Shown: in pieces, positions 1 to 64,000 of the stretch
Position numbering within the stretch: the stretch's first letter is position 1
How the letters are laid out: each line of letters opens with the position of its first letter
Assembly (NCBI GenBank): GCA_965221775.1
Contig: CBDCSU010000006.1
Coordinates: 608,001-672,000, forward strand
Reading direction: 5' to 3'
Source: Candidatus Latescibacterota bacterium
GTDB taxonomy: Bacteria; Latescibacterota; UBA2968; UBA8231
Length of the DNA: 64,000 nucleotides
Program-made: the position numbers and the translations under genes
Notes under the pieces: model-generated
Told to the model about the DNA's origin: nothing
Databases searched by the model: none
What the model saw: the letters and a program-made list of their open reading frames with translations, nothing else

Positions 1-138
1 CGTGTGCAGGATGAGGTCGGGCGCCTCGGACTCGGCCACCTCCAGCAGCCCCCGGAGCGCCTCCAGGTGATCCGGCGTGCGGTCGTGCCGGCCGAGCTTC
101 GCCCCCAGGTGCCAGTCGGAGGTATGGAGCAGCTTCAC
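1..138 (-). CDS. sbcD: SbcD/Mre11-family nuclease, N-terminus only (runs off window edge)
   Basis: Manual translation from GTG at 138 gives MKLLHTSDWHLGAKLGRHDRT..., the metallophosphoesterase motif I. The start overlaps the herA stop (GTGA). Confidence 0.85.
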   Translation of the reverse strand, partial: MKLLHTSDWHLGAKLGRHDRTPDHLEALRGLLEVAESEAPDLILHT

Positions 139-1958
139 AGGTCCCGTTCCGGACCTGCCAGGGCGTCCAGGTTGTTGCGGATTCCTTCGGTCTGCTGCCG
201 GTCCGCGGCCTCGTCCGCCGCCGCCTCGTCGGGATTGGTGGCGAAGGGCGGGAAGGGGAAGCGGATGGGAATGGGCTCGGGCACGATCGGCTGGGAGGCG
301 ACCATGGTGCCCGGCATGAAGCGGGTGGCGCGCTCGCGCAGGGCCGGGGTGAGGAAGCGGTAGGTCTCCGACTCGCTGGCATCCAGCCGTCCCGCCACCT
401 TCAGCGACGCGTTGCGCGGCAGCGGCTGGGCCACGGCGGAAGCCGCCTGCTGGGCGCCGATGAGCAGCACCCCGAGGGATCGGCCGCGTTCGGCGATGTC
501 CACCAGCAGGTCCCTGAGCGGCGAGAACCCCTGGGCCGGCGCGTACTTGTTCAGCTCGTCGAGCACGACGAAGCGCAAGGGCAGGCGGCCGCTCCCCTGC
601 TTGTCGCGCCAGATGCGGTCGAGGAGAGCGCCCACGACGAAGCGCTGGGCGTCGTCGTGGAGGCGCGAGATGTCCACCACGTGGAGGCGGGCGTTCTCCA
701 GGGACAGCGGCTCCAGGCCGCAGCCGACGAGGGGTCCGAGGTGGCGGCGCAGGCGCAGCAGCCGGCGCAGGAAGGCCTGCCGGGTACCGCTCTGGGTGCG
801 CCCGAACCAGGCGTCGACCGAGGCCTCGTCCTCCTCGGCGGCGGCCTGGTCCAGCAGGTCGATCAGGTCGCCGAACTGGCGGATCACGTCTCCGTCGCCG
901 GCGGTCGCCTCCTCCGGCTCGCGCTCCGCCAGGCGGTCGGGGTTGTAGCTGGTGTCGGCGGGAATCCTATGGGCGATCACCACCGCGCCCGTGGAATCGC
1001 CCGCCAGTCGGCGCAGCCGGCGCAGGAGCTGGATGCGCACCTGCTGCTCCACGAAGCCGACCTGCGTCGCCCGCTCGTCTTCCGAGGTGAAGCAGAACTG
1101 GAGCAGCTGATCGCGGATGAACCGCTCCGGCGTCCAGCCGTAGGCCTCCACGTCGCCGGTGGCGCGGGAGTGCACCTCCGGCGTGAGATGGTCGCCCCTG
1201 GCGGTCCCCCGCGGCGCGTAGAGCCGCACCGAGCGGAAGGGTCCGGGGTCGGCCACGCCCAGCGCCTGCCACGATTCGTGCTGATCCGGCCTGCCGGCGA
1301 ACTCGCTGTTGGCGCGGTCCAGGTGGAGCAGGTCCTCGCCCTTGGTGTTGAAGACCAGGGCCCGCACCCCGTCCCGTTCGGCGCGGCCCCCGAGCAGTTC
1401 CATGCCCCCATCCGTTTCCAGCAGTTGGTAGAGGAGGAACAGGGCGTAGGAGGTCTTGGTGGCCACCCCCGAGATTCCCGAGATCGAGACGTGGCCGCCG
1501 GAACGCCCGTCCACGAAGCGCATGTCGGCGTACACGGGGGAGCCGCCCATGTCCAGCCCCAGGGGCAGCTTGCCGCGGGTCATCTCGTCCTCGAAGAGGG
1601 CGAAGACCCGGTGCTCGCCGGTGGCGGGGGTCACCACCGCCCCGGCGTGGGGCGCCAGGAACAGCTCCGGCCGCACGCGCAGGACGCGCACCTGGGCGCG
1701 GCGGACCAGCTCGGCCGGCAGGGTCCGGTCGATGACGCGGCCCGTGTCGGAGGGCAGGTCCGCCCCCTCGAAGCGGGAGAGCAGCTCGGTGACGATGCCG
1801 TAGTGGATCACCTCTCGACCGTCGGGGAGCGCCGTGGTCACGGTGATCAGCTCGTCGAGCTGGATCACCACCTCCTCGTCCAGCACCACGTGAAAGGTCC
1901 GGGAGTCGCTGTCCACCGATCCATCGACCAGCCCGATGCGCGCCGGTCCGCCGCTCAT
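135..1958 (-). CDS. herA: HerA/FtsK-like ATPase
   Basis: N-terminal HAS-barrel-like region, variant Walker A (ISGISGVATKTS), Walker B (FVVLDELNKY), GAQQ motif. ATG at 1958 overlaps the upstream stop. Confidence 0.85.
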   Translation of the reverse strand: MSGGPARIGLVDGSVDSDSRTFHVVLDEEVVIQLDELITVTTALPDGREVIHYGIVTELLSRFEGADLPSDTGRVIDRTLPAELVRRAQVRVLRVRPELFLAPHAGAVVTPATGEHRVFALFEDEMTRGKLPLGLDMGGSPVYADMRFVDGRSGGHVSISGISGVATKTSYALFLLYQLLETDGGMELLGGRAERDGVRALVFNTKGEDLLHLDRANSEFAGRPDQHESWQALGVADPGPFRSVRLYAPRGTARGDHLTPEVHSRATGDVEAYGWTPERFIRDQLLQFCFTSEDERATQVGFVEQQVRIQLLRRLRRLAGDSTGAVVIAHRIPADTSYNPDRLAEREPEEATAGDGDVIRQFGDLIDLLDQAAAEEDEASVDAWFGRTQSGTRQAFLRRLLRLRRHLGPLVGCGLEPLSLENARLHVVDISRLHDDAQRFVVGALLDRIWRDKQGSGRLPLRFVVLDELNKYAPAQGFSPLRDLLVDIAERGRSLGVLLIGAQQAASAVAQPLPRNASLKVAGRLDASESETYRFLTPALRERATRFMPGTMVASQPIVPEPIPIRFPFPPFATNPDEAAADEAADRQQTEGIRNNLDALAGPERDL

Positions 1959-2938
1959 GCCGCGCTCCCCGGGGTCGAGGCCGAACGGTTGAGCTGCAGG
2001 ACCGCGGCCCTCACCGCGCGCAGGGCCAGGCGCGGGTCCCCCTGCAGGTGATGGAGATGGCGCTCCAGGCCGGCCACCGGGGTCATGTTCACCGGGGCGC
2101 GCACGTCGCGGTGCGGGGCGGATGCGAAGGCCGGCAGCCAGCTCGCCGCGGCCTCGGCGGTCTCCACGGCCAACCCCAGGCCGACGCCGGCGGGCACCTC
2201 GAGCCTGACGATCCCGGCCCACGGACCCGCCCACGGCGATGGCCGGCCGACCCGCAGATAGCAGCCGTAGAGGTCCTCCCCCATGGCGAACAGGCCGGAG
2301 CGCTCGCCGGAGGAGAGGCTCGGCACCTCGTTCCAAGCCTCGGGGGCCAGCATCGGCCGGTGATGGGTCTTGACGTAGCCGATGACCGGCAGGGTGCGGG
2401 TGCGGCGGATGTTGTGCAGGGGCCCGTCGATCACGGTGAGCCACCCCGTCTCCGAGAGCCCCTCGGCGATGTCGGCCTCGGTATCGCGCATCCTTCGTCT
2501 CAGGCGGTCGCGGGCGGCTTCCAGCTCGGTGCCGGTGATCGAGTCCGCCTCCCAGGACCATCCCCCGGCCTGCGGCGGGAGCTCGACGCGCTCGCCCGCG
2601 GTGAAGATCGCGGCCCTCCCCACGGTGATCTGGTCGAAGTGCAGGGGCTGCTGTCCATCGACCCGCACCGCACCCGCTCCCCAGCTTCCCGCCAGTCCGG
2701 CTACCGTCCCCTGCCCGCCGGTGAGGGTGAGGCCCGCCTCGACGCGCATCGTGCCGTCGACGAAGGCCAGCCTCCGGGGACGCTGCGCGGCTGCGGGCGA
2801 ATGGACGCGGAAGGCCCCGTCATCCTCGACCAGCTCGCAGGTTAGCGCCTCGGGGGCATCGGCGGGGACCTGGAAGCCGGCGCCGAAACCGGCCTCGAAA
2901 GGTTCCACGCCGATGGTGGTGCGGACCGGCTCCCTCAC
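1955..2938 (-). CDS. nurA: NurA-like nuclease
   Basis: FVDG, IDGPL, GYVKTH and RAPVN..P...LE motifs. Translationally coupled to herA. Confidence 0.75.
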   Translation of the reverse strand: MREPVRTTIGVEPFEAGFGAGFQVPADAPEALTCELVEDDGAFRVHSPAAAQRPRRLAFVDGTMRVEAGLTLTGGQGTVAGLAGSWGAGAVRVDGQQPLHFDQITVGRAAIFTAGERVELPPQAGGWSWEADSITGTELEAARDRLRRRMRDTEADIAEGLSETGWLTVIDGPLHNIRRTRTLPVIGYVKTHHRPMLAPEAWNEVPSLSSGERSGLFAMGEDLYGCYLRVGRPSPWAGPWAGIVRLEVPAGVGLGLAVETAEAAASWLPAFASAPHRDVRAPVNMTPVAGLERHLHHLQGDPRLALRAVRAAVLQLNRSASTPGSAA

Positions 2939-4104
2939 GCCGCCGTCTGGAACGGCTGCCAGTCCTCTCCCGCCGCCGCCGCCTGGCGCTCCAGCTCGCT
3001 GCGCCAGCCGACGACCTCGCCGGACTTGATGCGCTTGATGTCGTAGCCGGCGTAGCGGTCCTCCAGGGTGTCGCCCAGCCTCTGGGTCTCGGCCCAGCGG
3101 TCCCAGGCGGTCTTCATCCACTCGTGGGGCAGGGCCTCGCGCACGGCGGGGTCGAGCTGCCAGGCGCTGCGGGCGTCGGCCACGGTCGGCTCGCCGGTGG
3201 GGGGGCCGCCCCACTTCGTCCAGCCGATGGAGAGGGTGTTGCGCTCGCGGTCGGGGACGCAGTGGCCGGTGTGGATGGTGGCGCCGTTGCGGATCAGGGC
3301 CTCGCCGGCCTTGAGGCGGATGGCGGTCTGCCCCGGCAGGGGGTCCTCGCCGTTCCAGCTGGGGGTGTGGGGGACCCCCTTCTCCTTCATCGCCTTGGGC
3401 AGCAGCACGTCGTGCTCCAGGGGGGTGCGCCAGCGGTCGTGGGATCCCGGGATCAGCTCGTGGCACTCGTCGTCGGTCAGGGCCAGGAACATGCTCACCC
3501 CGCTGCGCTCGGTGATCGACTTGGCGTTGCTCTCCTGGATCTCCTTCCAGCGCCTGCGCTCCACCTCCTCGGAATACGCCTCGGGGCCCTCCGGCTCCTC
3601 GCCGCCCTGGGCGCGGTAGGGCTTGCCGGTGCCCCACCAGGTCGTGTCCCGGTGCCAGCCGAGCTTGTTCTCGCGCTTGCGGGGGTTGCACCACAGCAGC
3701 AGGCCGCCGAGGACCAGGTCCTCGCGCTGCAGCCCGCCGCACCAGGACTCGATGAAGGCCAGGAAGTCGTCGGAGCCGTGGAAGGCGGCGAAGTCCGGCT
3801 CCCCGAAGGCGGGGTGGACGAGGCCGCGGATCGCCCACGGCTCGTCCTCGGCGGCGCGGTGCACGTAGCCCCGGGAGCAGTCGATGCGGTCGTAGCCGTT
3901 CTCCGGGGCGCAGGCCTGGGTGATCCGGCGTCCGGCCTCGCGCAGGACGGGGATCCACGGGTTGTCGACGAAGTCGGTAATGATCACGAAGCCGTGCTCC
4001 CGGAGGTGCTCCAGCCGCTCCGGCGTGCCGCCCGGGGCGGCGAGCTCGGGCTTGGAGTCGGCGAAGGCGGGGGCGCGGTAGGTGGATGGCGAGTCGGCGG
4101 TCAT
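2935..4104 (-). CDS. Phytanoyl-CoA dioxygenase (PhyH) family protein
   Basis: HGFVII, WHRD (HxD), IPGSH and distal His (TIHTG). Confidence 0.8.
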   Translation of the reverse strand: MTADSPSTYRAPAFADSKPELAAPGGTPERLEHLREHGFVIITDFVDNPWIPVLREAGRRITQACAPENGYDRIDCSRGYVHRAAEDEPWAIRGLVHPAFGEPDFAAFHGSDDFLAFIESWCGGLQREDLVLGGLLLWCNPRKRENKLGWHRDTTWWGTGKPYRAQGGEEPEGPEAYSEEVERRRWKEIQESNAKSITERSGVSMFLALTDDECHELIPGSHDRWRTPLEHDVLLPKAMKEKGVPHTPSWNGEDPLPGQTAIRLKAGEALIRNGATIHTGHCVPDRERNTLSIGWTKWGGPPTGEPTVADARSAWQLDPAVREALPHEWMKTAWDRWAETQRLGDTLEDRYAGYDIKRIKSGEVVGWRSELERQAAAAGEDWQPFQTAA

Positions 4105-4234
4105 TTGCTTCCCTTTCCCCGAGAAGATGGGCGCTGCGTCGAACCGGCGTCGAAGGTATACGGCTGATGGTACCGAATCCACCGGAAGGCAGGCTCCGGC
4201 CAGTGTCGGCCGGCGCCTGGATGGGAAGAGTGTC

Positions 4235-4681
4235 TCACATATCGGCACGTAGGGGAAGCAGGATCTCATTCTCGATCCGAACCTCCAGAGCGCGCACGAC
4301 CTGGCATAGTCGCTGGTAGCTGGCGGAGGCGTAGCGTTCCGCCTCATACCGTTGGATCTGCTGCTCCTTGAGTTCCAGGCGTTGGGCAAGCGCCCGCTGG
4401 CTCAGTCCTGCCGCAATCCTGGCCTTGATCAGGCCGTCCGCAAGCTCTTCGAAGGAGGCTACCGAAATGACCGACATGTGGGCCGACTTGAGTTGCTCGT
4501 ACTCATCGAGCTCTTTCCGCAGGTCCGCCAGTTGGCTCTCCATGGCCTCCCGCTCGGCCTGCAGCAGCCTCGCGTGCACATCGTTACGTTCGTCCGCCAT
4601 GGCGTCGAACTCTTCGATCGCACGGGCAAAGCCGAGCGCCTTCTTTCGCGTGATCCGGTACTGTCTCTCGTTGGTGATCAT
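4235..4681 (-). CDS. XRE-family HTH protein (antitoxin-like)
   Basis: MITNERQY N-terminus plus C-terminal HTH (ARIAAGLSQRALAQRL..QQIQRYE). Confidence 0.8.
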   Translation of the reverse strand: MITNERQYRITRKKALGFARAIEEFDAMADERNDVHARLLQAEREAMESQLADLRKELDEYEQLKSAHMSVISVASFEELADGLIKARIAAGLSQRALAQRLELKEQQIQRYEAERYASASYQRLCQVVRALEVRIENEILLPLRADM

Positions 4682-4700
4682 GGCACGCTCCCCAAATCGA

Positions 4701-4859
4701 TCAGCCGGCCGCTGCCACGTTGCGGCACGCAGCTAGCAAACCTTCCATCAGTCGCGCTCCGTGGCAGTTGCCGGCGAAGCGACCGGCGACATCGTGCCAT
4801 CCGGCAACGTGGACGCCTGGCAGGAGGTAGCCAGTCTCGGGGTCAGGCTCAAGCATCAT
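4701..4859 (-). pseudogene. Truncated DUF6932-like (nucleotidyltransferase-type toxin) N-terminal fragment
   Basis: GYLLPGVH..W..RF..N..GARLMEGL stops after ~52 aa, before any catalytic region. Lies upstream of the HTH gene. Confidence 0.5.
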
Positions 4860-4887
4860 GAACACAACATTATCATTGTGTTGATCG

Positions 4888-5266
4888 GTGCCAACCCCCC
4901 AAAGCGGCCGCGCCCTCGTCCTGAGCCACCTTCCGTACCGCGTCATCGGCCTGGAGGTGAGCACCGGGCGGCCGGCGGGCACCGCCTGGCGCCCCGGCGA
5001 GAGCGTGGAGGTTTCCTCGCCGTGGTCATCTCCGAGGCGATCCTCAGCCCGGCCGGCGAAGCACGTGATCCGCGTCGACGTGACCGATCCCGCCGGGGAG
5101 GAGGCCGGCGCCCACGGCGGGAAACTTCGACGCCCCCGGGGGCGACCTGGAGTTGCGCCTGCCCCTGGCCCTCAACGCGCCGGAGGGTGCCTGGACCCTG
5201 CGGGTGCGGGACGTGGGCTCGGGCGTGACCGCCGTCCGGCGTTTCGAGGTTGTGCCGGCGGAGTAG
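4888..5266 (+). pseudogene. Frameshifted C-terminal remnant of a large protein (Ig-like beta-sandwich end)
   Basis: Pieces in different frames: RALVLSHLPYRV..., KHVIRVDVTDPAG..., LPLALNAPEGAWTLRVRDVGSG...VVPAE*. Confidence 0.4.
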
Positions 5267-5641
5267 ACTGCGCCATCCACGGAGGATGCGATGGATCCCG
5301 AGAAGCGTCCGCTGGGACGCGTACCGGAAGAGGAGCCCCTCACCAGATCCTCGCCGGGCAATCTGGAACCCGGTCTCCACCAGGCCTGAACCCCCGAGGA
5401 CCGACTCCCCGTGCGGTGAGTGGGGCTCGCCGGTACTCGCGGTCTTCTGACCCTGGTGGCCTCCGGTATCGAGCTTCGGGGCGGAGTGAGCGGCATCCAG
5501 AGGAACCACGGCGCCAGACTCTACGCACCCTCTCCCTTGCGGTACTACGTGAGCCACCGTATACTCCTGTGTGTTTCAGTTGTACATATCCCTACCGCGT
5601 GCTACTGCCGGCCCTGGTGACCGATGCGAGAGGTGAAATTG

Positions 5642-6067
5642 ATGGCGGACGAGCAGCAGGACGACCTCAAGGAGGAAGCGAGCCTGTCGTTTCGGGCGAA
5701 CGCTGCGGATCTAGCCTCAATGCTGGCCATCGGTGAGCACATCACCGATTTGACGCGGAACATCGACCCCGATTGCTCCGTGACAGGCACGACCTCTCGC
5801 GCCGGGATCATCAGGTACGCCATCCGACAGGTTGGTCATCTGGTTCAGACACCGGCCGGACGGCGTGTGTTAACCTACGCCGGGCGCAAGGAGCTTCGGA
5901 TGTATCGCCGCGCACAGAGCGCCTTCGCCGGCTCGTGGCATTGGGTTGAGACCTGCTCTGGGTGGCCTAGGACGAACTTCCTTGAGCAACTTGAGCGGCC
6001 CCCGGGGGAAGCTCTTTGCCCTACGTGCAGACAACTAGAAGCGAACGAAACAGAGAACCTAGGTTAG
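5642..6067 (+). CDS. Hypothetical: ribbon-helix-helix-like N-terminus plus small Cys/His metal-binding domain
   Basis: GAGGTG RBS; LSFR...SRAGIIRYAIR; WHW..TCSGWP...LCPTC. Confidence 0.5.
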   Translation: MADEQQDDLKEEASLSFRANAADLASMLAIGEHITDLTRNIDPDCSVTGTTSRAGIIRYAIRQVGHLVQTPAGRRVLTYAGRKELRMYRRAQSAFAGSWHWVETCSGWPRTNFLEQLERPPGEALCPTCRQLEANETENLG

Positions 6068-6087
6068 ACAACGAGGAGGAGTGCACC

Positions 6088-6381
6088 ATGGCCCTAGAAC
6101 CTGGAAACGCCGATGGACCCATCGGACCGACGGGGATCGTCAAGGAGCTAACCATTTACATCAATGCCCGGTCGGTGCTCTGGGACAAGCCGACCATTAG
6201 CTTTACGCAAGTGGTCGAGCAGTGGAACCAGCTCGATCCGGAACGATACGTAATCGGTGATCTGCCTGGCATCAACTGGACGGCGATGGACGGAACAAAG
6301 GGTATTTTCTATCCGTCGGATGAACCAATGGCCGTCGTTGATGAACTAGCGTTCAAGATCGACGACTCGTATCTCGCATAG
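6088..6381 (+). CDS. Ubiquitin-like (multi-ubiquitin family beta-grasp) protein
   Basis: Strong RBS GAGGAGGAG. LTIYINAR...ISFTQVV...G.F......V.D.L.FKI pattern of Multi_ubiq domains. Immediately upstream of the ThiF gene. Confidence 0.65.
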   Translation: MALEPGNADGPIGPTGIVKELTIYINARSVLWDKPTISFTQVVEQWNQLDPERYVIGDLPGINWTAMDGTKGIFYPSDEPMAVVDELAFKIDDSYLA

Positions 6382-6390
6382 GGGAAGCGT

Positions 6391-7527
6391 GTGTCTGAGC
6401 ATGAATCACTGGCTCGCCGCGAAGCGGAGCGACGGGGGTGGATAATTGAACGCCGAGACCTAGAAATAGGTGCAGTAGGGGTACCCTGTTTTGTCACACC
6501 CAATACGGCAGGCAGGTGTCACATCTGGGTAGGCATCGGCCCAAACTCAGACGAGCTCACAGCAAACCACGACTGGCAGCAAAATGCTCCGCACACGGCC
6601 GATGTGCGAGGCTTATCACATGGTCGATTGTACGACCGCTCCGGCAACGAGTTGACAAACGGCGTGATTGGGCGAGCTCAAACCAGCCTTGTTCTTTCGA
6701 TCAAGCTTAAAGGCCGTGAGTATGAGGACGCTTGGGAAGCCCTGAACAACTATGTCAAGCAGATCTACGCCCTGTTCCTCGGCCGATCCGCATCGAGAGA
6801 AGAAGCAGCTCCTCGCCCCTATGCGTTCGATGTGCTCGGTGACCAACTGCCAGAAGCGGTGGATTGGAGGGGTCTAGTAGCACAAGAGGGCGTGACGATT
6901 GTCGGACTCGGTGGCGTCGGCGCATGGATAGCAGACCTTGTTCTCAAGGCCGATCCTCGAGAAGTTCACGGCTGGGACTACGACTGCATCGAACCCAAGA
7001 ACATACTACGCATGCCCGGTGGACTTGATCCGAGCGCCTGGATTGGGAGACCCAAGGCCGACTGGTTCCAGGAGACCTACTCCCTCATCCACACAAATGT
7101 ACATGGCCACAATGTAAAGGTGCTCCCTGGAAACGTGCAGGAGGTCATTGCAGGAACCACTTTCGCCTTCGTAGCCGTGGACGACGCTCACGACCGGATG
7201 ATGGTGTGTGACGCGCTGGCCAGCGCTGGAGTCCCCTTCGTGGTGGTAGGACTTTCACCCGTACGCAAGGACAAGCGAGTCAGAGTTTCCATGCGGACGG
7301 TAACAGCCCATGTCGGCACGTCCTCTTGGAGGAATGCTATCCCTCAGGTTGGCCAAGCAGGACAGGACGACTACGGAAGTCTTGACTTGCCCGACGTCTA
7401 CGCAATGGCTGCGGGCTGGGCAATTCAGTCCTGGCGCAAGATGCGCGGCCAATTCTGGCAGGAGCAAAGGGAGGAATGCCTCGACTATAGTGCTAGTGAC
7501 CAGTCTCTCATAGTGAGAGGGGTCTAA
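6391..7527 (+). CDS. ThiF/E1-like adenylyltransferase with N-terminal DUF6791-like (E2-like) domain
   Basis: IVGLGGVGAW Rossmann motif, DYDCIEPKNILR, FVAVD. N-terminal ~140 aa includes VPCFVT and Y...WE.LNNYV. Confidence 0.8.
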   Translation: MSEHESLARREAERRGWIIERRDLEIGAVGVPCFVTPNTAGRCHIWVGIGPNSDELTANHDWQQNAPHTADVRGLSHGRLYDRSGNELTNGVIGRAQTSLVLSIKLKGREYEDAWEALNNYVKQIYALFLGRSASREEAAPRPYAFDVLGDQLPEAVDWRGLVAQEGVTIVGLGGVGAWIADLVLKADPREVHGWDYDCIEPKNILRMPGGLDPSAWIGRPKADWFQETYSLIHTNVHGHNVKVLPGNVQEVIAGTTFAFVAVDDAHDRMMVCDALASAGVPFVVVGLSPVRKDKRVRVSMRTVTAHVGTSSWRNAIPQVGQAGQDDYGSLDLPDVYAMAAGWAIQSWRKMRGQFWQEQREECLDYSASDQSLIVRGV

Positions 7528-7528
7528 G

Positions 7529-7924
7529 ATGCACTTCTGGAAGTGGATGAAGCGGGGGACACGAAATACCCAACCCCACCATGCTGTGAGGAACCGAGAG
7601 TCAATGGTATTGAAGCCAATGTTTGTTGAGACAATCCCGCACCTACCCGAAATGGAGAGAGGTACACTCTACGTCAGCATGCGCTTCGCTACCCTCTCCC
7701 ATCTGTGTCCCTGCGGGTGTGGTCGTTTGGTCGACGTGACGCTGAACCCTGAGACCCGTAGTTTGATCTACGATGGTGAGTATCTAACTCTAAGACCTTC
7801 GATCGGGGTCAAGTTCCCATGCAGAAGCCACTACTCGATCATTCGGAATGCGATCATGTGGCACCCGCGGATCTCCAAGTGCGAGAGCAGGTGGTACGAC
7901 CGCTTTAGGAAGAGATGGGCCTAA
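7529..7924 (+). CDS. DUF6527 family putative metal-binding protein
   Basis: FVETIP..E.GTLYVS...HLCPCGCG...TLRPSIG..FPCRSHY. Start may be at the later MVLKP. Confidence 0.8.
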   Translation: MHFWKWMKRGTRNTQPHHAVRNRESMVLKPMFVETIPHLPEMERGTLYVSMRFATLSHLCPCGCGRLVDVTLNPETRSLIYDGEYLTLRPSIGVKFPCRSHYSIIRNAIMWHPRISKCESRWYDRFRKRWA

Positions 7925-8044
7925 GGACAATAGACCATCTAACTCTCCCCTTGGCATGTAGCGACCTCTTGCCGTCTGCGACTCTTTGGAGGCTACATGA
8001 ACACATTGGGGGCAGATGCCCTCCAGAAAGGACGAGAAACCAAC

Positions 8045-8545
8045 GTGCCATATCGAAATAAGACGTTCGTATCGTTTGACGGGGACACAGACATTCACTA
8101 CTACCGGTTAATGCAGGCGTGGAAGCAAAGCGACGGCATGGACTTCAACTTCTACGACGCCCATGATCTGAACACCGCACGGGACTCGAGCCGAGAGGAG
8201 TCGATCAAGGCGCAGCTAGCGGCTCGAATGCGTGCGACCAAGATCTTTGTGCTCTTGATCGGAGAGCATACCCGGTATCTTAGGAAGTTCGTGCGTTGGG
8301 AAATCGAACAGGCGCTCAGGCGGGAACTACCGATCATTGCGGTCAACCTCAATGGAAGGCGTCACCTCGACGATGCCAGGTGCCCTCCCCTACTTCGAGA
8401 AGAACTCGCCATTCATGTCAGCTTTAACGCATCCATCATTCAGCGTGCGATGGATGCGTGGCCTTCTTTCCACAGCGGCAAGCTTGGCAAGGAGTCTGGT
8501 CCGCACTACTACCAGGATTCTGTCTACCAGGAATTGGGCCTGTGA
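8045..8545 (+). CDS. thsB: Thoeris ThsB-like TIR domain protein
   Basis: YRNKTFVSFDGD.D, FYDAHDL, VLLIG..T, FVRWEIE (catalytic Glu), PIIAVN. Confidence 0.8.
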   Translation: MPYRNKTFVSFDGDTDIHYYRLMQAWKQSDGMDFNFYDAHDLNTARDSSREESIKAQLAARMRATKIFVLLIGEHTRYLRKFVRWEIEQALRRELPIIAVNLNGRRHLDDARCPPLLREELAIHVSFNASIIQRAMDAWPSFHSGKLGKESGPHYYQDSVYQELGL

Positions 8546-9480
8546 CCCTTAGTCGCCTTCGATTCCAGGCCATGGCATGGATCAAGGAGGTGGCGTCAAC
8601 AAGAGCTCTCTCTATCATGTTTGGCGTGGCCGGCGCATACTTCCTGCTTTACAAGATGGCCGCGTTGTTCTTGGAGGACACGCCGATTCACCAGCTCCTG
8701 AGACAGCTTTGGTGGCTTGGTTTTCTTGTTGGTGGCACTTACGCCCTGTGGGTTTGCAGGCCACGAACCTCGATAACCCACAGGCTCTCGGGACGGGACG
8801 TGACGCTCGAGATTGCTGTGGGTGATGTTCTGTCCTTCACTGGCGACCTTGTGATAGGCAGCAATACGACATTCGACACGAAGGTATCGAAAAGGCTCAT
8901 TTCCAAGGAGAGTGTGCAAGGCCAATTCCTGGCGCGGTACTACGGAAGCGACAGTGACACGCTCGACGGGGAGCTTCGTGACCAACTGGATGATCTCTCA
9001 GCGGAAGTACTTGCCGGAGACCGTGTCGGCAAGAGCGCGAGGTACGAGTTGGGGACGGTTGTCCAAGTTCATCCTGATCGCCGGCATCCAAACCGCCGAG
9101 CCTACCTTCTAGCGATCGCGGATATCAATGAGGGAGGGGTGGCGCGCGGTGACTTTGAAGGGCTAAAGCGAGCGCTCGCTGCGCTGTGGGTGTACGTAGG
9201 TGCTCGCGGTGCAATTTCACCTTTGGTTGCGCCGGTCCTGGGTACTGGTTTCTCGAGGCTGTCAGAAAAGAGAGAGGAAGTCGTTCGTGAGATGTTTCGG
9301 TCGTTCGTGGCTGCCTGCTCCGATGGCGTGTTCACGCCGCGATTCACGGTCGTGCTCGGTTGGCAGGACGTTGTTGAACACAACATATCGATAGAAGAGC
9401 TTGGGCTGTTTGTTAGGCATCTCTGCCTCTACGCCGAACATTCGAGGGCTGACGTAGATCCAATTGGGGCTCCGGTATAG
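8542..9480 (+). CDS. thsA: Thoeris type II ThsA-like effector: 2 TM helices plus macro domain (DUF6430-like)
   Basis: Two N-terminal hydrophobic helices; VGDV, GSNTTFDT, SVQGQF, PVLGTGFSR macro motifs. GTGA overlap with the TIR gene. Confidence 0.75.
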   Translation: MTLSRLRFQAMAWIKEVASTRALSIMFGVAGAYFLLYKMAALFLEDTPIHQLLRQLWWLGFLVGGTYALWVCRPRTSITHRLSGRDVTLEIAVGDVLSFTGDLVIGSNTTFDTKVSKRLISKESVQGQFLARYYGSDSDTLDGELRDQLDDLSAEVLAGDRVGKSARYELGTVVQVHPDRRHPNRRAYLLAIADINEGGVARGDFEGLKRALAALWVYVGARGAISPLVAPVLGTGFSRLSEKREEVVREMFRSFVAACSDGVFTPRFTVVLGWQDVVEHNISIEELGLFVRHLCLYAEHSRADVDPIGAPV

Positions 9481-9514
9481 ATCTGAGAAGATGCCGGGTG
9501 TAGATTGGTCCCGG

Positions 9515-10081
9515 TCAGGATCGATCAAGAAGCTCTCTATGCTTATCGCGGAGGGCAGACAGCAGCTCCTCTTGGAACTCCTTCGACAAGCGTGATGACT
9601 CCGACCGGAATATGCGGACGCCCGTCTCAATCACCCAATTCAGGGGGATTTTCGGATTGTTGAGATGCCCCCGTCCTTCACGCAGCCTCTCTTCCCACAG
9701 CTGGAAGTAGGTTTCGAGATCCGCTGCGGTGAGGTGATAGATGTGCTGAAGTTCGATGCCCTCGTAGACTCCGAATATCCAGTCGACCGAACGATAGTGA
9801 TCGATTATCGCCTGATTCATGTGATGGTGTGTGGTGAAACTCCGTGCACTCGTCGCCAGGTTTACTGACTTGATCTCATACTCCTTACCATCGTCATCTT
9901 CGGCATCAGAACCTTCCCGACCTGGAGTGTTTTTTAGCCCGGTAGTCATCAGCAACTGCAGCAACTTGCCGCCATTGTCTTGAAATATGTCGTTGATTCC
10001 GTGAACGGAAGCCAATGCTTGGTAAACCCGTATGTACGGCAATAGCACATCCAGGATTGCCTTGTCCGGGTGAGGATTCAC
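9515..10081 (-). CDS. Type II restriction endonuclease, PvuII family
   Basis: Close match to R.PvuII as recalled: HGINDIFQDNGGKLLQ, PGREG.DA, EYEIKS, FTTHHHMN, NNPKIP. Confidence 0.92.
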   Translation of the reverse strand: MNPHPDKAILDVLLPYIRVYQALASVHGINDIFQDNGGKLLQLLMTTGLKNTPGREGSDAEDDDGKEYEIKSVNLATSARSFTTHHHMNQAIIDHYRSVDWIFGVYEGIELQHIYHLTAADLETYFQLWEERLREGRGHLNNPKIPLNWVIETGVRIFRSESSRLSKEFQEELLSALRDKHRELLDRS

Positions 10082-10308
10082 TTCTTCTTGCCAGACAGAA
10101 GGTCAGCGATACTGGCCCCGACCGCGGCTGCAATCCGCTCCATGTTGTCGATGGAGACATTACGCTCCCCACGCTCGACCGCGCCGATATAGGTGCGATG
10201 GATGCCCGCCATCTGTGCGAGACCCTCCTGAGATAATCCTTTGGCCTGACGGAGTCTCCGCAAATTCGCGCCGAATCTCTGTCGGGCACTTGACTGAGTT
10301 GCACCCAT
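10078..10308 (-). CDS. R-M controller (C) protein, XRE HTH
   Basis: LRQAKGLSQEGLA...IHRTYIGAVERGERNVSIDN, coupled to the R gene. Alternative start at 10329. Confidence 0.88.
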   Translation of the reverse strand: MGATQSSARQRFGANLRRLRQAKGLSQEGLAQMAGIHRTYIGAVERGERNVSIDNMERIAAAVGASIADLLSGKKK

Positions 10309-10334
10309 ATTCTTTAATGTACTACTCATGTGAT

Positions 10335-10360
10335 GACCATAAGTCTACAGCCTATGAGTA
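10335..10360 (-). promoter_or_regulatory. C-box operator pair (PvuII type)
   Basis: Minus strand reads TACT-cat-AGGC-TGTA-GACT-tat-GGTC, matching GACT-N3-AGTC-TGTA-GACT-N3-AGTC. TACATT lies 7 nt before the ATG at 10308, suggesting a leaderless C mRNA. Confidence 0.8.
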
Positions 10361-10385
10361 GCATTCCCACCCGGAGAAGAGGTCA

Positions 10386-11471
10386 ATGGCTGGAAGAGAG
10401 GTGCTCCTGCCTGAGAAGCCCGCGTATCACACAAATCTTGGCGCCGCGTACTGTGGCGATTCACTGGAGTTGCTATCGGAGTTGCCTGATGGCGCAGTCG
10501 ATCTCGTGATCACCAGTCCACCCTTCGCTCTTCAAAGGCAAAAGGAGTATGGGAACAAGGACCAAGCTGAGTATATCGACTGGTTGACGGAATTCGCTAG
10601 ACTAGTCCATCAGAAGTTGAACGACCATGGCAGCTTTGTGTTGGATCTCGGTGGTGCATATCGAAGGGGTGTCCCTGCCCGGAGTCTATACAATTTCCGG
10701 GTCGCAATAAGGTTTTGTGACGAGGTAGGGTTCTTTCTTGCGGAGGACTTCTACTGGTTCAATCCGTCCAAGCTCCCCAGTCCCATTGAGTGGGTCAACA
10801 AACGCAAAATGCGGGCAAAGGACTCGGTCAACACGGTGTGGTGGTTTAGCAAGACGGAGTGGCCGAAGGCGGACGTAACGAAAGTCCTCACCGAATACAG
10901 TGATCGAATGAAGAGGCTCTTGGAGGCTCCGGATAGCTTCTACTCACCGGCCGAGAGACCTTCGGGGCACGATATAGGGAGAGGATTCGGCAAACGTAAC
11001 CAAGGCGCAATACCAAGCAACTTGCTCAAGTTGCCGCTGGTGGACGAGGACGCTCTTTCTGCGCTATTGGAGGAGTTTGATTTGCCGCCCAATTTGCTCG
11101 AGATACCCAACTCTGAGTCCAACAGTCAGTACCTGAGGGGTTGCAAGAGCGCAGGGGTGAAAGCACATCCAGCTCGGTTCCCCCCGAGATTGCCTGAGTT
11201 CTTCGTCCGGTTTCTTACCGATCCATTCGATCTCGTAGTCGACATTTTCGCAGGCTCTAATACGACGGGAATGGTCGCCGAGAGGGAAGGTCGGCAGTGG
11301 TTAGCTTTTGATGAGAGGGTTGACTACTTGGCAGCGTCCGCTTTCCGGTTCTTCGGAGTTGAAGCTACGGCAGAAGAAGCGAAGTCGGTGTATCAACGCA
11401 TCAAGAGCGGCGAGTCCGTGAATATGGAGCAATTTGCGGGGCAACGGGACATCTTGGGACAGCACAACTGA
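10386..11471 (+). CDS. N4-cytosine DNA methyltransferase (beta class), M.PvuII-like
   Basis: TSPPF, HPARFP, DIFAGSNTT. Divergent from the C-R genes as in PvuII. Confidence 0.92.
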   Translation: MAGREVLLPEKPAYHTNLGAAYCGDSLELLSELPDGAVDLVITSPPFALQRQKEYGNKDQAEYIDWLTEFARLVHQKLNDHGSFVLDLGGAYRRGVPARSLYNFRVAIRFCDEVGFFLAEDFYWFNPSKLPSPIEWVNKRKMRAKDSVNTVWWFSKTEWPKADVTKVLTEYSDRMKRLLEAPDSFYSPAERPSGHDIGRGFGKRNQGAIPSNLLKLPLVDEDALSALLEEFDLPPNLLEIPNSESNSQYLRGCKSAGVKAHPARFPPRLPEFFVRFLTDPFDLVVDIFAGSNTTGMVAEREGRQWLAFDERVDYLAASAFRFFGVEATAEEAKSVYQRIKSGESVNMEQFAGQRDILGQHN

Positions 11472-11843
11472 TTGGCGCAAGTGGAGACCCCTATGGCTGG
11501 TCCATCGAGCTGCTTTGCGGGTGGTGGTTCTACCATGCACCTCGATTCGAGCAGCCGGCGGTTCTTCGAACGCAGCCTGCTCGACGACACCGTCGCCGGT
11601 CCACCCGCCGACGAGGAGCCTGTGCCGCGGCTCTCACCGCGGCTTCGGTGCGAGGGATCATCGCCACCGGGGCACGCGCCGGCCAGCGCCCGCTCCGTGG
11701 TGGGCTTCACCGAGGGGGCCCAGAGGAGGACCTGCCTCGCCGAGAGCGACGACGGCATCGACTGGCGGCGGCCCGACGCCACGGAGGGTAGATCCAGGCC
11801 GGCGCCCTGGCCGACCCAGAGCCTTTTGGCCGAACGGAACGAG

Positions 11844-13208
11844 ATGAAACGCGAACACATCTTCTCCCATTACGAACAGGACGCAACCCGGTACTGGAAG
11901 CTGAGAGAAGGCGGCTATGCCACCCCGATGAGTGTGTGTCAGGGAGATGAGGTAACGTTCCACATATCGAATTCCAGATCGTACTACGGTGTATTCGTGT
12001 TCCACGAAGGGGCCGAACGGCGTCTGGTGAAGGAGATAAGCGGCCTGCGCGGCGGGCTTCCCCCGATCCCCGAGTCCGGCTATCGGGACGGATTCGGATG
12101 GCCCGCGACGGTCTCGTTCCGGGTGCCTCGCGACTGGAAGAGCGGCGTTTACATCGCCAGTTTCCCCACCGCACAGGGGATCCGGGAGATCCTGTTCGTC
12201 GTTCGCCCGCGCCTTCCCAGCGCGCCGATTCTCCTGACGATCGAGACCAATACCTATGCCGCCTACAACTGCGTGGGCGGCAAGTGCCTATTCCCCTACC
12301 TGTCCACCGACCGATCTCACAGCAACCTCGTGACCTTCGAGCGACCCTTGCAGCCGGACATCATGGGCGGGTTCCATGCTTGGGATCAGTTCTTCACATC
12401 GTGGCTCGACGCCGAGGGGTACCAGGTAGACTACTGCGTCAACGCCGACCACGACCGGCAGCCGAATCTCCTGGATGACTACCCTGCACATCTCAGGATC
12501 TGTCACGGCGAGTATTCGAGCCGCGAAGAGTGCGAGCAGCTTCAGCGGTTCGTGGCGCGCGGCGGCAACCTGATGGTCTTTGCCGGCAACTCCTTCTCGC
12601 ACCTGGTGGAGACCCGGGCCGGCGGACGCCAGCTCTACTGTGCCAAGAGCCGGTACAAGATGCACCCCCTCGGCACGCCGGAGGACCCCGACACATCCTT
12701 TCTCCGCGCAATCGACAATCTGCGTCAGCGCACGATTGGCGTTTCCTATACGGCCGCCGTCAACGCCAAGAGCAAGACTCCCGGCGAGATCGTGGCCCCC
12801 ACGTCCGGCGAATACGGGTTCTTCCGCGTGACCCGGCCCGACCACTGGGCCTTCGCAGGAACCGGGCTGGGTGAAGGGGACGAGTTCGGCCGGGAAGACT
12901 CGATCGTCGGAGTCGAGTGCGACGGGGGTGACATCGAGTTCAAGGATGGGAAGCCGCGGTTCACGGGCCGTGACGGGATCAGCCCGCACTACCAGATCAT
13001 CGCCATCGGGGACGCGGAGGACCACGGCCTCAACGCGGACCTGGGGGTCCACCAGGACCGGTTCTACGCCACCGTCGCGGTCAACGAGACGGAGTTCAAG
13101 GGGACTGTCTTCACGGCGGCAACCATCGAGTGGGCGCACGGCCTCTACCGGAACGGCGGTCCGGTGGCCCAGATCACGCGCAATGTCCTGGACCGTCTGG
13201 GCCGATAG
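11844..13208 (+). CDS. N,N-dimethylformamidase beta-subunit family protein
   Basis: W...VSFRVP.DWKSGVY, TYAAYN..GGK.L, FERP, HGEY.S, HWAFAGTG, VGVECD. The upstream 11475-11840 stretch looks like a degraded gene. Confidence 0.7.
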   Translation: MKREHIFSHYEQDATRYWKLREGGYATPMSVCQGDEVTFHISNSRSYYGVFVFHEGAERRLVKEISGLRGGLPPIPESGYRDGFGWPATVSFRVPRDWKSGVYIASFPTAQGIREILFVVRPRLPSAPILLTIETNTYAAYNCVGGKCLFPYLSTDRSHSNLVTFERPLQPDIMGGFHAWDQFFTSWLDAEGYQVDYCVNADHDRQPNLLDDYPAHLRICHGEYSSREECEQLQRFVARGGNLMVFAGNSFSHLVETRAGGRQLYCAKSRYKMHPLGTPEDPDTSFLRAIDNLRQRTIGVSYTAAVNAKSKTPGEIVAPTSGEYGFFRVTRPDHWAFAGTGLGEGDEFGREDSIVGVECDGGDIEFKDGKPRFTGRDGISPHYQIIAIGDAEDHGLNADLGVHQDRFYATVAVNETEFKGTVFTAATIEWAHGLYRNGGPVAQITRNVLDRLGR

Positions 13209-13375
13209 TGGATGAGCTCGCTGACGAGGAGCCCGTGCCGGCGGCTCTCACTGCCCTTCGGAGCACGCGCAGGCCAACGCCTGCGCCGGTCACTTGCCGC
13301 CGCAGCGGTGTTTTCGGTAGGTAGAACAGCCCCAGAAGACACCATCCACCCTCCAGAAAGCAGCGAGGTCTGACC

Positions 13376-15007
13376 ATGGGCACCGACTCCTACACAGTGA
13401 ACCACTGGAACGAGGCGACGCACGCGCACGAGCCGTCGATCCTCACCATAGAGCAGAACTTCACCTTCGACGCCCTCGGGTTCCTCGTGCTGCCGCAACT
13501 CCTCGGCCCCGCCGAGCTGTCCGCGTGCCGCGACAGCGGCGGTGGGCTGGGCGATCTGTGCAGCGAGGCCGGCGCCGTCGGACGCTACGTGCGCGAGCTG
13601 TGCGGCGATGGCTTCCGCCAGGACGGCCCTGCGAGGCACGTCCCTGCCGCCGCCGCAGGAGGGTGCGACGAAGCCTCCCTGCCACTGACAGGCGGGGCGC
13701 ACACGCTGGACCGGGCGTACATCAACCTGGCGGGGTGGAATGGCCGCAACGCCGACGGTTCTCCGCTCCCGCGGGCCGGCGGCGCTTGGGAAGAGGTCCG
13801 CATCCGGCAGTGCCAGGGGCTGGTGGTGGCCATCGCCCTCACGGACTCCACGGAAGGCAAGGGCCCGCTGGTGGTCGTGCCCTCCTCGCACAAGAGCGGG
13901 CTGCCGGCCCCACCGCTTCCATCCTCCAGCCACTTCGCCGAGCGCCCGGCGCTGGCGGCGGGCGACGTGCTTCTGTGCGCCGCCAGCACCCTGCACGGGG
14001 TCTGCCCACAGGGTGATGGCGGCGAGCTGCTCGTGGTGGACTTCATCTCGCGCGCGGCTCGGCCACAGGGGCCGCCCGACCCGCAGGACGAGCAGCCCCT
14101 GCCCGAGTGGGCGGAAGAGCTGGGCGAGGCCGAGCAGACCGTGCTTGCAGGCGGAGACTCGCGTCGCCTGCTCCTGTCGGACGGCACGACCACCTGGCTC
14201 ACCTCCGCCGACGATGCCGACGCCGCGCAGAGGGCCTCCTCGGCCCTCGAGTTCGAAGGCCGAGATGATCATGCCGAGCGCTGGGCCTTCGACACCCAGG
14301 GCTTCCTGCTGGTCGAGGGCGTCATGGACGATGATTGGGTCGATGCGGCCTTGGCGGGCATTGACGCCAACCTCGACCGCCTGGTGTACCGGGGCGCAGG
14401 CGACAAGGGCGGGGACGTGACGCTTGCCGACATCCCCGGGGCGCCGACGATCTCGGGCACGGCCCGGCCGGACCTGAAGGGTTTGTTCCAGCTGCCGGCG
14501 CCGCACAATGAGCCTTTCCTCAAGATGCTGGCGCACCCCGCCGTCATCGGGCGCCTGAACTGGATGATCGGACCAGGGTACAAGGTGACTCAGAGCACGG
14601 CCCTGTGCCACGTCAAAGGCTCGAGCGGGCAGATGCTGCACGCGGGGAACGCCAACCCGACCTCCGTCGGCAAGCACTACGAGATGGTGAACGGGCGCGT
14701 GCACACGAGGTCGGGCATCAACGTCGCCTGGCAGCTCGCCGACGTCGGGCCCGACGACGGCGGCTTTGTCGTAGTGCCGGGCAGTCACAAGTCGTGCTAT
14801 CCCCTGCCGCATTCGGTGCGGACCTGCAACGAGCGCGCGCCGATCCGCCACATTCCCATGCGACGCGGGTCTGTTCTCTTCTTTCTGGGAGGGACGGTCT
14901 GTCACGGGGCGTACCGCTGGGAGGCCGAGTCACCGAGGCGGACACCGCTCTTCACGTACGGGCACGACGGCCGACGCCCTTTTGCATGGCCCTCGAGCAG
15001 ACTGTGA
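13376..15007 (+). CDS. Tandem two-domain PhyH-family dioxygenase
   Basis: Two FD..GFL starts, VVPSSHKS/VVPGSHKS, and distal His motifs TLHG/VCHG. Confidence 0.7.
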   Translation: MGTDSYTVNHWNEATHAHEPSILTIEQNFTFDALGFLVLPQLLGPAELSACRDSGGGLGDLCSEAGAVGRYVRELCGDGFRQDGPARHVPAAAAGGCDEASLPLTGGAHTLDRAYINLAGWNGRNADGSPLPRAGGAWEEVRIRQCQGLVVAIALTDSTEGKGPLVVVPSSHKSGLPAPPLPSSSHFAERPALAAGDVLLCAASTLHGVCPQGDGGELLVVDFISRAARPQGPPDPQDEQPLPEWAEELGEAEQTVLAGGDSRRLLLSDGTTTWLTSADDADAAQRASSALEFEGRDDHAERWAFDTQGFLLVEGVMDDDWVDAALAGIDANLDRLVYRGAGDKGGDVTLADIPGAPTISGTARPDLKGLFQLPAPHNEPFLKMLAHPAVIGRLNWMIGPGYKVTQSTALCHVKGSSGQMLHAGNANPTSVGKHYEMVNGRVHTRSGINVAWQLADVGPDDGGFVVVPGSHKSCYPLPHSVRTCNERAPIRHIPMRRGSVLFFLGGTVCHGAYRWEAESPRRTPLFTYGHDGRRPFAWPSSRL

Positions 15008-15032
15008 GCTCCCGGCGCCCAAGGAGGTATCC

Positions 15033-15923
15033 ATGGCCCTGACCCAGGAACAGAAGACCCGCTTCTTCGAGGACGGTTACATCGCCGTCAAAGGGCTTCT
15101 CACCGCGCATGAGCTCGAGACGCTGCACAACCACTACGCCGACCTCGCACTCGGCCGCGTCCCCGGCTTTCCGGAAGGCAACATCTCTCACCACACTCCC
15201 GGAGCCGCTCAAGCGGCCGAGCCGTCCACACCTCACGGGAGTCGGCATGACCGACGCGGCACCCAGGTCTATCCAAGAGGGGAAGTGACCGGCGCCGAAA
15301 GACGCACACCGGTTGAGGACCCGTTGGATACGATACGCCATCTCAACCTGCCTTCGTACCACGATTCGGCTTTTGAAGCGTTTGTCCGAAGTCCAAAGAT
15401 TGTCGACATCATCGAGTCCCTGATGGGGCCCGATATCAAGCTCTACTACGACCAGGTCTTTGCGAAGCCGCCTTACGCGGCAGCGAATCGCTATCATCAG
15501 GATTCCGTTTTCTGGGCATTCTTCGCGAGCAACTTCCAGGTCACATGCCAGATTCTGCTCGACGATGCGACTGCCGAGAACGGTTGTGTGCGGTTCATCC
15601 CGGGCAGCCACAACTTCGGCCTCGTCAACTGGGATCACCTCCCCTACATGCTGACTGAGGATGTGCTCGCGCAGGAGGTCGCTGTTCCACTGAAGGCGGG
15701 AGATGCGACCTTTCACCATAGCCTGGCGCTCCATTGCAGCGGCCCGAATACCACGCCGTACCGGCGGCGAGGCTGGTCGATTCACTACGTCTCCTCGGAC
15801 ACGCGTTACATCGGCACACCCGAAGAGACCGAGCGCCTGCAACAGCGCGGTTGCCTTGTCGGACCGGAGCCTGTCAACGGTTGGCCCCTGATCCGGGGAC
15901 GGGAGTTCCCGGGGTGTGTATAG
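15033..15923 (+). CDS. PhyH-family dioxygenase
   Basis: AAGGAGG RBS; FFEDGY, YHQD, IPGSH, FHHSLALH. Confidence 0.88.
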   Translation: MALTQEQKTRFFEDGYIAVKGLLTAHELETLHNHYADLALGRVPGFPEGNISHHTPGAAQAAEPSTPHGSRHDRRGTQVYPRGEVTGAERRTPVEDPLDTIRHLNLPSYHDSAFEAFVRSPKIVDIIESLMGPDIKLYYDQVFAKPPYAAANRYHQDSVFWAFFASNFQVTCQILLDDATAENGCVRFIPGSHNFGLVNWDHLPYMLTEDVLAQEVAVPLKAGDATFHHSLALHCSGPNTTPYRRRGWSIHYVSSDTRYIGTPEETERLQQRGCLVGPEPVNGWPLIRGREFPGCV

Positions 15924-16011
15924 CCGGTTGCCGAGCCGCTCGCCGGCCGGCGGGTCCCGCGGGCGGCTTGCTCGGGGGCGGTCGTGGACCTGCATGCTTA
16001 GATTGAGGTCG

Positions 16012-16311
16012 ATGCGCAACGGATCGACATACGGCTGGAGCGGCGGCATCATGGCCTTCGCCGCCCTCGTGCTCGCCCTGTCCCTGTTGCTGCCCCTGCT
16101 GCACCACCTCGACGACTGCGGGCCGCTGGAGGCCGAGGAGTGCCCCATATCGGCGGTCGTCTCCGCCCTCTCCCTCGCCGTCCCGGTCGTGCCCGGCCTG
16201 GTGCTCCTGACGCCGGCCCGCCGCGCCCCCCCGCTCCCGCGCCCCAAGGCCGTCCAGCCCTGCGCAGTCCCCCTGACCACCCAAAGCAGCCGCGCACCAC
16301 CCCCTTCCTGA
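16012..16311 (+). CDS. DUF2946-like leader protein with C-terminal RAPP motif
   Basis: Hydrophobic signal, HHLDDC...ECPIS, Pro-rich linker, ends SRAPPPS*. Upstream of TonB receptors. Confidence 0.65.
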   Translation: MRNGSTYGWSGGIMAFAALVLALSLLLPLLHHLDDCGPLEAEECPISAVVSALSLAVPVVPGLVLLTPARRAPPLPRPKAVQPCAVPLTTQSSRAPPPS

Positions 16312-16447
16312 GCATCCGCACCTGATCGACTGAAAGTCCCTGCACGGCGGTACTCCGCCCGGTGTGGATGCGTTCTCCTGCTGTACCTCGGGAGCATACC
16401 GGCCAGGGGCCGGTATGCCCTCCCTCAACTCAACGGAGAACACGGGA

Positions 16448-18670
16448 ATGCCCGGGAAACTCACCACCCTCAGTACCACTCTCCTCTTCCTCCTCCTGGG
16501 TCTGGCCGCGGTTCCGGCCCGCGGCCAGACCGGCGCCCTGGCCGGTCACGTGGTCGACAACGAGAGCGGCCAGGCCGTGGGCTGGACCACCGTGGTCATC
16601 GAGGGCCTCGACCGGGCCCGGACCAGCGACGCCGGAGGCTACTTCTTCTTCGCCAACGTGCCCCCCGGCGTTCACGTCCTGCGCAGCCTGCGCGTCGGCT
16701 ACCACGAGGCCCGCTTCGAGGTCGAGGTAACCTCCGGGGACACGACCCGCGTCGATCTCCGGATCGGCCACGAGACGATCGCCGTGAGGGCCGTGGTCGT
16801 CGAGGGCGAACGGGTCCACCTCTCCCCGCTGCAGGAGCCGGAGGTGGTCTTCAGCAGCAGCAAGCTGCGCCAGAACCTGAGCCGCACCATCGCCGAGACG
16901 ATCGACTACGAGCCGGGCATCGCCCATCGCTCCATGGGGCCGGCGCCGGCGCGGCCGGTGCTGCGCGGGCTGGGCGGCGACCGGCTGCTGGTGCTCGAGG
17001 ACGGGGAGCGCACCGGCGATCTGTCGGCCACCTCCTCGGACCACGCCGTGGCCATCGAGCCCATGACCACCGAGCGCATCGAGGTCGTGCGCGGACCCCG
17101 GACCCTGCTCCATGGCTCCAACGCCCTGGGCGGGGTGGTCAACGTGGTGCGAGGATACGTGCCCTCCGAGCTGCCGGATGGCCTGAGGGGCTCCTTCACC
17201 TGGCAGGGGGAGAGCGTCAACCGGGGCCTGGCCGGCGGCCTGGCCCTGGAGCACGCCCTCGGGCCCCTGGCGGTGCGGGCCGACGGCAGTCTGCGCGATG
17301 TCGACGCCATCGGCACCCCGCACGGGGAGCTGCCCAACACCGAGATCCGCACGGGCAACGCCTCCATCGGCGCCGGGCTGGTGCGGGCCTGGGGGCACGC
17401 GGGCGTCTCCGGCAGCCTCTACGACTCCGACTACGGCATCCCCCCCGACCCGGAGGGCGGCCACCCGCACGGCGTCTCCATCGAGATGCTGCGCCAGCAC
17501 CTCGAAGCCCGCGGCGAGATCCTCACCGGGCCGGACTGGCTCCGGCGCCTGGAGCTGCACCACGCCTTCTCTCGCTACCAGCACGGGGAGTTCGAGGCGG
17601 ACGGCTTCCTCGGCCTGGAGTTCGGCGTCCTCTCCCATCACCTCTCCGCCCTGGCCCACCTCGAGCCCATGGGGCCCGTCACCGACGGCGCCGCCGGCGT
17701 GTGGTACGAGTACCGGAACTACGCGGCGGCCGGGCTCAACTTCACCCCCGCTTCCGAGGAGTACGCCGGGGCCCTCTACACCTACCAGGAGACGGAGGCC
17801 GGGCCCTGGTCCGCCAACGCCGCCCTGCGCTTCGACATCCGCCGCGTCGAGCCCCGGGAAGACCGCGTCTCCCGGACCGTGGGCCGCATCGAGAGCCGCG
17901 ACTTCGCCGGCTTCTCCGCCGGCCTGTCCAGCCACTACCGGGCCACCTCGAGCCTGACCCTGGGCTCGACCCTGATGCGCACCTTCCGGGCCCCCGGCAT
18001 CGAGGAGTTGTTCTCGGAGGGGCCCCACCTGGCCGCCTATTCGTACGAGGTGGGCAACGCGTCCCTGGACAGCGAGCGCGGCCAGGGGCTGGAGGTCTTC
18101 GCCGAGTACCGGCGCCGGGACGGCCAGGTCCACCTGGCTTTCTTCCGCAACGCCATCGACGGCTACATCTTCCCCAAGAACACGGGCGAGCGCAGCCTGC
18201 GCCGGGCCGATCTGTTCCTCTACAAGATGGTGGGGGAGTCCGTCCTCATGCACGGCGTCGAGGCGGCCTTCGACTGGTACCTGGCACGCCACTGGAAGGC
18301 GGCCGGAACCCTCAGCTACGTGCACGGCCGCCTCACCGACCTCGACGACGAGCCCCTGCCGCGCCTGCCCCCCCTGCAGGGACGGGTCACCCTCAGCTGG
18401 GAGCCGTCCGAGGCCCTGAAGGCGGCGGCCGCCCTGCGCCTGGCCGCCGACCAGGACCGGCCCGGGGAGTTCGAGGGGCGCACCGATGGCTACGCGGTCC
18501 TGGACCTGTCGGGCGAGCACCACGTACACTGGGGAGGGCGCCTGCACACCCTCACCCTGACCCTGGAGAACGCCACCGACGCGGTCTACCGAAACCACCT
18601 CAACCGCGTCAAGGAGATCCTGCCCGAACCCGGGAGGAACCTCCGCCTGCTGCACAAGGTGTTCCTCTGA
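16448..18670 (+). CDS. TonB-dependent receptor (ZnuD-like plug)
   Basis: Signal peptide, carboxypeptidase-regulatory-like domain, plug motif ARPVLRG..GDR...D...DHAV.IEP...IEVVRGP, C-terminal PGRN. Confidence 0.9.
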   Translation: MPGKLTTLSTTLLFLLLGLAAVPARGQTGALAGHVVDNESGQAVGWTTVVIEGLDRARTSDAGGYFFFANVPPGVHVLRSLRVGYHEARFEVEVTSGDTTRVDLRIGHETIAVRAVVVEGERVHLSPLQEPEVVFSSSKLRQNLSRTIAETIDYEPGIAHRSMGPAPARPVLRGLGGDRLLVLEDGERTGDLSATSSDHAVAIEPMTTERIEVVRGPRTLLHGSNALGGVVNVVRGYVPSELPDGLRGSFTWQGESVNRGLAGGLALEHALGPLAVRADGSLRDVDAIGTPHGELPNTEIRTGNASIGAGLVRAWGHAGVSGSLYDSDYGIPPDPEGGHPHGVSIEMLRQHLEARGEILTGPDWLRRLELHHAFSRYQHGEFEADGFLGLEFGVLSHHLSALAHLEPMGPVTDGAAGVWYEYRNYAAAGLNFTPASEEYAGALYTYQETEAGPWSANAALRFDIRRVEPREDRVSRTVGRIESRDFAGFSAGLSSHYRATSSLTLGSTLMRTFRAPGIEELFSEGPHLAAYSYEVGNASLDSERGQGLEVFAEYRRRDGQVHLAFFRNAIDGYIFPKNTGERSLRRADLFLYKMVGESVLMHGVEAAFDWYLARHWKAAGTLSYVHGRLTDLDDEPLPRLPPLQGRVTLSWEPSEALKAAAALRLAADQDRPGEFEGRTDGYAVLDLSGEHHVHWGGRLHTLTLTLENATDAVYRNHLNRVKEILPEPGRNLRLLHKVFL

Positions 18671-18674
18671 AGGA

Positions 18675-18711
18675 CCGGCGGTCGCCTTCGCCCCGAAGGG
18701 TGGCCGCCGGC
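18675..18711. other. GC-rich intergenic stem-loop
   Basis: ccggcggtcgccttcg...gaagggtggccgccgg between the two receptor genes. No U-tract. Confidence 0.4.
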
Positions 18712-18770
18712 CTGCACTTGAGGATCGGCCCCCGAACGTCCCCCTGATGGCACCAAGGAGCGATGATCTC

Positions 18771-21146
18771 ATGCGCAAGGTGGTCTGTGTGTCGATTCTG
18801 GCGGCCCTGGTGGTCGCCCGCCCCCTGACCGCCCGGGCGGAGGCCAGCCTGAGTGGCGAGATAAACGACGGGGATACCGGCCAGCCGCTGATCGGAGCCA
18901 CCATCCGTCTCGTGGGTACCTTGCTGGGGGCCTCCACGGACATGAACGGTCAGTTCCTGTTGCCCATAGTGCCTCCGGGTGCCTACCAGGTGGAAGTCAG
19001 TCAGATCGGTTATTCCACCTTCACCGACACCGTGCGGGTGGCCCCTGAAGAGAAGGCCCGCCTGGTCGTCGCCCTGACCCCCAGCCCCTTCCACATGGGC
19101 GAAATGCTGATTCACGGCGAACGGGCCTTCTCGGCGGCCTCCTCGCGGGCCGTGCGTCAGTTCGATCTGCACATCCGGCCCAATCGCACGGCCCATCAGA
19201 TGCTGCAACTGATGCCGGGCCTCATCATTGCCCAGCACGCCGGCGGCGGCAAAGCCGAACAGATCTTCCTGCGCGGCTTCGACGCCGACCACGGCACCGA
19301 TGTGGCCATCTCGGTGGATGGGGTACCCGTGAACATGGTCTCCCACGGCCATGGGCAAGGGTACGCCGACATGCACTTCCTCATACCCGAAGTAGTCGAG
19401 AGCCTGGACGTCAAGAAAGGGCCGTACTTCGCCGAATTCGGCAATCTCGCCACTGCCGGGGCCATCGCCTATTCCACCCTCGACCGTCTCGACAACAATG
19501 CCATTCACCTCGAAGGGGGTGGTTTCAACACGGCCCGGTACACCATGCTCTACCAGATCCCGCTGGCCGGTCCCGAACAGAGTGCCTACTTCGCCGGCAA
19601 GTACTACCGCACCGACGGCCCGGTCAGGCAGCCCCAGGGCCTGGAGCGACTCAATGTCTTCGGCAAGTACCACACTCGTCTCTCCGACCGATCCGCCTTC
19701 ACCCTGACCACCAGCGGGTTCAGTTCGGCCTGGGACGCCTCCGGGCAGATCCCCCAACGGGCCATCGAGCAGGGCCTCATCGACCGCTGGGGGGCGATTG
19801 ACGATCTGGAGGGTGGCACCACCGGCCGCCAGGATGTGCAGGTCAACTTCCACGCCCAGGGAACGGACGCCAACATTTTCGACCTGCAGGCATACCTGGC
19901 CAACTACCAGTTCAAACTGTTCTCCAATTTCACCTTCTTCCTCGAGGATCCCGACCGCGGCGACACCATAGAGCAGACCGATCTCCGCCGGGTCGCTGGA
20001 ATCAACAGTGCCTATACCTTCCATCACTACTGGGGCCCACACCTGGCCCAGACCACGATGGGGGGCGGCCTGCGTGCCGACAATGCATCCGTGGCTCTGT
20101 GGAGGAGCCCCGACCGCCAACGCCTCGAGCCTCTGGTCGAGGCCGACGTGGTGGAGCGCAACCTCTTCCTGTGGGCCCGGGAGGAGATCGCTCTCACCCC
20201 GCGCCTGCAACTGGTGCTGGGGCTGCGCGGCGACTATTTCACCTTCAATGTCGACGACCGTCTCGAAGGGCACTCCACCGACTTGCCCCACGCTTCGGGC
20301 TATGCCCAAGCCTCCATACTCAGCCCGAAGGCGTCCCTGGTGTACAGCCCGATCCCGGCCTTGGACCTCTTTGCCAATTCCGGCACCGGCTTTCACTCCA
20401 ACGACGCCCGCAACAACGTCATCGACGCCCGGGCCTCGCAGATTCGTCGGACCATGCGGCGCCATGGGCGCAGCGAGGCCGATGTTGCCGCCGAGTTGGC
20501 AGCGCGGAACATCGATCCGGGACACCTCGAGGAAGGGACCCTGCCCCGGGCTGTGGGGGCCGAGACCGGTCTGCGGACCCGCTTGTTCGACCGGTTGAGT
20601 CTGGGGGCGGCTTTGTGGTGGATGGACCTGGAGAGCGAATTCGTCTTTGTCGGCGACGCCGGCACCACCGAGGCCAGCGGGAGGACTCGGCGGACGGGGC
20701 TGGATGTAGAAGCCCGCCTCCAACTGTACTCCTGGCTGTGGGTCGATACCGACCTCAATCTCTCTCGAGGTGAGGCGTTGGACGAACCCGAAGGTGACGA
20801 CAGGATTCCGCTGGCCCCCAACAGGACCTCTACTGGCGGCTTGACCTGGCGTCACCCCAATGGCCTGGAAGGCAGCTTGCGCTACCGCCATATCGGCGAC
20901 CGGCCCGCCAACGAGGATGGCAGTGTCACGGCCGAGGGTTATACTGTCGTCGATCTCAGCGGTGCCTTTCAACGGGGGGCCTGGCGGTTCAACCTGGCCG
21001 TGGAGAACGTGCTTGACACGATGTGGAACGAGGCCCAATTCGACACCGAGTCGCGCCTGCGGGACGAAGAGGAACCTGTTTCGGAGATCCACTTCACCCC
21101 CGGGAATCCTCTCAATGTGCGGCTGGGGGTGAGTCTGCTGTTTTGA
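18771..21146 (+). CDS. TonB-dependent receptor
   Basis: QHAGGGKAEQIFLRGFDADHGTD plug, SHGHGQGYAD, C-terminal Phe. Confidence 0.9.
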   Translation: MRKVVCVSILAALVVARPLTARAEASLSGEINDGDTGQPLIGATIRLVGTLLGASTDMNGQFLLPIVPPGAYQVEVSQIGYSTFTDTVRVAPEEKARLVVALTPSPFHMGEMLIHGERAFSAASSRAVRQFDLHIRPNRTAHQMLQLMPGLIIAQHAGGGKAEQIFLRGFDADHGTDVAISVDGVPVNMVSHGHGQGYADMHFLIPEVVESLDVKKGPYFAEFGNLATAGAIAYSTLDRLDNNAIHLEGGGFNTARYTMLYQIPLAGPEQSAYFAGKYYRTDGPVRQPQGLERLNVFGKYHTRLSDRSAFTLTTSGFSSAWDASGQIPQRAIEQGLIDRWGAIDDLEGGTTGRQDVQVNFHAQGTDANIFDLQAYLANYQFKLFSNFTFFLEDPDRGDTIEQTDLRRVAGINSAYTFHHYWGPHLAQTTMGGGLRADNASVALWRSPDRQRLEPLVEADVVERNLFLWAREEIALTPRLQLVLGLRGDYFTFNVDDRLEGHSTDLPHASGYAQASILSPKASLVYSPIPALDLFANSGTGFHSNDARNNVIDARASQIRRTMRRHGRSEADVAAELAARNIDPGHLEEGTLPRAVGAETGLRTRLFDRLSLGAALWWMDLESEFVFVGDAGTTEASGRTRRTGLDVEARLQLYSWLWVDTDLNLSRGEALDEPEGDDRIPLAPNRTSTGGLTWRHPNGLEGSLRYRHIGDRPANEDGSVTAEGYTVVDLSGAFQRGAWRFNLAVENVLDTMWNEAQFDTESRLRDEEEPVSEIHFTPGNPLNVRLGVSLLF

Positions 21147-23221
21147 TGGGACTACTGGCGAGATTGGGAGTGGCCGTGGCGTTGTCGGGCTGTTCGACTG
21201 ACGAGGATCCCTATCTCTGGCTGGAGCATGTCGGCGGTGACGAGGCGCTGGCATGGGTCGGGGAACGAAACGATGCGACCCGGGCCGCCTTTGCCGAAGA
21301 CCCGGCCTTCGATCCGCTGCAGCGGCGTCTGTTGGGGATCTTCGATGCCGACGATCGCATCCCCCATGTCTACAAGGCCGGCGACTGGTACTACAACCTC
21401 TGGAAGGATGAGGCCAACCCCCGCGGCCTGTGGCGGCGCACGACGCTCGAGGAGTACAGGAAGCCGGACCCCACCTGGGAGGTCGTGCTCGACATCGATG
21501 CCCTGGGACGCGACGAGGGTGAGAACTGGGTCTACGCGGGGGCTCCCATCCTGGTCCCGACCCACGACCGCTGCCTGCTGCGCCTGTCCCGGGGCGGCGC
21601 CGACGCCTTCGTCGTCCGGGAGTTCGACCTTGTCGCCCGGGCCTTCGTGGAAGACGGCTTCTCGCTCCCCGAGTCCAAGGGATCCGTCGCCTGGGCCGGC
21701 CCCGACGAGATCTTCGTGGCCACGGACTTCGGCGCCGGCACGATGACCGACTCCGGCTATCCCCGGATCGTCAAACTGTGGCGACGCGGTCAGCCCCTCG
21801 AAAAAGCCGCCACCGTCTTTGAAGGCGAACCCTCCGATGTCTCGGTGGGCGCCTACGCCGAACTCTCCCCGGGTTTCGAGATGCAGTTCGTGTACCGGGG
21901 ACGCGACTTCTACAACAGCGATCACTTCATTCGCCGCGGCGAGCAACTCGTACCGCTCGAGATCCCTTCCGACGCGGGGTACGCGGTGCACCGCGGCCGG
22001 CTCTACGTGACGACGCGCAGCGACTGGGCCACCGAAGCGTCCACCTTTGCCACGGGGAGCCTGATCGCCCTCGAGCTGGATCGCTTCCTCGCCGGCGGAC
22101 GCGGCTTCGCCGTCCTCTTCGAGCCGGGCGAAGGTTCCGCCCTCTCAGGCTATTCCCTGACCCGCCACCACGTTCTCATCAACATCCTGGACAACGTGCG
22201 CAACCGCATCGAAGTGGCGACACCCGGCCCCGAAGGCTGGACCACCACCCCGCTTCCGGGCGTCGACGCCGCCGGGTTCCAGACCCTCGACGCCGACGCC
22301 GTGGACCCCGACGGGGACGACCGTTTCTTCCTCACCACCACCGACTACCTGACCCCGTCCACCCTGGCCCTCGCGTCGGTGGGTGAGGACCCCGTCGTGC
22401 TGAAGCGCGCACCGGGCAAGTTCGACGCGGCCGGCCTGTCCGTGGCGCAGCATTGGACCGAGTCCGCCGACGGCACGCGGATTCCCTACTTCCAGGTCTC
22501 GCGAGACGACACGGGCGAACCGCGCCCGACACTGCTCTACGGCTACGGCGGCTTCCGGATTCCCCTGGTTCCCGGGTATTCGGCAGGGACTGGCGCGGCG
22601 TGGCTGGAGCGCGGCGGAGTCTACGTCGTGGCGAACATCCGGGGCGGCGGCGAGTTCGGACCCGAGTGGCACCAGGCCGCCCTCAAGGCGGATCGCCCGC
22701 GGGCCTACGAGGACTTCATCGCCGTCGCCGAGGACCTGATCCGCCGGGGCGTCACCACCCCGGAGCTACTCGGCGCCATGGGCGGCAGCAACGGCGGGCT
22801 CCTGGTGGGCAATGTGCTCACCATGCGTCCCGACCTGTTCGGCGCCATCGTCGCGCAGGTACCGTTGTTCGACATGCGCCGCTACCACGAATTGCTGGCC
22901 GGGGCGAGCTGGATGGCGGAGTACGGCGATCCCGACGACCCCGGCGAGTGGGCGTTCATCGAAGGCTTCTCGCCCTACCACAACCTCTCCAGGGACGCGG
23001 ACTACCCCGGGCTCCTCGTCACCACGTCCACCCGGGACGATCGCGTCCACCCGGGACACGCCCGGAAGATGGTTGCGAAGATGCGGGACATGGGCCACCA
23101 CGTCCTCTACTACGAGAACGTGGAAGGCGGACACGCGGGCGCGGCGGACAACGCCCAGCGGGCCTACATGTGGACGCTGGCCTTTCGGTTTCTGTGGGGA
23201 ACGCTCGGCCCCGACCGGTGA
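21146..23221 (+). CDS. Prolyl oligopeptidase (S9), probable lipoprotein
   Basis: LSGC lipobox, DPYLWLE, GYGGF, GGSNGG (Ser), DDRVHP, GGH. Confidence 0.92.
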   Translation: MGLLARLGVAVALSGCSTDEDPYLWLEHVGGDEALAWVGERNDATRAAFAEDPAFDPLQRRLLGIFDADDRIPHVYKAGDWYYNLWKDEANPRGLWRRTTLEEYRKPDPTWEVVLDIDALGRDEGENWVYAGAPILVPTHDRCLLRLSRGGADAFVVREFDLVARAFVEDGFSLPESKGSVAWAGPDEIFVATDFGAGTMTDSGYPRIVKLWRRGQPLEKAATVFEGEPSDVSVGAYAELSPGFEMQFVYRGRDFYNSDHFIRRGEQLVPLEIPSDAGYAVHRGRLYVTTRSDWATEASTFATGSLIALELDRFLAGGRGFAVLFEPGEGSALSGYSLTRHHVLINILDNVRNRIEVATPGPEGWTTTPLPGVDAAGFQTLDADAVDPDGDDRFFLTTTDYLTPSTLALASVGEDPVVLKRAPGKFDAAGLSVAQHWTESADGTRIPYFQVSRDDTGEPRPTLLYGYGGFRIPLVPGYSAGTGAAWLERGGVYVVANIRGGGEFGPEWHQAALKADRPRAYEDFIAVAEDLIRRGVTTPELLGAMGGSNGGLLVGNVLTMRPDLFGAIVAQVPLFDMRRYHELLAGASWMAEYGDPDDPGEWAFIEGFSPYHNLSRDADYPGLLVTTSTRDDRVHPGHARKMVAKMRDMGHHVLYYENVEGGHAGAADNAQRAYMWTLAFRFLWGTLGPDR

Positions 23222-23259
23222 CGGCGCCCCGAACCCGGGCCGTTTGCCGGATACTGGGA

Positions 23260-23631
23260 TCAAAGGAGGTCGTCTACCGTCACCTGCAACGCCTTGGCGA
23301 GAGCGGCCAATGTCCTGGCCGAGCCGGTGCGTTTGCCGGTCTCGATCTGGGAGAGATAGACCGTGTTGATGTCGGCGGCGGCGGCCAGTGCCTTCTGGGT
23401 CATACCCCGGTAGTTGCGATACACACTGATTGGATTCTGTCCGGCCAGGAGTTGATCAACCACCTCGATGGGAAAGGACTCGCCGTTGTCCGCGATGGCG
23501 CGATCAAAATGCTCCTCATCGCTCAATATCGCCTCCGCGTCCTCGCTTGTGAGACGCTCGTAGTCGCGCCAGGGGATCACGACAAAGGCGGGCTGCCCGG
23601 TGTCGTCAAGAATTACCTGTGGCTTGTTCAT
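23260..23631 (-). CDS. HTH antitoxin (Phd-like N-terminus plus XRE HTH)
   Basis: G.PAFVVIP..DYERL; YRNYRGMTQKALA...YLSQIETGKR. Confidence 0.82.
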   Translation of the reverse strand: MNKPQVILDDTGQPAFVVIPWRDYERLTSEDAEAILSDEEHFDRAIADNGESFPIEVVDQLLAGQNPISVYRNYRGMTQKALAAAADINTVYLSQIETGKRTGSARTLAALAKALQVTVDDLL

Positions 23632-23640
23632 GGGCTGCTC

Positions 23641-23730
23641 CTATCGCTTGTAGGCCTGCCCGCGCGGCACGATCCGCAGCACGTGAATTACCCGAGCCTC
23701 ATCGTCTCGCGTGAAGATGATCCGCCAGTC
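23641..23730 (-). pseudogene. C-terminal remnant of a RelE/ParE toxin
   Basis: Manual translation DWRIIFTRDDEARVIHVLRIVPRGQAYKR*. The 5' part is missing and the remnant abuts the GH51 stop. Confidence 0.7.
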
Positions 23731-25225
23731 ATGAGCGCTCCAGCCCCGCCCGAACCACGGTGAGTCCGAGAGCCGGCGCCGTCACCCGCAACCGCCCGTC
23801 CTCGCCCCGGACCGCCCGCCCCCGGACGGGCGCGACCACCTCCGGCGCCTGCCACGAGTTGTGAGCCTTCGGGTCGTCCCCGCTGAGGATCTCCACTTCG
23901 ACGGCGGTCCCGGCCGCCCGCCCGCCGAAGTCGATCTCCACCTCCAGGTCCTGTGAAGTCCCCCGGTTCACCAGGAAGAGGCTGACGGCGCCGGTCTCCT
24001 CGTCGTGGCTGGCCGAGACGTCCAGGACCGGGACCTCGCCGCGAGATCCCGCGGTGTAGGTAGGGCCGTCGACGACGGGCGCCAGCGAGACCCCCCTCGC
24101 CTGGCGGGAGAACATCCGCAGCGGGTGGTAGATGCTCTGGATGAGGATGCCGTCCGGCGACGTCAGCACGGGCGCGATGACGTTGACGATCTGGGCCAGG
24201 CAGGCGATGCGGACGACGTCGGCGTGGCGCAGGAAGCTGTTGAGGTACTGGGCGCAGACCAGGGCGTCCTCGAGGTTGTACACCTCCTCCAGCAGGGCCG
24301 GCCCCTCGGTGCAGCGGCCGTCGGTCTCGTGGTTCTTGTACCACACGTTCCACTCGTCGAAGGCGACGAAGACGCGCCGGTCGCTCCTCTTGAGGCCGCG
24401 CACGTAGGCCAGCAGTCCCGCGTAGTCGTCGAGGATGCGGTCGATCTCCACGCCCTCGGCCAGGAACCACGCCGTGTCGTCCTCGCGGTTGCCGCTGTAG
24501 CGGTGGGCGGAGATGTACTCCACCGCGTCCCAGCAGTGCTCGAGGACGACGCGGTCCCACTCCAGGTAGGTGGCCATGCCGCGTCCCGACGATCCGCACA
24601 GGACCAGCTCGATGGAGGGGTCGAGGCCGCGCATGAGCCGGGCCACCTGGCGCGCCTTCAGGGCGTACTCCGGCGCCGGGCAGTGGCCCGCCTGCCAGGG
24701 GCCGTCCATCTCGTTGCCGAGGCACCAGAGCTTCACCCCGTGGGGGTCGGCGCCGCCGTTGGCCCGCCTGGCGTCGGCCCAGTGGGTGCCGCCCGGCAGG
24801 TTGCAGTACTCCACCAGGTCCGCCGCCTCGCGGGGCCCCAGGGTCCCCAGATTCACCGCCATCATCGGCTCGGTGCCGACCACGCGGCACCAGGCGGCGA
24901 ACTCGTCGACGCCGAAGGTGTTCGGCTCGATCGTCTTCCACGCGAAGTCCGGCCTCGAGGGACGGCTCTCCCGCGGCCCCACGCCGTCGCGCCAGTCGTA
25001 GTTGCTCACGAAGTTGCCGCCGGGATAGCGGACGCAGGGCATCTCCAGGGCCCGCAGCGCCCCGGCCACGTCGGTGCGGAAACCGCGGTCATCGCTCAGG
25101 GGATTCCCGGGATCGTAGACGCCGCCGTAGACGGCGCGCCCAAGATGCTCGAGGAAACCGCCGAAGAGGCGGCGGTCGATGGGACCCGCGCGGCGATCGA
25201 TGTCCAGCTTGACCGTGGCCTTCAC
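23729..25225 (-). CDS. abfA: Alpha-L-arabinofuranosidase (GH51)
   Basis: FLEHLGR.VYGG, RYPGGNFVS.Y.W, CLGNEMDG, FDEWNVW, AQIVNVI. Confidence 0.92.
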   Translation of the reverse strand: MKATVKLDIDRRAGPIDRRLFGGFLEHLGRAVYGGVYDPGNPLSDDRGFRTDVAGALRALEMPCVRYPGGNFVSNYDWRDGVGPRESRPSRPDFAWKTIEPNTFGVDEFAAWCRVVGTEPMMAVNLGTLGPREAADLVEYCNLPGGTHWADARRANGGADPHGVKLWCLGNEMDGPWQAGHCPAPEYALKARQVARLMRGLDPSIELVLCGSSGRGMATYLEWDRVVLEHCWDAVEYISAHRYSGNREDDTAWFLAEGVEIDRILDDYAGLLAYVRGLKRSDRRVFVAFDEWNVWYKNHETDGRCTEGPALLEEVYNLEDALVCAQYLNSFLRHADVVRIACLAQIVNVIAPVLTSPDGILIQSIYHPLRMFSRQARGVSLAPVVDGPTYTAGSRGEVPVLDVSASHDEETGAVSLFLVNRGTSQDLEVEIDFGGRAAGTAVEVEILSGDDPKAHNSWQAPEVVAPVRGRAVRGEDGRLRVTAPALGLTVVRAGLERS

Positions 25226-25356
25226 CGGGATACCTCCTTCTCTGTCGGGGCGGGCTAAGCTGCTCGCCGCGGGAAGCAGTGGCAAGCCAGCAATGTCTCT
25301 CCATTGGACCGTCTCCCGAGCCGGGATAGATTCTCGCGCAAGACGGGAGGGAACCC

Positions 25357-26424
25357 ATGACTCAGAACGTGAGACTCGGCTTCATCGGCGCCGGCTGGTG
25401 GGCCACCAGCAACCACTTGCCGATCCTGGCGGCCCGGGACGACGTGGACCTCGCCGGCGTCTGCCGCCTCGGGGCCCGGGAGCTGAGGCAGGTGCAGGAC
25501 CGCTTCGGCTTCGCCTACGCCACCGAGGACTACCGCGACCTGCTGGCCAACTGCGAGCTGGACGGGGTCGTCGTCGCCTCGCCCCACCCCCTGCACCACG
25601 AGCACGCCCTGGCCGCCCTCGACGCCGGCCTCCACGTGATGTGCGAGAAGCCGATGACGACGCGCGCCGCCCACGCCCGCCAGCTCGTCGAGCGCGCCCG
25701 GGAGAAGGGCCTCCACCTGCTGGTCCCCTACGGTTGGCACTACAAGCCCTTCGTGCAGCGGGCCCGGGAGCTGATGGAGGGCGGCGGCGTGGGCACCGTG
25801 GAGTACGTCCTCTGCCACATGGCGTCGCCGATCCGCCCGCTTCTCTCCGGCGATGAGGCCGACCTCGACGAGGAGAGCGGCGGCTCCGAGTCCGGCATCT
25901 TCGGCCCGGACCCGTCGACCTGGGCCGATCCCGCCCGCGCCGAGGGAGGTTACGGCCACGCCCAGGTCTCGCACTCCTCGGGCCTGCTGTTCTGGCTCAC
26001 CGGCCTGCGGGCGGCCTCGGTCTTCGCGGTCATGTCCGGGCCCGGCGCCGAGGTCGAGCTCTACGACGCCATGACCGTGCGCTTCGAGGGCGGGGCCGTG
26101 GGCAGCCTCTCCGGGGCCGGCAACGTGCCCCCGGGCCACGGCTTCCAGGTCGACCTGCGGATCTTCGGCGACGAGGGCATGCTGCTCCTCGACTGCGAGC
26201 GCGCCCGCCTGGAGCTGGCCCGTTACGACGGCAAGGGGGAGTCCCTCGATCTCGACCCCGGAGCAGGCGCCTACGAATGCTCCGGACCGCCGGCCAACTT
26301 CGTGGACCTCGTCGCCGGGAGGACCGATGTCAACCACGCTCCCGGGGAGGCGGCCATGCGCGGCGTGGAGGTCCTCGACGCGGCGTACCGTTCCGCCCGG
26401 TCGGGGCGGGAGGAGAAGGTATGA
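25357..26424 (+). CDS. Gfo/Idh/MocA oxidoreductase
   Basis: GFIGAG, HVMCEKP. Confidence 0.88.
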   Translation: MTQNVRLGFIGAGWWATSNHLPILAARDDVDLAGVCRLGARELRQVQDRFGFAYATEDYRDLLANCELDGVVVASPHPLHHEHALAALDAGLHVMCEKPMTTRAAHARQLVERAREKGLHLLVPYGWHYKPFVQRARELMEGGGVGTVEYVLCHMASPIRPLLSGDEADLDEESGGSESGIFGPDPSTWADPARAEGGYGHAQVSHSSGLLFWLTGLRAASVFAVMSGPGAEVELYDAMTVRFEGGAVGSLSGAGNVPPGHGFQVDLRIFGDEGMLLLDCERARLELARYDGKGESLDLDPGAGAYECSGPPANFVDLVAGRTDVNHAPGEAAMRGVEVLDAAYRSARSGREEKV

Positions 26425-27593
26425 TGGGCGCGAACTACCCCGGCCTCAGGATCACCGCCGTGGAGACCTTCCTCGTGGAGGGCAACGGCTGCTTCGTCAA
26501 GATCCACACCAACGAGGGCATCACCGGGCTGGGCGAAGGCTCGATCAGCGACAACAAGGCGGGCACCATCGCCCAGTGCATCAAGGACTTCGAGGGCCAC
26601 CTCATCGGCAAGAACCCCACCGACATCGAGTATCTCTGGCAAGGGCTCTACCGCTGGAACCGCTGGCACGTGGGGGTCCTCTTCAGCACCGCCCTGAGCG
26701 CCATCGACATCGCCCTGTGGGACATCCTCGGGAAGGTGGCGGGCCTGCCGATCTACAAGCTCCTCGGGGGCGCGGCGCGGGAGAAGGTGCGCATCTACGC
26801 CGGCGGCAGCGGCAGCAAGGGGGTGCAGCGCGCCCGCAGCATGGGGTGCAACGCCATCAAGACGGGGCCCCCTGTCACCAAGGTCGGCGACCCCCTCACC
26901 GTGCCCATGCCCTGGGACCTGAAGCGCGCCGTCGCCCTGATGGAGGAGATGCGGGTCGAAGGCGGCGACGACTTCGACATCCTCATCGACGCCCACGGCC
27001 GCCTGACGCCGACGATGGCCCTGGAGTACTGCAAGGCGATCGAGCCGTACCGCCCCTTCTGGGTGGAGGAGCCGATCCAGGTGGAGGGATCGAACGACGC
27101 CCTCCAGTGGCTGAGCGAGCGCACCACCGTGCCCCTGTGCATGGGCGAGCGCAACTTCACCAAGTGGGGCTTCCAGGACATCATCGCCAAACGCCTGGTG
27201 AGCTATCTCAACCCGGACATCGTCCACTGCGGCGGCATCTCGGAGTTCAAGAAGATCGCCGCCATGGCCGAGGCCCAGTACATCCAGGTCTCCCCCCACA
27301 TCACCTACAGCCGCGTCGGAATCGCCGCCGAGATCCACATGGGGCTGAACTGCCCGAACAGCGTGATCCAGGAGATGTCGGGCTACGAGGCCGATGCCGC
27401 CAGGGAGAAGAGCGACTGGAGGGACGACCTGTTCTACGGGCACCGGTTCCAGGTGAAGGACGGTTTCGTGACGCTGCCGGACACCCCCGGCCTCGGGATC
27501 GAGCTGAACGAGGAGGTGGCCCGCGCCCACCCCTACGTGCCGCTGCTGCGCCCGGAGCTGCGCTACGAGGACGGGTCGGTGGAGGACAACTGA
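26421..27593 (+). CDS. Enolase-superfamily dehydratase (galactonate dehydratase-like)
   Basis: GITGLGE, SAIDIALWD, IDAHG, WVEEP, MGER, PGLGIE. Confidence 0.88.
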   Translation: MMGANYPGLRITAVETFLVEGNGCFVKIHTNEGITGLGEGSISDNKAGTIAQCIKDFEGHLIGKNPTDIEYLWQGLYRWNRWHVGVLFSTALSAIDIALWDILGKVAGLPIYKLLGGAAREKVRIYAGGSGSKGVQRARSMGCNAIKTGPPVTKVGDPLTVPMPWDLKRAVALMEEMRVEGGDDFDILIDAHGRLTPTMALEYCKAIEPYRPFWVEEPIQVEGSNDALQWLSERTTVPLCMGERNFTKWGFQDIIAKRLVSYLNPDIVHCGGISEFKKIAAMAEAQYIQVSPHITYSRVGIAAEIHMGLNCPNSVIQEMSGYEADAAREKSDWRDDLFYGHRFQVKDGFVTLPDTPGLGIELNEEVARAHPYVPLLRPELRYEDGSVEDN

Positions 27594-27634
27594 GCTGCGG
27601 CGGGATCCCGCGGCCCGGGAGGCCGCGGGGAGCG

Positions 27635-30580
27635 TCAACCGGGGATCCTGCTCCGGAGGGCTTCGAGCTTGTCCCCGTCGATCGACTCCCCGGCCCGGCG
27701 CAGCAGCTCCCGCGCCTTTTCGTAGCGCTTCTGGTCGACCAGGTACTCGACGTAGACCCGCCAGGCGGTGAAGTGGTGGGGGTTGGCCTCCAGGGCCCGG
27801 TCGAGCATCTCCGTCCCCTCGGCCACGCCGCTGGAGAGGGCCATGGCCCCCATGTTCGTCAGCGCTTCGAAATCGTCGGGATTGAGCTGCACCGCCCGTA
27901 CGTAGTGCCGCCACGCCCTCTTTTTGTCGCCGCTGTTCGACAGGGCCCAGCCGAGCATGCGGTGGGCGGAGACTCTGTCGGGCTCGACGGCGAGGACCGC
28001 CTCGAAGACGGGAACCGCCTCGGCGAACCGCTTCGCCTTGATCAGGCGCAAGGCCGCTTTCTCCCGCTCCTCGTTGCCGTCGAGGGCGCGCTTCCTCGCA
28101 TCGGCCATGGCCGAGAGTTCGGCAAGCCTCGAGGCCAACGACTCATCCTCCGCGAACATCTCCTGCCAGGCCGGTATGACATACCACAGAACCGGGTGCC
28201 GGGTGGCGATGCTCCGGCCGACGCCGAGGAGGATCTGCCGGAGTTCCATCTCGGGGAACAGGTGTTCGAGCATGAGCAGGTAATCGGTGCCCGTAGTGGA
28301 CACGACGCTCTCCTGCGTCCCCCGGTACATCTCGATGGGCGCCCGGTACTCCAGCCACAGGTTGTCGTCCGTGTTGCGGATGGTCGAGCTGAAGGCGTCC
28401 TCGTTCTGCGGGAACCGCAGGAAGGCGGTGGTGAAGAGGTCGAAGGGCGTCTCGATCCGGATGCGCCGCAGGGAGCCGCGCACCGCCGGCAGGGAGAAGC
28501 GCTCCGCGTAACGCCGCGCCGAGCCCTCGATGGGCGAGTGGGAAGCGACGCAGATGAGGTCGTCGTTGACCTTGAAGACCGCCACGTAGGGGAACTCCGA
28601 GGCCAGGGTGTGGAGCACGACGCCCACCGTCTCGGCGGAGGTCTCGTACGCCTGCATCCACTGACAGAAGAGGCCGCCCGGCTTGAGGCGCGAGGTCGCG
28701 GCCCGGTAGTACTCGGACGTGAAGAGGGAGCTGATGCCCGCGATCCACGGGTTGGAAGGCTGGGAGAGGATGACGTCGTACGTCTTGCGTTGGTGGCGGA
28801 GGAAGTTGCGGCCGTCCTCCGTGTAGAGTCTCACCCGGTCGTCTTCGAAAATGTCGTGGTTGACCGAGTCGAAATACTCGGAAGCGTCGAGGACCGCCTG
28901 CTCGATCTCGACCACGTCGACGGCGGTCACATCCGGGTGGGTCGCCGTGGCGTAGACCGTGGCGCCGCTGCCGTAGCCGATGATGCAGACCTCCTCCGGC
29001 CGCGGATGGAGGAACATGGGCAGGTGCCCTAGCAGGTACTGGGAGTCCATGTCCCCGCCGGTGGAGGCATCCGCCTTGCCGTTGACCTTGAGGACGGTGG
29101 AGTTGGGGGTGCGGAAGACGGTGACCGTGGCGTTGGTCCCCTCCCGCGCGAAGAGCAGGAAGCTCCCCGTCGCCGCGCGCTCCTCGCCGGCCTGGAGCCT
29201 GCGGAAGACGCCCCGCTGAAGGTTCTCGATGTCGGTCCGGGGCAGGGTGAAGGCGAAGGCGGCGACCATGGCGGCGAAGACGCCCGCCCAGGCGAGCCGC
29301 TGCCGTTGCGAGCCGGCGCGGTCGAGCAGGAAGAGGACGACGGTGACCACCATGCCCAGGACCGCCCCGAGGCGGATCACCTCCGTCGCGCCGAGCCACG
29401 GCAGCAGGACGAAGCCCGCGAGCACCGAGCCGGCGATGGCCCCCGTGGTGTTGGCGGCGTACATGCCCCCCACCGCCCAGCCCCTCGATCCCACCTCGTT
29501 CCGCCAGGCGGCGATGCCCAGGGGCAGGGCGGCCCCCATGGCGCAGGCGGGGACGAGGACGATGGAGGCCGCCAGGGCGCCCTGGGAGAGGAAGAGGAGC
29601 CAAGTGCGGTCGCCCGTGCCCTGGGCCATGGCGGTGAACATCGCCGGCAGCTCGTTCACCGCGAAGAGCCCCGCCAGGGCCGAGCACGAGCCGACCCCCA
29701 CGGTGACGGCCACCGCCCGCCAGCAGGAGGACTCCCGGAAGGAGGGGACGGCGGCCAGCAGGGAACCGACGCCGATGCCGAGGAGGACCGTCGTGAGGAT
29801 GATGGTGAAGGCGTAGACCGAGGAGCCCACCACCGGGATGAGCAGGCGCGTCCAGGCGATCTGGTAGAACAGCCCCAGGCATCCGGCCACGGCCACCGCG
29901 CCCAGCAGCAGGCGGGGGGTCCCGGCCGCCCCGGCGACCGGCCCGGGATCCCCCTCGGCGGCCTCCCGGGGGCCCATGCGCAGATCGAGGAGGTAGCCCC
30001 CGGCCGCCACCAGGACGCCTGCGGCCACGGCGACCCACACTGTGTCGGAGATCCCGAGGAGGGGCATCAGGATCATCCCCGCCACGAGGGTGCCCACCGC
30101 CGCTCCGAGGGTGTTGATCCCGTAGAGCAGGGCCACGCTGCGGCGGAAGGCCGCCTCCTCCGTGACCGCCACGATGAGCAGGGGCAGGGAGGCGCCCATG
30201 AGGAAGGTCGGCACCGCCATCATGGCGAAGGAGAGGAGGAACTGCAGCAGCAGGTAGAGGGCGAAGTAGCCGTCGGTGAGGCCGTAGAGCGGATCGAGGA
30301 TGCCCGCCATGTTGCGCATGAGGGGCACCGAGACGACGCCGTAGAGGGCGATGCCCAGCTCCAGGAGGGCGTACGCCCGCAGGGGCCTGCGGATGCGGTC
30401 GGCGCGGCGCCCGGCCCAGGCGCCCCCCGCACCCAGACCCGCCATGAAGCTGGCCACCACCGTCGAGATCGACCACGCGGCGCTGCCGAACTGCAGGGTG
30501 AGGAGCTTCACCCACACCACCTCGTACGCCAGGGCGGCGGCGCCGGAAAGGAAGAACAGGCAGGCAGCGAGAAAGACCAT
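27635..30580 (-). CDS. Membrane-fused spermidine synthase-like protein with TPR tail
   Basis: SGAAALAYEVVW TM repeats, IIGYGSG.T, VVEIE, EDGR, SQPSNPW, C-terminal TPRs. Confidence 0.85.
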   Translation of the reverse strand: MVFLAACLFFLSGAAALAYEVVWVKLLTLQFGSAAWSISTVVASFMAGLGAGGAWAGRRADRIRRPLRAYALLELGIALYGVVSVPLMRNMAGILDPLYGLTDGYFALYLLLQFLLSFAMMAVPTFLMGASLPLLIVAVTEEAAFRRSVALLYGINTLGAAVGTLVAGMILMPLLGISDTVWVAVAAGVLVAAGGYLLDLRMGPREAAEGDPGPVAGAAGTPRLLLGAVAVAGCLGLFYQIAWTRLLIPVVGSSVYAFTIILTTVLLGIGVGSLLAAVPSFRESSCWRAVAVTVGVGSCSALAGLFAVNELPAMFTAMAQGTGDRTWLLFLSQGALAASIVLVPACAMGAALPLGIAAWRNEVGSRGWAVGGMYAANTTGAIAGSVLAGFVLLPWLGATEVIRLGAVLGMVVTVVLFLLDRAGSQRQRLAWAGVFAAMVAAFAFTLPRTDIENLQRGVFRRLQAGEERAATGSFLLFAREGTNATVTVFRTPNSTVLKVNGKADASTGGDMDSQYLLGHLPMFLHPRPEEVCIIGYGSGATVYATATHPDVTAVDVVEIEQAVLDASEYFDSVNHDIFEDDRVRLYTEDGRNFLRHQRKTYDVILSQPSNPWIAGISSLFTSEYYRAATSRLKPGGLFCQWMQAYETSAETVGVVLHTLASEFPYVAVFKVNDDLICVASHSPIEGSARRYAERFSLPAVRGSLRRIRIETPFDLFTTAFLRFPQNEDAFSSTIRNTDDNLWLEYRAPIEMYRGTQESVVSTTGTDYLLMLEHLFPEMELRQILLGVGRSIATRHPVLWYVIPAWQEMFAEDESLASRLAELSAMADARKRALDGNEEREKAALRLIKAKRFAEAVPVFEAVLAVEPDRVSAHRMLGWALSNSGDKKRAWRHYVRAVQLNPDDFEALTNMGAMALSSGVAEGTEMLDRALEANPHHFTAWRVYVEYLVDQKRYEKARELLRRAGESIDGDKLEALRSRIPG

Positions 30581-30647
30581 TGTATTCAGCGCGTCAGGGG
30601 GCGCAGAACGTCGCCCCGGGGGCCCGGAACCGCAAGAGGAGAGCCAC

Positions 30648-32156
30648 ATGCCCGATCTGAACCTGTACTGGGGAGAGTTGCACAACCACAACGAGCTGGG
30701 CTACGCCCAGGGCACTCTCGAACGCAGCTACGAGATCGCCCGTTCCCACCTCGACTTCTACGCCTTCACGCCCCACGGGCTGCACGCCGACGGCGGCGTG
30801 CCCGACGGCTACCCGGTGGTCGTCGCCAACTGGGAGCGGATCCGCCGCGCCTCCCGCGACAACGACCGCCCGGGCGAGTTCACCTGCTTCCCCGCCTACG
30901 AGTGGCACTCCTCGGCCTGGGGCCACCTGCACGTGATCAGCGCCGGCGACATGGAGTCCATGTACTGCGCGCGCAGTCTCGCCGACCTGCAGGACCACTT
31001 CCGCGGCGGCCAGGCCATCCTCGTCCCCCATCACACGGCGTACGCGCGCGGCGTCGACTGGGACGGCTTCGACGAGGACCTGTCGCCGCTGGTGGAGATC
31101 TTCTCCGAGCACGGATCGTCGGAGCGCGACGGCGGCCTCCACCCCATGCTGGGGCACAGCGGCGGCCCCGCCGGGTACGAGTTCACCGTGCAGCACGGGC
31201 TGGCCCTCGGCAAGCGCTTCGGCTTCACCGCCGGCACCGACAACCACGACGGCCATCCCGGGGGCTACGGCCTGGGGCTGACCGGGATCTGGGCCCGTGA
31301 GAACAGCCGCGCCGCCCTCTTCGACGCCTTGCGGAAACGGCGGACCACGGCCGTCACCGGCGACCGCATCGAGGTGAGCCTCCGCGCCGGCGACGCCTGG
31401 ATGGGCGAGGTCGTGAGCGGTTCCGCCGAGCGCCGGCTCGACTACCGAGTCGAGGGCTGGGACACGCTCCGTAGCGTGGAAGTAGTGCGCGACAACATGC
31501 CGGCGCACTTGCAGACGGCCGACCACGGAGCGCCGCGGACCACCGGACCGCAGCCGTACCGCCTGCGCTTCGAGTGGGGCTGGGGGCCGATGAAGGGATA
31601 CCAGGTCTACGACTGGCAGGGCCGGCTGCGGGTCGAGGGAGGACGGCTGTCGCAGGTCGTGCCCTGCTTCAGCTCCGACCCCTTCGACGAGGTCCGCCGC
31701 AAGCGCGTCCTCGAGCGCGACCAGGCGGGCTGCGCCTGGCGGTCCCACACCTCCCGGGGAGCCGTCTTCACCACCCGCAACGGCTCCACCGCGCAGAGCG
31801 CCAACGACGCCCTCTGCGTGGAGGTGCAGGGAACGGAAGAGACGCGGGTCCACCTCGACTTCGACTGCCGCACCGGCAAGAGCCTGCTGGCCACGGCCAC
31901 CGACTTCACCCTCACCGGCAAGCTCGGCGGGTCCAGGGCCAGCTTCACCATCGGCGAGCTGCTGCAGGGGCGCCGGGGCTGGCGCGTCGACGGGCTGCCC
32001 ACCTGGATCGTCGCCCACCGGGCTCTGCCCCCGGCGCTCTACGCCCTCGAAGGCCACTTCATCGACCCGGGTAGGGACCCGTCCTGCTGCTACCTGCGCG
32101 TCACCCAGGACAACGGCCAGATGGCCTGGAGCAGCCCCGTCTGGTTCGAGGACTGA
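30648..32156 (+). CDS. PHP-like metallohydrolase (DUF3604-like)
   Basis: WGELHNH, PAYEW, VPHH, EIFSEHG, GTDNH, AWSSP. Confidence 0.75.
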   Translation: MPDLNLYWGELHNHNELGYAQGTLERSYEIARSHLDFYAFTPHGLHADGGVPDGYPVVVANWERIRRASRDNDRPGEFTCFPAYEWHSSAWGHLHVISAGDMESMYCARSLADLQDHFRGGQAILVPHHTAYARGVDWDGFDEDLSPLVEIFSEHGSSERDGGLHPMLGHSGGPAGYEFTVQHGLALGKRFGFTAGTDNHDGHPGGYGLGLTGIWARENSRAALFDALRKRRTTAVTGDRIEVSLRAGDAWMGEVVSGSAERRLDYRVEGWDTLRSVEVVRDNMPAHLQTADHGAPRTTGPQPYRLRFEWGWGPMKGYQVYDWQGRLRVEGGRLSQVVPCFSSDPFDEVRRKRVLERDQAGCAWRSHTSRGAVFTTRNGSTAQSANDALCVEVQGTEETRVHLDFDCRTGKSLLATATDFTLTGKLGGSRASFTIGELLQGRRGWRVDGLPTWIVAHRALPPALYALEGHFIDPGRDPSCCYLRVTQDNGQMAWSSPVWFED

Positions 32157-32180
32157 CGGGCCGGGCCTCCGCCGCCGCGT

Positions 32181-34694
32181 CTACAGCCCGAACCAGCGGT
32201 TGAGCTTGATCAGGAAGATGCTGTCGCCGTCGTCGGCGAAGGCGCGGGTCAGGTCGCCGGCGGGCCGGAACTCGGGGTCCGCCCCGTCGAAGTCGTGGTC
32301 CCGGCTCTGCTGCCACACGGCGAAGAGGGTGCTGCCGGGCCGGTACTCCCAGCGCAGCACCAGGTTGGACCGCAGGGCGCGGCGGTGGAAGTCGGGGTTG
32401 TCCTCGAGGCCGGCGTAGGGGCGGAACTCGTACGAGCGCGGGCGCGCCAGCTCCTTGATGGCGCCGTAGTCGCCGACGCTCACGAAGGGCTGCATGTAGA
32501 GCTGCAGGCTCAGGGCCGGCGTGAAGGCCCAGTCGCCGCGCAGGCCGATCTCGAGGACGCGGCTCTCCAGCTCGCCGAAGATGAAGCGGTCGTCCTCGCC
32601 GTCGCCGTCGTCGTCGGCGTTCTCCACCCACTGGGCGAAGTCGCGGTTGTAGCCGTATCCCGGCCCGATCTCCAGAGACAGCCGCGACAGGGGGCGCAGC
32701 TCGAGATTGAACCCCACCCACGATCCCAGGTTGTCGCCGCCCCGGCCCCACCTGAGGTTCGACCAGAGCCGGCCGCTCACCGGCTTGCGGTCGTCGGCCC
32801 ACACGTTCATGCCGATCCAGGTGCTCGCCGGCGAGAGCATCAGGGGGCCGCCCCGGGTGGCCAGGTCGTCGACGGCGTCGAGGTTGTGGCTGACGCCCAT
32901 CCAGAACCCCCAGTAGTTGTGCAGGTTGTTCCAGGAATTGAAGTTGACGCCCCGCGCCAGACGCTCGCCGGCGAAGTTCCAGTGGTTCCAGAAGTTGAGG
33001 TTGAACCCGGACCTGCGGGCCAGCCACCAGGGATCGAGCTTCTGGTGATAGACGTGGACGCCGGCCTGCACGCGGTCGTTGCGCCGCATGTAGCCCAGGT
33101 CGTTGGCCTCGAAGCCGGGCGACTGGGCGTCCATGTAGGCCTGACCGCCAAAGGCGCCTCCCGACTTCTGGAAGTAGAGGGCCCCCTCCCAGCCGCTGTC
33201 CCGCTCGTCCTCCTGCCCGGCGCGGCTGGCGGCGAAGCGGGTGTAGATCCGGTAGTCGTTGTCCCGCCACTTCACGTGCACGTCCCCGGCGCCGACGTAG
33301 GCCGGCTCGAAGCCGCGGCCGTTGACCGCGGTGAGCTGGGCGCCGGCGGTGGAGTTGGTGAGCAGGTCCTGCTGCACGCGGCCGATGAAGTAGTTGGTGA
33401 GGGGCTCGACCTCGACGCGGCGGCGCACGGTGTCGGCGAGGCCCGTCTCCGCGCCGGTGAGGCGCTGGTCGACGAGGGCCCGCTCGCGGCCGGTGACCGC
33501 GTTGAGGAGACCGAAGGCGGTGCGGCCGGCGGTCTTTCCCGAGATCTTGGCGGCGCCGAGGATGGTGGTGTTGTCGGGACGCTCGACCTCGTCGCTGTCG
33601 TCGGGCAGGTCGAAGCGGGAGGGAGACCGGCCGATTCGCCGCGAGTGGAACAGGGTGGAGGGCTTGCCGATGCCGACGATGAACGGCCCGGGCGACTCGA
33701 AGATCTGGTTGCCCTCGAGGAAGAAGGGCCGGCGCTCGCGGAGGAAGGTCTCGAAGACCCCCAGGTTGAGCACCGCCGGGTCTCCCTCGACCTGGCCGAA
33801 GTCCGGGTTGACGGTGGCGTTGACGGAGATGTTCGACGACAGGCCGTAGCGCAGGTCGACGCCGGCCGAGGAGAACAGGTCGTTGCCGCCGTCGCCCTGC
33901 GACAGGGTGCCGCGGCCCAGGGCGAAGGGCAGGACCTCGACGCTGCGCTGCGGCCGGATGCCCTCGATCCCCTCCAGGTGTCCGAAGCGCGAGGCGTAGC
34001 CGTTGACCCCCCGGGGCGTGAAGCTCCACGCCGCCCACTCGGCGCGGCGCGAGACCTTGCGGAAGACGTTGATCCCCCAAGTGTAGGTCTCCTTCTCGCC
34101 GAAGCGCAGGACGTGGTAGGGGATCTTCAGCTCCAGGCTCCAGCCGTCGGCGCGCATCGCCGTGGCCACCTCGGCGACACTGTCCCAGCCCTCGTCGTAC
34201 TCCTCGTCGTCGAAGAGGATCCCGTCGCTGATCCAGCCCGAAGGCCCCACGGTGAACCAGACCCCGGTCTGGTGGTCGTGGTGGGGGTCGAGGCTGACCT
34301 CGAAGAAGTCGCGCTCGCGCCACTCGTCGCGCCGCGCCAGCCGGGCGGTGACGCTGTCGGGATCGTCGTGGCAGACCCCGGCGATGTAGAGAGCGTCGTC
34401 GTCGTAGGCCACCTGGAAGGTGGTGCGCACCGACGCCGGCTCGCCGTTGTCCGGGTCGCTCTGGGTGAACCCCTCGTGCACCGGGGCGCGCAGCCAGATC
34501 TCCTCGTCGAGGACCCCGTCGAGGCGCGGCGGCGTCTCGGCGCGCAGGGCGCGGGCGGTCCGCTGCGGATGGGCCAGCCAGCGCTCCATGCGGGCGTCGC
34601 TGGTGTCGGCGTGAGAGGGCTGTTCGTCGGCGCCGGCGCCGGCCGCCCCTGCGAGGAGAAGCGCGGCGGCCAGGGCCGCAATCGATCGGTGCAT
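32181..34694 (-). CDS. DUF5916 / CBM9-like outer membrane protein
   Basis: Signal peptide, LDG.LDE..W, TVNPDFGQVE.D, ERRPFFLEG, SRRIG, NLVLRWEYRPGS. Confidence 0.85.
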   Translation of the reverse strand: MHRSIAALAAALLLAGAAGAGADEQPSHADTSDARMERWLAHPQRTARALRAETPPRLDGVLDEEIWLRAPVHEGFTQSDPDNGEPASVRTTFQVAYDDDALYIAGVCHDDPDSVTARLARRDEWRERDFFEVSLDPHHDHQTGVWFTVGPSGWISDGILFDDEEYDEGWDSVAEVATAMRADGWSLELKIPYHVLRFGEKETYTWGINVFRKVSRRAEWAAWSFTPRGVNGYASRFGHLEGIEGIRPQRSVEVLPFALGRGTLSQGDGGNDLFSSAGVDLRYGLSSNISVNATVNPDFGQVEGDPAVLNLGVFETFLRERRPFFLEGNQIFESPGPFIVGIGKPSTLFHSRRIGRSPSRFDLPDDSDEVERPDNTTILGAAKISGKTAGRTAFGLLNAVTGRERALVDQRLTGAETGLADTVRRRVEVEPLTNYFIGRVQQDLLTNSTAGAQLTAVNGRGFEPAYVGAGDVHVKWRDNDYRIYTRFAASRAGQEDERDSGWEGALYFQKSGGAFGGQAYMDAQSPGFEANDLGYMRRNDRVQAGVHVYHQKLDPWWLARRSGFNLNFWNHWNFAGERLARGVNFNSWNNLHNYWGFWMGVSHNLDAVDDLATRGGPLMLSPASTWIGMNVWADDRKPVSGRLWSNLRWGRGGDNLGSWVGFNLELRPLSRLSLEIGPGYGYNRDFAQWVENADDDGDGEDDRFIFGELESRVLEIGLRGDWAFTPALSLQLYMQPFVSVGDYGAIKELARPRSYEFRPYAGLEDNPDFHRRALRSNLVLRWEYRPGSTLFAVWQQSRDHDFDGADPEFRPAGDLTRAFADDGDSIFLIKLNRWFGL

Positions 34695-34814
34695 CGCCGT
34701 CCTGCGGGTTGATGATGTGGGTGTGGCGAGGGACGGATCGAAGCTGACCGGAGCCCTGAAACAGTGTCAACACATCCCGGGGCTGTTTTCATGCAAACGC
34801 TGGCAGAGTGCAGC

Positions 34815-35108
34815 CGGGAGAGTGGTTGGACCATGCGGTGACGCCGGAGCTCATGGCCGATGACGGGCGGGACCGCCCGGGGTGTTGCACTGGCCTGGGC
34901 GGTGATTGCGCGATGAACGGAAGAGACGCGGAGCCCTGAGGCTGTTGCGCTGAGGGGCTGCCGGTGCTGAGTCGCTGTGCCGCTGAGTCGCTGAGCGGCT
35001 TGACCGGACGTTAGGTTGTCAATCCCCTGAGACCGCGTTTCAGTGCGGGTCGATCCTGGGCTATGCGCCGTCGCCGGCGCAGTCGCGCTTGCTCCCCTGT
35101 CTCTCCCG
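34815..35108 (-). ncRNA. Putative structured ncRNA downstream of the DIP1984-family gene
   Basis: 8-bp closing helix CGGGAGAG/CUCUCCCG, GNRA-capped hairpin UGCGCCG-GCGA-CGGCGCA, ACGCGG/CCGCGU helix enclosing a microrepeat. No credible ORF. Confidence 0.5.
34936..34998 (-). repeat. Eight degenerate 6-9 nt units ending in CAG
   Basis: Minus strand: ccgctcag cgactcag cggcacag cgactcag caccggcag cccctcag cgcaacag cctcag. Confidence 0.75.
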
Positions 35109-35120
35109 TCCGCGCCGTCC

Positions 35121-35654
35121 CTACCGCTCGTCTGCGTACTCCACCTCGACCTCGAAGGAGGCGGCGCGCAGCCGCCGGTTGAGCCGGCGGAACTCGACCC
35201 GCGCCTCGTCCAGGCGGACGCGGCAGTCCTCGTAGGGCAGCTCGTTCTCCTCGACGATGTCCCGCTCCTCCTTGTGGAAGATGCGCTCGTACGCCGAGTC
35301 CACGACCTGCGTGTGCAGCTCCCCCAGGCGCTCGTTGAGCGCTTTGCGCGTCTCCAGCGCCTCGGTGAGGCTCAGGTCATCGCCCTCGTGCTCAAGACGG
35401 TGCTCGAAATTGGCCCGCTGGATCGCCGCGTTCAGCTTGCGCCGCTTGTACTCCAGGGCGCGCAGCTGCTCCCGGGCCTTGGAGACGCTGAAACCGGGAG
35501 CCGGCCGGCGCGAGGAGTCGCTGTCCCGGGAGAACAGGCCGCGGTTCTGGCGCGACTCGGGCAGGCAGTCCCGAAGGGTCTTGATGCGGGCATCGTACTC
35601 GCCGCGCAGTTCCAGGGCTTCGTAGAGCCGGACGGTCTTTCGGGCTTCGGTCAT
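35121..35654 (-). CDS. DIP1984-like coiled-coil protein
   Basis: RLYEALELR.E, L.AAIQRAN, SLTEAL..RK.L. Internal duplication of the (L/M)xLxEAL motif; GGAGG RBS. Confidence 0.65.
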   Translation of the reverse strand: MTEARKTVRLYEALELRGEYDARIKTLRDCLPESRQNRGLFSRDSDSSRRPAPGFSVSKAREQLRALEYKRRKLNAAIQRANFEHRLEHEGDDLSLTEALETRKALNERLGELHTQVVDSAYERIFHKEERDIVEENELPYEDCRVRLDEARVEFRRLNRRLRAASFEVEVEYADER

Positions 35655-35736
35655 CCCTCGCCTCCTTCCTCTGCGTCAGCGGGAGGAGTCGAAGGTCGAG
35701 GGGGGTCAGAACAGTGGCAAGGGGGGTGGGGAAGGG

Positions 35737-36113
35737 CTATCCAGGGTGAGGTATGCCACCCCCGGAGCATTCCCCCAACCACTCCTGGATCGTCGTCTTG
35801 ATCCACTCCCACTCGGCGTCTTCCAACATGCGAGACATCGGTTCCTCGTCGGCGTCGTCGAAGAAGCTGAGGTTCTGGCGATGGCGCACAGCTTCATGGC
35901 CGACAGGTCGGCCAAGGATGCTACCGGGCTGGGTCCCTCGGGCCAGTCTTCGAACGGACCAAGAAAGTCGAGATCGACGGAGAGCCGGTGGCCGAGGTGA
36001 AGGGCCACGGCAGTGCCGCCTGCCAGGTAGAACCCCTCCTCGGACAGTGGCGGCCCCAGTTGTCCGAGGACCTCCCTTTGTGCGGGAGACAGGCATTCAG
36101 GGTGCCAGTTCAA
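35737..36113 (-). pseudogene. AbiEii-like nucleotidyltransferase toxin, internally deleted and frameshifted
   Basis: FYLAGGTAVALHLGHRLSVDLDF jumps almost directly to DLSAMKL.AI. The C-terminal LSFFDDA..EPM is in another frame. Confidence 0.7.
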
Positions 36114-36481
36114 GCCCGCGTCCTCCGCCCCCAGACCCCCGCCCGCGCCGCCCGCACCCACTCCTCCACCTGGTCCGCCGGCAGATCGAGGATCAGCTCC
36201 CAGAACCGGATCCGCTTGGCGTCCAAGCCGCGGCACCGGCGCCGGATCAGCCACTGGCGCAACTGGTCCGGCTCGACCCGCTCGCGCAGCCAGGTCACCG
36301 AGTCCCAGTCGCCGGCGCCCAAGATGCGGGCGATGACGAAGTCGCGGTCGGCGGGCCAGGAGAGGTCCTCGAAGCGGTGGTCCCAGAACAGGTCCCGCAT
36401 CGACTCGGGCAGTCCCGCCTCCGGCTCCTGGTCCCGGCCGGCGGACGCAGGCGGTCCAGCGTGTGGGTCAGCCGTCCCCAC
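36110..36481 (-). CDS. DUF6922-like antitoxin partner
   Basis: LFWD....L.....RDFVIARIL..GDW....WL...FW pattern. Overlaps the toxin start. Confidence 0.7.
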   Translation of the reverse strand: MGTADPHAGPPASAGRDQEPEAGLPESMRDLFWDHRFEDLSWPADRDFVIARILGAGDWDSVTWLRERVEPDQLRQWLIRRRCRGLDAKRIRFWELILDLPADQVEEWVRAARAGVWGRRTRA

Positions 36482-36650
36482 TCCGCTCGGTGAGCGCGGC
36501 CGCCGCCGCCTTGCGGAGAAAGCCCACGGCCCCGGGGCTGGCGGCCAGGGCCCCGGCGACCTCGGCAGGCACTTTGCGGGAGAGCGCGAGGAGGGGCTCG
36601 GAGGGGACGGACAGGAACCGGCAGATGCGCTCGATGGTGACGGTCATTCT
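36468..36650 (-). pseudogene. C-terminal remnant of an HTH regulator
   Basis: TIERIC.FL...EPLLAL..KVP.....FLR with no N-terminal helices. Confidence 0.35.
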
Positions 36651-36765
36651 CTTAATGGCGAGGTGTGTTGAGTTGTAAGTCAACTCCACGCCTGGACTAG
36701 GCAGAATTGCCCAGGGAGGGACGCCCACCAAGACGCCCCCGCCAAGACGTCACCCCGGCCCGCCG

Positions 36766-38526
36766 TCACTCCCGCACCGCCAAGTGAAGCTCCCGGAGCT
36801 GCTCGGCGGACACCTCCCCCGGGGCGCCCATGAGCGGGTCCTGCGCATGCTGGTTCATGGGGAAGGCGATCACCTCCCGGATGTTCGGTTCGTCCGCCAG
36901 CAGCATGACGATGCGGTCGATGCCGGGGGCGATGCCGCCGTGGGGAGGGGCGCCGAAGCGCAGGGCGCGGATCATGCAGCCAAACCGGCGCTCCACCTCC
37001 TGCCGCGGGTACCCGGCGATCTCGAAGGCCTTGTACATGATGTCGGGCCGGTGGTTGCGGATGGCGCCGCTCGACAGCTCGACGCCGTTGCAGACGATGT
37101 CGTACTGGTACGCCTTGATCTCCAGCGGCGGCTGCGTCTCCAGGGCCTCCATCCCGCCCTGCGGCATGGAGAAGGGGTTGTGCGAGAAGGCGGCATGGTC
37201 CCGCTCCTGGTCCCACTCGTACATCGGGAAGTCGACGATCCAGCAGAACTCGTAGCATCCCTGCCGCCGCAGTTCGAGCCGGTCCGCCAGATGCAGGCGC
37301 AGCCGTCCCGCCAGGGTCGCCGCCTCGTCCGGAGGTCCGGCGATGAGGAGGATCGCCGACCCCGGCTCGGGCGAGCACTCCTCGGCGATGCGTGCGATCG
37401 TGCTCTCTTCCAGGGCCGCGGCGATCGATCCGGTGGCCCGGCCCCCGGGGATGAGCCAGGCCAGCCCCTGGCCGCCGGACTCTCTGACGAAGTCCTCGAG
37501 ACCGTCGAAGAACGAGCGCGGACGGACCTCGAGACCGGGCACGCACAGGGCGCGGACGACCCCACCTTCGGCGACGATCTCCCGAAACAGCCGGAACGAG
37601 GAATCCGCGAAAATGTGTGACAGGTCCCGGATCTCGAGCCCGAAGCGCAGGTCCGGCTTGTCCGTGCCGAAGCGCAGCATGGCCTCGGCGTGCGAGAAGC
37701 GCGGAAAGGGCTTCCCGGTCACCTGCCAGTCGCTGAACTCGTGGAACAGACCGGAGAACAGCTCCTCCACGACAGCGAAGATGTCCTCCTGCTCGACGAA
37801 GGCCATCTCCATGTCGCACTGGTAGTGTTCCCCGGGGGAGCGGTCGGCGCGGGCATCCTCGTCGCGGAAGCAGGGCGCGATCTGGAAGTAGCGGTCGAAG
37901 CCGGAAACCATCAGCAGCTGCTTGAACTGCTGCGGCGACTGCGGCAGCGCGTAGAAGCGGCCGGGGTAGAGCCGGCTCGGCACGAGGTAGTCGCGGGCGC
38001 CCTCGGGCGAGCTGCTGGTGAGCACGGGCGTCTGGAACTCGGTGAAGCCCATCTCCGACATGCGCCGCCGGATGCTGGTGATCACCTCCGAGCGCAACTG
38101 GATACGCCGGTGCAGCCCTTCCCGGCGCAGGTCCAGAAAGCGATAGGACAAGCGCATGCTCTCCCCCGTCTCGGCCTCTTCCGCCACCGAAAAGGGGAGC
38201 GGCTCCGCCGGCGACAGCACTTCCATCTCCCCCACGGCGACTTCCACCTCTCCCGTCTCCATCGCCCGGTTGATGGACTCTGGCGAACGCTCCCTCACCT
38301 CTCCCTCGACGCGGACCACCGACTCGCGGGGGACCCTGGCCGCGGTGGCCGCGGAGTCGTTCTCCGGCGAGACCACGAGCTGGGTGAGGCCGTAGTGGTC
38401 GCGCAGGTCGAGGAACAGCACGCCCCCGTGGTCCCTTCGGCGGTGTATCCAGCCGCTCAGGCGAACGCTCCGGCCGGCATGGCGCCGGCGGAGCTCGCCG
38501 CAGGTGTGAGTGCGATAGCGGTGCAT
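36766..38526 (-). CDS. aspS: Aspartate-tRNA ligase, probably non-discriminating (Asp/Asn)
   Basis: [16 protein letters not shown] (His typical of ND enzymes), [35 protein letters not shown]. Confidence 0.97.
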
Positions 38527-38560
38527 GGCAGTGCTTCTCCCAGGTTGTCGGACGGGCACG

Positions 38561-38594
38561 AAAAAACCCGCCGCGATGCGTGTTCGCGACGGGT
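38561..38594 (-). terminator. Intrinsic terminator in the aspS leader (attenuator 3:4)
   Basis: ACCCGUCGCGA-acacgca-UCGCGGCGGGU followed by a U-tract, ~35 nt before the aspS start. Confidence 0.85.
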
Positions 38595-38627
38595 CGGGAT
38601 CTCCAGGATCGGAGTTGGAGCGGGTCG

Positions 38628-38714
38628 TCAGAACACGCGCAATGGGGCGGGCGGATTGTTATCGCCCGGGTTGGCCGGATTGTTGTGCGTGCAGGCGTTC
38701 TGACGGGTCATCAT
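38628..38714 (-). CDS. Asn-rich leader peptide of aspS
   Basis: [28 protein letters not shown]: 6 Asn and 1 Asp in 28 codons. Alternative ATGs at 38720 and 38711. Confidence 0.75.
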
Positions 38715-38723
38715 GATCATTCG

Positions 38724-38752
38724 AGTGTAAGGAGGGAGCCGGACTTCGTCAA
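38724..38752 (-). promoter_or_regulatory. Sigma70 promoter for leader-aspS
   Basis: TTGACG-N17-TACACT. Confidence 0.8.
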
Positions 38753-39135
38753 TCAGGCTCCTTCAAGTGCCCCCGAACCTGTTCAAGCAAGGCCTCCACA
38801 AGGGCGAGCGCGGCCTTGCGATCGATCGGTTCGGCACCCGGGTCGAGACCCCCGTACCGGAACTCGACGGCATACGGCGTGTACAATGTCAACTCTCGGT
38901 GAGCCTCCACGTCGACATCGCGCCCGGCGAGCAGATTCACCAGGGTCTCGAGATTGTGGGTCAACGGATAGGTTTCGCCCAGCAGTGCGAGCCAGGCCTT
39001 GAAGGACTTCTCAGCCGCTTGCTGAAGGTGGAATCCATACGACTCATCCGGTGCTCCCGCCGTCATGTTCCGGAGCGTGAGGACATCGCGTTCAGCCGCT
39101 CCGAGCAGCATCCGCGCGCACTTAGGGTCGCTCAT
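38749..39135 (-). CDS. HEPN domain protein
   Basis: FHLQQAAEKSFKA, YPLTHNL, YAVEFRY. Confidence 0.88.
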   Translation of the reverse strand: MSDPKCARMLLGAAERDVLTLRNMTAGAPDESYGFHLQQAAEKSFKAWLALLGETYPLTHNLETLVNLLAGRDVDVEAHRELTLYTPYAVEFRYGGLDPGAEPIDRKAALALVEALLEQVRGHLKEPD

Positions 39136-39457
39136 AGAGCACCTTCCCTTCCCGCAGCGCGCGCGCCAGAACGTGGTTGAGGGAGTCGCGCCAGTAGTCG
39201 ACCTCGTCCCGGGTATAGACCAGGATGTCGGCGGAGACCGGAAAGTCCGCCAGGACCTTGTAGAGTCTGACCATCTCCTTGTGCCGGCTTCGTTTCCCGT
39301 CGAAGGGCTCGGACTCGACGACCACCAGATCGACGTCCGATTCCTCCCGCTCCTCGCCACGTGCACGGGACCCGAAGAGGATGACCCTCTCGGGATCGAC
39401 TTCCTCGACAACGGCCGTGACCATCCGGCCAATGAGTGATTCCGTGACGCCGGTCAT
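39122..39457 (-). CDS. Minimal nucleotidyltransferase (MNT)
   Basis: ILFGSRARG....SDVDL, ending EGKVLY. Overlaps the HEPN gene. Confidence 0.88.
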   Translation of the reverse strand: MTGVTESLIGRMVTAVVEEVDPERVILFGSRARGEEREESDVDLVVVESEPFDGKRSRHKEMVRLYKVLADFPVSADILVYTRDEVDYWRDSLNHVLARALREGKVLYERP

Positions 39458-39593
39458 TGCTCTACCCATTCGATCGGCGCACACCGCCGATCCTCTCTCG
39501 CGGCTTAAGTTACCCCAATCAACGCAGCAATGCCCACCCTGGCCTCGCTCACCGATCCGGCCGTGGTCGGGCGCCGCCCCGGCTTCCCGCCCC

Positions 39594-40388
39594 TCACCCC
39601 CCGCCGTAGAATGCCTCGGCGTCGTGCACCGGCCGGTAGCCCATCTCGCGGCGGGCGAGGTCGATGTCGAAGATGTTGTGGGTGTTGTCCGAGACCACGA
39701 AGTAGTGGGCGCCGCTGCGCAGGGTCCCCTCCCGCCAGGCGGTGTAGCAGCAGTGGACGAAGCGCGCCGCGTCCTCCTGGTGACACCAGAGGGCGAAGTA
39801 GCCCTTCTCGGCGGTCATGGCGTTGGCGGTGTTGATGCCGCCCCAGCGGGCGGCGACGGCGCCGTGGCCGAGAGCGGCCAGCCGCTGGCACCACTGCTCC
39901 ACGTGGGCCTTCTCGCGGCCGTAGTCGTTGGTGGGGCAGGCGTCGATGAGGCTCGAGACGCGCTCCGGCGGAGGCTCCAGCTCGTCGAAGCGGCGCTCGG
40001 CCCAGACCGCCCAGGGGCCCTCGTCGACGCTGTAGGCGCCGTCGCAGGCGTGGACCGAGCTGGCGCCGATGACCATCGGCACCGGCTCCTGGGCCAGGAC
40101 CGACTCGAAGACGCGGTCGGTCATGGCGTTCATCTCGGTCAGCGAGCCCTGGCGCGCCAGGTAGACGACCAGGTCGCGGCCGGCCATCAGCTCGCGCACG
40201 CGGGCGGGCTCGGCGGCGATGTCGAGGTCGACGAACTCCTGCCTTGGCACCGGCCCGGCGGCCTTGTCCGGGGATCCCGGCAGGTCGACGGAGGTGAACC
40301 GGTAGGCGGGGTCGAGGCGCGGCAGGTAGAGGCGCAGGCCGGAGCCGATCTGGCCGCGGCCGCCGAGGAGGAGGACGTTGATGGTCAG
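39594..40388 (-). CDS. NAD-dependent epimerase/dehydratase
   Basis: The frame extends upstream of the listed ORF to TINVLLLGGRGQIG (Rossmann); ASS and YGREK (YxxxK). Start codon unclear (possibly CTG). Confidence 0.72.
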   Translation of the reverse strand: MTINVLLLGGRGQIGSGLRLYLPRLDPAYRFTSVDLPGSPDKAAGPVPRQEFVDLDIAAEPARVRELMAGRDLVVYLARQGSLTEMNAMTDRVFESVLAQEPVPMVIGASSVHACDGAYSVDEGPWAVWAERRFDELEPPPERVSSLIDACPTNDYGREKAHVEQWCQRLAALGHGAVAARWGGINTANAMTAEKGYFALWCHQEDAARFVHCCYTAWREGTLRSGAHYFVVSDNTHNIFDIDLARREMGYRPVHDAEAFYGGG

Positions 40389-40428
40389 GGCGGGCCCCCT
40401 GGTGCGCTCGAGGCGGGGGCCTCGTGTG

Positions 40429-40716
40429 CTACGGCACGGGCGCCGGGGGTGCGTCGTCGGCCGGTGGCCGCCAGGGACCGATCAGGGCGCCCTCGATGCG
40501 AGCCACCCGCCGGTCCACATCGCCCACACGGCCGTCGAGGTCGCCCAGGCGGGCGTCGAGGCTGTCGATGCGCTGGGTCAGGTCAGCCCGCAGATCGGCC
40601 AGGTCGCTCCGGTGGCGTTCGTCCATCCGGTCCAGGCGGGTGTCGATGCGCCGCCACACATAGAGCACGACGGCAACGACGACGGCCGACTGCAGCCAGC
40701 TTTCCAAGGCTCCCAT
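40429..40716 (-). CDS. Small TM + coiled-coil hypothetical protein
   Basis: Hydrophobic N-terminus, heptad-like RIDxxD repeats, VARIEG. Confidence 0.55.
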   Translation of the reverse strand: MGALESWLQSAVVVAVVLYVWRRIDTRLDRMDERHRSDLADLRADLTQRIDSLDARLGDLDGRVGDVDRRVARIEGALIGPWRPPADDAPPAPVP

Positions 40717-40781
40717 GTTGGCCGAACCTACCCGGGCCCGGAGCCGCGGTCAATGCAGGCCGCCCGACGGAAGGAGAGAGG

Positions 40782-41813
40782 ATGAGAATCACGGAAGTGA
40801 GGGCCGCGCAACCGCACGCCTCCAGCGCGCCGGCGGACTGGCGCGGCACCCTCGGACAGCTGTCGGTGGCGGTCGAGGCCGGCGGCCTGGTGGGCTACGG
40901 CATGGGCGCCGGGGGCGCCGCCGGAACCCACGTCATCGAGCGGGAGCTGCGGCCCCTGCTCGTCGGCGCCGACGCCTCCGACGTGGAGGGCCTGTGGGAG
41001 GCGATGTACCGGTCGACCCTGGCCTACGGCCGCAAGGGCCTGGCCCTCATGGCGATCAGCGGCGTCGACCTCGCCCTGTGGGACCTGCGCGGCAAGGCGG
41101 CGGGCCGGCCGGTGGCCGCCCTGCTGGGCGATTCCCCGGCCGCGGAGATGCCCGCCTACTGCACCACCGGCCTCGACGGGGCCGATGGCCTGCAGGGCAT
41201 CACCGAGGCGCTTGCAGCCGGCTTCGGCGCCGTGAAGCTCGGCGGGATCGCCGGCTCCGGCTCCCCGGACGGCGGGACCGCCGACCTCCTGCGCAGGGCC
41301 CGCGAGCGCGCCGGCGGCGGGACCCGGCTGATGGCCGACGCCGGCATGGGCTGGACCGACCCGGCGGCCGTGCTCGCCCTCTGCGAGGAGGTGGCGAATC
41401 TCGATCTCGTGTGGCTGGAGGAGCCTCTGCCCTCGGACGACCTCGACGGCTACGCCTGGCTGACGCAGCGCTCGCCGGTGCCGATCGCCGGCGGCGAGCA
41501 CGAGTTCACGGCCCGCGCCTTCGCCGAGCTCATGGACCGCGGCTGCCACCGGATCTACCAGCCCGACATATGCTGGTGCGGCGGGATGACCCAGCTCGTG
41601 GAGATCTACCGGCTGGCGCGGGACCACGGCGTGCGCGTCTGCCCCCACCGGGGCTCGGAGGTCTGGGGGCTGCACGCCATCGCCGCCCTCGACCCGGAGC
41701 CGCTGGCCGAGAGCGGGCGCCCGTGGATGGAGTGGGTCGGCGGGCGGGAGCTGAGCGGCGGCCGGGCGCGCTGGACGGGCGGTCCCGGCTTCGGGGTCGA
41801 GCTGCCGCTTTAG
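40782..41813 (+). CDS. Mandelate racemase/enolase-superfamily protein (rhamnonate dehydratase-like)
   Basis: AAGGAG RBS; YGRKG..AISGVDLALWDL.GK, MADA, WLEEP, GGEHE, QPD. Confidence 0.85.
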   Translation: MRITEVRAAQPHASSAPADWRGTLGQLSVAVEAGGLVGYGMGAGGAAGTHVIERELRPLLVGADASDVEGLWEAMYRSTLAYGRKGLALMAISGVDLALWDLRGKAAGRPVAALLGDSPAAEMPAYCTTGLDGADGLQGITEALAAGFGAVKLGGIAGSGSPDGGTADLLRRARERAGGGTRLMADAGMGWTDPAAVLALCEEVANLDLVWLEEPLPSDDLDGYAWLTQRSPVPIAGGEHEFTARAFAELMDRGCHRIYQPDICWCGGMTQLVEIYRLARDHGVRVCPHRGSEVWGLHAIAALDPEPLAESGRPWMEWVGGRELSGGRARWTGGPGFGVELPL

Positions 41814-41832
41814 GGGGAGCGCCCGCCGGCGC

Positions 41833-42177
41833 TCAGAAGGGCTTGTGCAGCGCCAGCCAGGCGGTCAGCAGGAACAGCGCCCAGAGGCCCCAGAAGAGGA
41901 TCCCCGCCCGCCCCTGCATCCGCCGCATCGCCGCCGGGGCGGCGCCGAGGACCAGCCACAGCAGGATCTTGCCCCAGACCCACCCCGGCCACGGCCAGTG
42001 GATCCCGGCCTTGGCCAGCAAGCCGAAGCCGCTCACCAGGGACAGAAGCAGGCCGGCGCCGTGGGCGACGGCGAGCATGCGGTTCCGCTCGCCGGCGATC
42101 AGGGCCATGCCGCCGAGGGCCAGCAGCAGCAGGCCGAGGCCCGCCAGGTGCAACCACAGGTAGAAGGTCAGGGGCAT
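41833..42177 (-). CDS. Small 4-TM membrane protein
   Basis: HG.GLLL.LVSGFGLL, W..KI.LW, ends KPF. Confidence 0.65.
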   Translation of the reverse strand: MPLTFYLWLHLAGLGLLLLALGGMALIAGERNRMLAVAHGAGLLLSLVSGFGLLAKAGIHWPWPGWVWGKILLWLVLGAAPAAMRRMQGRAGILFWGLWALFLLTAWLALHKPF

Positions 42178-44126
42178 CAGCTCTCCTCTCCCGGATCGAG
42201 CAGGGTGGCGATGTGGATCGCCTGGAACAGGGTGGCCGGCTCCAGCTGCGTGCGCAGGGCGCGCCGGCGCGGCAGCAGGGTCGTCTCGCCGGGCACCGGC
42301 GGCGACACGTAGACCTCCACGTGCCCGGGCCGCAGGTTGACGTTGCCCCGGGGGCACTTCGGCCACAGGGCGTGGATGCCGCGGAAGGCGACGGGCACGA
42401 AGACCACGTCCTGGGGCAGGTGGGCGAAGAGGGCGTGCTGCATGGGCAGCACCTGCAGGTCGAAGGCCGACGTCGTGCCGGCGCCGTAGACGACGCCGGG
42501 CCGGTCCTCGATGACGCGGGCGAAACGCCGCGTCGGCGAGCCTCCCTCGTCGCGGGAGAGCACCACGTAGCCGTCCACGTCCTCGGCGAGGCGGTCGGTC
42601 TCCTCGAGGCTCACCCCGATGAGGGAGAACTCCCGGCCCTTCACCTTCACCGACGTCTGCGACAGCAGCCGGCCCCGCGACAGCAGGCAGCAGGGCACGG
42701 ACGCCGACCAGCCCATGGCCGCCAGCAGCTCCTCCGACTCCAGGGCCCGGTAGAGCACCGGGTGGTCGAGCAGGGTCTGGTGGGTGGGGAAGAACACGAC
42801 CTTGCGGCCCTTCGGCCCCAGTTCCAGCTCGCGGGCCACGTCGGCGAAGTCGGGGTCGATCGTCACCGAGACGGTGATCCCGAAGTTCTCCAGGCTGTCC
42901 CGGGCCCATTCGAGGTTCGCCTCCCAGGCGGCGGCGTGGCGCTCGGCGTCGGACAGCTTCGAGCGGTCGAGGCGCTTCTTGACGCGGCCCGTGCGGCGGA
43001 AGAGGCGCACCCACTTCAGCAGGCGCCGGGCCCGCGCCAGGCGCGAGTACTCCCCCTGGGGGCCCACGTGGGGATACTCGTGCCACTGGCCGGAAGAGGT
43101 CCCGTCCAGCAGCGGCGGCAGCCCCACGGCGGGCAGCTCCTTGCCGCAGCGGGCGCGCAGGCGCTCGGCGTTGCGCACCAGGCCGCGGGTGAGGTCGATC
43201 ATGTCGCGCGTCAGGTAGCTGTAGCGCTGCCCGTACCAGTAGTCCTTGGGGCGGATCTGGGCCGGGTCCTCCAGGTGGGCCTGGAGGAAGCGCAGCAACA
43301 GCGCCTGGGCCAGGCGCACGTGCTGTTCCAGGCGGTCGAGCCACTTCTTCGGCGCATGGTCCCGCAGCCGCGCGGCGAGCAGCTCCAGCTCGCAGACCGT
43401 CTTCCACACGGAGATGCCGAACCAGATGAAGTTGGAGAAGGTGTTGTAGCGGATCGCCAGGTGCTCGCCGGCGGCCAGGTAGTCGACCACGTCGCCGGCG
43501 ACCTCGGTGAGCAGCTCGCGCAGGGTGGCCTCTCCGCGCTCGCCGTCGATCGACCACTCGTAGACGGCCTCCCAGCGGGGATCGTCGGCGGCCGGGGCGG
43601 GGCGAAGCTTCTCCACCACCGCGGCGGCGTGGGCCAGGGGCGCGCGGGCGACCTTGAACTCCACCAGGGCGGCCTCGCCCTCGTCGAGGGGGACCGGGTC
43701 CTCGCGGCCGAGGGCCTCGATGTAGACAACGCCGTACAGCTCCCCGAAATCGCGCTCCTCCCCGGCGCCGTGGGCGACGAACTGGCGCTGCACCTGCAGG
43801 AAGCGGCGCACGCTGCGCAGGTAGGCGGGCCGGGTCTCGCCGTAGCGCCCGTAGGCGTCGGAGAGCCGGTGCTCGCGGCGCGGCGGGATGCCGGCGGAGA
43901 TCTCGGCGATGAGGGCGGCGCGCCGCTCCAGGCCGGGCAGGTCGATGGGAGGGTCCTCATCGGGCCGGTACGCCGGCCACTCCAGGTCGGCCTCGCTGCG
44001 GCCGGGGAAGTGGCCGTCGAGGCGGGCGATGCGGATCAGCTCGACGGCGGCCTCGTCGTAGCGGGAGAAGATCTCCCCGAGGTTCTCCCGGGCCTCGGCG
44101 AGGCCCTGTTCGAGGTCGGAGGCCAC
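42177..44126 (-). CDS. Large helical N-domain fused to a PlsC-like acyltransferase
   Basis: FPTHQTLLD (HxxxxD) and VPVAFRG in the C-terminal third. Start approximate. Confidence 0.65.
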   Translation of the reverse strand: MASDLEQGLAEARENLGEIFSRYDEAAVELIRIARLDGHFPGRSEADLEWPAYRPDEDPPIDLPGLERRAALIAEISAGIPPRREHRLSDAYGRYGETRPAYLRSVRRFLQVQRQFVAHGAGEERDFGELYGVVYIEALGREDPVPLDEGEAALVEFKVARAPLAHAAAVVEKLRPAPAADDPRWEAVYEWSIDGERGEATLRELLTEVAGDVVDYLAAGEHLAIRYNTFSNFIWFGISVWKTVCELELLAARLRDHAPKKWLDRLEQHVRLAQALLLRFLQAHLEDPAQIRPKDYWYGQRYSYLTRDMIDLTRGLVRNAERLRARCGKELPAVGLPPLLDGTSSGQWHEYPHVGPQGEYSRLARARRLLKWVRLFRRTGRVKKRLDRSKLSDAERHAAAWEANLEWARDSLENFGITVSVTIDPDFADVARELELGPKGRKVVFFPTHQTLLDHPVLYRALESEELLAAMGWSASVPCCLLSRGRLLSQTSVKVKGREFSLIGVSLEETDRLAEDVDGYVVLSRDEGGSPTRRFARVIEDRPGVVYGAGTTSAFDLQVLPMQHALFAHLPQDVVFVPVAFRGIHALWPKCPRGNVNLRPGHVEVYVSPPVPGETTLLPRRRALRTQLEPATLFQAIHIATLLDPGEES

Positions 44127-44219
44127 GGGATCTACCGGGGGGCTGGAACCGGCGGCGGGGATGGGGTAGACTCGTTCGCCATGGGTCAAACGATAGTCAA
44201 TCACGACGGGATCACACAG

Positions 44220-45278
44220 ATGAGACACCGCATCGGGCTGATCGGCTGCGGCAACATCGCCGGCGCCTGGCTCAAGGCCGTGGAAGAGCATCCGGACTGC
44301 GACCTTGCAGTCACCTTCGACCTCGACCCGGAGGCGGCGCGCTCCCGGGCGGAAGAGGCCGGGGCGCGGGCCGTGACCCGCCTCGAGGAGCTGCTGGACT
44401 CCGACGTGGATGTCGTCGTCATCGGCACGCCCACGCCGAGCCATCCCGAGCTCGCCGCGCACGCCGCGGAGGCCGGCAAGCACGTGCTCTGCGAGAAGCC
44501 CATGGCCCTGGACCTGGCCTCGTGCCGGCGCATGATCGAGGCCTGCGAGGGCGCCGGCGTGAAGCTGGCCATCGGCCACACGATCCGCTTCTTCGGCACC
44601 TACCGCACCGTCCGCCGCCTGGTGGCCGAGGGCGCCATCGGCGAGCCCGTGTCGGGCGGCTTCGACCGCATGGGCAAGTCCGCGAAGCGCTCCGTGGAGG
44701 AGGCCGCCCGCCGCACCGGGCACTGGCGCGAGAGCCCGGCCAACTCCGGGGGCCGGGTGCTGGAGTCGTTCATCCACGAGCTGGACTGCTCGCGCGCCGT
44801 CTTCGGGCGGGTGGCGTCGGTGAGCGCCGAGATCGCCGGCAACCAGCCCCACGGAGACTGGATGAGCCCGCAGGTCGTGTGCGGCCTCGTGCGCTTCGAG
44901 TCGGGAGGTCTGGTGACGGCGCGCACCGGCTCCACCGTGGGCCTGCCCACGCGCGGCCACTGGATCGCCGGCACCGAGGGCGGGATGCGCTTCGACGCCT
45001 GGGGCCAACCGGTGCGGCTCTACCGGTCCGGCGCCGACGAGCCCGAGGAAGTCCCGCCCGAGGACGGGGCCAACGCCTACCTGCTGGAGCTGGCGGACCT
45101 GCTGGCGGCGGTCCGCGGCGAGGTGGAGGAGCCGGAGAACTCGGGGCGCAACGGGATGGAGAACGTGGGCCTGGGACTGGCCTTCTACCGCAGCTGCGAG
45201 CTCGGGCGTCGGATCGAGTTCGAGGACGGACTCCCCGGGCTGCCCGAGGACTACCGCAACACCGGGTTCATCTTCTGA
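44220..45278 (+). CDS. Gfo/Idh/MocA oxidoreductase
   Basis: IGLIGCG.IA, GKHVLCEKP, SGG...E..IHELD. Confidence 0.88.
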   Translation: MRHRIGLIGCGNIAGAWLKAVEEHPDCDLAVTFDLDPEAARSRAEEAGARAVTRLEELLDSDVDVVVIGTPTPSHPELAAHAAEAGKHVLCEKPMALDLASCRRMIEACEGAGVKLAIGHTIRFFGTYRTVRRLVAEGAIGEPVSGGFDRMGKSAKRSVEEAARRTGHWRESPANSGGRVLESFIHELDCSRAVFGRVASVSAEIAGNQPHGDWMSPQVVCGLVRFESGGLVTARTGSTVGLPTRGHWIAGTEGGMRFDAWGQPVRLYRSGADEPEEVPPEDGANAYLLELADLLAAVRGEVEEPENSGRNGMENVGLGLAFYRSCELGRRIEFEDGLPGLPEDYRNTGFIF

Positions 45279-46281
45279 CGGCGCGGACGGCGCCGCGGCC
45301 GTCGGCCAGCTCGTCCCACTCGACGGCGGTGAAGCCGGCGGCCTCGAGCCAGCGGCCGTGCTCGGAGAGGGTGTAGCCGCGGCCGGCCTCGTAGAGGGCG
45401 CCGAGGAGGATGTTGTGCACCGCCGAGTCCCGGGGCGAGATCCGGTCGTCGGCCAGGACCCCCATGCCGGCGATCACCAGACGGCCCCCGGAGCGCAGCC
45501 AGCCGCCGAAGCGGGCGATCACCCGGGCCGCATCCTCCGGCGCCAGGACCTGCAGGACGGAGAGGCAGACGACGCCGTCGCAGGGCAGGTCGAGCCCGCC
45601 CTCCAGGCCGGAGCCGCCGTCCGCGAGATCCCCCTCGACGACGCGCACGCCGGCGGCGCCCTCCTCCTCGAGAAGGCGCCGGGTCCATGGGGCCGCCGAC
45701 TCGCGCTCCACCACGCAGACCTCCGATCCGGGCAGGGCCCGCTGCAGCGCCGCGGCCAGGCCGCCGGAGCCGCCGCCGGCGTCGACGATGCGGCGGCAGC
45801 CGTCGAGCCAGCCGCGGCTGGCGATCTCGCGGCCGGTGCGCAGGGCTCCCGGATGCAGGGCGCGCAGGAAGGCGGCGGTCTCCTCGTCGGAGTCGCCGCC
45901 GGCAGCCTCGGGAGCGGTGGCCGCCCCGCGGCGGATCGAGTCGGCCACGGTGAGGCCGGCGGCCCACAGGCGGGCGGCCAGCTCACGGCCGTGGCCGGCG
46001 TAGTCGTCGCCGGAAGCCGCCAGGCGGCGGGCGGCCCCGGGCCGGCAGAGGAACCGCGGCGGCTCCCCTCCGGCGGCCGGCCGCGCCTCGAGCAGGTCGA
46101 GGGCGGCCAGCGCGTGGAGCAGGGCCTCCAGGCGGCGCTCGTCGCCGCCGATCCGGCGGGCCACCTCCGCCGCCGTCCGCGGCGTACCGGCCACGAGGCT
46201 GAACAAGTCGAGGCGCAGCCCCGCCAGCACCGCCAGGGCGGGCACGGCGTCGAGCAGCTCCTCGATCCGGGAATCGTCCAC
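45268..46281 (-). CDS. SAM-dependent O-methyltransferase
   Basis: N-terminal dimerisation/wHTH region (LDLFS), VDAGGGSG, VEGD. Confidence 0.8.
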   Translation of the reverse strand: MDDSRIEELLDAVPALAVLAGLRLDLFSLVAGTPRTAAEVARRIGGDERRLEALLHALAALDLLEARPAAGGEPPRFLCRPGAARRLAASGDDYAGHGRELAARLWAAGLTVADSIRRGAATAPEAAGGDSDEETAAFLRALHPGALRTGREIASRGWLDGCRRIVDAGGGSGGLAAALQRALPGSEVCVVERESAAPWTRRLLEEEGAAGVRVVEGDLADGGSGLEGGLDLPCDGVVCLSVLQVLAPEDAARVIARFGGWLRSGGRLVIAGMGVLADDRISPRDSAVHNILLGALYEAGRGYTLSEHGRWLEAAGFTAVEWDELADGRGAVRAVRR

Positions 46282-46297
46282 GGCTACGGCCGGGCGG

Positions 46298-46441
46298 TCA
46301 CCCGGTGGCCACGGCGAGCAAGGTTCCGGGATCGCTGGCCACGGAGTATGCCGCCGCGAGGGCGAGCATCCACCACAGCACGCGCGCCAGGCTCTCGGCG
46401 ACGCGCCGCGATGGGCGGATGCCCGTATGACCAATTCGCAT
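46298..46441 (-). CDS. Small 47-aa TM peptide
   Basis: AAGGAG RBS; one hydrophobic helix. Confidence 0.4.
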   Translation of the reverse strand: MRIGHTGIRPSRRVAESLARVLWWMLALAAAYSVASDPGTLLAVATG

Positions 46442-46563
46442 GTCGCTCTCCTTCGAGTCTGTGGGTGCGATGTCGACGGCGGTCCTTCCACCGTCACGAT
46501 GATCCCGTGTAGCGGGCGGGCCGGCGGCCCCCCGCCATCCTCCTTCGCTCTCCGTCCGTCGCC

Positions 46564-46662
46564 TCAGGCGATGCGGCTGAAGACGGGAAGGACGAGGATG
46601 ACGAGAATGCCGACCAGACCGTACATCAGGGCCTGATTCGCAAGCTCCCGTCGCATCTGCAT
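46564..46662 (-). CDS. Small 32-aa TM peptide
   Basis: AGGAGG RBS; MQMRRELANQALMYGLVGILVILVLPVFSRIA. Confidence 0.45.
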   Translation of the reverse strand: MQMRRELANQALMYGLVGILVILVLPVFSRIA

Positions 46663-46869
46663 CTTCCTGCGCTCCTCCTGTGTCTGTGGCGGCCAGGGCC
46701 GCCGGGGGTTGCATGCGGAGCCCGGTGGCGGGACGGTGGTGCAATTCCTGCCGTGGCCCGAGAAGGCTCGTGGCAATCTTTGCGCCCATCCGCTCCTCCC
46801 GCTGCGCCTCTCGGCTCTCTCGTAGTCGAGAGCGGCCGGGTCGGACCGCGGCTCCTTCGCCCGAGACAA

Positions 46870-46885
46870 TGCAACGGTCGTGCCA
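46870..46885 (-). promoter_or_regulatory. Sigma54 (-24/-12) promoter
   Basis: TGGCAC-GACCG-TTGCA, a perfect consensus match in an intergenic position. Confidence 0.7.
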
Positions 46886-46998
46886 GCCCTCCGGATGGCG
46901 GCCGCGGGCGTCGTCTTCGTGACCCGCACCGAGGCGGCTGGCGCCGGCGACTTTTCCCCCTTGCGCGGCGGCGCCCCGTTGAGGAACATGTCCCCCCC

Positions 46999-48033
46999 AT
47001 GAGCGACGACAGGCGCCAGTTCTGCAGCGACAACGAGGCCGGCATCCACCCCCGCGTGATGGCGGCCATCGTCGAGGCCAACCGCGGCCACGTCCCCTCC
47101 TACGGAGGCGATCCCCTCACCGCCGCCGTGCGCGACCGTTTCCGGGAGGTCTTCGGCCCGGAGACGGTGACCCACCTCGTCTTCAACGGCACCGCCGCCA
47201 ACGTCGTCGCCGCCGCCGGCGCCGTCGACGCCTGGCAGGCCGTGGTCAGCGCCCGCACCTCGCACATCCACATCGACGAGTGCGGCGCCATCGAGCGCTT
47301 CGCCGGCTGCCGCGTGCTGGTGCTGGAGTCGGAGGACGGCAAGCTCGACCCCTCCTGCCTGGAGCAGGTCCCCGAGGGCCACGCCGAGCCCCACCAGTCG
47401 AAGCCGCGGCTGCTGTCGATCACGCAGGCCACCGAGCTGGGCACGGTCTACACCCTCGGCGAGCTGCGGGCCCTGGCCGACGCGGTCCACGAGCGCGGCT
47501 GGCTGCTGCACATGGACGGGGCGCGCCTGGCCAACGCCGCCGCCTCCCTCGGCGTGGGTCTGCGCGCGGCCACCGCCGACGCCGGCGTCGATCTCCTCAG
47601 CTTCGGGGGCACCAAGTGCGGCCTCATGATCGGCGAGGCCGTCGTCTACTTCGATCCGTCCCTGGCCGACCGTCTCGCCTACGTGCACAAGCAGGGCCTG
47701 CAGCTGGCCTCGAAGATGCGCTTCCTCAGCGCCCAGTTCCTCGCCCTCCTCGAGGACGACCTGTGGCTGCAGATCGCGGCCCACGCCAACGCCATGGCCC
47801 GCCGTCTCCACGACGCCGTCCACGACCTCCCCGGCCTGACCATCTCGCGGCCGACGCAGGCCAGCGCCGTCTTCGCGCGGGTGCCCCTCGACCGCCTGGA
47901 GAGGCTGCTCCGCCTGGCGCGCTTCGCCGTGTGGGACGAGGAGTCCGGCGAGGTGCGCTGGATGGCCTCGTGGGACACCACCGAGGAGGACGTGGACACC
48001 TTCGCCCACACCCTTCGCAGCGTCCTCGGCTGA
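46999..48033 (+). CDS. Low-specificity L-threonine aldolase
   Basis: FCSDN, NGTAAN, HMDGARL.NA, SFGGTK.G. Confidence 0.9.
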   Translation: MSDDRRQFCSDNEAGIHPRVMAAIVEANRGHVPSYGGDPLTAAVRDRFREVFGPETVTHLVFNGTAANVVAAAGAVDAWQAVVSARTSHIHIDECGAIERFAGCRVLVLESEDGKLDPSCLEQVPEGHAEPHQSKPRLLSITQATELGTVYTLGELRALADAVHERGWLLHMDGARLANAAASLGVGLRAATADAGVDLLSFGGTKCGLMIGEAVVYFDPSLADRLAYVHKQGLQLASKMRFLSAQFLALLEDDLWLQIAAHANAMARRLHDAVHDLPGLTISRPTQASAVFARVPLDRLERLLRLARFAVWDEESGEVRWMASWDTTEEDVDTFAHTLRSVLG

Positions 48034-48098
48034 CCCGGAGCCCGTTCCCGCCGGCCGCCGGGGTCCCATCGTCACAGCCCAACCCGCGAGGTGATCCC

Positions 48099-48569
48099 AT
48101 GCCCATGCCGACCCGCCTCCTGCCGCTGCCCGCCCTGGCCCTGGCGGCCCTGCTCGCCAGCGCCTGCGACGACCCCTGCGACACCCCCGGGAACCAGGAG
48201 ATCCTCGACCGCGCCGCCGCCGAGGAGGGCGCCGTGCGCACCGAGTCCGGCCTCGTCTACCGCGAGCTGAAGGCCGGGTACGGCACCCGGCCGGAGGCCC
48301 GCAACCGGGTGCAGGTCCACTACGAGGGGCGGCTGCCCGACGGCACGATCTTCGACAGCTCCTACCAGCGCGGCCGGCCGGCGGAGTTCGAGCTGTCGGG
48401 GGTGATCCCCGGCTGGACCGAGGGCCTGCAGCGGCTGCGCGGCGGCGGCGAGGCGAAGCTGACCGTACCGCCCGACCTCGCCTACGGACGGAAGGGCGCC
48501 GGCGGCGGCAAGATCCCGCCCTGCTCGGTGCTGATCTTCAGGGTGGAGCTGCTCGGGATCTACGACTGA
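48099..48569 (+). CDS. FKBP-type peptidyl-prolyl isomerase, lipoprotein
   Basis: LASAC lipobox, TESGL, VHYEG.L.DGT.FDSS, VIPGWTEG, LAYG. Confidence 0.92.
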   Translation: MPMPTRLLPLPALALAALLASACDDPCDTPGNQEILDRAAAEEGAVRTESGLVYRELKAGYGTRPEARNRVQVHYEGRLPDGTIFDSSYQRGRPAEFELSGVIPGWTEGLQRLRGGGEAKLTVPPDLAYGRKGAGGGKIPPCSVLIFRVELLGIYD

Positions 48570-48588
48570 GGCCGGCCGGACCGGCGCT

Positions 48589-49443
48589 TCAGTCGAGGTA
48601 GCGCACGGTCCGGTTCAGGAGGCCGGGGGCCTCGACGGCGGCGGCCAGGGCCTCGACGCTCGGGCGGTGGGCGCCGTGGTAGCGCAGCTCCTCCAGGGAG
48701 CCCGGCAGGGGCGCGTCGAGGCGCTTGATCGAGGCGTCCCGGTAGGCGATCGCCTCGGCCCGCCGTTCCCGGAAGGTGGCGGCCAGCCGCTCCCGGCCGC
48801 GCACCTCCACCTCCCACTCGTCCACCTCCACCGGAATCTCCTCCATGGCGCCGAAGCGCCGGATGACGGCCGCCGCCGCGCGCGGCCCGAACCCCGGAAT
48901 CCCCGGGATGCCGTCGGACTTGTCCCCCACCAGGGCCAGGTACTCGGGGATCCGTTGCGGCGGCACACCGAACTTCTGCGCCACCTCCGCCTCGCCGGAG
49001 CGCAGCTTGCGGATGCGGTCGAGCAGGATCACGCGGTCGCCGCGGACGCACTGGGCGAAGTCGTTGTCGGTGGAGCAGATGACGACGCGGCTCAACTCGG
49101 GGGCCGGGCCGAAGTGGTGGGCGGCGGAGGCGATGGCGTCGTCGGCCGAGTACCCGGCCATGACCCAGGTGTCGATGCCGAGGGCGAGGCCGGTCTCGAC
49201 GGCGAGGTCGTACTGGGCGTGGATGTTCTCCGTGTCCTCGGAGAACCGCGCCTGCAGGGCCTCCACGTCGTCGAAGGCCATCGCCGTGTACGCCAGGTCC
49301 TCCTCGCGCAGCAGTGACGCCAGGGTCTCGAAGAGCCCGCGCACGGCGCCGACCTCGCGGCCGTCGGCGAGGCGGGCCTGGGGCGCCCCGTAGTAGCAGC
49401 GGAACAGCTCGAAGCTGCCGTCGATCAGGTAGAGGGCCGTCAA
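48589..49443 (-). CDS. 5'-3' exonuclease / flap endonuclease
   Basis: YLIDGS, ADD.IAS, D.DF.Q, LVGD.SDGIPGIPGFG. Confidence 0.85.
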   Translation of the reverse strand: MTALYLIDGSFELFRCYYGAPQARLADGREVGAVRGLFETLASLLREEDLAYTAMAFDDVEALQARFSEDTENIHAQYDLAVETGLALGIDTWVMAGYSADDAIASAAHHFGPAPELSRVVICSTDNDFAQCVRGDRVILLDRIRKLRSGEAEVAQKFGVPPQRIPEYLALVGDKSDGIPGIPGFGPRAAAAVIRRFGAMEEIPVEVDEWEVEVRGRERLAATFRERRAEAIAYRDASIKRLDAPLPGSLEELRYHGAHRPSVEALAAAVEAPGLLNRTVRYLD

Positions 49444-49454
49444 CCAGCTGACCG

Positions 49455-50789
49455 TCAGCGCAGGCCGGCGAGGGCGTCGGCGAGGCTGCGGTCGATGCGC
49501 TCGCACAACTCGTCCACGCCGGCCTCGTCGATCGTCAGGGCCGGCCCCACGGCGAACCAGGACGGGTCCACGCGCAGGATCAGGCCGTTGGCCAGGGCCG
49601 TCCCCTTGAGCGCGGCCCCCAACTCCGGGAAGGGCTCGGTGGACCCCTCCTCGCGCACCAGCTCCACCCCGCGCAGCAGGCCCTTGCCGCGCACCTCGCG
49701 CACCACCCCGTGGCGCCGGAGCCCCTCCAGGCCCGCGGCCAGCCGCTCGCCCAGCTCCCTGGCGCGGCGGTCCAGCCCCTGCTCGACGATCTCGTCGATG
49801 ACGGCGATGCCGGCGGCGCAGGCCACCGGGTGGCCGGCGTAGGTGTGGCCGTGGGCGAAGTTGGTGGACCCGGGCCGCTGGAAGGCGTCGGCCATCTCCT
49901 CGCGCGCCATCATCGCGCCGAGGGGGACGGCGCCGCTCGACAGGCCCTTGCCGCCGCAGATGATGTCCGGGGTGACGCCGTAGGTCTGGGCGGCGAACAT
50001 CGAGCCGGTGCGGCCACAGGCGGTGATGATCTCGTCGAAGATGAGCAGCACGTCGTGGCGGTCGCAGATCTGCCGCAGGATCCGGAAGTACTCCGCCGTC
50101 GGCGTGATCACGCCCCCGGTGTTGCTCACCGGCTCGAGGATCACCCCGGCCACCGTCTCCGGGTCCTCGTGGACGATGACGTCCTCCACCTGCTGCGCGG
50201 CGAAGCGGTTGCACTCCTCCCAGCTGTCGAAGCGGTCCCGGTAGTGGGTGGGCGGAAAGACCTTGAGGAATCCCGCCGGCCCCGGCTCGAAGGGCGACTT
50301 GCGGGGCCCCGTGCCGCTGGCGGCCATGGCGCCAAGGGTGGCGCCGTGATAGCCGTGGTAGCGGCTGACGAACTTGTACTTCCCGGGGCGCCCGCTCTGG
50401 CGGAAGTACTGGCGGGCGAACTTGATCGCCGCCTCCATCGACTCGGAGCCGCCCGAGAAGGACTTGACGAAGTCGAGGCTCCCCGGAGTCACCGAGCCGA
50501 TGCGCTCGACGAAGTCGAGGGTGATGTCGGCGGTGCCGTGCATGGGCGGGGCGAAGGGGAGGCGCTCGAGCTGCTTCGTCACCGCCTCGACGACGCGCGG
50601 GTGGCCGTGGCCGAGGGTGGCGGCGTAGACCCCGGCGATGCCGTCGAGGTAGCGGCGGCCCTCCACGTCCCAGTAGTGCAGGCCCTCGGCCCGGGAGACG
50701 ATGAGGGGGTTCTCGGCGAAGGCGTCGTGGTGCTGGTAGTCGAGGAAGGTGCGCCTCAGCAGGCGCTGGTGGCGGTCGGAGATGCGCAT
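49455..50789 (-). CDS. Class III PLP aminotransferase
   Basis: SGGSES, GYHGAT, IFDEI.T..GRTG, GKG, HGHTY.GHP. Confidence 0.92.
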   Translation of the reverse strand: MRISDRHQRLLRRTFLDYQHHDAFAENPLIVSRAEGLHYWDVEGRRYLDGIAGVYAATLGHGHPRVVEAVTKQLERLPFAPPMHGTADITLDFVERIGSVTPGSLDFVKSFSGGSESMEAAIKFARQYFRQSGRPGKYKFVSRYHGYHGATLGAMAASGTGPRKSPFEPGPAGFLKVFPPTHYRDRFDSWEECNRFAAQQVEDVIVHEDPETVAGVILEPVSNTGGVITPTAEYFRILRQICDRHDVLLIFDEIITACGRTGSMFAAQTYGVTPDIICGGKGLSSGAVPLGAMMAREEMADAFQRPGSTNFAHGHTYAGHPVACAAGIAVIDEIVEQGLDRRARELGERLAAGLEGLRRHGVVREVRGKGLLRGVELVREEGSTEPFPELGAALKGTALANGLILRVDPSWFAVGPALTIDEAGVDELCERIDRSLADALAGLR

Positions 50790-51574
50790 CAGGCGCGCAG
50801 ACCGGCGACGAGGTCGAAGCTGCGCCGGACGGCGTCGGGCACGTCCGGCAGGTTGGGACTCATCTCCAGGCTGACCGGACCGTCGTAGGCGATCCGCCGC
50901 AAGGTCTCGAAGAAGGCGGCCAGGGAGTCGCGGCTCTGCACCCCGTCGGTCAGGGCCAGGTGCAGGTCGCCGGCGCCGTCGTTGTCGTCGAGGTGGACGT
51001 AGCCGAGGCGAGGGCCCGCCTCCGACAGGACCCCGGCGGGATGCTCGCCCGACATCTGCGCGTGGCCGATGTCGAAGAGCAGGTAGAGGTTGTCGTGGTC
51101 GAGGTCCTCGAGGAAGCGCAGGGTCGCCGCCGCCGTGGGCAGGGCGGTGCCGGGGAAGTGCTCGACGCAGAGACGGGCGCCGGCGGCGCGGGCGTAGTCG
51201 GCGAGGCCGGGCAGGGCCGCCGCGTAGCGCTCGAGGGAGTCGCCGTCCAGCGGCGCGTCGGGCACAACGTAGGCATGAGAGGCGCCGAGGTTGGCGGCCT
51301 GGTCCAGGCCCCCCAGCAGATGCGCCATGGCCGCCTCCACGGGACCGGCCTCCACCGAGTCGAGGGTGGCCCCGGGCGGCATCTCGTGGGAGAGGGCGAT
51401 GCAGCCGACGTCGAGCCCGAGGTTGCGCACCAGGGCCCGGGCCTCGGCGCCGCGCAGGGTGGAGGGCCGCACGTCGATGGAGGCCAGTCCGATCTCGGCC
51501 AGCCGGACCAGCGTCTCGGTCACCGGACCCTCGAAGGCCCAGATACAGCAGGAGATCGGACCGCCCTTGGTCAT
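50789..51574 (-). CDS. Sugar phosphate isomerase/epimerase (TIM barrel)
   Basis: CVEH, FDIGH, YVHLDDN, SLE. Confidence 0.85.
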   Translation of the reverse strand: MTKGGPISCCIWAFEGPVTETLVRLAEIGLASIDVRPSTLRGAEARALVRNLGLDVGCIALSHEMPPGATLDSVEAGPVEAAMAHLLGGLDQAANLGASHAYVVPDAPLDGDSLERYAAALPGLADYARAAGARLCVEHFPGTALPTAAATLRFLEDLDHDNLYLLFDIGHAQMSGEHPAGVLSEAGPRLGYVHLDDNDGAGDLHLALTDGVQSRDSLAAFFETLRRIAYDGPVSLEMSPNLPDVPDAVRRSFDLVAGLRA

Positions 51575-51608
51575 CGTCCAGGTGGCGCCGGGGCGGGCCT
51601 CGACCTGG

Positions 51609-52034
51609 CTAGGAGGTGGACTTGGGCGGTGCCGATGGCGCCGCAGCCTCGGGCGGCAGGATGTTCTGGATCACGGGGGGATCGGCGGGAACCAGCCGCA
51701 GAATGGCGATCAGCAAGGCGGTCGTGGCGGACACGGCCACGCATCCTCCGATGACCTTGTTGCGGGTGCTGTTCAGTCTACCCACTTCATCCTTGAGCTC
51801 TCTCATGTCCTTCCTGAGCTGTCCTATGTCCTTCTGAGCCTCCTCGATGCCCTGGAGCCTGACCCATACACCATTCGGACCTTCGAAGAAACCTGCCACC
51901 CTGTCTATCTGGGATCGGATTCTCTCGGTGTCTTCCTGGAGGCGCTCAAGGCGCAGTTCGGTCTCTTGCGGAGACCAGTGCGCGCGCTCGGGGCCCCGGC
52001 CTTCGCCGGAAGCAGGGGATGTTCCTGATTTCAC
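51609..52034 (-). CDS. Coiled-coil + TM hypothetical protein
   Basis: Heptad pattern followed by one hydrophobic helix. Confidence 0.5.
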   Translation of the reverse strand: MKSGTSPASGEGRGPERAHWSPQETELRLERLQEDTERIRSQIDRVAGFFEGPNGVWVRLQGIEEAQKDIGQLRKDMRELKDEVGRLNSTRNKVIGGCVAVSATTALLIAILRLVPADPPVIQNILPPEAAAPSAPPKSTS

Positions 52035-52110
52035 GAGTATGCCTTTCCCATGTGTTGCCGAATATACGGCCTGGTGAGGGCCCTGCCATCCATGACGGGC
52101 GGCGGATCGC

Positions 52111-52778
52111 TCAGGCCGGCACCGGCCGGTCCAGCCCCCGGTACTGCACCGCCTCGGCCACGTGGGCGGCCTCGATCCCCTCGGCGCCGGCCAGGTCGGC
52201 GATGGTGCGCGCCACCTTGAGGATGCGGTCGTGGGCCCGCGCCGACAGGCCGAGGCGTTCCAGGGCGGCGCGCAGGAGACCGGCCGCCTCCTTGGGCAGG
52301 GGCCGGCAGTAGCGGCGCACGTGGCGGGCGTCCATGTGGGCGTTGCAGAACACGCCGCTCTCCCCGCCGAATCGCTCCTGCTGGACCTGCCGCGCCGCCT
52401 CGACGCGGCTCCGCACCTGCGCCGAGGGCTCGCCCGGCGGCCCCTCGGCGAGGTCGTCGAAGCCGACGGCGGGCACCTCCACGTGCAGGTCGATGCGGTC
52501 GAGCAGCGGCCCCGACAGCCGCGTGCGGTAGCGCTCCACGGCGCGGGGCGGACACAGGCAGTCCTGGCGCGGGTGGCCGAGGTAGCCGCAGGGGCAGGGG
52601 TTCATGGAGGCCACCAGCATGAACCGCGCCGGGAAGGTCAGGGTGGCGGCGGCGCGGCCGATGGTGACCCGGCACTCCTCCATGGGCTGGCGCAACGCCT
52701 CCACCGCCCGCCGCTGGAACTCCGGCAGCTCGTCTAGGAAGAGCACCCCGTGGTGGGAGAGGGAGACCTCCCCCGGGC
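52111..52778 (-). pseudogene. comM: comM/YifB (Mg-chelatase-like ATPase), 3' fragment
   Basis: [54 protein letters not shown]. Confidence 0.92.
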
Positions 52779-52825
52779 ACCCACAGCGCGTCCGGGCCTC
52801 CGAGGGAGCGAGCCCAACCCGAAGC

Positions 52826-53683
52826 CTATGTATCTCGTACGATCACCGCGCCTGCGATCCCAGGGAATTCAGACCCGAAGTCGATGCTCGCTTGGGGCCG
52901 CGAACTCCGCGCTTGATGAATCCGTTCAGCCTCCTCGAACAGTTTGGGGAGACCTCTGCTCGGCACAAAAGGGGGTACTAAGCCGGGTCCAAGATCACCC
53001 CGACCCGCACCCTCAAACAATGCCGATAGCCCGGAGGCCGCTGCTCCGGCCGAACCCATCGCGTCCTGCCGACCGGTACCCCGCGAACAAAGCAGACAAT
53101 GAAGAGGACGGGAGTGGTATCGATGCCGATCATAGGTCTTGTTCGGCTTGGCATTGCGCACCTCGATGGCTGAGGCGATAGCCACACCCCAGCTCTCTGG
53201 CCAAGGCTGTCCGAGCAAAGCAAGCGTCGGACAGGAACCTCGGGGCACTCGGCCGGGGTCGTCTAAGTGGTTGTAGAACGCATAGACCGGCGGCAGTTTG
53301 AAGCGCTTGGCGGTCGCAATGAGCCGATTCAGTTGGAGAATTGAAGGCCCTCCACCCCGTAGTCGGGCTTGGCGGAAGAGTTCCTTGTACTCTCGGTCCC
53401 CATCGTCCAAGCGCTTCGCCTGGACGAGCATGCCTTGGCAAGAATGCCCGTCCGGGCCTATGAAACCCCACGCCCAATCGGCCCCGGTCTCCGCTTCTAC
53501 TGGATGGGTGAAGGGGACGATCGTGACCTTGCCCGGAAACCGGGCAGCAAGATCAAGAAGAAGGGTCTCAGTCGCGGTTTCCTCGCTGAAGCTCAACCCG
53601 GAACACTTGGCAGCCCCGCGTTGATGCCAAGTGTTCACCGAAAGGCGCAGCAGACAGCGTTGTTGCGGCGTGAAAGGGTGCAT
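52826..53683 (-). CDS. PD-(D/E)xK-like protein (DUF6615-like)
   Basis: EET.TE.LL, E...[19 protein letters not shown]. Confidence 0.6.
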
Positions 53684-53830
53684 TGGCTTCTACCCAGTGA
53701 CTCTTCCGCTGTCCCTTCGAGGAGGAGCACCCCGTGCTGGTCGACCGAAACCTCACGCAGCCGTGGAGCCGCTCCCCTCGGATGAGACCGGCGACGCTGG
53801 ATCATGCTGGAGAGGACAGGCTGCCCGCCT

Positions 53831-54118
53831 CTATGGTTCGGCAGACACACTCTTCGAGCACGCCCTGAGCAGCATGGGGAGCCTGCCCAAGGCTCTCTTC
53901 TTCCCCTCCTTCACCAGGGTCCTTCTCGGCCACCGCTTGAATTGCCTCACCTGCCGAAGGAACTCACTCTGGTCCAGACCTTCAATGTTCCGTGCTACGT
54001 AGGTAACGAGTACGGCAACGGCGTGCTCGTTAGCCCTGGTGACTCCGATTAGGTCCTCGACTTCTCGCTCAAGCTCGCGGACACGGTGCTCAAGCTCGCG
54101 GAGTCGGTCCTCGTGCAT
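53831..54118 (-). CDS. Small hypothetical coiled-coil protein
   Basis: AGGAGGGG RBS, 95-aa ORF. Confidence 0.45.
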   Translation of the reverse strand: MHEDRLRELEHRVRELEREVEDLIGVTRANEHAVAVLVTYVARNIEGLDQSEFLRQVRQFKRWPRRTLVKEGKKRALGRLPMLLRACSKSVSAEP

Positions 54119-54331
54119 CAGTCCCCTCCTTCTGAAAGGAACCTGCCGGTGCCGGCAGCGGCACCCGTCCAGTCAGCCTGCTGCCCAGCCCTCCGGTCTA
54201 CTCTGCAGCGATTCACACGCCAGCTCGCCCAGGACATTGCGGCTTACCGCCGATGGAATACAACGCCGAAACTCTCCGGAAGACCCCGGCAGGGCGCGCG
54301 TCCAATGCCTTAACGCCCCACTGAAGCTCCC

Positions 54332-55939
54332 CTACCCTCCCGCCAAACCACCCCCCACCCGAATATCAATTGCCCGTGGACCTCGTCTATTGAAAGCAAG
54401 GGAGCATCGAGCTCTAGCGGCCCGCTCCAACCCGTTCCACTCCATAGGGTCGCTGTCAGCGCGAGAGGCAAACACATCCTTCGGAAATCCAGTAACTCTC
54501 ACAAATGCGTAACCCTCCTCCTTTCGCTGGATCTGACACTCGTACCGGACTAAACTCCCACCACGTTCTACAGCCCCTCCCTTTCCGGATCTAAACCGCC
54601 CCGGCGCCCGCTCATTGAGAGTAGAAAAAAGGCGACGGGCTTCGTCATACTCGCCCTGCAAATGGAGTTCCCGAGCAAACCAGAACTGGGCTTCATGGTT
54701 GTTGTCCCCCTCCGTAAAGCCCCGCCTAAGGTGGTCCAATGCTCCCGTACTATCGTCCAATCTGATTAGAATTTGGCCTAGTAGGAGATGCGCTGACTTA
54801 CTAGATGGATTGTCTCGGAGACACAACTCCAGTACTTCCTTGCTCCTCCCCAAATCCCCCATATCTTCGTACTTACGTGCCAAACGAACAGCCAGCCAGT
54901 CCTGCCTAGGGTTCAATCTGAACGCACGTTCCAGAGCCTCTAGCGCTTGGACAGTCTGATCGAGGCACTCTCGAAATGTCGCCTCTACGCTTAGCAGCTC
55001 GGAGCTCTCCGGGTACATTTGTAGGCCACGTTGAATAACCATCTCAGTCTCCCTAACAGCTTGAACGAAGGCCGCAGGAGGAGGCTCTCCTTTCGCTAGG
55101 TCAAGGGACCTTGCGACATCCCTGAATTCATCAATGGCGAGAAGTCCTCGCGTATACAGATCGTACTCGCTAAGTCGAAGATTACTTCCTCCAAGCTTCT
55201 CCCGGGTCGTGCGTCTCAGCGAGCGCCTCATGAGCGGATCGTCCGAGTCATTCGCCAACCGTCGCGCGATCTCCGCCTGAGTATGTTGAATGCTATGACT
55301 GCTAGGACTCAACTCAAACGCGCGTGCCGCCGCAGCTTCGGCCCGATCGAGCGCGCCACTACGGTGGCGCAACTCAAAGACCGCTCGTTGATGAAGGACG
55401 AAGGATTCGCCGGGGACTGTCCTCTCTACATGATCGTAGAATAGCCGTCCGAGGTCGATGTTCGAAAACATCTCCGCAATGCCTCTCCCCTTGATCAAAC
55501 GCGACAGCGTCTCCCGGTCTGAGGAGTAGTCAACATTCATGGCTTCGAGCAGTCTCACGAGTAGATCGAACTTATCCTCGCTCGCCGACAGCACTCGATT
55601 GAACAGAATCTCAGCAACATGTTGGTGACGACTACGGTAGTATACATCTCGGTTGTGGCCATCGTGGACGACATGAACAATTTTCTCAAGCGGCTCAAGG
55701 AACTCAGCTTGAAATCGTTCGAATCTAATGCCGGAGGCGCGTGATATGAGCCCTGCCCGAACAGGCGCCCCGAACTGGTGGAAGGCACAGATGTCGAGAT
55801 AGAGATTGCGGGCAACCTCCGGCTCTATCCTACGATACTCATCTACAATGATATCTTCGAAGGGAACTCCGAGTGTAGCCTCGTGAAGGGCTACAAGGAG
55901 TTGACGCTCTGCAGATTCCACGAATCGAGCCACACGCAA
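54332..55939 (-). pseudogene. N-terminally truncated wHTH/TPR + cold-shock (OB) domain protein
   Basis: Starts abruptly at RQLLVALHEATLG. Contains YRSRH..VAE, TPR-like helices and C-terminal EGYAFV...DVF. No NTPase or effector domain upstream. Confidence 0.6.
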
Positions 55940-56161
55940 GCGTCTCAGTGGGCGGCCTCCTAGTTGAGTGGGTTTCGATTCGAGCGCGGAAGGATATATG
56001 TACGTCAGGTAGGTCGCAAGTCTCAGAGAGGATCTCCTCTCGGCTCTCGCTGACTGAACCGCAGATTCGGAGGAAGTCTACCCCAGATCTCCAAATAACC
56101 GATTTTGGGTTTGTCAGGGCTCGAAGATAGACTTCTCCGTGCCTCCTTGAGAGCAGGAGCC

Positions 56162-56413
56162 ATGGAAGTGCCCAAGTCTGTCTTCACAGTCGAGTATGAC
56201 CGGTTTCGCCAGATGCTGATTCAGGCGCGGAAGCAGTCCGGCCTGACTCAGATGGACGTTGCAAGTAGGCTTGGAAAGCCTCAATCCTTCGTTTCAAAAT
56301 ACGAGCGCGGTGAGCGTCGCCTGGACGTTGTAGAGTTCCTTGAAGTTTCCCGGGCTATAGGGGTGGAGCCAGGGACAATAATAGATCGGCTGTCGAGCGA
56401 GCTGGGATCGTGA
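56162..56413 (+). CDS. XRE HTH regulator (R-M controller-like)
   Basis: ARKQSGLTQ.DVA.RLGKPQSFVSKYERGERRLD; GTGA overlap with the R gene. Confidence 0.85.
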   Translation: MEVPKSVFTVEYDRFRQMLIQARKQSGLTQMDVASRLGKPQSFVSKYERGERRLDVVEFLEVSRAIGVEPGTIIDRLSSELGS

Positions 56414-57018
56414 AGATCGTTCATGTCGAAAGCCTGATCTCCGCGGGAGCCTTTGCCGAATCAATGGAGTGGCGTGAGATAAGGCAGAAACTACATGCTG
56501 CCATTCGCGCCGTGGTGTGGCCGCCGGGAAACGACAGGTTCACTATCTATCCCGAATCCGGAAGGCAGCGAAGGGCTGGCAATGGCGTCACTCCCATCAA
56601 GGACGGCCTGATGTCCCAATTGAAGAAGGAGGGATGGGAGCTTGAGAAGCGCATGGACATTGCAACCCTACGGAGACCCGGTAGACTGGACGCTGTGCTT
56701 GAGGCAGAGGGAGGCCCTTTTGCACTTGAGTGGGAGACCGGCAACATCTCTTCAAGTCATCGGGCGCTAAACAAGATGGCACTCGGCCTCCTGAAGCGTC
56801 TACTGATCGGGGGGACGTTGGTGGTACCTTCACGCACTTTCTACAAGTTCCTGACGGATAGAATCGGTAATTTCGCTGAGCTAGAACCGTACCTTGATCT
56901 ATGGAAAGCGATCCCATGCGCTGAGGGCGTGCTCGAGATTGTGGTCGTGGAGCATGACGGAACAAGCACCGATGTTCGTCGAATCCCCAAGAGCACTTCA
57001 GGCAGGGCCCTTCAGTAG
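56410..57018 (+). CDS. Type II restriction endonuclease, BamHI family
   Basis: WPP...FTI, NGV.PIK, LDA...EWETGNISSSHR.LNK..LG, LTDRI.NF.ELEPY. Confidence 0.9.
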   Translation: MKIVHVESLISAGAFAESMEWREIRQKLHAAIRAVVWPPGNDRFTIYPESGRQRRAGNGVTPIKDGLMSQLKKEGWELEKRMDIATLRRPGRLDAVLEAEGGPFALEWETGNISSSHRALNKMALGLLKRLLIGGTLVVPSRTFYKFLTDRIGNFAELEPYLDLWKAIPCAEGVLEIVVVEHDGTSTDVRRIPKSTSGRALQ

Positions 57019-57022
57019 AGGG

Positions 57023-57904
57023 CTATGCGTCGACGAAATCGGTCGATGGATGCGCCTTGATCTCACCCGATTCTAGCCGTTCCACGATCTGCGGGGAGAA
57101 GTCGATCTCAATCCCGATCCATCGTCGCTTCTTGGATTCACAGACGGCGAACGTGGTCCCACTTCCCCCGAAGGGATCTAGTACCGTGTCACCCGGAACC
57201 GTCGATAGCTCGACGACCCTCTCTAGGATCTTGGTAGAGAGAGCATTTGCCCTGCGGTTCTTCGACTTGAACTTCCAGTGCCTGACGGGAGGAATGTCCG
57301 TCCAAACATCCTTCAGTGTCACGCCGTTGGGATTCATGGCAGACCGATGCCCGCCATAGTCTTTGATCTCGCCCCCGCAATGCCGACACGTCTCTATCGG
57401 CGTTCGAATCCTGCGGAAGGTGCTCGGCTTTCCCTTCGAGTAGTAAATCAGGCTATAGTGGGTTGGATGAAGCCGGCCGGGGATTGGCAGGCAGGCACTG
57501 ATAGCTACAGCAATCCAATGTCGAAACTGTAGTCCCTGCCCATGGAGGTAGGTTCCAAGAAGTACATTCCACTTCGGTAAGTTATACAGGAAGAGAGATC
57601 CCCCAGGTTTAAGGACCCTGACGCATTCCTCGATCCACTTCTCGCACCAAGCCAAGTACTCTTCGTCAGGAACCGAATCGTTTGTCTGCTTCCCGTAGTC
57701 CTTGCCGAGGTTAAACGGGGGGTCTGCGAAGACCGTATCCACTGTCTCATCCTTGATGAAGGGCAAGACCTCCAAGCAATCGCCCGAGAAGAGACAACCA
57801 AGATCGGATACGTAGAAGGGGGCCGAAGCCCCCTTTCTCCGGTGGTGGAGGTAGCCACGCCAAGGGAATCCTGATCTGTGGAACTGGAGGGTATTCTGTG
57901 TCAT
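57023..57904 (-). CDS. Amino-DNA methyltransferase (beta class), convergent with R
   Basis: FADPPFN, DVWTDI, LDPFGGSGTT. Confidence 0.92.
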   Translation of the reverse strand: MTQNTLQFHRSGFPWRGYLHHRRKGASAPFYVSDLGCLFSGDCLEVLPFIKDETVDTVFADPPFNLGKDYGKQTNDSVPDEEYLAWCEKWIEECVRVLKPGGSLFLYNLPKWNVLLGTYLHGQGLQFRHWIAVAISACLPIPGRLHPTHYSLIYYSKGKPSTFRRIRTPIETCRHCGGEIKDYGGHRSAMNPNGVTLKDVWTDIPPVRHWKFKSKNRRANALSTKILERVVELSTVPGDTVLDPFGGSGTTFAVCESKKRRWIGIEIDFSPQIVERLESGEIKAHPSTDFVDA

Positions 57905-58550
57905 TAGCTCTCCCTATGACAGGGTAAGTAGAACCCATTGTGGGTTTTTCGTCAAGCCGCCTCACAAGGCGGCTAGGGGCACATCAGGTCGGCAGGGATC
58001 AATGTAGGTGCCCAGACGTGCAGGCACAAGGCAAACCGCAGTCTTGTGGACCACGACTGAGGAAGAGCCATGAAGTGACAGGAGCTGTGCCTCACCCCAG
58101 TGTCTCCCCTAATTGATTTACTTTCAACAAGTTATAGCCCTGGCCCAGCGGAGGGGGAGGGGGGCCGGAAGGTTGAGAGACTCCAAGCCTCGTGCCGGGA
58201 GGTGACCCCGGGGAGGCCCAGCATCGTGTATGCATGTGGGCCACGGATGCGGCGCCACGCGCACGCGCGCCGAGTGAGCCCGTGGCGGGAAGGCTCGACC
58301 TCACGCTCGCTCTCCTCCTCAATGTGCCGCAAACTCGCCGACGCAGAAGACGGCCTTCGTTTGCAGGTTTGCAGCGCCCAGCAAGAGCCCCCGAGATGGG
58401 CCGGGGCCTGAGCAGCCGGGTTACCTGAACCGCTCGATCGTCTCCAGTTTCCGCCGCCTCGACCTTGCACCGCACGAGACAGTATGTGGCCTTGTCGCCC
58501 AATCGCCGGTTTACGTTTATTGGGCACGGTCGCAAGCATGATCAGTGAGC

Positions 58551-58612
58551 CCACAGCGTTCATCGACGCAGGACGGTGATTGGTACATCGCTTGCTGCCC
58601 CAAGATCCCGTG
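58551..58612 (+). pseudogene. HicB-like antitoxin micro-remnant
   Basis: TAFI then (frameshift) QDGDWYIACCPKIP. Confidence 0.35.
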
Positions 58613-58935
58613 AGCACAAACAACCCTTGACTCGGACGATCTGGCGGCCCGTGGGAACCGGACGTCGGGAGTGGCCTTGGGTCCAGGTGCCGCGTGGCGG
58701 CCCGAAGGGCAGGAGGTCGTGGAGGAACAGGGGCAGTTCTGTGAGCCCCGGAGCCAGACCCTATGACGGCTGTCGCCGGCCAGCGGTCCTCCCGGCAGGC
58801 CCACCGCCCCCGGGGCCCCGTCGTAAGTCGTTTCGGGTCAGAAGTGCTGCAGAAGGCGAAGGCCACCTCAGCCCCAACTGGGGCTGCCGACACATTGGCG
58901 AGGAACCTCAGATTTGATCACCCGGGAGATCATCA

Positions 58936-60135
58936 GTGAATACTGAACAGAGAGCCAACGCAATGAGTGACGGCCTAGATGATGATGACGCCATTCAACG
59001 CCTTCAGGTAAGGAAGTGGGAGACCCTAAGCTCGGTCAATAAGGAGAGCTTCAAATCCCTGCTGGGCGACCCAGAGGCGGCCCGGAAATTCGATGAAGCC
59101 TACATTACATCTGTAGCGGAGAGATGGCGAGAGCTGACGAAGTTCTCTCATAGACTGTTCTTTGTAATCCTCCCCTCAGTCCTGATCATTGCTGCCCTCA
59201 ATTCTGACTTCATCAAGGACGAAATTGTATTCCTCGGATTGAAGATTACCAGAAGTAACGGTGCAATAGAAGTCCTCCTTCTGCTCGCCTCTCTACTCGT
59301 TGTGGTTCGATCCGTGACTATGCTGATGGAGGACCACTATGGTTCAATCGTCCGGTCATATGTTGAGATCAATTCAGATCCCCAGAGCCAAGACTACTGT
59401 CTGCTTAAGTTCGGCTGGACTGTGGATGCTTACTTTCACGGGATGGCCAACCAGAAGAAACACTTGACCGCCCCATTCGTTGTTCTTTTTCCCGTGTTTG
59501 GGATGGCTCTTAGCCTCATAGTGATCGGAGCGATTGCTACTGCTCTGGAATTCTTCATTCTCCTTGATGCGGCAATCTCTGTTTTCCGCGATCCTATTTT
59601 TCCGCCGATTGTCAGTGTGCCCATAGCCATAGTAGCTTTCTTTGCCCTCGTTTGCCGTGCCTCCCTTTTGCTCTTGGCCTTGCCTCTTCCTTACTCTGAC
59701 TCTTCCAACCTGTACAAACTGAAGGATCTTGAGGAAAGTGATCCCGCTAGAGCCGAGAGAGTCAAGAGGCATCTGGCTGACACAAGTTCAAGGAATGAGC
59801 GCCGCAACATGCAGATTCTTCAGATGGTTGCCATGCTTGGTACAATGGTTCTATCCTATTTGGTAGCCGTTGGGACTGGATTCTATGCGGAATTGCCAAT
59901 TCTCATTGATTTTGCTCTCGCGTCTGGTAGCTTTCTGCTCGTTGTCTCGCCACTCTTTGGACGGCTGGAGAAGAAGGCCACCTACGCAGCTATCGAAGTG
60001 GAGGACTCAGACTTACGCCTTTCTCGTTACATCAGGGTCAAGAAGTGGGCGCTATGGCTGCGTCTTATCTTCTCAGCCCTATTCGGAGCAGTGTCCTTTC
60101 TGTGGCTACACCTTGAACCCCTGGCGAATCTCTGA
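58936..60135 (+). CDS. Multi-pass membrane hypothetical protein
   Basis: 399-aa low-GC ORF with about 7 hydrophobic segments. Confidence 0.7.
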   Translation: MNTEQRANAMSDGLDDDDAIQRLQVRKWETLSSVNKESFKSLLGDPEAARKFDEAYITSVAERWRELTKFSHRLFFVILPSVLIIAALNSDFIKDEIVFLGLKITRSNGAIEVLLLLASLLVVVRSVTMLMEDHYGSIVRSYVEINSDPQSQDYCLLKFGWTVDAYFHGMANQKKHLTAPFVVLFPVFGMALSLIVIGAIATALEFFILLDAAISVFRDPIFPPIVSVPIAIVAFFALVCRASLLLLALPLPYSDSSNLYKLKDLEESDPARAERVKRHLADTSSRNERRNMQILQMVAMLGTMVLSYLVAVGTGFYAELPILIDFALASGSFLLVVSPLFGRLEKKATYAAIEVEDSDLRLSRYIRVKKWALWLRLIFSALFGAVSFLWLHLEPLANL

Positions 60136-60722
60136 CTCTCCCTTCCCACAAGGAGGGCTTACCCCTATGACAGAGTGATTAGAGTCGGCGCAACTCTTCG
60201 TCTGCGGGTAACCGGACAGGAGCCTCCTCGTATCACTATCCGTAGTAGTGCAGGCACCAAATGCCAAAGTCCCCGTGAGTGTCGAGGATGCTTCTGAGGC
60301 ACACCGGGCTCCTCGGAAGGAGAAGGCGCTGTACAAGTTGGGGCGCTTCTGAGGCCTACAACTGCCGTAGCGGCTCCTGCGAATGGACGGCGGAATAGAA
60401 AGAGGGTTTTGGGCAAGCTTAAGTAGTCTCGCAAGACTCGAAGGACCTTACCACATAACCCGGAAGGAGATTTTCTGATGGCGGCAGGCCAAGATACTAC
60501 TTGGGCGCTTGTTCGTATGGGTGAGGATGATGATGGGCCCTACTTCACCGTCATAGAAGTCAGGATAGATGCTCCGAAGGTACTCCAGGAGTGTACAGGT
60601 GAACGCCTTGGGAAGGATGATCCCAGGGTAAAGGAGATCTTTAACGCCTTGTGGATGAGTTAATCTGTAAAGGCCTTCAACAGCTTTTCCCAAACAGAGG
60701 GGACGGTATCCCCCTACGGGTG

Positions 60723-61040
60723 CAGGAGGGCGAAGTCCTCCAGGGTGTCGGCCTTCACCTGCTCGGAGGCGACCAGCACCCCGGCGGCGATGGCCAGGTC
60801 GAAGGCCGAGCCCTCCTTGCGCAGGTCCGCCGGCGCCAGGTCCACCGTGACCCGCCGCCGCGGCCACTGGAACCCGGCGTTGCGCACCGCCGCCATGAGC
60901 CGCTCGCGGCTCTCGCGCACGGCCGAGTCCGGCAGCCCCACGAGGGTGAAGGAGGGCAGCTTGCGGTCGGTGTCGACCTCGACGTGGACGAGGCGGGCGT
61001 CGACGCCGACGGTGGCGGCGGAGAGGACGGTGGCGGTCAC
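60723..61040 (-). pseudogene. comM: comM/YifB 5' fragment
   Basis: VEVD...[35 protein letters not shown]; ends at DFALL. Confidence 0.92.
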
Positions 61041-61053
61041 GGGGGCGGAGGAC

Positions 61054-61069
61054 TGCAAGCCCCGTGCCC
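61054..61069 (-). promoter_or_regulatory. Sigma54-like promoter upstream of comM
   Basis: GGGCAC-GGGGC-TTGCA, 13 nt before the GTG start. Confidence 0.55.
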
Positions 61070-61112
61070 GGGGCGATCCGGGGAGAGATCCGGCGCGGCC
61101 CCGCGGCGGGTA

Positions 61113-61244
61113 TGTGCTCTGGGCTACAGATGCGGCGTGGGGCTGTGTGCCTCAGGCTACAGGCGGCACCCGCGCACACGCCGGCGGGTGTGTGCTTCAG
61201 GCCGCAGGAGCGCGGCGCGGGAGCCAGGTTGCCACGGGCCGCAG
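61113..61244. repeat. Four degenerate 16-17 nt direct repeats (two are TGT-N10-ACA)
   Basis: tgtgctctgggctacag (61113), tgtgcctcaggctacag (61146), tgtgcttcaggccgcag (61191), gttgccacgggccgcag (61228). Confidence 0.6.
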
Positions 61245-61281
61245 ATGCAGGGCCCGGGCGCACGGGGCCGCGCCCGAGAAC

Positions 61282-62181
61282 TCAGCTCCGGCTGACGAAC
61301 CAGCGGACGGGGCAGCGGTAGCGGCGGTCCTCGAAGCCGAGGGTGTAGGGATCGCAGCGGCGGTAGACGACGACGCCGTCGGTGCGCAGCACCAGCCACC
61401 CCGAGTCCCAGTTGCCGCTGCGGTAGACCATGGGGACCGCCGGGGCGACGCGGATCACGGGGTGGGAGCCGGCGATGAACAGGCCTCCCTCGGTGTAGTG
61501 GTATCCCGACCCCGTCTGCACGAACAGCTCGTGGGCGAGCCCGTCCGAGGGCAGGTCGGCGCACAACCCCGCGACGCCGACCTTGACGGCGCAGCCGGCG
61601 GCGAAGGCCTGGCCGAGGGCTGCCAGCGACCCGGAGCGCACCGCCCCGTCGGCGTCGTGGGCGAGCACCTCCCTCCAGCGGTCGTTCACGCAGTAGCGGA
61701 AGGAGTCGAAGTCGTACACGAAGTTGTGGCTCGGGGCGTTGGTGCCGCCGTCCCAGAAATCGGCGGCGTGATACTTCGGCATCTCCGGCCCCTCGGGGGA
61801 GGAGGGACCCGGCGCCGCGGCGGCCGGCCCGTCGAGATGGAGCCGCGCGATCGCCTGCGTGCCGTCCTGGTTGTAGAGGAAGTAGGACATGGACGGCCGC
61901 GGCCCGAAGCCTTCGGGCAGGTCCACCGGCTGGCGCAGGCTCATGATGCCGGCGCACCAGCGGTCGTCCACGAGATGGGTGACGGCGAACTCGGCGGCCT
62001 CGCGCACGAGGTCGGAGCAGTCCGAGTCGACGTCGATGTGCTCGTCGTGGCGGAACTCGGTGAGGATGCGCAGGTCGGCGCCGGCCCTCACCGCGTCGGC
62101 GAGCTGGTTCGGGCTGCCGCCGGTGATCCGGCGTTCGGAGTCGAGAGTGAGGGCTTCGTGCCAGTTGGTCATGGGGCTCAC
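61282..62181 (-). CDS. Conserved hypothetical protein
   Basis: 299-aa ORF with host-like codon usage; internal duplication of the GS...L..A...G..(L/V) motif. Confidence 0.65.
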   Translation of the reverse strand: MSPMTNWHEALTLDSERRITGGSPNQLADAVRAGADLRILTEFRHDEHIDVDSDCSDLVREAAEFAVTHLVDDRWCAGIMSLRQPVDLPEGFGPRPSMSYFLYNQDGTQAIARLHLDGPAAAAPGPSSPEGPEMPKYHAADFWDGGTNAPSHNFVYDFDSFRYCVNDRWREVLAHDADGAVRSGSLAALGQAFAAGCAVKVGVAGLCADLPSDGLAHELFVQTGSGYHYTEGGLFIAGSHPVIRVAPAVPMVYRSGNWDSGWLVLRTDGVVVYRRCDPYTLGFEDRRYRCPVRWFVSRS

Positions 62182-63431
62182 AGTCGAAGATAGCCGACGT
62201 TGTGGATTCCGTCCTTCCCGCCCCTGCCCTCCGGGCCGCCTTTCCCCCGGTCGGAGGCGGCCCTGGCCTTCAGCTGCCCCTCGTCCAGGCCCAGGCGGGC
62301 CTGCACGGCGCCGATCTGCTCCGGTGTGCAGACGATCCGGCCGAGGTTGTGGACCTTGTGCAGCCGGTCGGCCAGGACCTGGGGGTCGATGTCGGCGGCG
62401 ATCCGCAGATCACCGCGCACCAGCAGCGTCGCCTTGCCGTCCAGCCACTCGAAGCGGGACGGGAGCAGCTCGGCCTTGTCCTCGATGTGCCACAGCTCCC
62501 CTTCGTAGAACACGGCCCTGGTCTGCAGCAGGTCGCAGCGGGCGGCCAGCGATCCCTCGAGGTGGGCCGGGGCGATGAGCACCCGTCTGGCCTGAAGCGC
62601 CTCCAGCGCATCCTCCAGGGGGGCGGCCTCGACCTCCGAATCGAACTCCACCAGCCCGGTGCAGTAGAGCCGGGGTCCCGGCAGCGATCCCAAGGCCGCC
62701 TGGTCCAAGCGCAGCCGACCGTCCACGGGCTCGAAGCCGGCGGGGACGGTGGAGGTCTTCGGCGAGGGACTGCGGTCGTGCAGGCGCGAGCGCAGCGCCG
62801 CCAGGCTCTCCTCGCGGCAGTGGAGCCGGCCGCCGATGTAGAGGGACGCCACCTTGCGCCGCAGCAGCTCGTCGTCCAGCACCTCGGGAGCGCTGACGTC
62901 ATCGATGGCGACGACGTGGGAGCCGTCCTCCAATGCCTCGAGGAAGGGATCGTCCAGGGTGACCTCCTCCGCGAAGAAGCGGCCCCCTTCCACCCAGGGA
63001 TAGGCGCTCAGCTGACCCGTGACCTCGCGCGCCTTGGACCGCAGGACGCCGGCCAGATGGTCCGGGCAGCTGACCTCGCCGACGACGGTCAGGCTGTGCA
63101 GCCTCTCTTCCAGCGCCTCGCGGGGGACATGCGGGTCCAGGAGGAGCGCGCCGACAACCACCATGTGGAGAGGCTCCTCACCCTCCATGGAGGTCCGGCC
63201 CCACGTCTCGGTACCCGTCAGCACGGATGCGCCGATGGGTACCTGCACGGTGGAGCCGATATTCCCCGCGTTCAGCCTGGAGATCCACCCGGCCGTCGCC
63301 GACGAGTGGAGGATCATCCCCACGTTGCCGATGGTGCCGATCCCGTCGAGGGCCTCTTCCGTCGCCTCGCGAATGTCGAGGATGCCGACGTTGCCGAGGG
63401 CCTTGCCCGCCGGGGGCTGTTCGGAACTCAT
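62178..63431 (-). CDS. Hypothetical protein co-transcribed with the ECF sigma factor
   Basis: AAGGAG RBS; repeated (G/H)NVG/NIG/NLG motifs. Confidence 0.7.
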   Translation of the reverse strand: MSSEQPPAGKALGNVGILDIREATEEALDGIGTIGNVGMILHSSATAGWISRLNAGNIGSTVQVPIGASVLTGTETWGRTSMEGEEPLHMVVVGALLLDPHVPREALEERLHSLTVVGEVSCPDHLAGVLRSKAREVTGQLSAYPWVEGGRFFAEEVTLDDPFLEALEDGSHVVAIDDVSAPEVLDDELLRRKVASLYIGGRLHCREESLAALRSRLHDRSPSPKTSTVPAGFEPVDGRLRLDQAALGSLPGPRLYCTGLVEFDSEVEAAPLEDALEALQARRVLIAPAHLEGSLAARCDLLQTRAVFYEGELWHIEDKAELLPSRFEWLDGKATLLVRGDLRIAADIDPQVLADRLHKVHNLGRIVCTPEQIGAVQARLGLDEGQLKARAASDRGKGGPEGRGGKDGIHNVGYLRL

Positions 63432-63459
63432 GGTCTCTTCTCCTTGGTCTCGTCCCGCC

Positions 63460-63930
63460 TCAGAGGAAGCGGTGCTTGTGGGCCCGCATGCGGCGGACCG
63501 CCCGGTGCAGACGCCAGCGGACGGTGCCGGGAGGCAGGTCCAGCTCGGCCGCGATCTCGACGCTGGAGAGGCCCTGCCGGTAGCGCATCTCCAGCAGCTC
63601 GCGGTCCTCGGCCGGCGCCAGATCGAAGGGATCGAAGCCGTCGTCCTCCTCGGGCTCGACCGCCGCGGGGACCTCGCGCCCGTAGACCTCCAGGAGGGCG
63701 GCCTGCCGCTGCCGCTCCGCCCGCCGGTCGAGGAACAGCCGCTTCAGGGTCCGCCGCAGCCAGGCGAGCCGCTGGTGCCGGTTCAGCTGCGCCAGCAGCA
63801 GCCGGTGGCCCAGGGCGCGGACGAAGGTCTCCTGCACCAGGTCCTCGGCGGCGCCGGTGTCCCGCGTCAGGCGCAACGCCTGCCGCTGCAGGCTCTCCTC
63901 GTGCTCCTCGTAGAGGCCGTCGATCGTCAT
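63460..63930 (-). CDS. ECF RNA polymerase sigma factor
   Basis: AEDLVQETF, AWL, GLSS.EIA..L.LP.GTVRWRLHRA. Confidence 0.9.
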   Translation of the reverse strand: MTIDGLYEEHEESLQRQALRLTRDTGAAEDLVQETFVRALGHRLLLAQLNRHQRLAWLRRTLKRLFLDRRAERQRQAALLEVYGREVPAAVEPEEDDGFDPFDLAPAEDRELLEMRYRQGLSSVEIAAELDLPPGTVRWRLHRAVRRMRAHKHRFL

Positions 63931-64000
63931 CCGGGGCGTCTGCTCTCACACCCTTTATGACGGACCACCAGGGCCTGGCGTTGGGATCTTGTCGGACAAG

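Follow-up and report, generated by a model that had tools for sequence, protein, structure and literature searches.

A divergent Type II Bub cassette with a conserved companion gene in a low-GC island of a Candidatus Latescibacterota bacterium

Organization of the locus

Four tightly packed genes, defined by open reading frame (ORF) calls on the plus strand, occupy positions 5642–7924 of the window, the 64,000-nucleotide stretch of DNA analyzed here (Table 1). Three of them are designated BubA, BubBD and BubE after the name "Bub" that was given to 6E/DUF6527 operons in the main text of the preprint by Ye et al. (bioRxiv 2024.11.21.623953). This preprint (10.1101/2024.11.21.623953) was later cited as Nat Struct Mol Biol 2026 (journal version PMC12885553). 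The intergenic gaps in the cassette are 20, 9 and 1 nt, in order, and GAGGAGGAG is located 8 nt upstream of the BubA start (6088). The longest ORF of gene 1 begins at 5624, compared with the ATG at 5642.

Table 1. Features of the cassette and of the adjacent island (positions in the window).
Feature	Position	Strand	Remarks
Gene 1, no known family	5642..6067	+	141 aa from ATG at 5642
BubA, Multiubiquitin-type Ubl	6088..6381	+	97 aa; Pfam Multi_ubiq PF14452
BubBD, putative E2-like N-domain + ThiF-type adenylation domain	6391..7527	+	378 aa, GTG start
BubE, DUF6527 protein	7529..7924	+	131 aa; Pfam DUF6527 PF20137
ThsB TIR (Thoeris)	7997..8545		PADLOC 1e-73
ThsA Macro (Thoeris)	about 8572..9480		PADLOC 1.9e-51
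PvuII-like REase	9515..10081	minus	2.5e-53
N4/N6 MTase	10386..11471		

A first-pass annotation of this DNA had proposed a tightly spaced operon with gaps of 9 and 1 nt. Both gaps are present, in addition to the one of 20 nt after gene 1, and the operon is real; gene 1, however, lies inside the annotated span and had not been described. The same annotation had reported neither a JAB peptidase nor CxxC motifs in the E1. This agrees with our scans, as JAB families were found in none of the scanned ORFs (4235–11471) and CxxC is absent from BubBD. Described by Pfam families, typical Type II loci consist of Multi_ubiq, DUF6791-ThiF and DUF6527, and Type I loci of Multi_ubiq, Prok-E2_E, Prok-JAB-ThiF and DUF6527. 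Prok-JAB is present in Type I Bub loci of the window's phylum.

Homolog searches recovered 78 Ubl, 143 E1 and 84 gene-1 sequences; the occurrence of the cassette is thus far beyond chance. All four proteins are 75–90% identical across many lineages. Judged from its sequence, the cassette is a divergent subclade of Type II Bub, whose members from many MAG lineages are about 80% identical. Table S1 of the preprint (10.1101/2024.11.21.623953) contains 405 Type II rows and about 139 for Type I, given by IMG identifiers only. One copy (L014) is truly decayed, unlike that of the window. A "recent" cross-phylum transfer was considered and rejected: since the nucleotide identity (about 80–83%) is no higher than the protein identity, the spread is not very recent.

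BubA and its C-terminus

BubA matches the Multi_ubiq family with an E-value of 1.6e-4 and 22.2 bits, which is below the cut-off of 24.5, and 16 of 19 aligned members of the BubA family match the same model. In the PDB, the family profile identified β-grasp domain 3 of entry 9cd2 (Ubl3 of E. coli ZDHYS365) with an E-value of 3.9e-9. Only the profile reached this entry; a phmmer search of the PDB with the single BubA sequence gave no match. When the whole library was searched by HMMER with the BubA profile, only 20 proteins were returned at E ≤ 1e-3. Therefore, the BubA subfamily is small, without sequence reach to the mainstream Multi_ubiq proteins. The AF2 model of BubA alone (32 close homologs aligned) has a pLDDT of 51.6 and the β-grasp is not resolved. 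Accordingly, the single β-grasp-like protein of the first-pass annotation is borne out by the profile matches to Multi_ubiq and 9cd2, but not by the predicted fold. On the strength of these profiles, BubA is classified as a single β-grasp, Multiubiquitin-type Ubl. Its N-terminal tail is probably disordered.

The C-terminus of BubA reads ...KIDDSYLA and the last glycine is residue 72, as had been noted before. This tail is kept in 76 of the 78 homologs (Ala in 72, Ser in four), the other two being truncated. The Type II Ubls sampled in the window's phylum all end in Ser or Ala (13/13; 11 Ser and 2 Ala), and the complete Type I Ubls of this phylum (6/6) carry ...TEG followed by 0–8 residues. The terminal Ser of the E. 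coli Type II Ubl (PDB entry 9cd2) aligns with Ala97. In vitro formation of conjugates is described for E. coli BubA, from the same operon as the 9cd2 Ubl, in the preprint's main text (bioRxiv 2024.11.21.623953). Ala97 is very probably the activated residue, at which adenylation and conjugation are presumed to take place. The glycine-less tail had been singled out in the first-pass annotation. According to the alignments, it is no peculiarity of this locus but a normal feature of the Type II Bub class, common to the homologs, the Type II Ubls sampled in the phylum and 9cd2. The resulting rule, Ser or Ala at the end of Type II Ubls and Gly in Type I Ubls, is backed by the counts given above and fits a Type II system without a processing JAB. 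The searched main text of the preprint contains no statement of this rule; the journal version or the supplement of the preprint may already show it.

BubBD, a predicted E2–E1 fusion protein

A ThiF domain (PF00899, E = 3.8e-10) covers residues 167–289 of the 378 residues of BubBD and is preceded by an additional N-domain (about residues 1–150), consistent with the ThiF adenylyltransferase with an extra N-domain that had been annotated. The N-domain contains His68, Ser103 and Lys105. The GxGGxG motif (172–177), Arg207, Asp264 and Tyr328 are the landmarks of the remaining chain. Citrobacter BubCD is the best match in the PDB, with E-values of 5e-4 for the single sequence and 3.3e-12 for the profile.

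BubBD is about 20–24% identical to typical Type II BubBDs. Alignment to these by hhalign gave 99.9% for the full length and a moderate 63.9% for the N-domain alone (E = 6.6e-5, 105 columns). The N-domain does not match Pfam family DUF6791 at E ≤ 0.1, whereas typical Type II BubBDs give 5e-60 and 6e-36. All 14 diverse Type II BubBDs compared and all 33 members of the subclade have Ser103, Arg207, Asp264 and Tyr328 without exception, and Lys105 is conserved to at least 90%. In addition, His68, Ser103 and Lys105 align with H65, S105 and K107 of typical BubBDs, in which His65 is invariant. Arg207 aligns with the arginine of the N-x-x-R motif of Citrobacter BubCD, and from the alignment Tyr328 is predicted to be located on the crossover loop. 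The PADLOC E1–E2 models match BubBD weakly and only in the Rossmann stretch (about 163–264, best E = 3.7e-6). The ThiF and MoeB models of NCBIfam score far below their own cut-offs on the cassette E1.

The DUF6527 protein BubE

BubE matches DUF6527 with an E-value of 3.1e-16 and contains the HLCPCGC...PCRSH motif, which had led to its first description as a metal-binding protein. Cys60, Cys62, Cys64 and Cys98, corresponding to a C4 zinc site, are present together with Ser91 and His101, and the motif spacing equals that of the published Citrobacter residues C57/C59/C61/C99, S92 and H102. In the main text of the preprint, DUF6527 (BubE) is a Ser-His protease and the exchanges S92A and H102A abolish cleavage (10.1101/2024.11.21.623953). 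A motif-bearing BubE ORF was found at each of 20 loci identified by Pfam (L058–L077). The motif residues are also invariant in 40 compared BubE sequences, but by construction, because these were chosen by a regular expression demanding the residues. The N-terminal extension of BubE is basic/hydrophobic. From its residue pattern, BubE is assigned as a Ser-His protease with a C4 zinc site. Adaptor, E3-like factor and peptidase had been suggested as roles of the DUF6527 protein, of which the peptidase is the one that agrees with the published part of the work of Ye et al. cited above.

Gene 1

Gene 1 is located upstream of BubA in L001–L009, L011 and L013, with 59–85% identity, and nearly all of its 84 homologs are 70–90% identical. 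The C-terminal part is rich in Trp, Cys and His (W99, H100, W101, C105 ... C126, C129). Scanning 18 members one by one against Pfam (E ≤ 10) yielded nothing significant, and PADLOC and NCBIfam gave no significant match. The best hit of the gene 1 profile in the PDB is a short match of the WHW motif to Aha1 (E = 0.3). No score in the ESM Atlas exceeds 0.77; an RHH_1 cluster scores 0.75. The latter score and a pattern read by eye provide a lead, and only a lead, to an RHH-like N-terminus. The AF2 model (18 sequences) has a pLDDT of 52.7 and is unusable. A promoter and terminator scan and an inverted-repeat search upstream of gene 1 revealed nothing above shuffled expectation.

Bub operons are often under the control of the damage-sensing regulators CapW, CapH+CapP or CapK+CapS, as stated in the main text of the preprint (10.1101/2024.11.21.623953) and in the Discussion of EMBO J 2026. 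Gene 1 stands at the place of these regulators and would act as a cassette-specific regulator. We infer a regulator or sensor that travels with this Bub subclade. More specifically, and only tentatively, gene 1 might encode an undescribed regulator or sensor dedicated to Bub, or else a target of conjugation or an adaptor that belongs to the cassette itself. The compact cassette would then be a self-contained unit, suited to finding out the role and the trigger of Bub systems.

Genomic neighbourhood

The cassette (GC content 56.9%) lies in a 6-kb island of low GC content (55.5% for 5500–11500, compared with 72.3% in the left flank). The other occupants of the island are a Thoeris system and a restriction–modification (R-M) system with the PvuII-like enzyme (Table 1), in line with the defence-island neighbours that the first-pass annotation had described. 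No tRNA genes were detected in 1–20000. About 100 nt separate BubE from the start of a downstream Type II R-M pair in L010, L012 and L015.

A PADLOC match (E ≤ 1e-10, within about 4 kb on either side) is present at six of 12 cassette loci and at three of 12 random loci from the window's genome. By ORF, the same weak comparison gives 11/61 on the cassette side and 3/53 on the random side. Three of the six positive cassette loci share one R-M neighbour, and the other six of the 12 are without any PADLOC neighbour. The enrichment is weak. In two relatives, the DNA at the same chromosomal hotspot measures 4.6 kb and about 20 kb. Among 32 ORFs scanned in this DNA (L082 and L083, with L084 left out), only RmrA/CapP-like matches were found.

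Least certain of all the steps is the biological output, for which phage defence and a stress response are the likeliest candidates. Having Thoeris and R-M genes next door is circumstantial evidence of an immune role, and the analysis leans slightly towards a cassette that serves defence. Alternatively, the same machinery may serve a general stress response or a housekeeping modification, with the adjacency of Thoeris and R-M reflecting co-residence in a variable hotspot. The weak neighbourhood enrichment, the six loci without a PADLOC neighbour and the hotspot content of the two relatives are consistent with such a role. Furthermore, no Bub operon was found to protect E. coli from phage in the main text of the preprint (10.1101/2024.11.21.623953), and the Discussion of EMBO J 2026 repeats that no Bub operon is known to do so. 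The antiphage role implied by the first-pass annotation is thus, in these sources, undemonstrated for any Bub operon. On the other hand, the shared low-GC island, the R-M pairs directly behind BubE at three loci and the damage-sensing regulators of other Bub operons argue against a role outside phage defence, which we consider possible but clearly the less probable of the two. Defence is retained as the slightly favored function.

Complex model and proposed mechanism

A model of two BubBD chains with BubA and two ATP molecules has an ipSAE of 0.73 (0.71–0.75 between runs), compared with 0.00 for the best of three controls. Of 157 solved complexes, 116 reach the mark applied to this score, as do two of 215 mismatched pairs. 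At least 68% of the contacts are shared between runs, and the partner pLDDT is at least 75. BubA tail residues 92–96 are located at the interface with residues 287–289, 300–318 and 363–376 of the E1. The model supports docking of BubA on BubBD and shows no chemistry; its pass may reflect likeness to the solved BubCD–BubA complexes.

The earlier view of the DUF6527 operon as functionally uncharacterised is superseded by Ye et al., in whose main text oxyester conjugation and proteolysis by BubE are demonstrated. In Bub, a recently described form of Ubl conjugation, oxyesters of Tyr and Ser take the place of Cys thioesters. ATP-dependent oxyester conjugation is shown there for the Citrobacter and E. 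coli systems only, and each of the exchanges R219A, Y342F and S106A in E. coli BubBD ends BubA–BubA conjugation (10.1101/2024.11.21.623953).

By homology to these two systems, the following steps are proposed. In a BubBD homodimer, the ThiF domain would bind BubA and adenylate the carboxylate of Ala97 with ATP, involving Arg207 and Asp264. BubA would then form an oxyester with Tyr328 of the crossover loop and, in a further transfer assisted by Lys105 and His68, a second oxyester with Ser103 of the E2-like N-domain. The final acceptor would be a lysine, either in a target protein or in a second BubA molecule. BubE, with Ser91/His101 and its Cys4-Zn site, would cut the conjugates and restrain the pathway. 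In this proposal, a processing peptidase is unneeded because BubA is translated to end exactly at the reactive small residue. The conjugation operon acting on a C-terminal Ala that had been postulated is in accordance with the Type II Bub residues present here. We assign a probability of roughly 0.8 to the reading of 5642–7924 as a Type II Bub (formerly 6E.2/DUF6527) cassette with this conjugation mechanism.

Alternatively, the subclade might have kept or reverted to thioester chemistry, with Cys33 of the E2-like domain or Cys273 or Cys363 of the E1 replacing the Ser/Tyr relay. The cysteines of BubBD are at positions 33, 43, 199, 273 and 363. Cys33, Cys273 and Cys363 are invariant in 33/33 BubBDs of the subclade, and Cys33 stands for the Tyr of the IPY motif conserved in typical Type II BubBDs, as would suit such a switch. 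However, Ser103, Lys105, His68 and Tyr328 are retained, invariant or nearly so, and not one Cys, these three included, is invariant across the 14 Type II BubBDs. In addition, the location of Cys363 on the predicted BubA-binding surface suggests a structural role. A thioester mechanism is therefore improbable. Even less probable is a locus that does not conjugate at all, being either an adenylation-only system (a ThiS/MoaD-like sulfur carrier or MccB/PaaA-like peptide modification) with the C-terminal Ala as its substrate, or a remnant in decay. In favor of this, a C-terminus other than Gly is adenylated by MccB, and the E1 profile also matches MccB, PaaA, ThiF and MoeB (E = 1e-7 to 2e-5). However, the best matches are BubCD and a Bub Ubl, and the crossover Tyr, the Ser/Lys/His of the E2 and the dedicated protease are conserved throughout. 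Genes for a rhodanese, a sulfurtransferase or peptide maturation were not found in the island, and a remnant disagrees with the high identity of all four proteins across many lineages and with the different appearance of the truly decayed copy. The oxyester relay of Type II Bub is the preferred mechanism.

The cassette belongs to the already described Type II Bub and adds no new chemistry; what is new is modest. The subclade it represents is divergent, has been strongly conserved and widely transferred, and combines a minimal single-domain Ubl with a compact BubBD; a system this small may be easier to work with. It also includes a conserved companion gene of no known family, which may control the system.

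Comparison with known systems

Assignment to the ThiS/MoaD sulfur carriers was rejected on the basis of the ...SYLA tail, the ThiF and MoeB scores below the cut-offs, the extra N-domain and the presence of BubE. With Cap2 of Type II CBASS, BubBD shares, as predicted for the window's copy, the E2–E1 fusion and adenylation of the C-terminus of a partner protein. In the published description of CBASS, Cap2 works through thioesters on a CD-NTase substrate, and Cap3 is a JAB peptidase. Membership in Type II CBASS was rejected, as neither a CD-NTase nor JAB was found in the island and the PADLOC E1–E2 match is weak and partial.

Bil (BilABCD) is likewise a bacterial Ubl/E1/E2 operon and conjugates its Ubl to proteins. 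Bil Ubls end in Gly. A cysteine E2, an E1 Cys domain, the JAB peptidase BilC and a proven antiphage role, as given in the available part of the Bil literature, distinguish Bil from the present cassette. Bil membership was rejected, since the cassette is without JAB, a separate E2 gene, the Cys domain and CxxC.

Type I Bub (6E.1; Citrobacter BubAB/BubCD/BubE, PDB entries 9ea4, 9ea5 and 9ea8) and the window's cassette have in common an E1 without catalytic Cys, oxyester chemistry (predicted for the window's copy), the DUF6527 protease and a Multiubiquitin Ubl. The JAB–E1 fusion, the Prok-E2_E protein, either separate or fused to the Ubl, and a Ubl with a conserved Gly exposed by JAB cleavage set Type I apart.

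The closest agreement is with Type II Bub (6E.2; E. coli ZDHYS365). The gene order Ubl, E2–E1 fusion (predicted for the window's copy), DUF6527 and the absence of JAB are identical. The E2 Ser with Lys/His, the adenylation Arg, the crossover Tyr and the Cys4 and Ser-His residues of BubE are present in both, as is a Ubl that stops right after the last β-strand with a small residue other than Gly. In contrast to the three β-grasp domains of the E. coli Ubl, that of the window has one, and it ends in ...SYLA (Ala) instead of ...TDKS (Ser). The N-domain of BubBD differs from that of typical Type II proteins in having no Pfam DUF6791 match. Finally, where other Bub operons have CapW, CapH+CapP or CapK+CapS, the window's cassette carries the conserved gene 1.

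Organization of the cassette and its assignment to the Type II Bub operons

The four genes of the cassette are separated by gaps of 20, 9 and 1 nt (5' to 3'). The first-pass annotation is accurate in what it describes, including the BubA tail ...KIDDSYLA, an E1 without CxxC motifs (none occurs in BubBD of the window) and the missing JAB peptidase (Pfam finds no JAB family in the ORFs scanned between 4235 and 11471). Its interpretation was partly right but has been overtaken by the literature: the DUF6527-type operon, regarded there as functionally uncharacterised, belongs to the former '6E/DUF6527' class, named Bub by Ye et al. (10.1101/2024.11.21.623953), for which conjugation and a BubE protease have already been shown.

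Features of the cassette and its neighbourhood (window coordinates)
Feature	Position	Strand	Description
808-aa ORF	135-2561	-	Conserved left flank; PADLOC mad8 E=2.8e-15, HerA weakly
HTH_3/XRE-family ORF	4235-4681	-	Pfam 9e-8
Gene 1	5642-6067	+	141 aa; no Pfam match
BubA	6088-6381	+	97 aa; Pfam Multi_ubiq E=1.6e-4, 22.2 bits (below the 24.5 cut-off)
BubBD	6391-7527	+	378 aa, GTG start; Pfam ThiF E=3.8e-10, residues 167-289
BubE	7529-7924	+	131 aa; Pfam DUF6527 E=3.1e-16
ThsB TIR (Thoeris)	7997-8545		Immediately 3' of the cassette; PADLOC ThsB1 1e-73
Macro-domain ThsA (Thoeris)	ORF from 8458, probable ATG 8572; pair ends 9480		PADLOC 1.9e-51
PvuII-like restriction endonuclease	within 9515-11471	-	Pfam 2.5e-53
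N4/N6 DNA methylase	within 9515-11471		Adjoins the endonuclease; PADLOC MTase_II 2e-167

According to that preprint, Type I operons encode a Ubl(-E2), the JAB-E1 fusion BubCD and the DUF6527 protein BubE. Type II operons, of which its Table S1 lists 405, encode the Ubl BubA, the E2-E1 fusion BubBD and BubE, usually without a JAB. Conjugation works without catalytic cysteines: after adenylation the Ubl forms an oxyester with a Tyr of the crossover loop, then a second one with a Ser of the E2. In E. coli BubBD any one of the substitutions R219A, Y342F and S106A abolishes the conjugation of BubA to BubA. Conjugates are stripped by BubE, a Ser-His protease whose zinc site is of the C4 type (10.1101/2024.11.21.623953). 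The layout of the cassette is exactly that of Type II, to which it adds a new and divergent member.

Among solved structures the E1 is closest to Citrobacter BubCD, at E=5e-4 when searched as a single sequence and 3.3e-12 as a profile. Ser103, Arg207, Asp264 and Tyr328, together with the GxGGxG motif, do not vary in 14 of 14 aligned Type II BubBDs, eight of them typical proteins from the same phylum (~20% identity), nor in 33 of 33 BubBDs of the subclade, i.e. the close homologs of the cassette across MAG lineages. Alignment of subclade and typical BubBDs with hhalign gives 99.9% over 361 columns. The N-domain alone gives 63.9% (E=6.6e-5), and His68, Ser103 and Lys105 pair with His65, Ser105 and Lys107 of the typical proteins; His68 and Lys105 agree with the 'lysine+histidine' accompanying the Type II E2 serine (10.1101/2024.11.21.623953). 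Pfam DUF6791, which marks typical Type II N-domains (5e-60, 6e-36), is not detected in that of the window, and for this reason the fold is only probably E2-like.

In BubE, Cys60, Cys62, Cys64, Cys98, Ser91 and His101 are all present and spaced as published (10.1101/2024.11.21.623953). The 40 BubE sequences compared were chosen by a pattern demanding these residues, so that conservation among them is by construction. Independently of this selection, all 20 loci identified by Pfam (L058-L077) gave an ORF with the BubE motif.

The C-terminus of BubA

The absence of a terminal glycine had been taken as non-canonical. The last residue of 78 close BubA homologs is Ala in 72 and Ser in four; the other two are truncated, and none has a terminal Gly. 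Twenty more distant relatives, matched in a library of 1.84 billion proteins, have tails such as ...DYLS, ...SHLA, ...SHLS and ...EHIA, once ...YHNG, and a few carry extensions. DUF6527 loci are present in 28 of 168 genomes of the phylum; a sample of 20 loci comprised 13 Type II, six complete Type I and one cut by a contig end. In this sample 11 of the 13 Type II Ubls end in Ser (...TD[KQR]S, ...TGQS, ...AHLS) and two in Ala, whereas all six complete Type I loci have ...TEG, either terminal or followed by 1-8 residues. A Type II Ubl profile matches PDB entry 9cd2 ('ZDHYS365 multi-ubiquitin domain protein', E=3.9e-9); the alignment spans both last residues and places Ser222 (...VTQTDKS) opposite Ala97. 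BubA of the same E. coli operon forms conjugates (10.1101/2024.11.21.623953).

Together, the tail counts (13/13 in the phylum sample), the 9cd2 alignment and the E. coli conjugation argue that a small non-Gly C-terminus is the rule for Type II Ubls and not an anomaly; such an end is compatible with activation. It also accounts for a processing JAB being dispensable in Type II, since the Ubl is made with its reactive end already exposed. In the main text of the preprint a conserved Gly is mentioned for Type I alone, and a text search of it found no reference to a C-terminal serine (10.1101/2024.11.21.623953); the supplement or journal version may contain one. The contrast of Type I-Gly with Type II-Ser/Ala is clean here and is the first of two points of modest interest.

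At its N-terminus (window 6088-6150) BubA has a variable tail, with Pro/Thr-rich repeat insertions of up to ~27 residues in some homologs (P0065, P0068, P0072). The tail is probably a disordered extension preceding the beta-grasp domain.

Predicted BubBD-BubA complex

A model of two BubBD, one BubA and two ATP, using alignments built in this analysis, has an ipSAE of 0.73 (three runs, 0.71-0.75); of three controls, the best scores 0.00. In the benchmark, 116 of 157 solved complexes attain this mark, as do 2 of 215 mismatched pairs. The runs share at least 68% of contacts, with partner pLDDT of at least 75. BubA residues 58-77 and tail residues 90-96 contact E1 residues 287-289, 300-318 and 363-376. 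Because BubCD-BubA complexes have already been solved, this pass may reflect resemblance to them. The model shows likeness to such complexes, not binding by the window copy.

Distribution and genomic setting

BLASTN similarity to 14 other loci is confined to window ~5640-7920 (74-84% identity; 65% in L013), and the flanks are unrelated. The similarity stops at ~7920, so the Thoeris pair was not co-transferred with the cassette. Carrier MAGs are titled Pseudomonadales, Arenicellales, Rhodothermales, Vicinamibacterales, Gemmatimonadetes, Acidobacteria, Latescibacterota and others; GC is 44-57% in the cassettes and 41-71% in the host flanks. Within the genus, only the window's genome (G000) has the cassette; the DUF6527 matches of G160 are others, elsewhere in the genome. 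Decayed forms of the cassette occur at other loci: besides the gene 1 lesions of L010, L012, L015, L076 and L077 described below, L014 (2987-4268) has a BubBD split into fragments, one joined in frame to BubE, and yielded no ORF for BubA. G037, a genome from the same class, contains five DUF6527 matches, of which one has an internal TGA; this suggests several Bub operons in one genome.

GC is 55.5% across 5500-11500 and 72.3% in the left flank. The N-terminal part of ThsA has hydrophobic segments. The PvuII-like endonuclease and the methylase form the remainder of the low-GC island. In L010, L012 and L015 (~6630-8880) a Type II R-M pair begins ~100 nt past BubE (PADLOC MTase_II ~1e-114 to 1e-126, REase_II ~1e-133 to 1e-143), echoing the R-M neighbour in the window.

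Conserved flanks (up to 4176 and from 11841) enclose a variable part, 4177-11840. In relatives (L079, L082, L083, L084) they are ~0.4 kb (G166), 4.6 kb (G167) and ~19-21 kb (G160, G165) apart; the island therefore occupies a variable hotspot. Among 32 ORFs scanned in the G165 and G167 inserts, PADLOC gave only RmrA/CapP-like (ImmA/IrrE-type) matches. The variable part contains the HTH_3/XRE ORF, which is encoded on the strand opposite to the cassette, ~960 nt before its start, and is missing at the near-empty G166 site. A Pfam search of the 808-aa ORF found no family.

Biological role

PADLOC matches (E<=1e-10) are present in the flanks of 6/12 cassette loci versus 3/12 pseudo-random loci, and 11/61 flanking ORFs (mostly R-M) match versus 3/53 in the control. 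The numbers are low, the same R-M neighbour recurs in three of the positives and the control loci all come from the window's genome; the association with defence genes is suggestive only. Both the preprint and the 2026 paper state that protection from phage has yet to be demonstrated for any Bub operon (10.1101/2024.11.21.623953; EMBO J 2026, PMC13373217). The mechanism is thus well grounded by homology; the purpose is not. Defence is favoured at slightly better than even odds (about 0.55), and a broader stress or other role is distinctly less probable, with a smaller remainder assigned to neither.

Gene 1 and known Bub controllers

Gene 1 precedes BubA in 11 loci (L001-L009, L011, L013; 59-85% identity), and nearly all of its 84 homologs are 70-90% identical. 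Pfam, PADLOC, NCBIfam, PDB profile and ESM Atlas searches detected no family. Invariant residues form two clusters, an N-terminal S-L-S-F-R-A-N...helix...R-Y-A-x-R-Q and a C-terminal W-H-W-x-E-x-C...C-x-x-C. The former reads like a ribbon-helix-helix, which we infer with a single Atlas lead (0.75). An in-frame deletion takes out the C-terminal half in L012 (4228-4671), L076 and L077, and gene 1 is truncated in L010 and L015; the other three genes are intact in all five. A regulatory role is inferred with low confidence, and this conserved companion is the other modest point of interest. Gene 1 is unlike any of the known Bub controllers, which are CapW and CapH+CapP (10.1101/2024.11.21.623953) and CapK+CapS (EMBO J 2026, PMC13373217).

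Follow-up and report, generated by a model that had tools for sequence, protein, structure and literature searches.

In type III toxin-antitoxin systems (ToxIN, CptIN and TenpIN), an antitoxin RNA made of tandem ~35-nt repeats is encoded upstream of an endoribonuclease toxin of the ToxN/AbiQ type. The trp RNA-binding attenuation protein (TRAP), a beta-sheet ring, binds (G/U)AG repeat RNA in a regulated leader, and several large bacterial RNAs are linked to a protein, among them OLE with OapA/B/C, the HEARO or omega RNA of IscB, and the raiA motif. For the DIP1984 family a crystal structure is available, 3kdq from Corynebacterium diphtheriae; DUF6847 has thus been structurally characterised since 2009, but it has no known function. 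The name septicolysin, used for some relatives, implies a cytolysin. Some Acinetobacter plasmid records carry this label on DIP1984-family genes, which one study lists as putative virulence factors (PMC5559437); the label found no support in our analysis and looks unfounded. The bacterial Y RNAs YrlA and YrlB are encoded together with Ro60 (Rsr) in rsr-yrl-rtcBA operons (PMC4201824; PMC7790460), and Deinococcus radiodurans is a known Ro/Y RNA organism.

The window analysed here is a stretch of 64,000 nucleotides from a Candidatus Latescibacterota bacterium, in which a DUF6847/DIP1984-like gene is followed 9 nt after its stop codon by an element that we call the class I RNA. On comparative evidence this element is almost certainly a real functional RNA. 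The features of the locus are as follows.

35121 to 35654, minus strand: DUF6847/DIP1984-like gene, 177 aa (open reading frame list and Pfam PF20935)
34915 to 35111, minus strand: conserved structured RNA, class I (covariance model R1; 197 nt including short model flanks)
35099 to 35111, minus strand: 5' strand of helix P1, GGACGGGAGAGAC, partner of 34915-34927
35091 to 35095, minus strand: 5' strand of helix P2, GGAGC, partner of GCUCC at 34930-34934
35064 to 35081, minus strand: hairpin P3 with GNRA loop, UGCGCCG-GCGA-CGGCGCA (comparative pairing)
35056 to 35058, minus strand: 5' strand of pseudoknot PK1, the CAG of the invariant UAGCCCAG, partner of CUG at 35043-35041 in the P4 loop
35031 to 35051, minus strand: hairpin P4, GACCCGC-ACUGAAAC-GCGGUC, with the PK1 partner in its loop
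35004 to 35027, minus strand: P5/P6 region, GGGGAUUGACAACCUAACGUCCGG, a second pseudoknot-like fold in which the loop of a small hairpin pairs with the GUC that follows
34938 to 35000, minus strand: single-stranded triplet lattice of nine AGC triplets at 8-9-nt spacing (family-wide phase)
34930 to 34934, minus strand: 3' strand of P2, GCUCC, the anchor for counting the triplet lattice
34915 to 34927, minus strand: 3' strand of P1, GUCUCUUCCGUUC (RNAalifold and pairing counts)

Covariance model R1 gave a single match in the window (145.1 bits, E 8.4e-46), ending at 34915. Matches to Rfam 15 were sought in several sets of loci. No credible match was found for the window region at E <= 10, the low-scoring miRNA and snoRNA matches being chance, nor was there any in 15 diverse class I loci (gathering score), in class II or III loci (E <= 0.01) or in locus L244 (E <= 1). 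In full-text literature DUF6847/DIP1984 occurs by name as an annotation only, and searches on DUF6847/DIP1984, septicolysin/3KDQ, RtcB/Y RNA and Acinetobacter small RNA returned no description of the RNA among the matches listed, with supplementary small-RNA tables of Acinetobacter a place that could hold an unnamed transcript. The class I RNA is thus new to RNA catalogues and, with its gene, is probably an undescribed RNA-protein unit.

Comparison among relatives supports P1 and P2 as two closing helices stacked on each other, together with P3 and PK1. In P1, double changes distinguish two Latescibacterota families at six pairs (RNAalifold, alignment A1), and the 6-bp core was paired in 99.6-99.8% of cells (72-82 sequences). 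P2 was paired in 100% of cells with double changes at three of five pairs (GC to AU, AU to GC and CG to UA), and P3, the GNRA hairpin already noticed in the first-pass annotation, is kept in the family, with double changes at all seven pairs and 95.4-97.7% of cells paired. For the 3-bp PK1, complementarity was kept in three variants, CAG/CUG, CGG/CCG and AAG/CUU, with PK1 absent from the model used to build the alignment. P4 showed double changes at all three counted pairs and was 84-88% paired, most of the failures being misaligned rows of one lineage. P6 showed double changes at four of four pairs (e.g. GACG/CGUC versus GAUA/UAUC) with 80-82% paired, and P5 was 84-87% paired; the P5/P6 fold is the least certain part of the RNA.

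Taken over the whole model, 91.2% of cells in a MAFFT alignment paired, compared to 80.5% in shuffles (none of 500 reached the observed value), sliding the pair partners on this alignment lowered pairing to 38-46%, and double changes were present at 24 of 31 pairs. In the model-fitted alignment, 93.5% of cells paired versus 79.9%. The 5' part of the RNA was 84-90% identical between two families whose coding sequences were 70-72% identical, and near-invariant joining sequences recurred across many phyla. Since the 426-nt spacer of the window folded no better than its shuffles (z = -1.0; 15 of 100 shuffles folded equally well), single-sequence folding is uninformative here and support for the RNA is comparative. 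This comparison, read from covariation, shows that the class I RNA exists as a conserved fold.

The element was found in company with the gene over a wide phylogenetic range. In 80 genome loci spanning a dozen or more phyla, it was detected after the gene by nhmmer in 79 and by R1 in all 80, always on the gene's strand; three of these R1 loci were cut by contig ends and two were internally deleted. In Latescibacterota, 25 of 151 genomes had exactly one R1 match each, and 21 of the 25 matches had an intact or near-intact gene upstream. The remainder comprised three weak matches (27-68 bits; L123, L124 and L125) at which the gene was missing or a remnant, and one strong match (127.9 bits; L122) beside a broken or divergent gene. 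The module was patchy even within genera (3 of 8, 7 of 22 and 10 of 20 genomes), decayed copies were frequent, and in Latescibacterota its chromosomal position was fixed, after aspS.

A 19-nt RNA pattern run over metagenomes identified at least 118 stretches, of which 80 loci were examined. A full gene lay upstream in 48, a contig-cut gene in seven and a partial or divergent gene in seven; four had no room for a gene, and in 14 the gene was absent although there was space for it. A strong R1 match was present at just two of these last loci, most of the others being chance pattern matches. Exceptions to the pairing were seen in both directions, with an apparently intact RNA lacking the gene at L187 and L204 and an intact gene beside a broken RNA at L072. 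Comparison among loci thus shows the RNA to be inherited and lost together with the gene, and the two are very probably functionally coupled. Because the RNA always lies directly behind the gene across many phyla, they probably work together as an RNA-protein unit. Co-inheritance of gene and RNA is also expected from a purely cis-acting 3' element.

The surroundings of the module pointed to no other shared component. No common partner gene emerged among 103 flanking open reading frames, which fell into 105 Pfam families, and a small upstream open reading frame was common to only four Desulfobacterales-type loci. No conserved upstream promoter or operator was found across phyla, only lineage-specific motifs, and a promoter and terminator scan of the window found nothing. 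The first-pass annotation had named as refutations a match to a known riboswitch or leader of the downstream DUF5916 gene, a dispersed genomic repeat, and homologues whose downstream regions lack conserved structure or repeat; these checks favoured its idea. Downstream regions of homologues contained both the conserved structure and the repeat; Rfam supplied no match; and since flanking genes differ between lineages, the RNA is not tied to the DUF5916 gene, which excludes the leader. The RNA is single-copy in the window genome, the remaining BLAST matches being 16-29-nt chance matches, which excludes a dispersed repeat. In a Uabimicrobium genome, a single gene is followed by three RNA copies in tandem, all of which end in P1 and U7; one has a compensatory P2 change.

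Viral contigs yielded no match to the class I RNA pattern or to the protein, and plasmids none to the class I protein (tblastn), so that these searches gave no signal of defence or mobility. Two short metagenome-assembled contigs were labelled archaeal (L044 and L068); the element and upstream open reading frame of L068 are nearly identical to those of the Desulfatibia contig L055, and we do not count archaeal carriage of the module as shown. In metatranscriptome contigs of a relative (one RNA library), word depth was 23 over the RNA compared to 5.1 and 3.3 over coding sequence, with DNA carry-over possible and RNA ends invisible, which is weak evidence of transcription of the class I RNA.

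The protein encoded by the gene matched Pfam DUF6847 (PF20935) at 42.8 bits (cut-off 27, E 6.4e-11) in two stretches, confirming the internal duplication proposed in the first-pass annotation; its 177 residues contain the C-terminal half of the Pfam domain twice in tandem. It matched NCBIfam DIP1984_fam (NF038048) at 40 bits, below the cut-off of 70 (E 4.1e-10; profile positions 2-148 of 149), and is therefore a relative of that subfamily lying outside it. An AF2 model (pLDDT 87.8) had 3kdq as its best Foldseek match (E 1.7e-4; TM 0.67-0.78, with 0.67 by query and 0.77 by target; 20% identity). Foldseek against the PDB gave no other match at E <= 0.001, and no ToxN/AbiQ-type or other nuclease and no TROVE fold; sequence search of the PDB returned 3kdq only (E 0.33), and no PADLOC family matched. 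In the ESM Atlas, the second-ranked cluster was labelled "Siphovirus Gp157" (score 0.94), a lead only.

Self-association is predicted for the protein, with a symmetric dimer as the minimum. Modelling of four copies gave an ipSAE of 0.67 versus 0.36 for the best control, with a symmetric dimer as the interface, at least 89% of contacts agreeing between runs and a partner pLDDT of at least 80. Of proteins solved as pairs, 20 of 30 attained this ipSAE mark, as did 1 of 23 solved as single chains. Calibration was done with two copies; a solved relative exists in 3kdq, so that memory may account for the pass.

The units ending in CAG that the first-pass annotation had described (about 35000-34938) are present in the window, and the repeat is kept in the family as a lattice of AGC triplets. 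AGC occurred 5.3 times per 88 nt compared to 1.8 expected from composition, with spacings peaking at 8-9, 15-17 and 23-25, and the sites were phase-locked to P2 at 8, 16, 24, 33, 41, 48, 56 and 63-64 nt. Occupancy was uneven: no more than about 7-11 of 122 sequences have a triplet at the 41-nt and 56-nt sites, and some members of the PVC group retain only two or three AGC triplets. Motif and period of the lattice differ between protein subfamilies, with AGC at a period of 8 in class I and UAC at a period of 7 in class II, both counted from the same anchor. By analogy, we infer that an oligomeric protein could bind the periodic repeat; that the triplet lattice is the protein's binding site is a tentative assignment, a little short of an even chance.

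Related RNAs follow other members of the protein family. The class II RNA, known from 7-8 loci, has the same scaffold with the UAC lattice and follows genes of a sister protein subfamily (about 40% identical). The class III RNA, known from 13 loci, is a related third type with NAC triplets, found after canonical DIP1984 genes including those of Acinetobacter, Enterococcus and cyanobacterial plasmids. Because R1 found no match beside a canonical DUF6847 gene, class III is a different model, and because the 5-bp complement of its inner-helix motif arises in 77% of shuffles, its weight rests on homologous position and the outer helix. Several class III RNAs hold a hairpin with the tRNA T-loop-like sequence GGUUCGAnUCC; ARAGORN found no tRNA or tmRNA in L244. 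On Acinetobacter baumannii plasmid p2VB280821, rtcB is followed in turn by a hypothetical gene, a DIP1984-family gene, a 259-nt gap containing a class III RNA, and rtcA. A bolder extension is that the whole DUF6847/DIP1984 family, from Latescibacterota to Acinetobacter, Enterococcus, Streptomyces and cyanobacterial plasmids, could constitute an unrecognised ribonucleoprotein class in which each subfamily reads its own triplet ruler (AGC/8 nt, UAC/7 nt or NAC) and acts in RNA damage control or mobile-element conflict, a possibility that we hold to be rather less than even.

We propose that the locus is a two-part module in which a small helical DUF6847/DIP1984 protein and an RNA of roughly 190 nt form a ribonucleoprotein, the account that we favour on balance. 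The transcript of the gene would supply the RNA as its 3' end, and P1 and P2 would close a folded domain that holds the GNRA hairpin and the pseudoknotted core and displays some eight triplets at even spacing along an unpaired strand. The protein, at least a symmetric dimer by prediction, would then bind this RNA, most likely via the triplet lattice, to give the particle. Direct binding of the class I RNA by the protein is itself somewhat probable. Leading guesses for the role of the particle are self-control of a harmful protein or a response to RNA damage.

A purely cis-acting element of the 3' untranslated region, either an elaborate terminator or a 3' stability or decay-control domain for the DUF6847 mRNA, read by host factors, is unlikely, at perhaps one chance in several. 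It would fit the position of the RNA core, which mostly starts 4-30 nt past the stop codon and leaves no room for a promoter of its own, the gene's own strong Shine-Dalgarno sequence and variable upstream regions, and the U-rich tract that follows P1, the closing helix, in roughly half of the lineages (60 of 129 family contexts compared to 7 and 10 of 129 in control windows). However, no such tract follows P1 in this window or its relatives. Moreover, near-invariant joining sequences across many phyla, a pseudoknot and a phase-locked lattice are all more than a terminator or stabiliser would require, the lattice follows the protein subfamily in both motif and period, and Uabimicrobium retains three intact copies behind one gene.

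Less likely again is a module resembling type III toxin-antitoxin systems, in which the protein is harmful when free and abundant RNA sequesters it on the repeats. The self-contained, two-part nature of the module, its patchiness within genera and its frequent decay are compatible with such a system, as are the multiple RNA copies per gene in one genome and neighbours that include transposases, Fic, a JetD-family protein, DUF4143 ATPases and a decayed AbiEii locus. Against this, the RNA lies downstream rather than upstream of the protein gene, its 8-nt lattice units stand in one folded RNA instead of tandem ~35-nt units, and the protein has neither nuclease similarity (Foldseek) nor a PADLOC match. 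In addition, intact RNAs without a gene are rare, the intact gene with broken RNA at L072 is the arrangement that should be lethal under a toxin model, and the position after aspS is fixed in Latescibacterota. Of the RNA-protein module put forward in the first-pass annotation, the structured non-coding RNA tied to the gene is strongly supported by co-occurrence, co-decay and covariation, and the conserved repeat stands as well, while the type III analogy fails in the features open to testing.

Somewhat more improbable is a particle acting in an RNA damage or quality-control response, functionally analogous to Ro60 and its Y RNAs, which in some bacteria are encoded beside rtcB and rtcA. The A. 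baumannii locus between rtcB and rtcA, the T-loop-like hairpin of several class III RNAs and closure by end pairing as in Y RNAs agree with it, as does the presence of a DUF6847 gene (a control in our search) in Deinococcus radiodurans, the Ro/Y RNA organism mentioned above. Yet the rtc context occurs at only 1 of 13 class III loci and rtc genes are absent from the 25 commonest of the 105 Pfam families among class I neighbours, no Rfam Y RNA or YrlA match and no tRNA-like gene (ARAGORN) was found, and the protein is unrelated to the TROVE fold.

The anatomy given in the first-pass annotation, a domain of about 295 nt closed by CGGGAGAG and CUCUCCCG with an ACGCGG/CCGCGU helix bracketing the repeats, is very improbable. 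Its literal features are present (CGGGAGAG at 35108-35101, CUCUCCCG at 34822-34815, the hairpin at 35081-35064 and GGGCGG-UC-CCGCCC near 34866-34879), and both complementary pairs exist in the window sequence, but neither helix is kept in relatives. For the outer closure, the nearest relative (G004) reads CGGAAGAG in the 5' arm and CACUCCCCGGG in the 3' arm region, without compensation; the partner of the CGGGAGAG arm is instead the P1 strand at 34927-34915, the element measures 197 nt, and the minimum-free-energy fold itself prefers the new P1. For the inner helix, the other Latescibacterota family reads AAAAGCCAU at the 5' arm, which cannot pair with the invariant CCGCGU; in the new model, GCGG is part of P4 and CCGCGU supplies 3' strands of P2 and P1. 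The segment 34914-34815 falls outside the domain, as homology to G011 ends at about 34915, where the covariance match also ends, and sequence further downstream differs completely between lineages. Equally improbable is an element acting as DNA, such as a recombination site or origin, as might be suggested by its location bordering a gene that some genomes have and others lack. G-U pairs are tolerated on the gene's strand only (for example in P1 and P3: GU 10-11 and UG 12-18 cells), and the opposite strand would have A-C mismatches in their place; in addition, the GNRA loop and U-tract are strand-specific, and compensatory changes keep pairing rather than sequence.

In sum, a well-supported pseudoknotted RNA of ~190 nt joins the short list of large bacterial non-coding RNAs with a dedicated protein partner, and provides the first functional clue for DUF6847, as probably an RNA-binding protein. 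A lattice that varies with the protein subfamily gives a concrete and testable hypothesis of mechanism, and class III RNAs after canonical DIP1984 genes on plasmids of cultivated bacteria make experiments feasible.

Like OLE, HEARO/omega RNA and raiA, the element is a conserved structured RNA of a few hundred nt with a strictly linked protein gene; it differs from them in protein family and architecture and in having no Rfam 15 match. With Ro60 and Y RNA it shares the pairing of a protein with a neighbouring structured RNA that is closed by its own ends, a T-loop hairpin in some class III RNAs and one class III locus between rtcB and rtcA; unlike that system, it has only DUF6847 by Pfam and no TROVE domain, no Rfam Y RNA or YrlA match, and an rtc context once. 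As in type III toxin-antitoxin systems, a protein gene and an adjacent repeat-bearing RNA form a patchy, two-part accessory module; in contrast, the RNA here is downstream (80 of 80 loci), a single folded domain with an 8-nt lattice, and the protein has no nuclease-like fold. The resemblance to TRAP lies in evenly spaced conserved triplets on unpaired RNA, suggesting one triplet per repeated protein surface, whereas here eight or nine sites at 7-8 nt are part of a large RNA fold that long-range helices close, the protein consists of helices and is predicted to be a dimer, and the RNA follows the gene of its own protein on the 3' side. Within the DIP1984/DUF6847 family itself, the window subfamily is set apart by its tandem duplication of the C-terminal half and by a class I RNA core that differs from that of class III, and it shares with canonical members the Pfam match, the 3kdq fold and a closed structured RNA with a triplet series following the gene.

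Comparative analysis established at the sequence level that the class I RNA, a 197-nt structured element (35111..34915, minus strand) 3' of the DIP1984-like gene, has a conserved fold, strict linkage to the gene, adjacency on the same strand and decay in common with it. The module lies among the following features, in order along the minus strand of 34600-36500.

36481-35706, minus strand: remnants of an AbiEii/DUF6922 pair
35654-35121, minus strand: DUF6847 ORF, 177 aa (Pfam)
Minus strand: 426-nt spacer between the 177-aa ORF and the DUF5916 gene
34694, minus strand: start of the DUF5916 gene

Searching the DNA of 41 related genomes recovered the gene and ~200 nt downstream together, both within the genus and in a second genus, where homology ended at about position 34915. 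In a different family, the element was 84-90% identical over its first 50 nt and the coding sequence 70-72%. All sequence strings quoted in the first-pass annotation were present at their coordinates, and a structured RNA was borne out by the conserved fold in relatives; the 3' stretch that it had included (34914-34815) lies outside the element, together with its GGGCGG/CCGCCC inverted repeat. The proposed 295-nt closure was abandoned because its 8-mer pairing is broken without compensation in one relative (G004) and the minimum-free-energy fold of the spacer uses another helix, closing GGACGGGAGAGAC (35111-35099) with GUCUCUUCCGUUC (34927-34915). The ACGCGG/CCGCGU helix was also discarded, the ACGCGG arm being AAAAGCCAU in the other family. 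Folding of the spacer did not exceed that of shuffles (z = -1.0). The spacer occurs once in the genome, as opposed to being a dispersed repeat, and gave nothing credible in Rfam 15.

Support for the fold came from covariation. A 9-sequence alignment contained six compensatory pairs in P1, the outer closing helix, and compensatory changes in a second hairpin and in the GNRA hairpin (P3), upholding the latter as first described; family-wide, P1, P3 and the second closing helix, P2, were 96-100% paired. When helices P1-P6 and the 3-bp pseudoknot PK1 were mapped onto a MAFFT alignment, 91.2% of cells paired, compared to 80.5% in shuffles (0 of 500 reached the observed value) and 38-46% when partners were slid, with double changes at 24 of 31 pairs. 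A model-fitted alignment gave 93.5% paired cells versus 79.9% shuffled. PK1, which the model behind that alignment did not include, pairs CAG within the invariant UAGCCCAG with CUG of the P4 loop, with variants CAG/CUG, CGG/CCG and AAG/CUU. The G-U pairs, the GNRA loop and a U-rich tract after P1 exist only on the gene's strand, favoring an RNA over a DNA signal. The U-tract followed P1 in 60 of 129 distinct contexts, compared to 7 and 10 of 129 in control windows, so that the element resembles a terminator-bearing transcript 3' end in about half of the lineages; the window itself has no U-tract after P1.

The module is widespread. In a protein collection, 549 of 781 candidates were relatives at E <= 0.001, and most of the 120 relatives listed were 57-67% identical to the window protein. 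A one-genome-per-species scan with a 20-protein alignment found 113 relatives, of which the best 80 loci were analyzed. Their contigs were labeled Latescibacterota, Gemmatimonadota, Desulfobacterota, Acidobacteriota, Spirochaetota, Verrucomicrobiota, Victivallales, Kiritimatiellia, Nitrospinota, Planctomycetota (Uabimicrobium), Chloroflexota, SAR324, Binatia, Lindowbacteria and Desantisbacteria. The module also occurs on two short MAG contigs labeled Bathyarchaeota (L044) and Thermoplasmata (L068); the RNA and upstream ORF of L068 are nearly identical to their counterparts on the Desulfatibia contig L055, making mis-binning likely, and the archaeal labels were discounted.

The element was found 3' of the gene by nhmmer in 79 of the 80 loci and by R1, a covariance model built from 72 sequences, in all 80, on the gene's strand every time and mostly 4-30 nt from stop codon to core. 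Three R1 matches were cut by contig ends, two were internally deleted and one genome had three tandem copies. Among 151 Latescibacterota genomes, 25 had an R1 match, exactly one each and patchily within genera; in 21 of these the upstream gene was intact or nearly so, three combined a weak RNA score with a missing or remnant gene, and one (L122) had a strong match beside a broken or divergent gene. Linkage also held in reverse, when a 19-nt RNA pattern searched over metagenomes gave at least 118 stretches. Of the 80 loci examined, 48 had a full gene upstream, seven a gene cut by the contig end, seven a partial or divergent gene, four no room for a gene, and 14 room but no gene. Only two of these 14 had a strong R1 match, one resembling a clean gene deletion. 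Most other gene-less pattern matches were rejected as chance, including two sequences, each 5' of a gene start (L138 and L177), that by eye and by comparison with the riboswitch consensus resemble TPP riboswitches of actinobacteria.

No common partner gene emerged from the flanks (103 ORFs, 105 Pfam families), the commonest families being DUF4143/AAA_14 ATPases, IS200 transposases, JetD, Fic and DUF3368, along with ordinary metabolic genes. Several local arrangements were observed. In related Latescibacterota the module directly follows aspS (36766-38559 in the window), so the remnants between them (35706-36481, minus strand) appear to be an insertion; they comprise a 182-aa ORF whose match to the AbiEii profile (238 positions) covers only ~35 residues and a 123-aa DUF6922 ORF, the second remnant of this type IV toxin-antitoxin pair. 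One genome (G036; L019/L045) has a 144-nt insertion between gene stop and RNA, resembling a repeat, AGCAAAAACCUYCUGGAU...GCCGCGAUGAC, that sister genomes (L016-L018) carry 3' of their RNA, pointing to a small dispersed repeat or MITE in the genus. Eight PVC-group loci (L075, L079, L081, L087, L088, L090, L092 and L099) share a lineage-specific, promoter-like TTGACA/TTGCAA ~40-70 nt upstream of the gene followed by a palindrome, GUGUAGGUAGUACAC, an arrangement that may provide local control of the module; the flanking genes are an XRE-type HTH gene upstream and an uncharacterized 376-aa gene downstream.

The CAG microrepeat noted earlier proved to belong to a lattice of AGC triplets on an unpaired strand, shared across the family and filled at every position here. 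AGC occurred 5.3 times per 88 nt, compared to 1.8 expected by composition, with spacing peaks at 8-9, 15-17 and 23-25 nt. Counted from the P2 3' strand in 122 distinct sequences, AGC stood at 8 nt in 102, 16 nt in 76, 24 nt in 48, 33 nt in 87, 41 nt in 11, 48 nt in 67, 56 nt in about 7 and 63-64 nt in 80. The nine AGC triplets of the window fill all eight lattice positions and one extra site.

Pfam places the 177-aa ORF in DUF6847 (42.8 bits; cut-off 27). With NCBIfam DIP1984 it scored 40 bits, under the cut-off of 70; PADLOC gave no match. The suspected internal duplication was confirmed, as two stretches each align to the C-terminal half of the DUF6847 profile, and a relative (G011) likewise has two in-frame matches. 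The sole structural match of its AlphaFold2 model (pLDDT 87.8) was 3kdq, a C. diphtheriae protein of unknown function (TM 0.67-0.78). Repeated R(R/K)xLN motifs have invariant Arg, Lys and Asn in the 20-protein alignment, residues that could contact RNA. Self-association of the protein is also predicted, with a symmetric interface (ipSAE 0.67 for four copies versus 0.36 for the best control; at least 89% of contacts agreeing between runs; partner pLDDT at least 80). In the calibration, which used two copies, 20 of 30 proteins solved as pairs reached the ipSAE mark, as did 1 of 23 solved as single chains; because a relative has a solved structure, the pass may reflect memory of it.

Related RNAs lie behind other subfamilies. 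Class II (7-8 metagenome loci), behind a protein ~40% identical to the window protein, has P1, P2, the 5' core and the GNRA hairpin as in class I; its middle differs, and its lattice consists of UAC at 8, 15, 22, 30, 37, 44, 51 and 58 nt. Class III follows canonical DUF6847 genes at 13 loci, from two Latescibacterota genomes and plasmids of Picosynechococcus, Paracoccus, Acinetobacter, Psychrobacter, Streptomyces, Mycobacterium/Mycolicibacterium and Enterococcus. Undetected by R1 and Rfam, it has conserved motifs (GGCGAGUGCACAA, ACCACGUGCAG and a NAC triplet series) directly downstream of the gene in all 13 loci, within 259-622 nt free of annotated genes in the ten with an annotated downstream neighbor. 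Its outer closing helix differs entirely in sequence per lineage, and its inner helix covaries in six variants, although presence of the latter alone is not significant (a 5-bp complement turns up in 77% of shuffles). A G-tract motif, GAGGGYGGGNNCGGGG, lies just 3' of the RNA on cyanobacterial, Paracoccus and actinobacterial plasmids (L252, L255, L256, L258, L260 and L261) and is absent from the Acinetobacter loci. These comparisons indicate that a scaffolded RNA with a triplet ruler, placed 3' of the gene, characterizes the entire protein family, with thinner support for classes II and III than for class I.

We propose that the RNA is co-transcribed as a 3' extension of the gene and that protein and RNA would form a ribonucleoprotein. 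In one coral metatranscriptome, a relative's RNA lay on a contig of word depth 23 and coding sequence on two of 5.1 and 3.3, at best a weak hint of transcription from contig-only data. A pure cis-acting 3' element is disfavored relative to a specific protein-RNA partnership because the lattice changes in step with protein subfamily, the unpaired joining sequences are extremely conserved and Uabimicrobium has three intact RNAs behind one gene, each with its own P1 and U7 and one with a compensatory P2 change. In that locus (Candidatus Uabimicrobium sp. HlEnr_7, L091:3019-3973), copies 2 and 3 retain a few codons of the gene 3' end, and a ~330-nt MITE-like segment with terminal inverted repeats separates copies 1 and 2. 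The type III toxin-antitoxin-like reading is unlikely, as the testable defining features of those systems were absent.

The module's RNA has no match in Rfam 15, which holds no family for class I, II or III, and no description in the literature found. Full-text searches of main articles by protein family name gave plasmid annotation papers only, and those on Rtc and Y RNA and on Acinetobacter small RNAs yielded no description of it. Among the Acinetobacter plasmid records that carry the DIP1984-family gene on small plasmids (L253, L262 and 341 records), some label it 'septicolysin', and passages in the literature treat it as a putative cytolysin; this is likely a misnomer, since the helical fold and linked RNA argue against a cytolysin. 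The A. baumannii plasmid p2VB280821 (L257:1-1850) carries rtcB, a hypothetical gene (216 aa, no Pfam family), the DIP1984 gene, the RNA and rtcA in order, which puts gene and RNA within an operon for RNA repair. Although this rtc context is a single case, it and the T-loop-like hairpins in class III RNAs suggest a possible role in RNA repair resembling that of Ro and Y RNAs.

Follow-up and report, generated by a model that had tools for sequence, protein, structure and literature searches.

A predicted asparagine-sensing leader-peptide attenuator upstream of a second aspartyl-tRNA synthetase gene in Latescibacterota

The 64,000-nucleotide stretch of a Candidatus Latescibacterota contig that was analysed here (the window) carries on its minus strand aspS2, a gene for a bacterial-type aspartate–tRNA ligase, which is preceded by a short Asn-rich upstream open reading frame (uORF) with an intrinsic terminator behind it and, further upstream, by an MNT-HEPN toxin-antitoxin operon. 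In the direction of transcription, the features of the locus are:

38747..38752, minus strand: -35 box TTGACG, overlapping the stop codon of the upstream HEPN gene
38724..38729, minus strand: -10 box TACACT, with a 17-nt spacer to the -35 box
38628..38720, minus strand: leader uORF of 30 codons with 6 Asn (two NN pairs) and 1 Asp
38699-38697, 38684-38679, 38672-38670 and 38660-38655, minus strand: Asn codons of the uORF
38690..38705, minus strand: segment 1 (5' strand of the anti-antiterminator), CGUCAGAACGC-C-UGCA, inside uORF codons 6-11, as in the minimum-energy fold
38626..38641, minus strand: segment 2, UGCG-C-GUGUUCUGACG, which holds the uORF stop and has segment 1 or segment 3 as alternative partners
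38630-38628, minus strand: uORF stop UGA, inside segment 2
38578..38591, minus strand: segment 3, CGUCG-C-GAACACGC, terminator 5' arm and loop, antiterminator with segment 2
38561..38595, minus strand: intrinsic terminator, 12-pair stem (38595-38565) and U-tract (38566-38561, U6)
38537..38541, minus strand: Shine-Dalgarno sequence GGGAG of aspS2, 10 nt before the ATG, read from the sequence
36766..38526, minus strand: aspS2, bacterial-type aspartate–tRNA ligase of 586 aa, full-length match to NF001750 (795 bits, cut-off 443)

The promoter, which the initial annotation had read as TTGACG-N17-TACACT on the minus strand, is indeed located there and represents the sole promoter-like site between positions 36000 and 41000, where 0.2 such sites would be expected from shuffled sequences. 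Three in-frame ATGs of the uORF (38720, 38714 and 38711) lie 3, 9 and 12 nt 3' of the -10 box, and there is no Shine-Dalgarno sequence for the uORF. Since the ATGs are this close to the -10 box, the uORF is most likely leaderless or nearly so. The six Asn codons with two NN pairs had been recognised correctly, whereas the 28-codon version of the reading frame that was proposed begins at the second ATG and the longest version has 30 codons. The leader region had been taken to end at 38527, in agreement with the aspS2 ATG at 38526-38524.

The context of the uORF is Asn-poor, as had been claimed, with 0.7-1.9% Asn in three checked genes of the genome and 0.94% across its six-frame ORFs of 400 aa or more. 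Among the 22,600 small ATG ORFs (15-60 aa) of the genome, only three have at least six Asn, and the uORF in the window is the only Asn-rich one with a terminator 3' of it; its Asn enrichment is far beyond chance. Genome-wide searches for small ORFs and for the core motif of the leader found no second copy, for example before gatCAB, asnS or aspS1.

The two strands that had been described as perfectly complementary, CGUCAGAAC of segment 1 (38705-38697) and GUUCUGACG of segment 2 (38634-38626), are both exact, and the minimum-energy fold lengthens this 1:2 helix to 11+4 pairs. Segment 2 can instead pair with the 5' arm and loop of the terminator, as proposed, and the RNAalifold consensus contains this 2:3 antiterminator. 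It consists of GCGUGUUC (38638-38631) with GAACACGC (38585-38578) and, as further pairing, UGACG (38630-38626) with CGUCG (38591-38587), which amounts to 13 pairs that are mutually exclusive with the terminator. The 3:4 hairpin with its U-tract was likewise recovered, as the 12-pair stem followed by U6, and 35 nt separate it from the aspS2 ATG. The whole leader is more stable than shuffled versions of itself (z = -2.59), a single one of 200 having reached the same stability.

Five codons separate segment 2 (38641-38626) from the last Asn codon, whose final nucleotide is 38655. If a ribosome is placed on this codon and only the RNA available 3' of it is folded, with the 3' arm of the terminator still unmade, the antiterminator is predicted to form at -24.6 kcal/mol; the 60-nt tail with the terminator folds at -26.7 kcal/mol. 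The antiterminator emerges only with segment 1 unavailable and the 3' arm unmade, which is the standard kinetic assumption and still an assumption. A thermodynamic fold in which the ribosomal footprint was merely masked always gave the terminator, with the 1:2 helix closed round the masked stretch, and was judged to be a modelling artefact since a helix cannot close around a ribosome.

Orthologs of aspS2 are present in 33 of the 168 genomes of the phylum, all of which belong to one family. At 31 of these 33 loci an Asn-rich uORF (3-8 Asn) and a terminator lie directly upstream of aspS2, and the other two loci are contig ends. The uORFs represent three unrelated sequence types, which have only Asn runs (2-4) and the switch architecture in common, and at 14 loci two units are arranged in tandem, L211 with its A+B pair being an example. 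Type A (26 units; 19-28 codons from the last in-frame start codon) has 3-8 Asn, with a mean of 22% for Asn and 4% for Asp, the latter being missing altogether from some type-A leaders. Type B (15 units; 15% Asn) and type C (4 units; 16% Asn) carry 1-5 Asp codons beside the Asn runs, such as in SHNNDDNNP or DNNGDNNNQGNNN.

Several properties of these units bear on whether the reading frame is used. In the type-A alignment, indels are 21, 24 or 27 nt long and Asn codons swap synonymously between AAC and AAU. The rare AAU accounts for 81 of 131 type-A Asn codons versus 4 of 22 in three checked genes, an excess which would fit tuning for Asn decoding. A promoter of the form TTGAC[GA]-16/17-TAnnnT precedes 24 of the 26 type-A leaders, and in most orthologs the first ATG is 8-11 nt past the -10 box; the type-B units, located within the transcript, have GGAG 8 nt before the AUG. 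The type-A layout, with the stop codon in segment 2 and the Asn codons upstream of it, is identical in 26 of 26 units.

With regard to the helices, the 26-sequence type-A alignment is paired in 86.4% of cells for the 1:2 helix, in 99.6% for the terminator and in 97.9% for the antiterminator, the latter with compensatory changes in two columns (UA to CG, 3 sequences). In a control in which the partners were slid by 1-3 columns, antiterminator pairing dropped to just 9-59% of cells, and the RNAalifold consensus by itself chose the antiterminator helix. In stalled-ribosome folds of most type-A and type-B units, the predicted antiterminator takes up 6-10 nt of the 5' arm of the terminator; for about six units (L053, L209, L217, L224, L232 and L233), the crude detection did not resolve the terminator boundaries. 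Double changes occur in only 2-4 pairs, and since the alignment consists mostly of close relatives, which are not independent, covariation is thin. The Asn codons that the initial annotation proposed to look for in relatives are kept at 31 of 33 loci, and the covarying helices it hoped for are represented by few compensatory changes.

In 22 of 76 genomes of the family, a single copy of the type-A core motif is found, and it adjoins aspS2 wherever both share a contig; in G139 an assembly break lies between them. The genes further upstream vary between the ortholog loci. As a control, 71 loci of the closest outside AspRS (sequence identity 55-62%; alphaproteobacteria, Pirellula and others) were screened, and at none of them does a uORF reach five Asn. 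In a metagenome scan, L130 was the only one among the loci with a readable upstream region in the best 80 to have a uORF with that many Asn; that the scan yielded just one further leader is due to these best 80 loci being mostly 55-63% identical outgroups. Judged by this comparison, the leader is a real element.

The genome has two bacterial-type aspS genes that are 44% identical, and it is the second paralog that the leader precedes. In a tree of 106 sequences, AspRS2 groups with the alphaproteobacterial and planctomycete AspRS of the outside loci and apart from AspRS1, with a low support of 0.458 for its sister group. The histidine of the RRDHGG motif in the anticodon-binding domain is tied to non-discriminating bacterial-type AspRS and had been taken as a marker of such an enzyme. 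It is present in AspRS2; over the sequences checked, it occurs in 11 of 11 aspS2, 25 of 25 aspS1 and 65 of 70 others and, being in both paralogs, does not single out AspRS2 as non-discriminating. In the PDB, the position is occupied by H in 4wj3 (named Asp/Asn ligase) and by L in 6hhv (named Asp ligase) and 1c0a, and similarity to solved structures did not separate the two AspRS paralogs. The single-contig genome G006, from the same genus, lacks asnB and retains aspS2 as a frameshifted remnant that has no leader. The gene is therefore dispensable in G006, and tRNA-Asn may be served by AspRS1 itself.

As for the asparagine pathway, the expectation had been that gatCAB is present and asnS absent. 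The former holds as far as gatA (610.7 bits) and gatB (535.6 bits) are concerned, while the latter does not, since profile searches also matched asnS (555.6 bits), along with glnS (669.5 bits). There was no match to asnA, and the best match to asnB reached 64.7 bits versus a cut-off of 267.1, in a genome that is 96.8% complete and in which absence therefore means not found, not proven. Because asnS and glnS are present and neither asnA nor asnB was found, the pathway looks like one of Asn biosynthesis and not like the sole route of tRNA-Asn charging. The tRNA-Asn has U1-A72 and the tRNA-Asp G1-C72; GatCAB requires U1-A72, and a discriminating AspRS disfavours tRNA-Asn by at least 500-fold, as stated in the relevant part of PMC4206432. 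Across the family, 25 of the 33 genomes with aspS2 are without an asnB match and 8 have one; among the 43 without aspS2, a match to asnB was obtained in 29 and neither gene in 14. Given AsnRS, GlnRS, GatA/GatB and a U1-A72 tRNA-Asn, with no AsnA or AsnB found, the extra AspRS most likely raises the formation of Asp-tRNA(Asn), and aspS2 probably feeds tRNA-dependent asparagine synthesis.

Taken together with the conserved anatomy of the leader, we consider it likely that aspS2 is gated by a ribosome-mediated leader-peptide transcription attenuator that senses the supply of Asn-tRNA(Asn). The core of the initial annotation, namely an aspS attenuator with an Asn-codon leader, mutually exclusive helices and a near-leaderless start, is thereby supported by the 31 of 33 loci and the kept helices. 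We infer that the uORF is translated, that ribosomes stall in it, that the switch responds to Asn and that AspRS2 is active as a non-discriminating enzyme. Transcription would start a few bases 5' of the uORF AUG, and a ribosome would translate the 28-30 codons. With ample Asn-tRNA(Asn), this ribosome would reach the UGA within segment 2 and cover the segment, upon which the 3:4 terminator would form and RNA polymerase would halt at the U-tract, with 35 nt to go to aspS2. Without any translation, the 1:2 and 3:4 helices would form and termination would result too. If Asn-tRNA(Asn) is scarce, the ribosome would stall on one of the six Asn codons and thus occupy or block segment 1; with five codons between the last Asn pair and segment 2, the latter would remain accessible. 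The ensuing 2:3 pairing would prevent the terminator, and aspS2 would be transcribed. Asp-tRNA(Asn) from the extra AspRS could then be converted by GatCAB into Asn-tRNA(Asn), which would effectively turn aspS2 into an inducible gene of asparagine biosynthesis.

Three other explanations can be imagined. An attenuator of this kind could sense more than Asn, be it Asp together with Asn, the general translation capacity or an arrest by the nascent peptide. The Asp codons of the type-B and type-C leaders indicate that sensing may not be purely Asn, and AspRS is needed for Asp-tRNA(Asp) as well as for Asn-tRNA(Asn). The leader in the window has six Asn codons versus one Asp codon, however, and the type-A averages as well as the AAU enrichment point to Asn decoding, so that we regard broader sensing as improbable.

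Still less probable, in our opinion, is a structured RNA switch that acts without translation by binding a tRNA, a metabolite or a protein, with the ORF as a by-product of the structure. The ends of the uORF do overlap segments 1 and 2, and the conservation of the peptide (MTRQN..., ...PLRVF*) is therefore partly explained by RNA pairing. A precedent reportedly exists in Clostridium acetobutylicum, where Saad et al. are said to have described, in J Biol Chem in 2012, a tRNA(Asn)-responsive T-box on an operon of non-discriminating AspRS and GatCAB. Yet no Rfam family, the T-box included, matches the leader: between 38000 and 39300 the only hit with E up to 10 was CrfA on the terminator, at chance level (17.9 bits, gathering score 38), and four ortholog loci gave no match at the gathering score. 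Furthermore, the three unrelated leader types have nothing in common but consecutive Asn codons within an ORF that lies between promoter and terminator, and the indels in multiples of three, the Shine-Dalgarno sequence on the internal type-B units and the invariable position of the type-A stop codon within segment 2 all argue for translation.

Finally, the hairpin, which lies 155 nt 3' of the HEPN stop on the same strand and may also block read-through from the MNT-HEPN operon, is very unlikely to be the terminator of that operon only, as the initial annotation had considered, with the Asn ORF and the alternative pairings there by chance: the operon is upstream in only 2 of 33 loci while uORF and terminator are kept, a conserved promoter stands between HEPN and the uORF, Asn richness and a terminator come together at just 1 of the 22,600 small ORFs of the genome, and relatives have duplicated units in tandem.

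Textbook examples of leader-peptide attenuation respond to Trp, His, Leu, Thr, Ile/Val or Phe, and the enterobacterial trpL and pheM-pheST, the latter a tRNA synthetase operon, are classical cases. The Asn-responsive attenuator proposed for aspS2 is of this classical trp/pheM type, which is a mechanistic class and not a family of homologs. It shares with trpL and pheM a short uORF with clustered regulatory codons, four segments that form 1:2, 2:3 and 3:4 helices, a stop codon placed such that the terminating ribosome masks segment 2, and a terminator just before the regulated gene, which as in pheM-pheST encodes a tRNA synthetase. Unlike in trpL and pheM, the codons are Asn, the uORF is leaderless or nearly so and has no Shine-Dalgarno sequence, two different units occur in tandem in Latescibacterota relatives, and no Rfam leader family resembles the leader in sequence. 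A further difference is that AspRS2 would not charge the sensed amino acid, as it presumably makes the precursor Asp-tRNA(Asn). The general scheme of leader-peptide attenuation has been described (PMC2659441), and searches of the full-text literature and of Rfam 15 found no asparagine-sensing leader peptide and none that controls aspS.

With regard to logic, the T-box of C. acetobutylicum comes close, as there too an extra AspRS for tRNA-dependent Asn would be switched on when charged tRNA-Asn is short, through a choice between terminator and antiterminator. The T-box binds the tRNA directly, whereas the sensor at aspS2 would be a ribosome translating Asn codons. By its gene inventory, with gatA and gatB as the GatCAB genes searched, the genome fits the class of tRNA-dependent asparagine biosynthesis known from Deinococcus, Thermus and Bdellovibrio. 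Deinococcus radiodurans and Thermus thermophilus make Asn in this way by AspRS2 and GatCAB despite having AsnRS and GlnRS, according to the part of PMC4206432 that treats them, and share with the present genome AsnRS, GlnRS, GatCAB (here GatA/GatB), two AspRS, no AsnA or AsnB and a U1-A72 tRNA-Asn. Unlike their AspRS2, which is of the short archaeal type, the aspS2 product is bacterial-type and 586 aa long.

It is quite possible, though less likely than not, that Asn-codon leaders are a general, still undescribed control of tRNA-dependent Asn biosynthesis, in which a non-discriminating AspRS paralog and GatCAB act as a stall-induced asparagine synthetase. Under this reading, the device would have diversified in Latescibacterota into three forms, namely (i) single leaderless units; (ii) two-step tandem units, from which a sharper response would be expected; and (iii) a form whose Asn-rich sensor would be supplied by an upstream lysS-like gene as its in-frame C-terminal tail, such that ribosomes finishing one synthetase would decide on read-through into the next. 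Since Asn-tRNA(Asn) is made two enzymatic steps after AspRS2, the element would be direct genetic evidence that a second AspRS is retained for Asn biosynthesis. If true, this would help to explain why GatCAB and an extra aspS are kept alongside a full synthetase set, a question left open in the pertinent section of PMC4206432. The element is small (~160 nt) and self-contained and hence easy to test in reporters, and the natural tandem variant lets one ask whether stacked attenuators sharpen the response. For annotation, the motif could flag an Asn-regulated aspS paralog in Latescibacterota genomes.

The leader ahead of aspS2, the aspartyl-tRNA synthetase gene of the window, is a real and well-conserved cis-regulatory element and, judged from its sequence, very probably a ribosome-mediated attenuator that senses Asn and controls this second aspS of the genome. 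Its parts are the following:

38752-38724, minus strand: promoter TTGACG-17-TACACT
38751-38749, minus strand: stop codon, 3' end of the HEPN gene
38720-38628, minus strand: small Asn-rich ORF (uORF)
38705-38690 with 38641-38626, minus strand: 1:2 helix (anti-antiterminator) of the minimum-energy fold, CGUCAGAACGC-C-UGCA with UGCG-C-GUGUUCUGACG
38591-38578, minus strand: segment 3, CGUCG-C-GAACACGC, terminator 5' arm and loop, alternative partner of segment 2
38595-38565, minus strand: stem of the intrinsic terminator (3:4 helix), followed by U6
38541-38537, minus strand: GGGAG, ribosome-binding site of aspS2
38526, minus strand: start ATG of aspS2

The positions of promoter, ORF, helices and terminator in the initial annotation all proved correct when re-read in the sequence, as did its description of the uORF as nearly leaderless, since the in-frame ATGs (38720, 38714 and 38711) lie only 3, 9 and 12 nt past the -10 box, which leaves no space for a Shine-Dalgarno sequence in the message. 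Within 5 kb around the leader, this promoter is the one promoter-like site found (0.2 in shuffles). The claim of an Asn-rich ORF in an Asn-poor context is likewise borne out: 6 of the 30 codons of the uORF specify Asn, which in this genome (67% G+C) makes up 0.94% of the six-frame ORFs with 400 aa or more, and 1.2%, 1.9% and 0.7% of the products of aspS2, aspS1 (the other aspS) and asnS, respectively. Of the 22,600 ORFs in the whole genome that start with ATG and span 15-60 aa, three have at least 6 Asn and six have at least 4 Asn at 13% or more of the peptide; only one of these six, the uORF of the window, has a stable hairpin with a U-run within the next 130 nt.

The initial annotation had proposed to look for the Asn codons in relatives. 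We compared 33 aspS2 upstream regions, namely 31 from genomes, one from a contig labelled Candidatus Moanabacter (L053, aspS2 70% identical) and one from a metagenome contig (L130), and found in 31 of them an Asn-rich uORF with a hairpin and U-run behind it, the remaining two (L214, L231) being truncated by contig ends. Three sequence classes can be distinguished:

Type A: 26 units including that of the window, M(M)TRQNDRTQNNNNPLxPLRVF and longer variants
Type B: 15 units, MTFRHKHTARAFSHNNDDNNPAIRARWRWP, with its own GGAG, antiterminator and terminator
Type C: 4 units, ...DNNGDNNNQGNNN...

Common to them are runs of two to four Asn codons and no other sequence, with codon shares in A, B and C of 22%, 15% and 16% for Asn and of 4%, 6% and 8% for Asp. 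Type-A units differ in length by 21, 24 or 27 nt, and their Asn and Asp codons vary synonymously, e.g., GAUAACAAU, GACAAUAAU and GAUAAUAAU in the three closest genomes; the rare codon AAU accounts for 81 of 131 Asn codons in these leaders versus 4 of 22 in the three genes used for comparison. The promoter (TTGAC[GA]-16/17-TAnnnT) is kept in 24 of the 26 type-A units, and in most the first in-frame ATG lies 8-11 nt past the -10 box.

Besides the leaderless uORF, two further traits are unusual, namely the natural occurrence of units in tandem and the fusion, seen in one lineage, of the sensor to the upstream gene. Type B always stands second, after a type-A unit and its terminator. In 14 such tandems (L211, L022, L212, L213, L215, L216, L218-L223, L225 and L229; example L211:1165-1475) a leaderless type A precedes a type B with a GGAG Shine-Dalgarno sequence, each with antiterminator and terminator, and at L227 the A unit is degenerate and the B unit intact. 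In the type-C lineage of L233:2-1414 (also L130 and L232), the Asn stretch DNNRDNNNQGNNN forms the in-frame C-terminal tail of an upstream class-II lysS-like gene (the join reads ...GIDRLVMLLTDAASIRDVIPFP-MVKARQ...), followed by the terminator and then aspS2, and at L024, also type C, the Asn-rich ORF and the upstream gene overlap in different frames. The type-C sensor may be a ribosome ending the upstream gene or one initiating at an internal ATG.

In the window, the leader has a minimum-energy fold that combines the long 1:2 helix with the terminator (z = -2.59 versus shuffles). In the alignment of 26 type-A sequences these are paired in 86.4% and 99.6% of cells, respectively, with double changes in four pairs, a number reached by 3 of 500 shuffles. 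The antiterminator (2:3 helix) is paired in 97.9% of cells, versus 9-59% when the partners are shifted by 1-3 columns, and is the consensus structure that RNAalifold returned blind. Its double-change cell count was reached by none of 500 shuffles, and the covariation that the initial annotation had suggested looking for is present in two compensatory column pairs, 95/149 (UA 23, CG 1, UG 1) and 97/147 (UA 23, CG 2). Since the type-A sequences are close kin, these statistics back the structure but fall short of proof. From our point of view, the stronger argument is that types B and C arrive at the same switch logic with sequences unlike those of type A: the type-B stretch GGCUCGAUGGCG can pair with CGCCGUUGAGCC of the terminator or, alternatively, form a local hairpin with CGCCAU immediately 3' of the Asn codons.

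The leader is laid out like trpL. Segment 1 contains the first Asn codon (38699-38697), five codons separate the end of the last Asn pair from segment 2, and the UGA falls within segment 2, so that a ribosome arriving at the stop codon would mask segment 2 and allow the terminator to form. A ribosome stalled at the last Asn pair would instead stand between segments 1 and 2 and leave segment 2 free for helix 2:3, whereupon the polymerase would continue into aspS2; without any translation, helices 1:2 and 3:4 would form and transcription would terminate. When the RNA left free by a ribosome at the last Asn codon was folded before the terminator 3' arm is made, most type-A and type-B units gave the antiterminator, which in the window ties up 8 of the 12 nucleotides in the 5' arm of the terminator (-24.6 kcal/mol versus -26.7 for the terminator tail). 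The proposed mechanism matches that of the classical leader-peptide attenuators trpL and pheM-pheST, the latter being closest because its target is also a synthetase. In purpose, the element matches a tRNA(Asn) T-box that reportedly controls an operon of non-discriminating AspRS and GatCAB in C. acetobutylicum. In Shewanella, a structured aspS 5' UTR with a terminator carries, in the excerpt from PMC2659441, only the label "tRNA synthetase leader". No Rfam family matches the leader, and a full-text literature search, with subscription journals largely outside its coverage, returned no description of an Asn-codon leader peptide or of aspS attenuation.

Several controls bear on specificity. A uORF with at least 5 Asn occurs at none of 71 outgroup loci and, among the loci with a readable upstream region in a metagenome scan (80 kept), only at L130. 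The type-A core motif is found in 22 of 76 family genomes, once per genome, and adjoins aspS2 wherever both share a contig (in G139 the two are split by an assembly break), and the reversed pattern gave no match. That the hairpin acts only as the terminator of the upstream MNT-HEPN operon, a possibility raised by the initial annotation, can be rejected, since this pair is upstream at only 2 of 33 aspS2 loci; the hairpin hence belongs to aspS2. In the window, toxin-antitoxin-like pairs stand on both sides of aspS2 (38749-39484 and 35121-36254, minus strand), which suggests that leader and gene occupy a variable, island-like neighbourhood:

39122-39484, minus strand: MNT nucleotidyltransferase, upstream of aspS2
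38749-39432, minus strand: ORF of the HEPN protein, domain in its C-terminal part, upstream
35706-36254, minus strand: AbiEii-like nucleotidyltransferase, downstream
35121-35654, minus strand: DUF6847 protein, downstream

The genome assembly (5.36 Mb, 6 contigs, completeness 96.8%, contamination 7.75%) holds four class-IIb synthetase-like genes:

aspS2, in the window: bacterial-type, 586 aa, 795 bits against NF001750
aspS1, on contig 4: bacterial-type, 813 bits
asnS: true asnS, 555.6 bits (cut-off 414)
epmA: the fourth such gene

The initial annotation had expected a genome with gatCAB and without asnS; gatA and gatB are indeed present, whereas asnS is present too. As glnS also occurs (669.5 bits), and the 96.8% complete assembly gave no match for asnA and for asnB a best match of 64.7 bits, below the cut-off of 267.1, AspRS with GatCAB is the only visible route to asparagine. 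AspRS would form Asp-tRNA(Asn), on which GatCAB would then act, and an AspRS that is induced when Asn-tRNA(Asn) runs short is in keeping with this route. According to the excerpt from PMC4206432, exactly this gene inventory defines the Deinococcus/Thermus/Bdellovibrio class, in which GatCAB serves solely for Asn formation on tRNA-Asn and has U1-A72 as its identity element, a second AspRS being termed rare. The single tRNA-Asn(GUU) of the genome has U1-A72, and its tRNA-Asp G1-C72. Class-II LysRS is absent among the four PF00152 matches of the genome, whose LysRS is presumably class I.

The two aspS copies are not a binning artefact, since the relatives G007, G011 and G017, assembled in one or two contigs, carry both. 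AspRS1 and AspRS2 are 44% identical and share the RRDHGG histidine. Among solved structures, one chain named Asp/Asn ligase has H at this position and two others, which we take to be discriminating enzymes, have L; we assume that the residue bears on tRNA specificity. With the histidine in both paralogs, AspRS1 may likewise use tRNA-Asn, and aspS2, instead of encoding the only non-discriminating enzyme, may serve as a booster.

At a threshold of E <= 1e-170, aspS2 occurs in 33 of 168 genomes of the phylum Latescibacterota, all from one family. In a tree of 106 AspRS sequences, the 11 aspS2 are monophyletic (support 0.987), as are the 25 aspS1 (1.0); aspS2 groups with outside sequences, apart from aspS1, with an ambiguous sister group, and its closest relatives beyond the clade (55-62% identical) come from alphaproteobacteria, Geminicoccaceae, Pirellula and others. 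Matches to asnB, which may include other amidotransferases, are absent in 25 of 33 family genomes with aspS2 and present in 29 of 43 without it, these genomes being kin and hence not independent; eight have both and 14 neither. Within the genus of the window, aspS2 is present without asnB in the window's own genome, G002 and G007, and asnB without an intact aspS2 in G001, G005, G008 and G009. This pattern agrees with the proposed asparagine route, but the genomes with both genes or neither, the possible mixture among asnB hits, the kinship of the genomes and the histidine shared by both paralogs speak against taking it strictly. So does the single-contig genome G006 of the same genus, which retains a frameshifted aspS2 remnant (L236:3421-4313; residues 179-416 and 454-515 only, 86-90% identity), with no leader motif near it and no asnB match in the genome.

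The Candidatus Moanabacter contig (Verrucomicrobiota by name; L053:2165-2323) carries a type-A-like leader with a GTG start, MINQVISTLNNNTANGDANRNAHLSVP, in which the pairing of the helices is maintained despite altered bases; this reflects either mis-binning of the contig or a transfer of aspS2 together with its leader across phyla. For positions 38000-39200 of the window, 20 public runs from 7 studies contain half or more of the words sampled; none of these runs is recorded as RNA, and those with a readable label are sponge or marine metagenomes.
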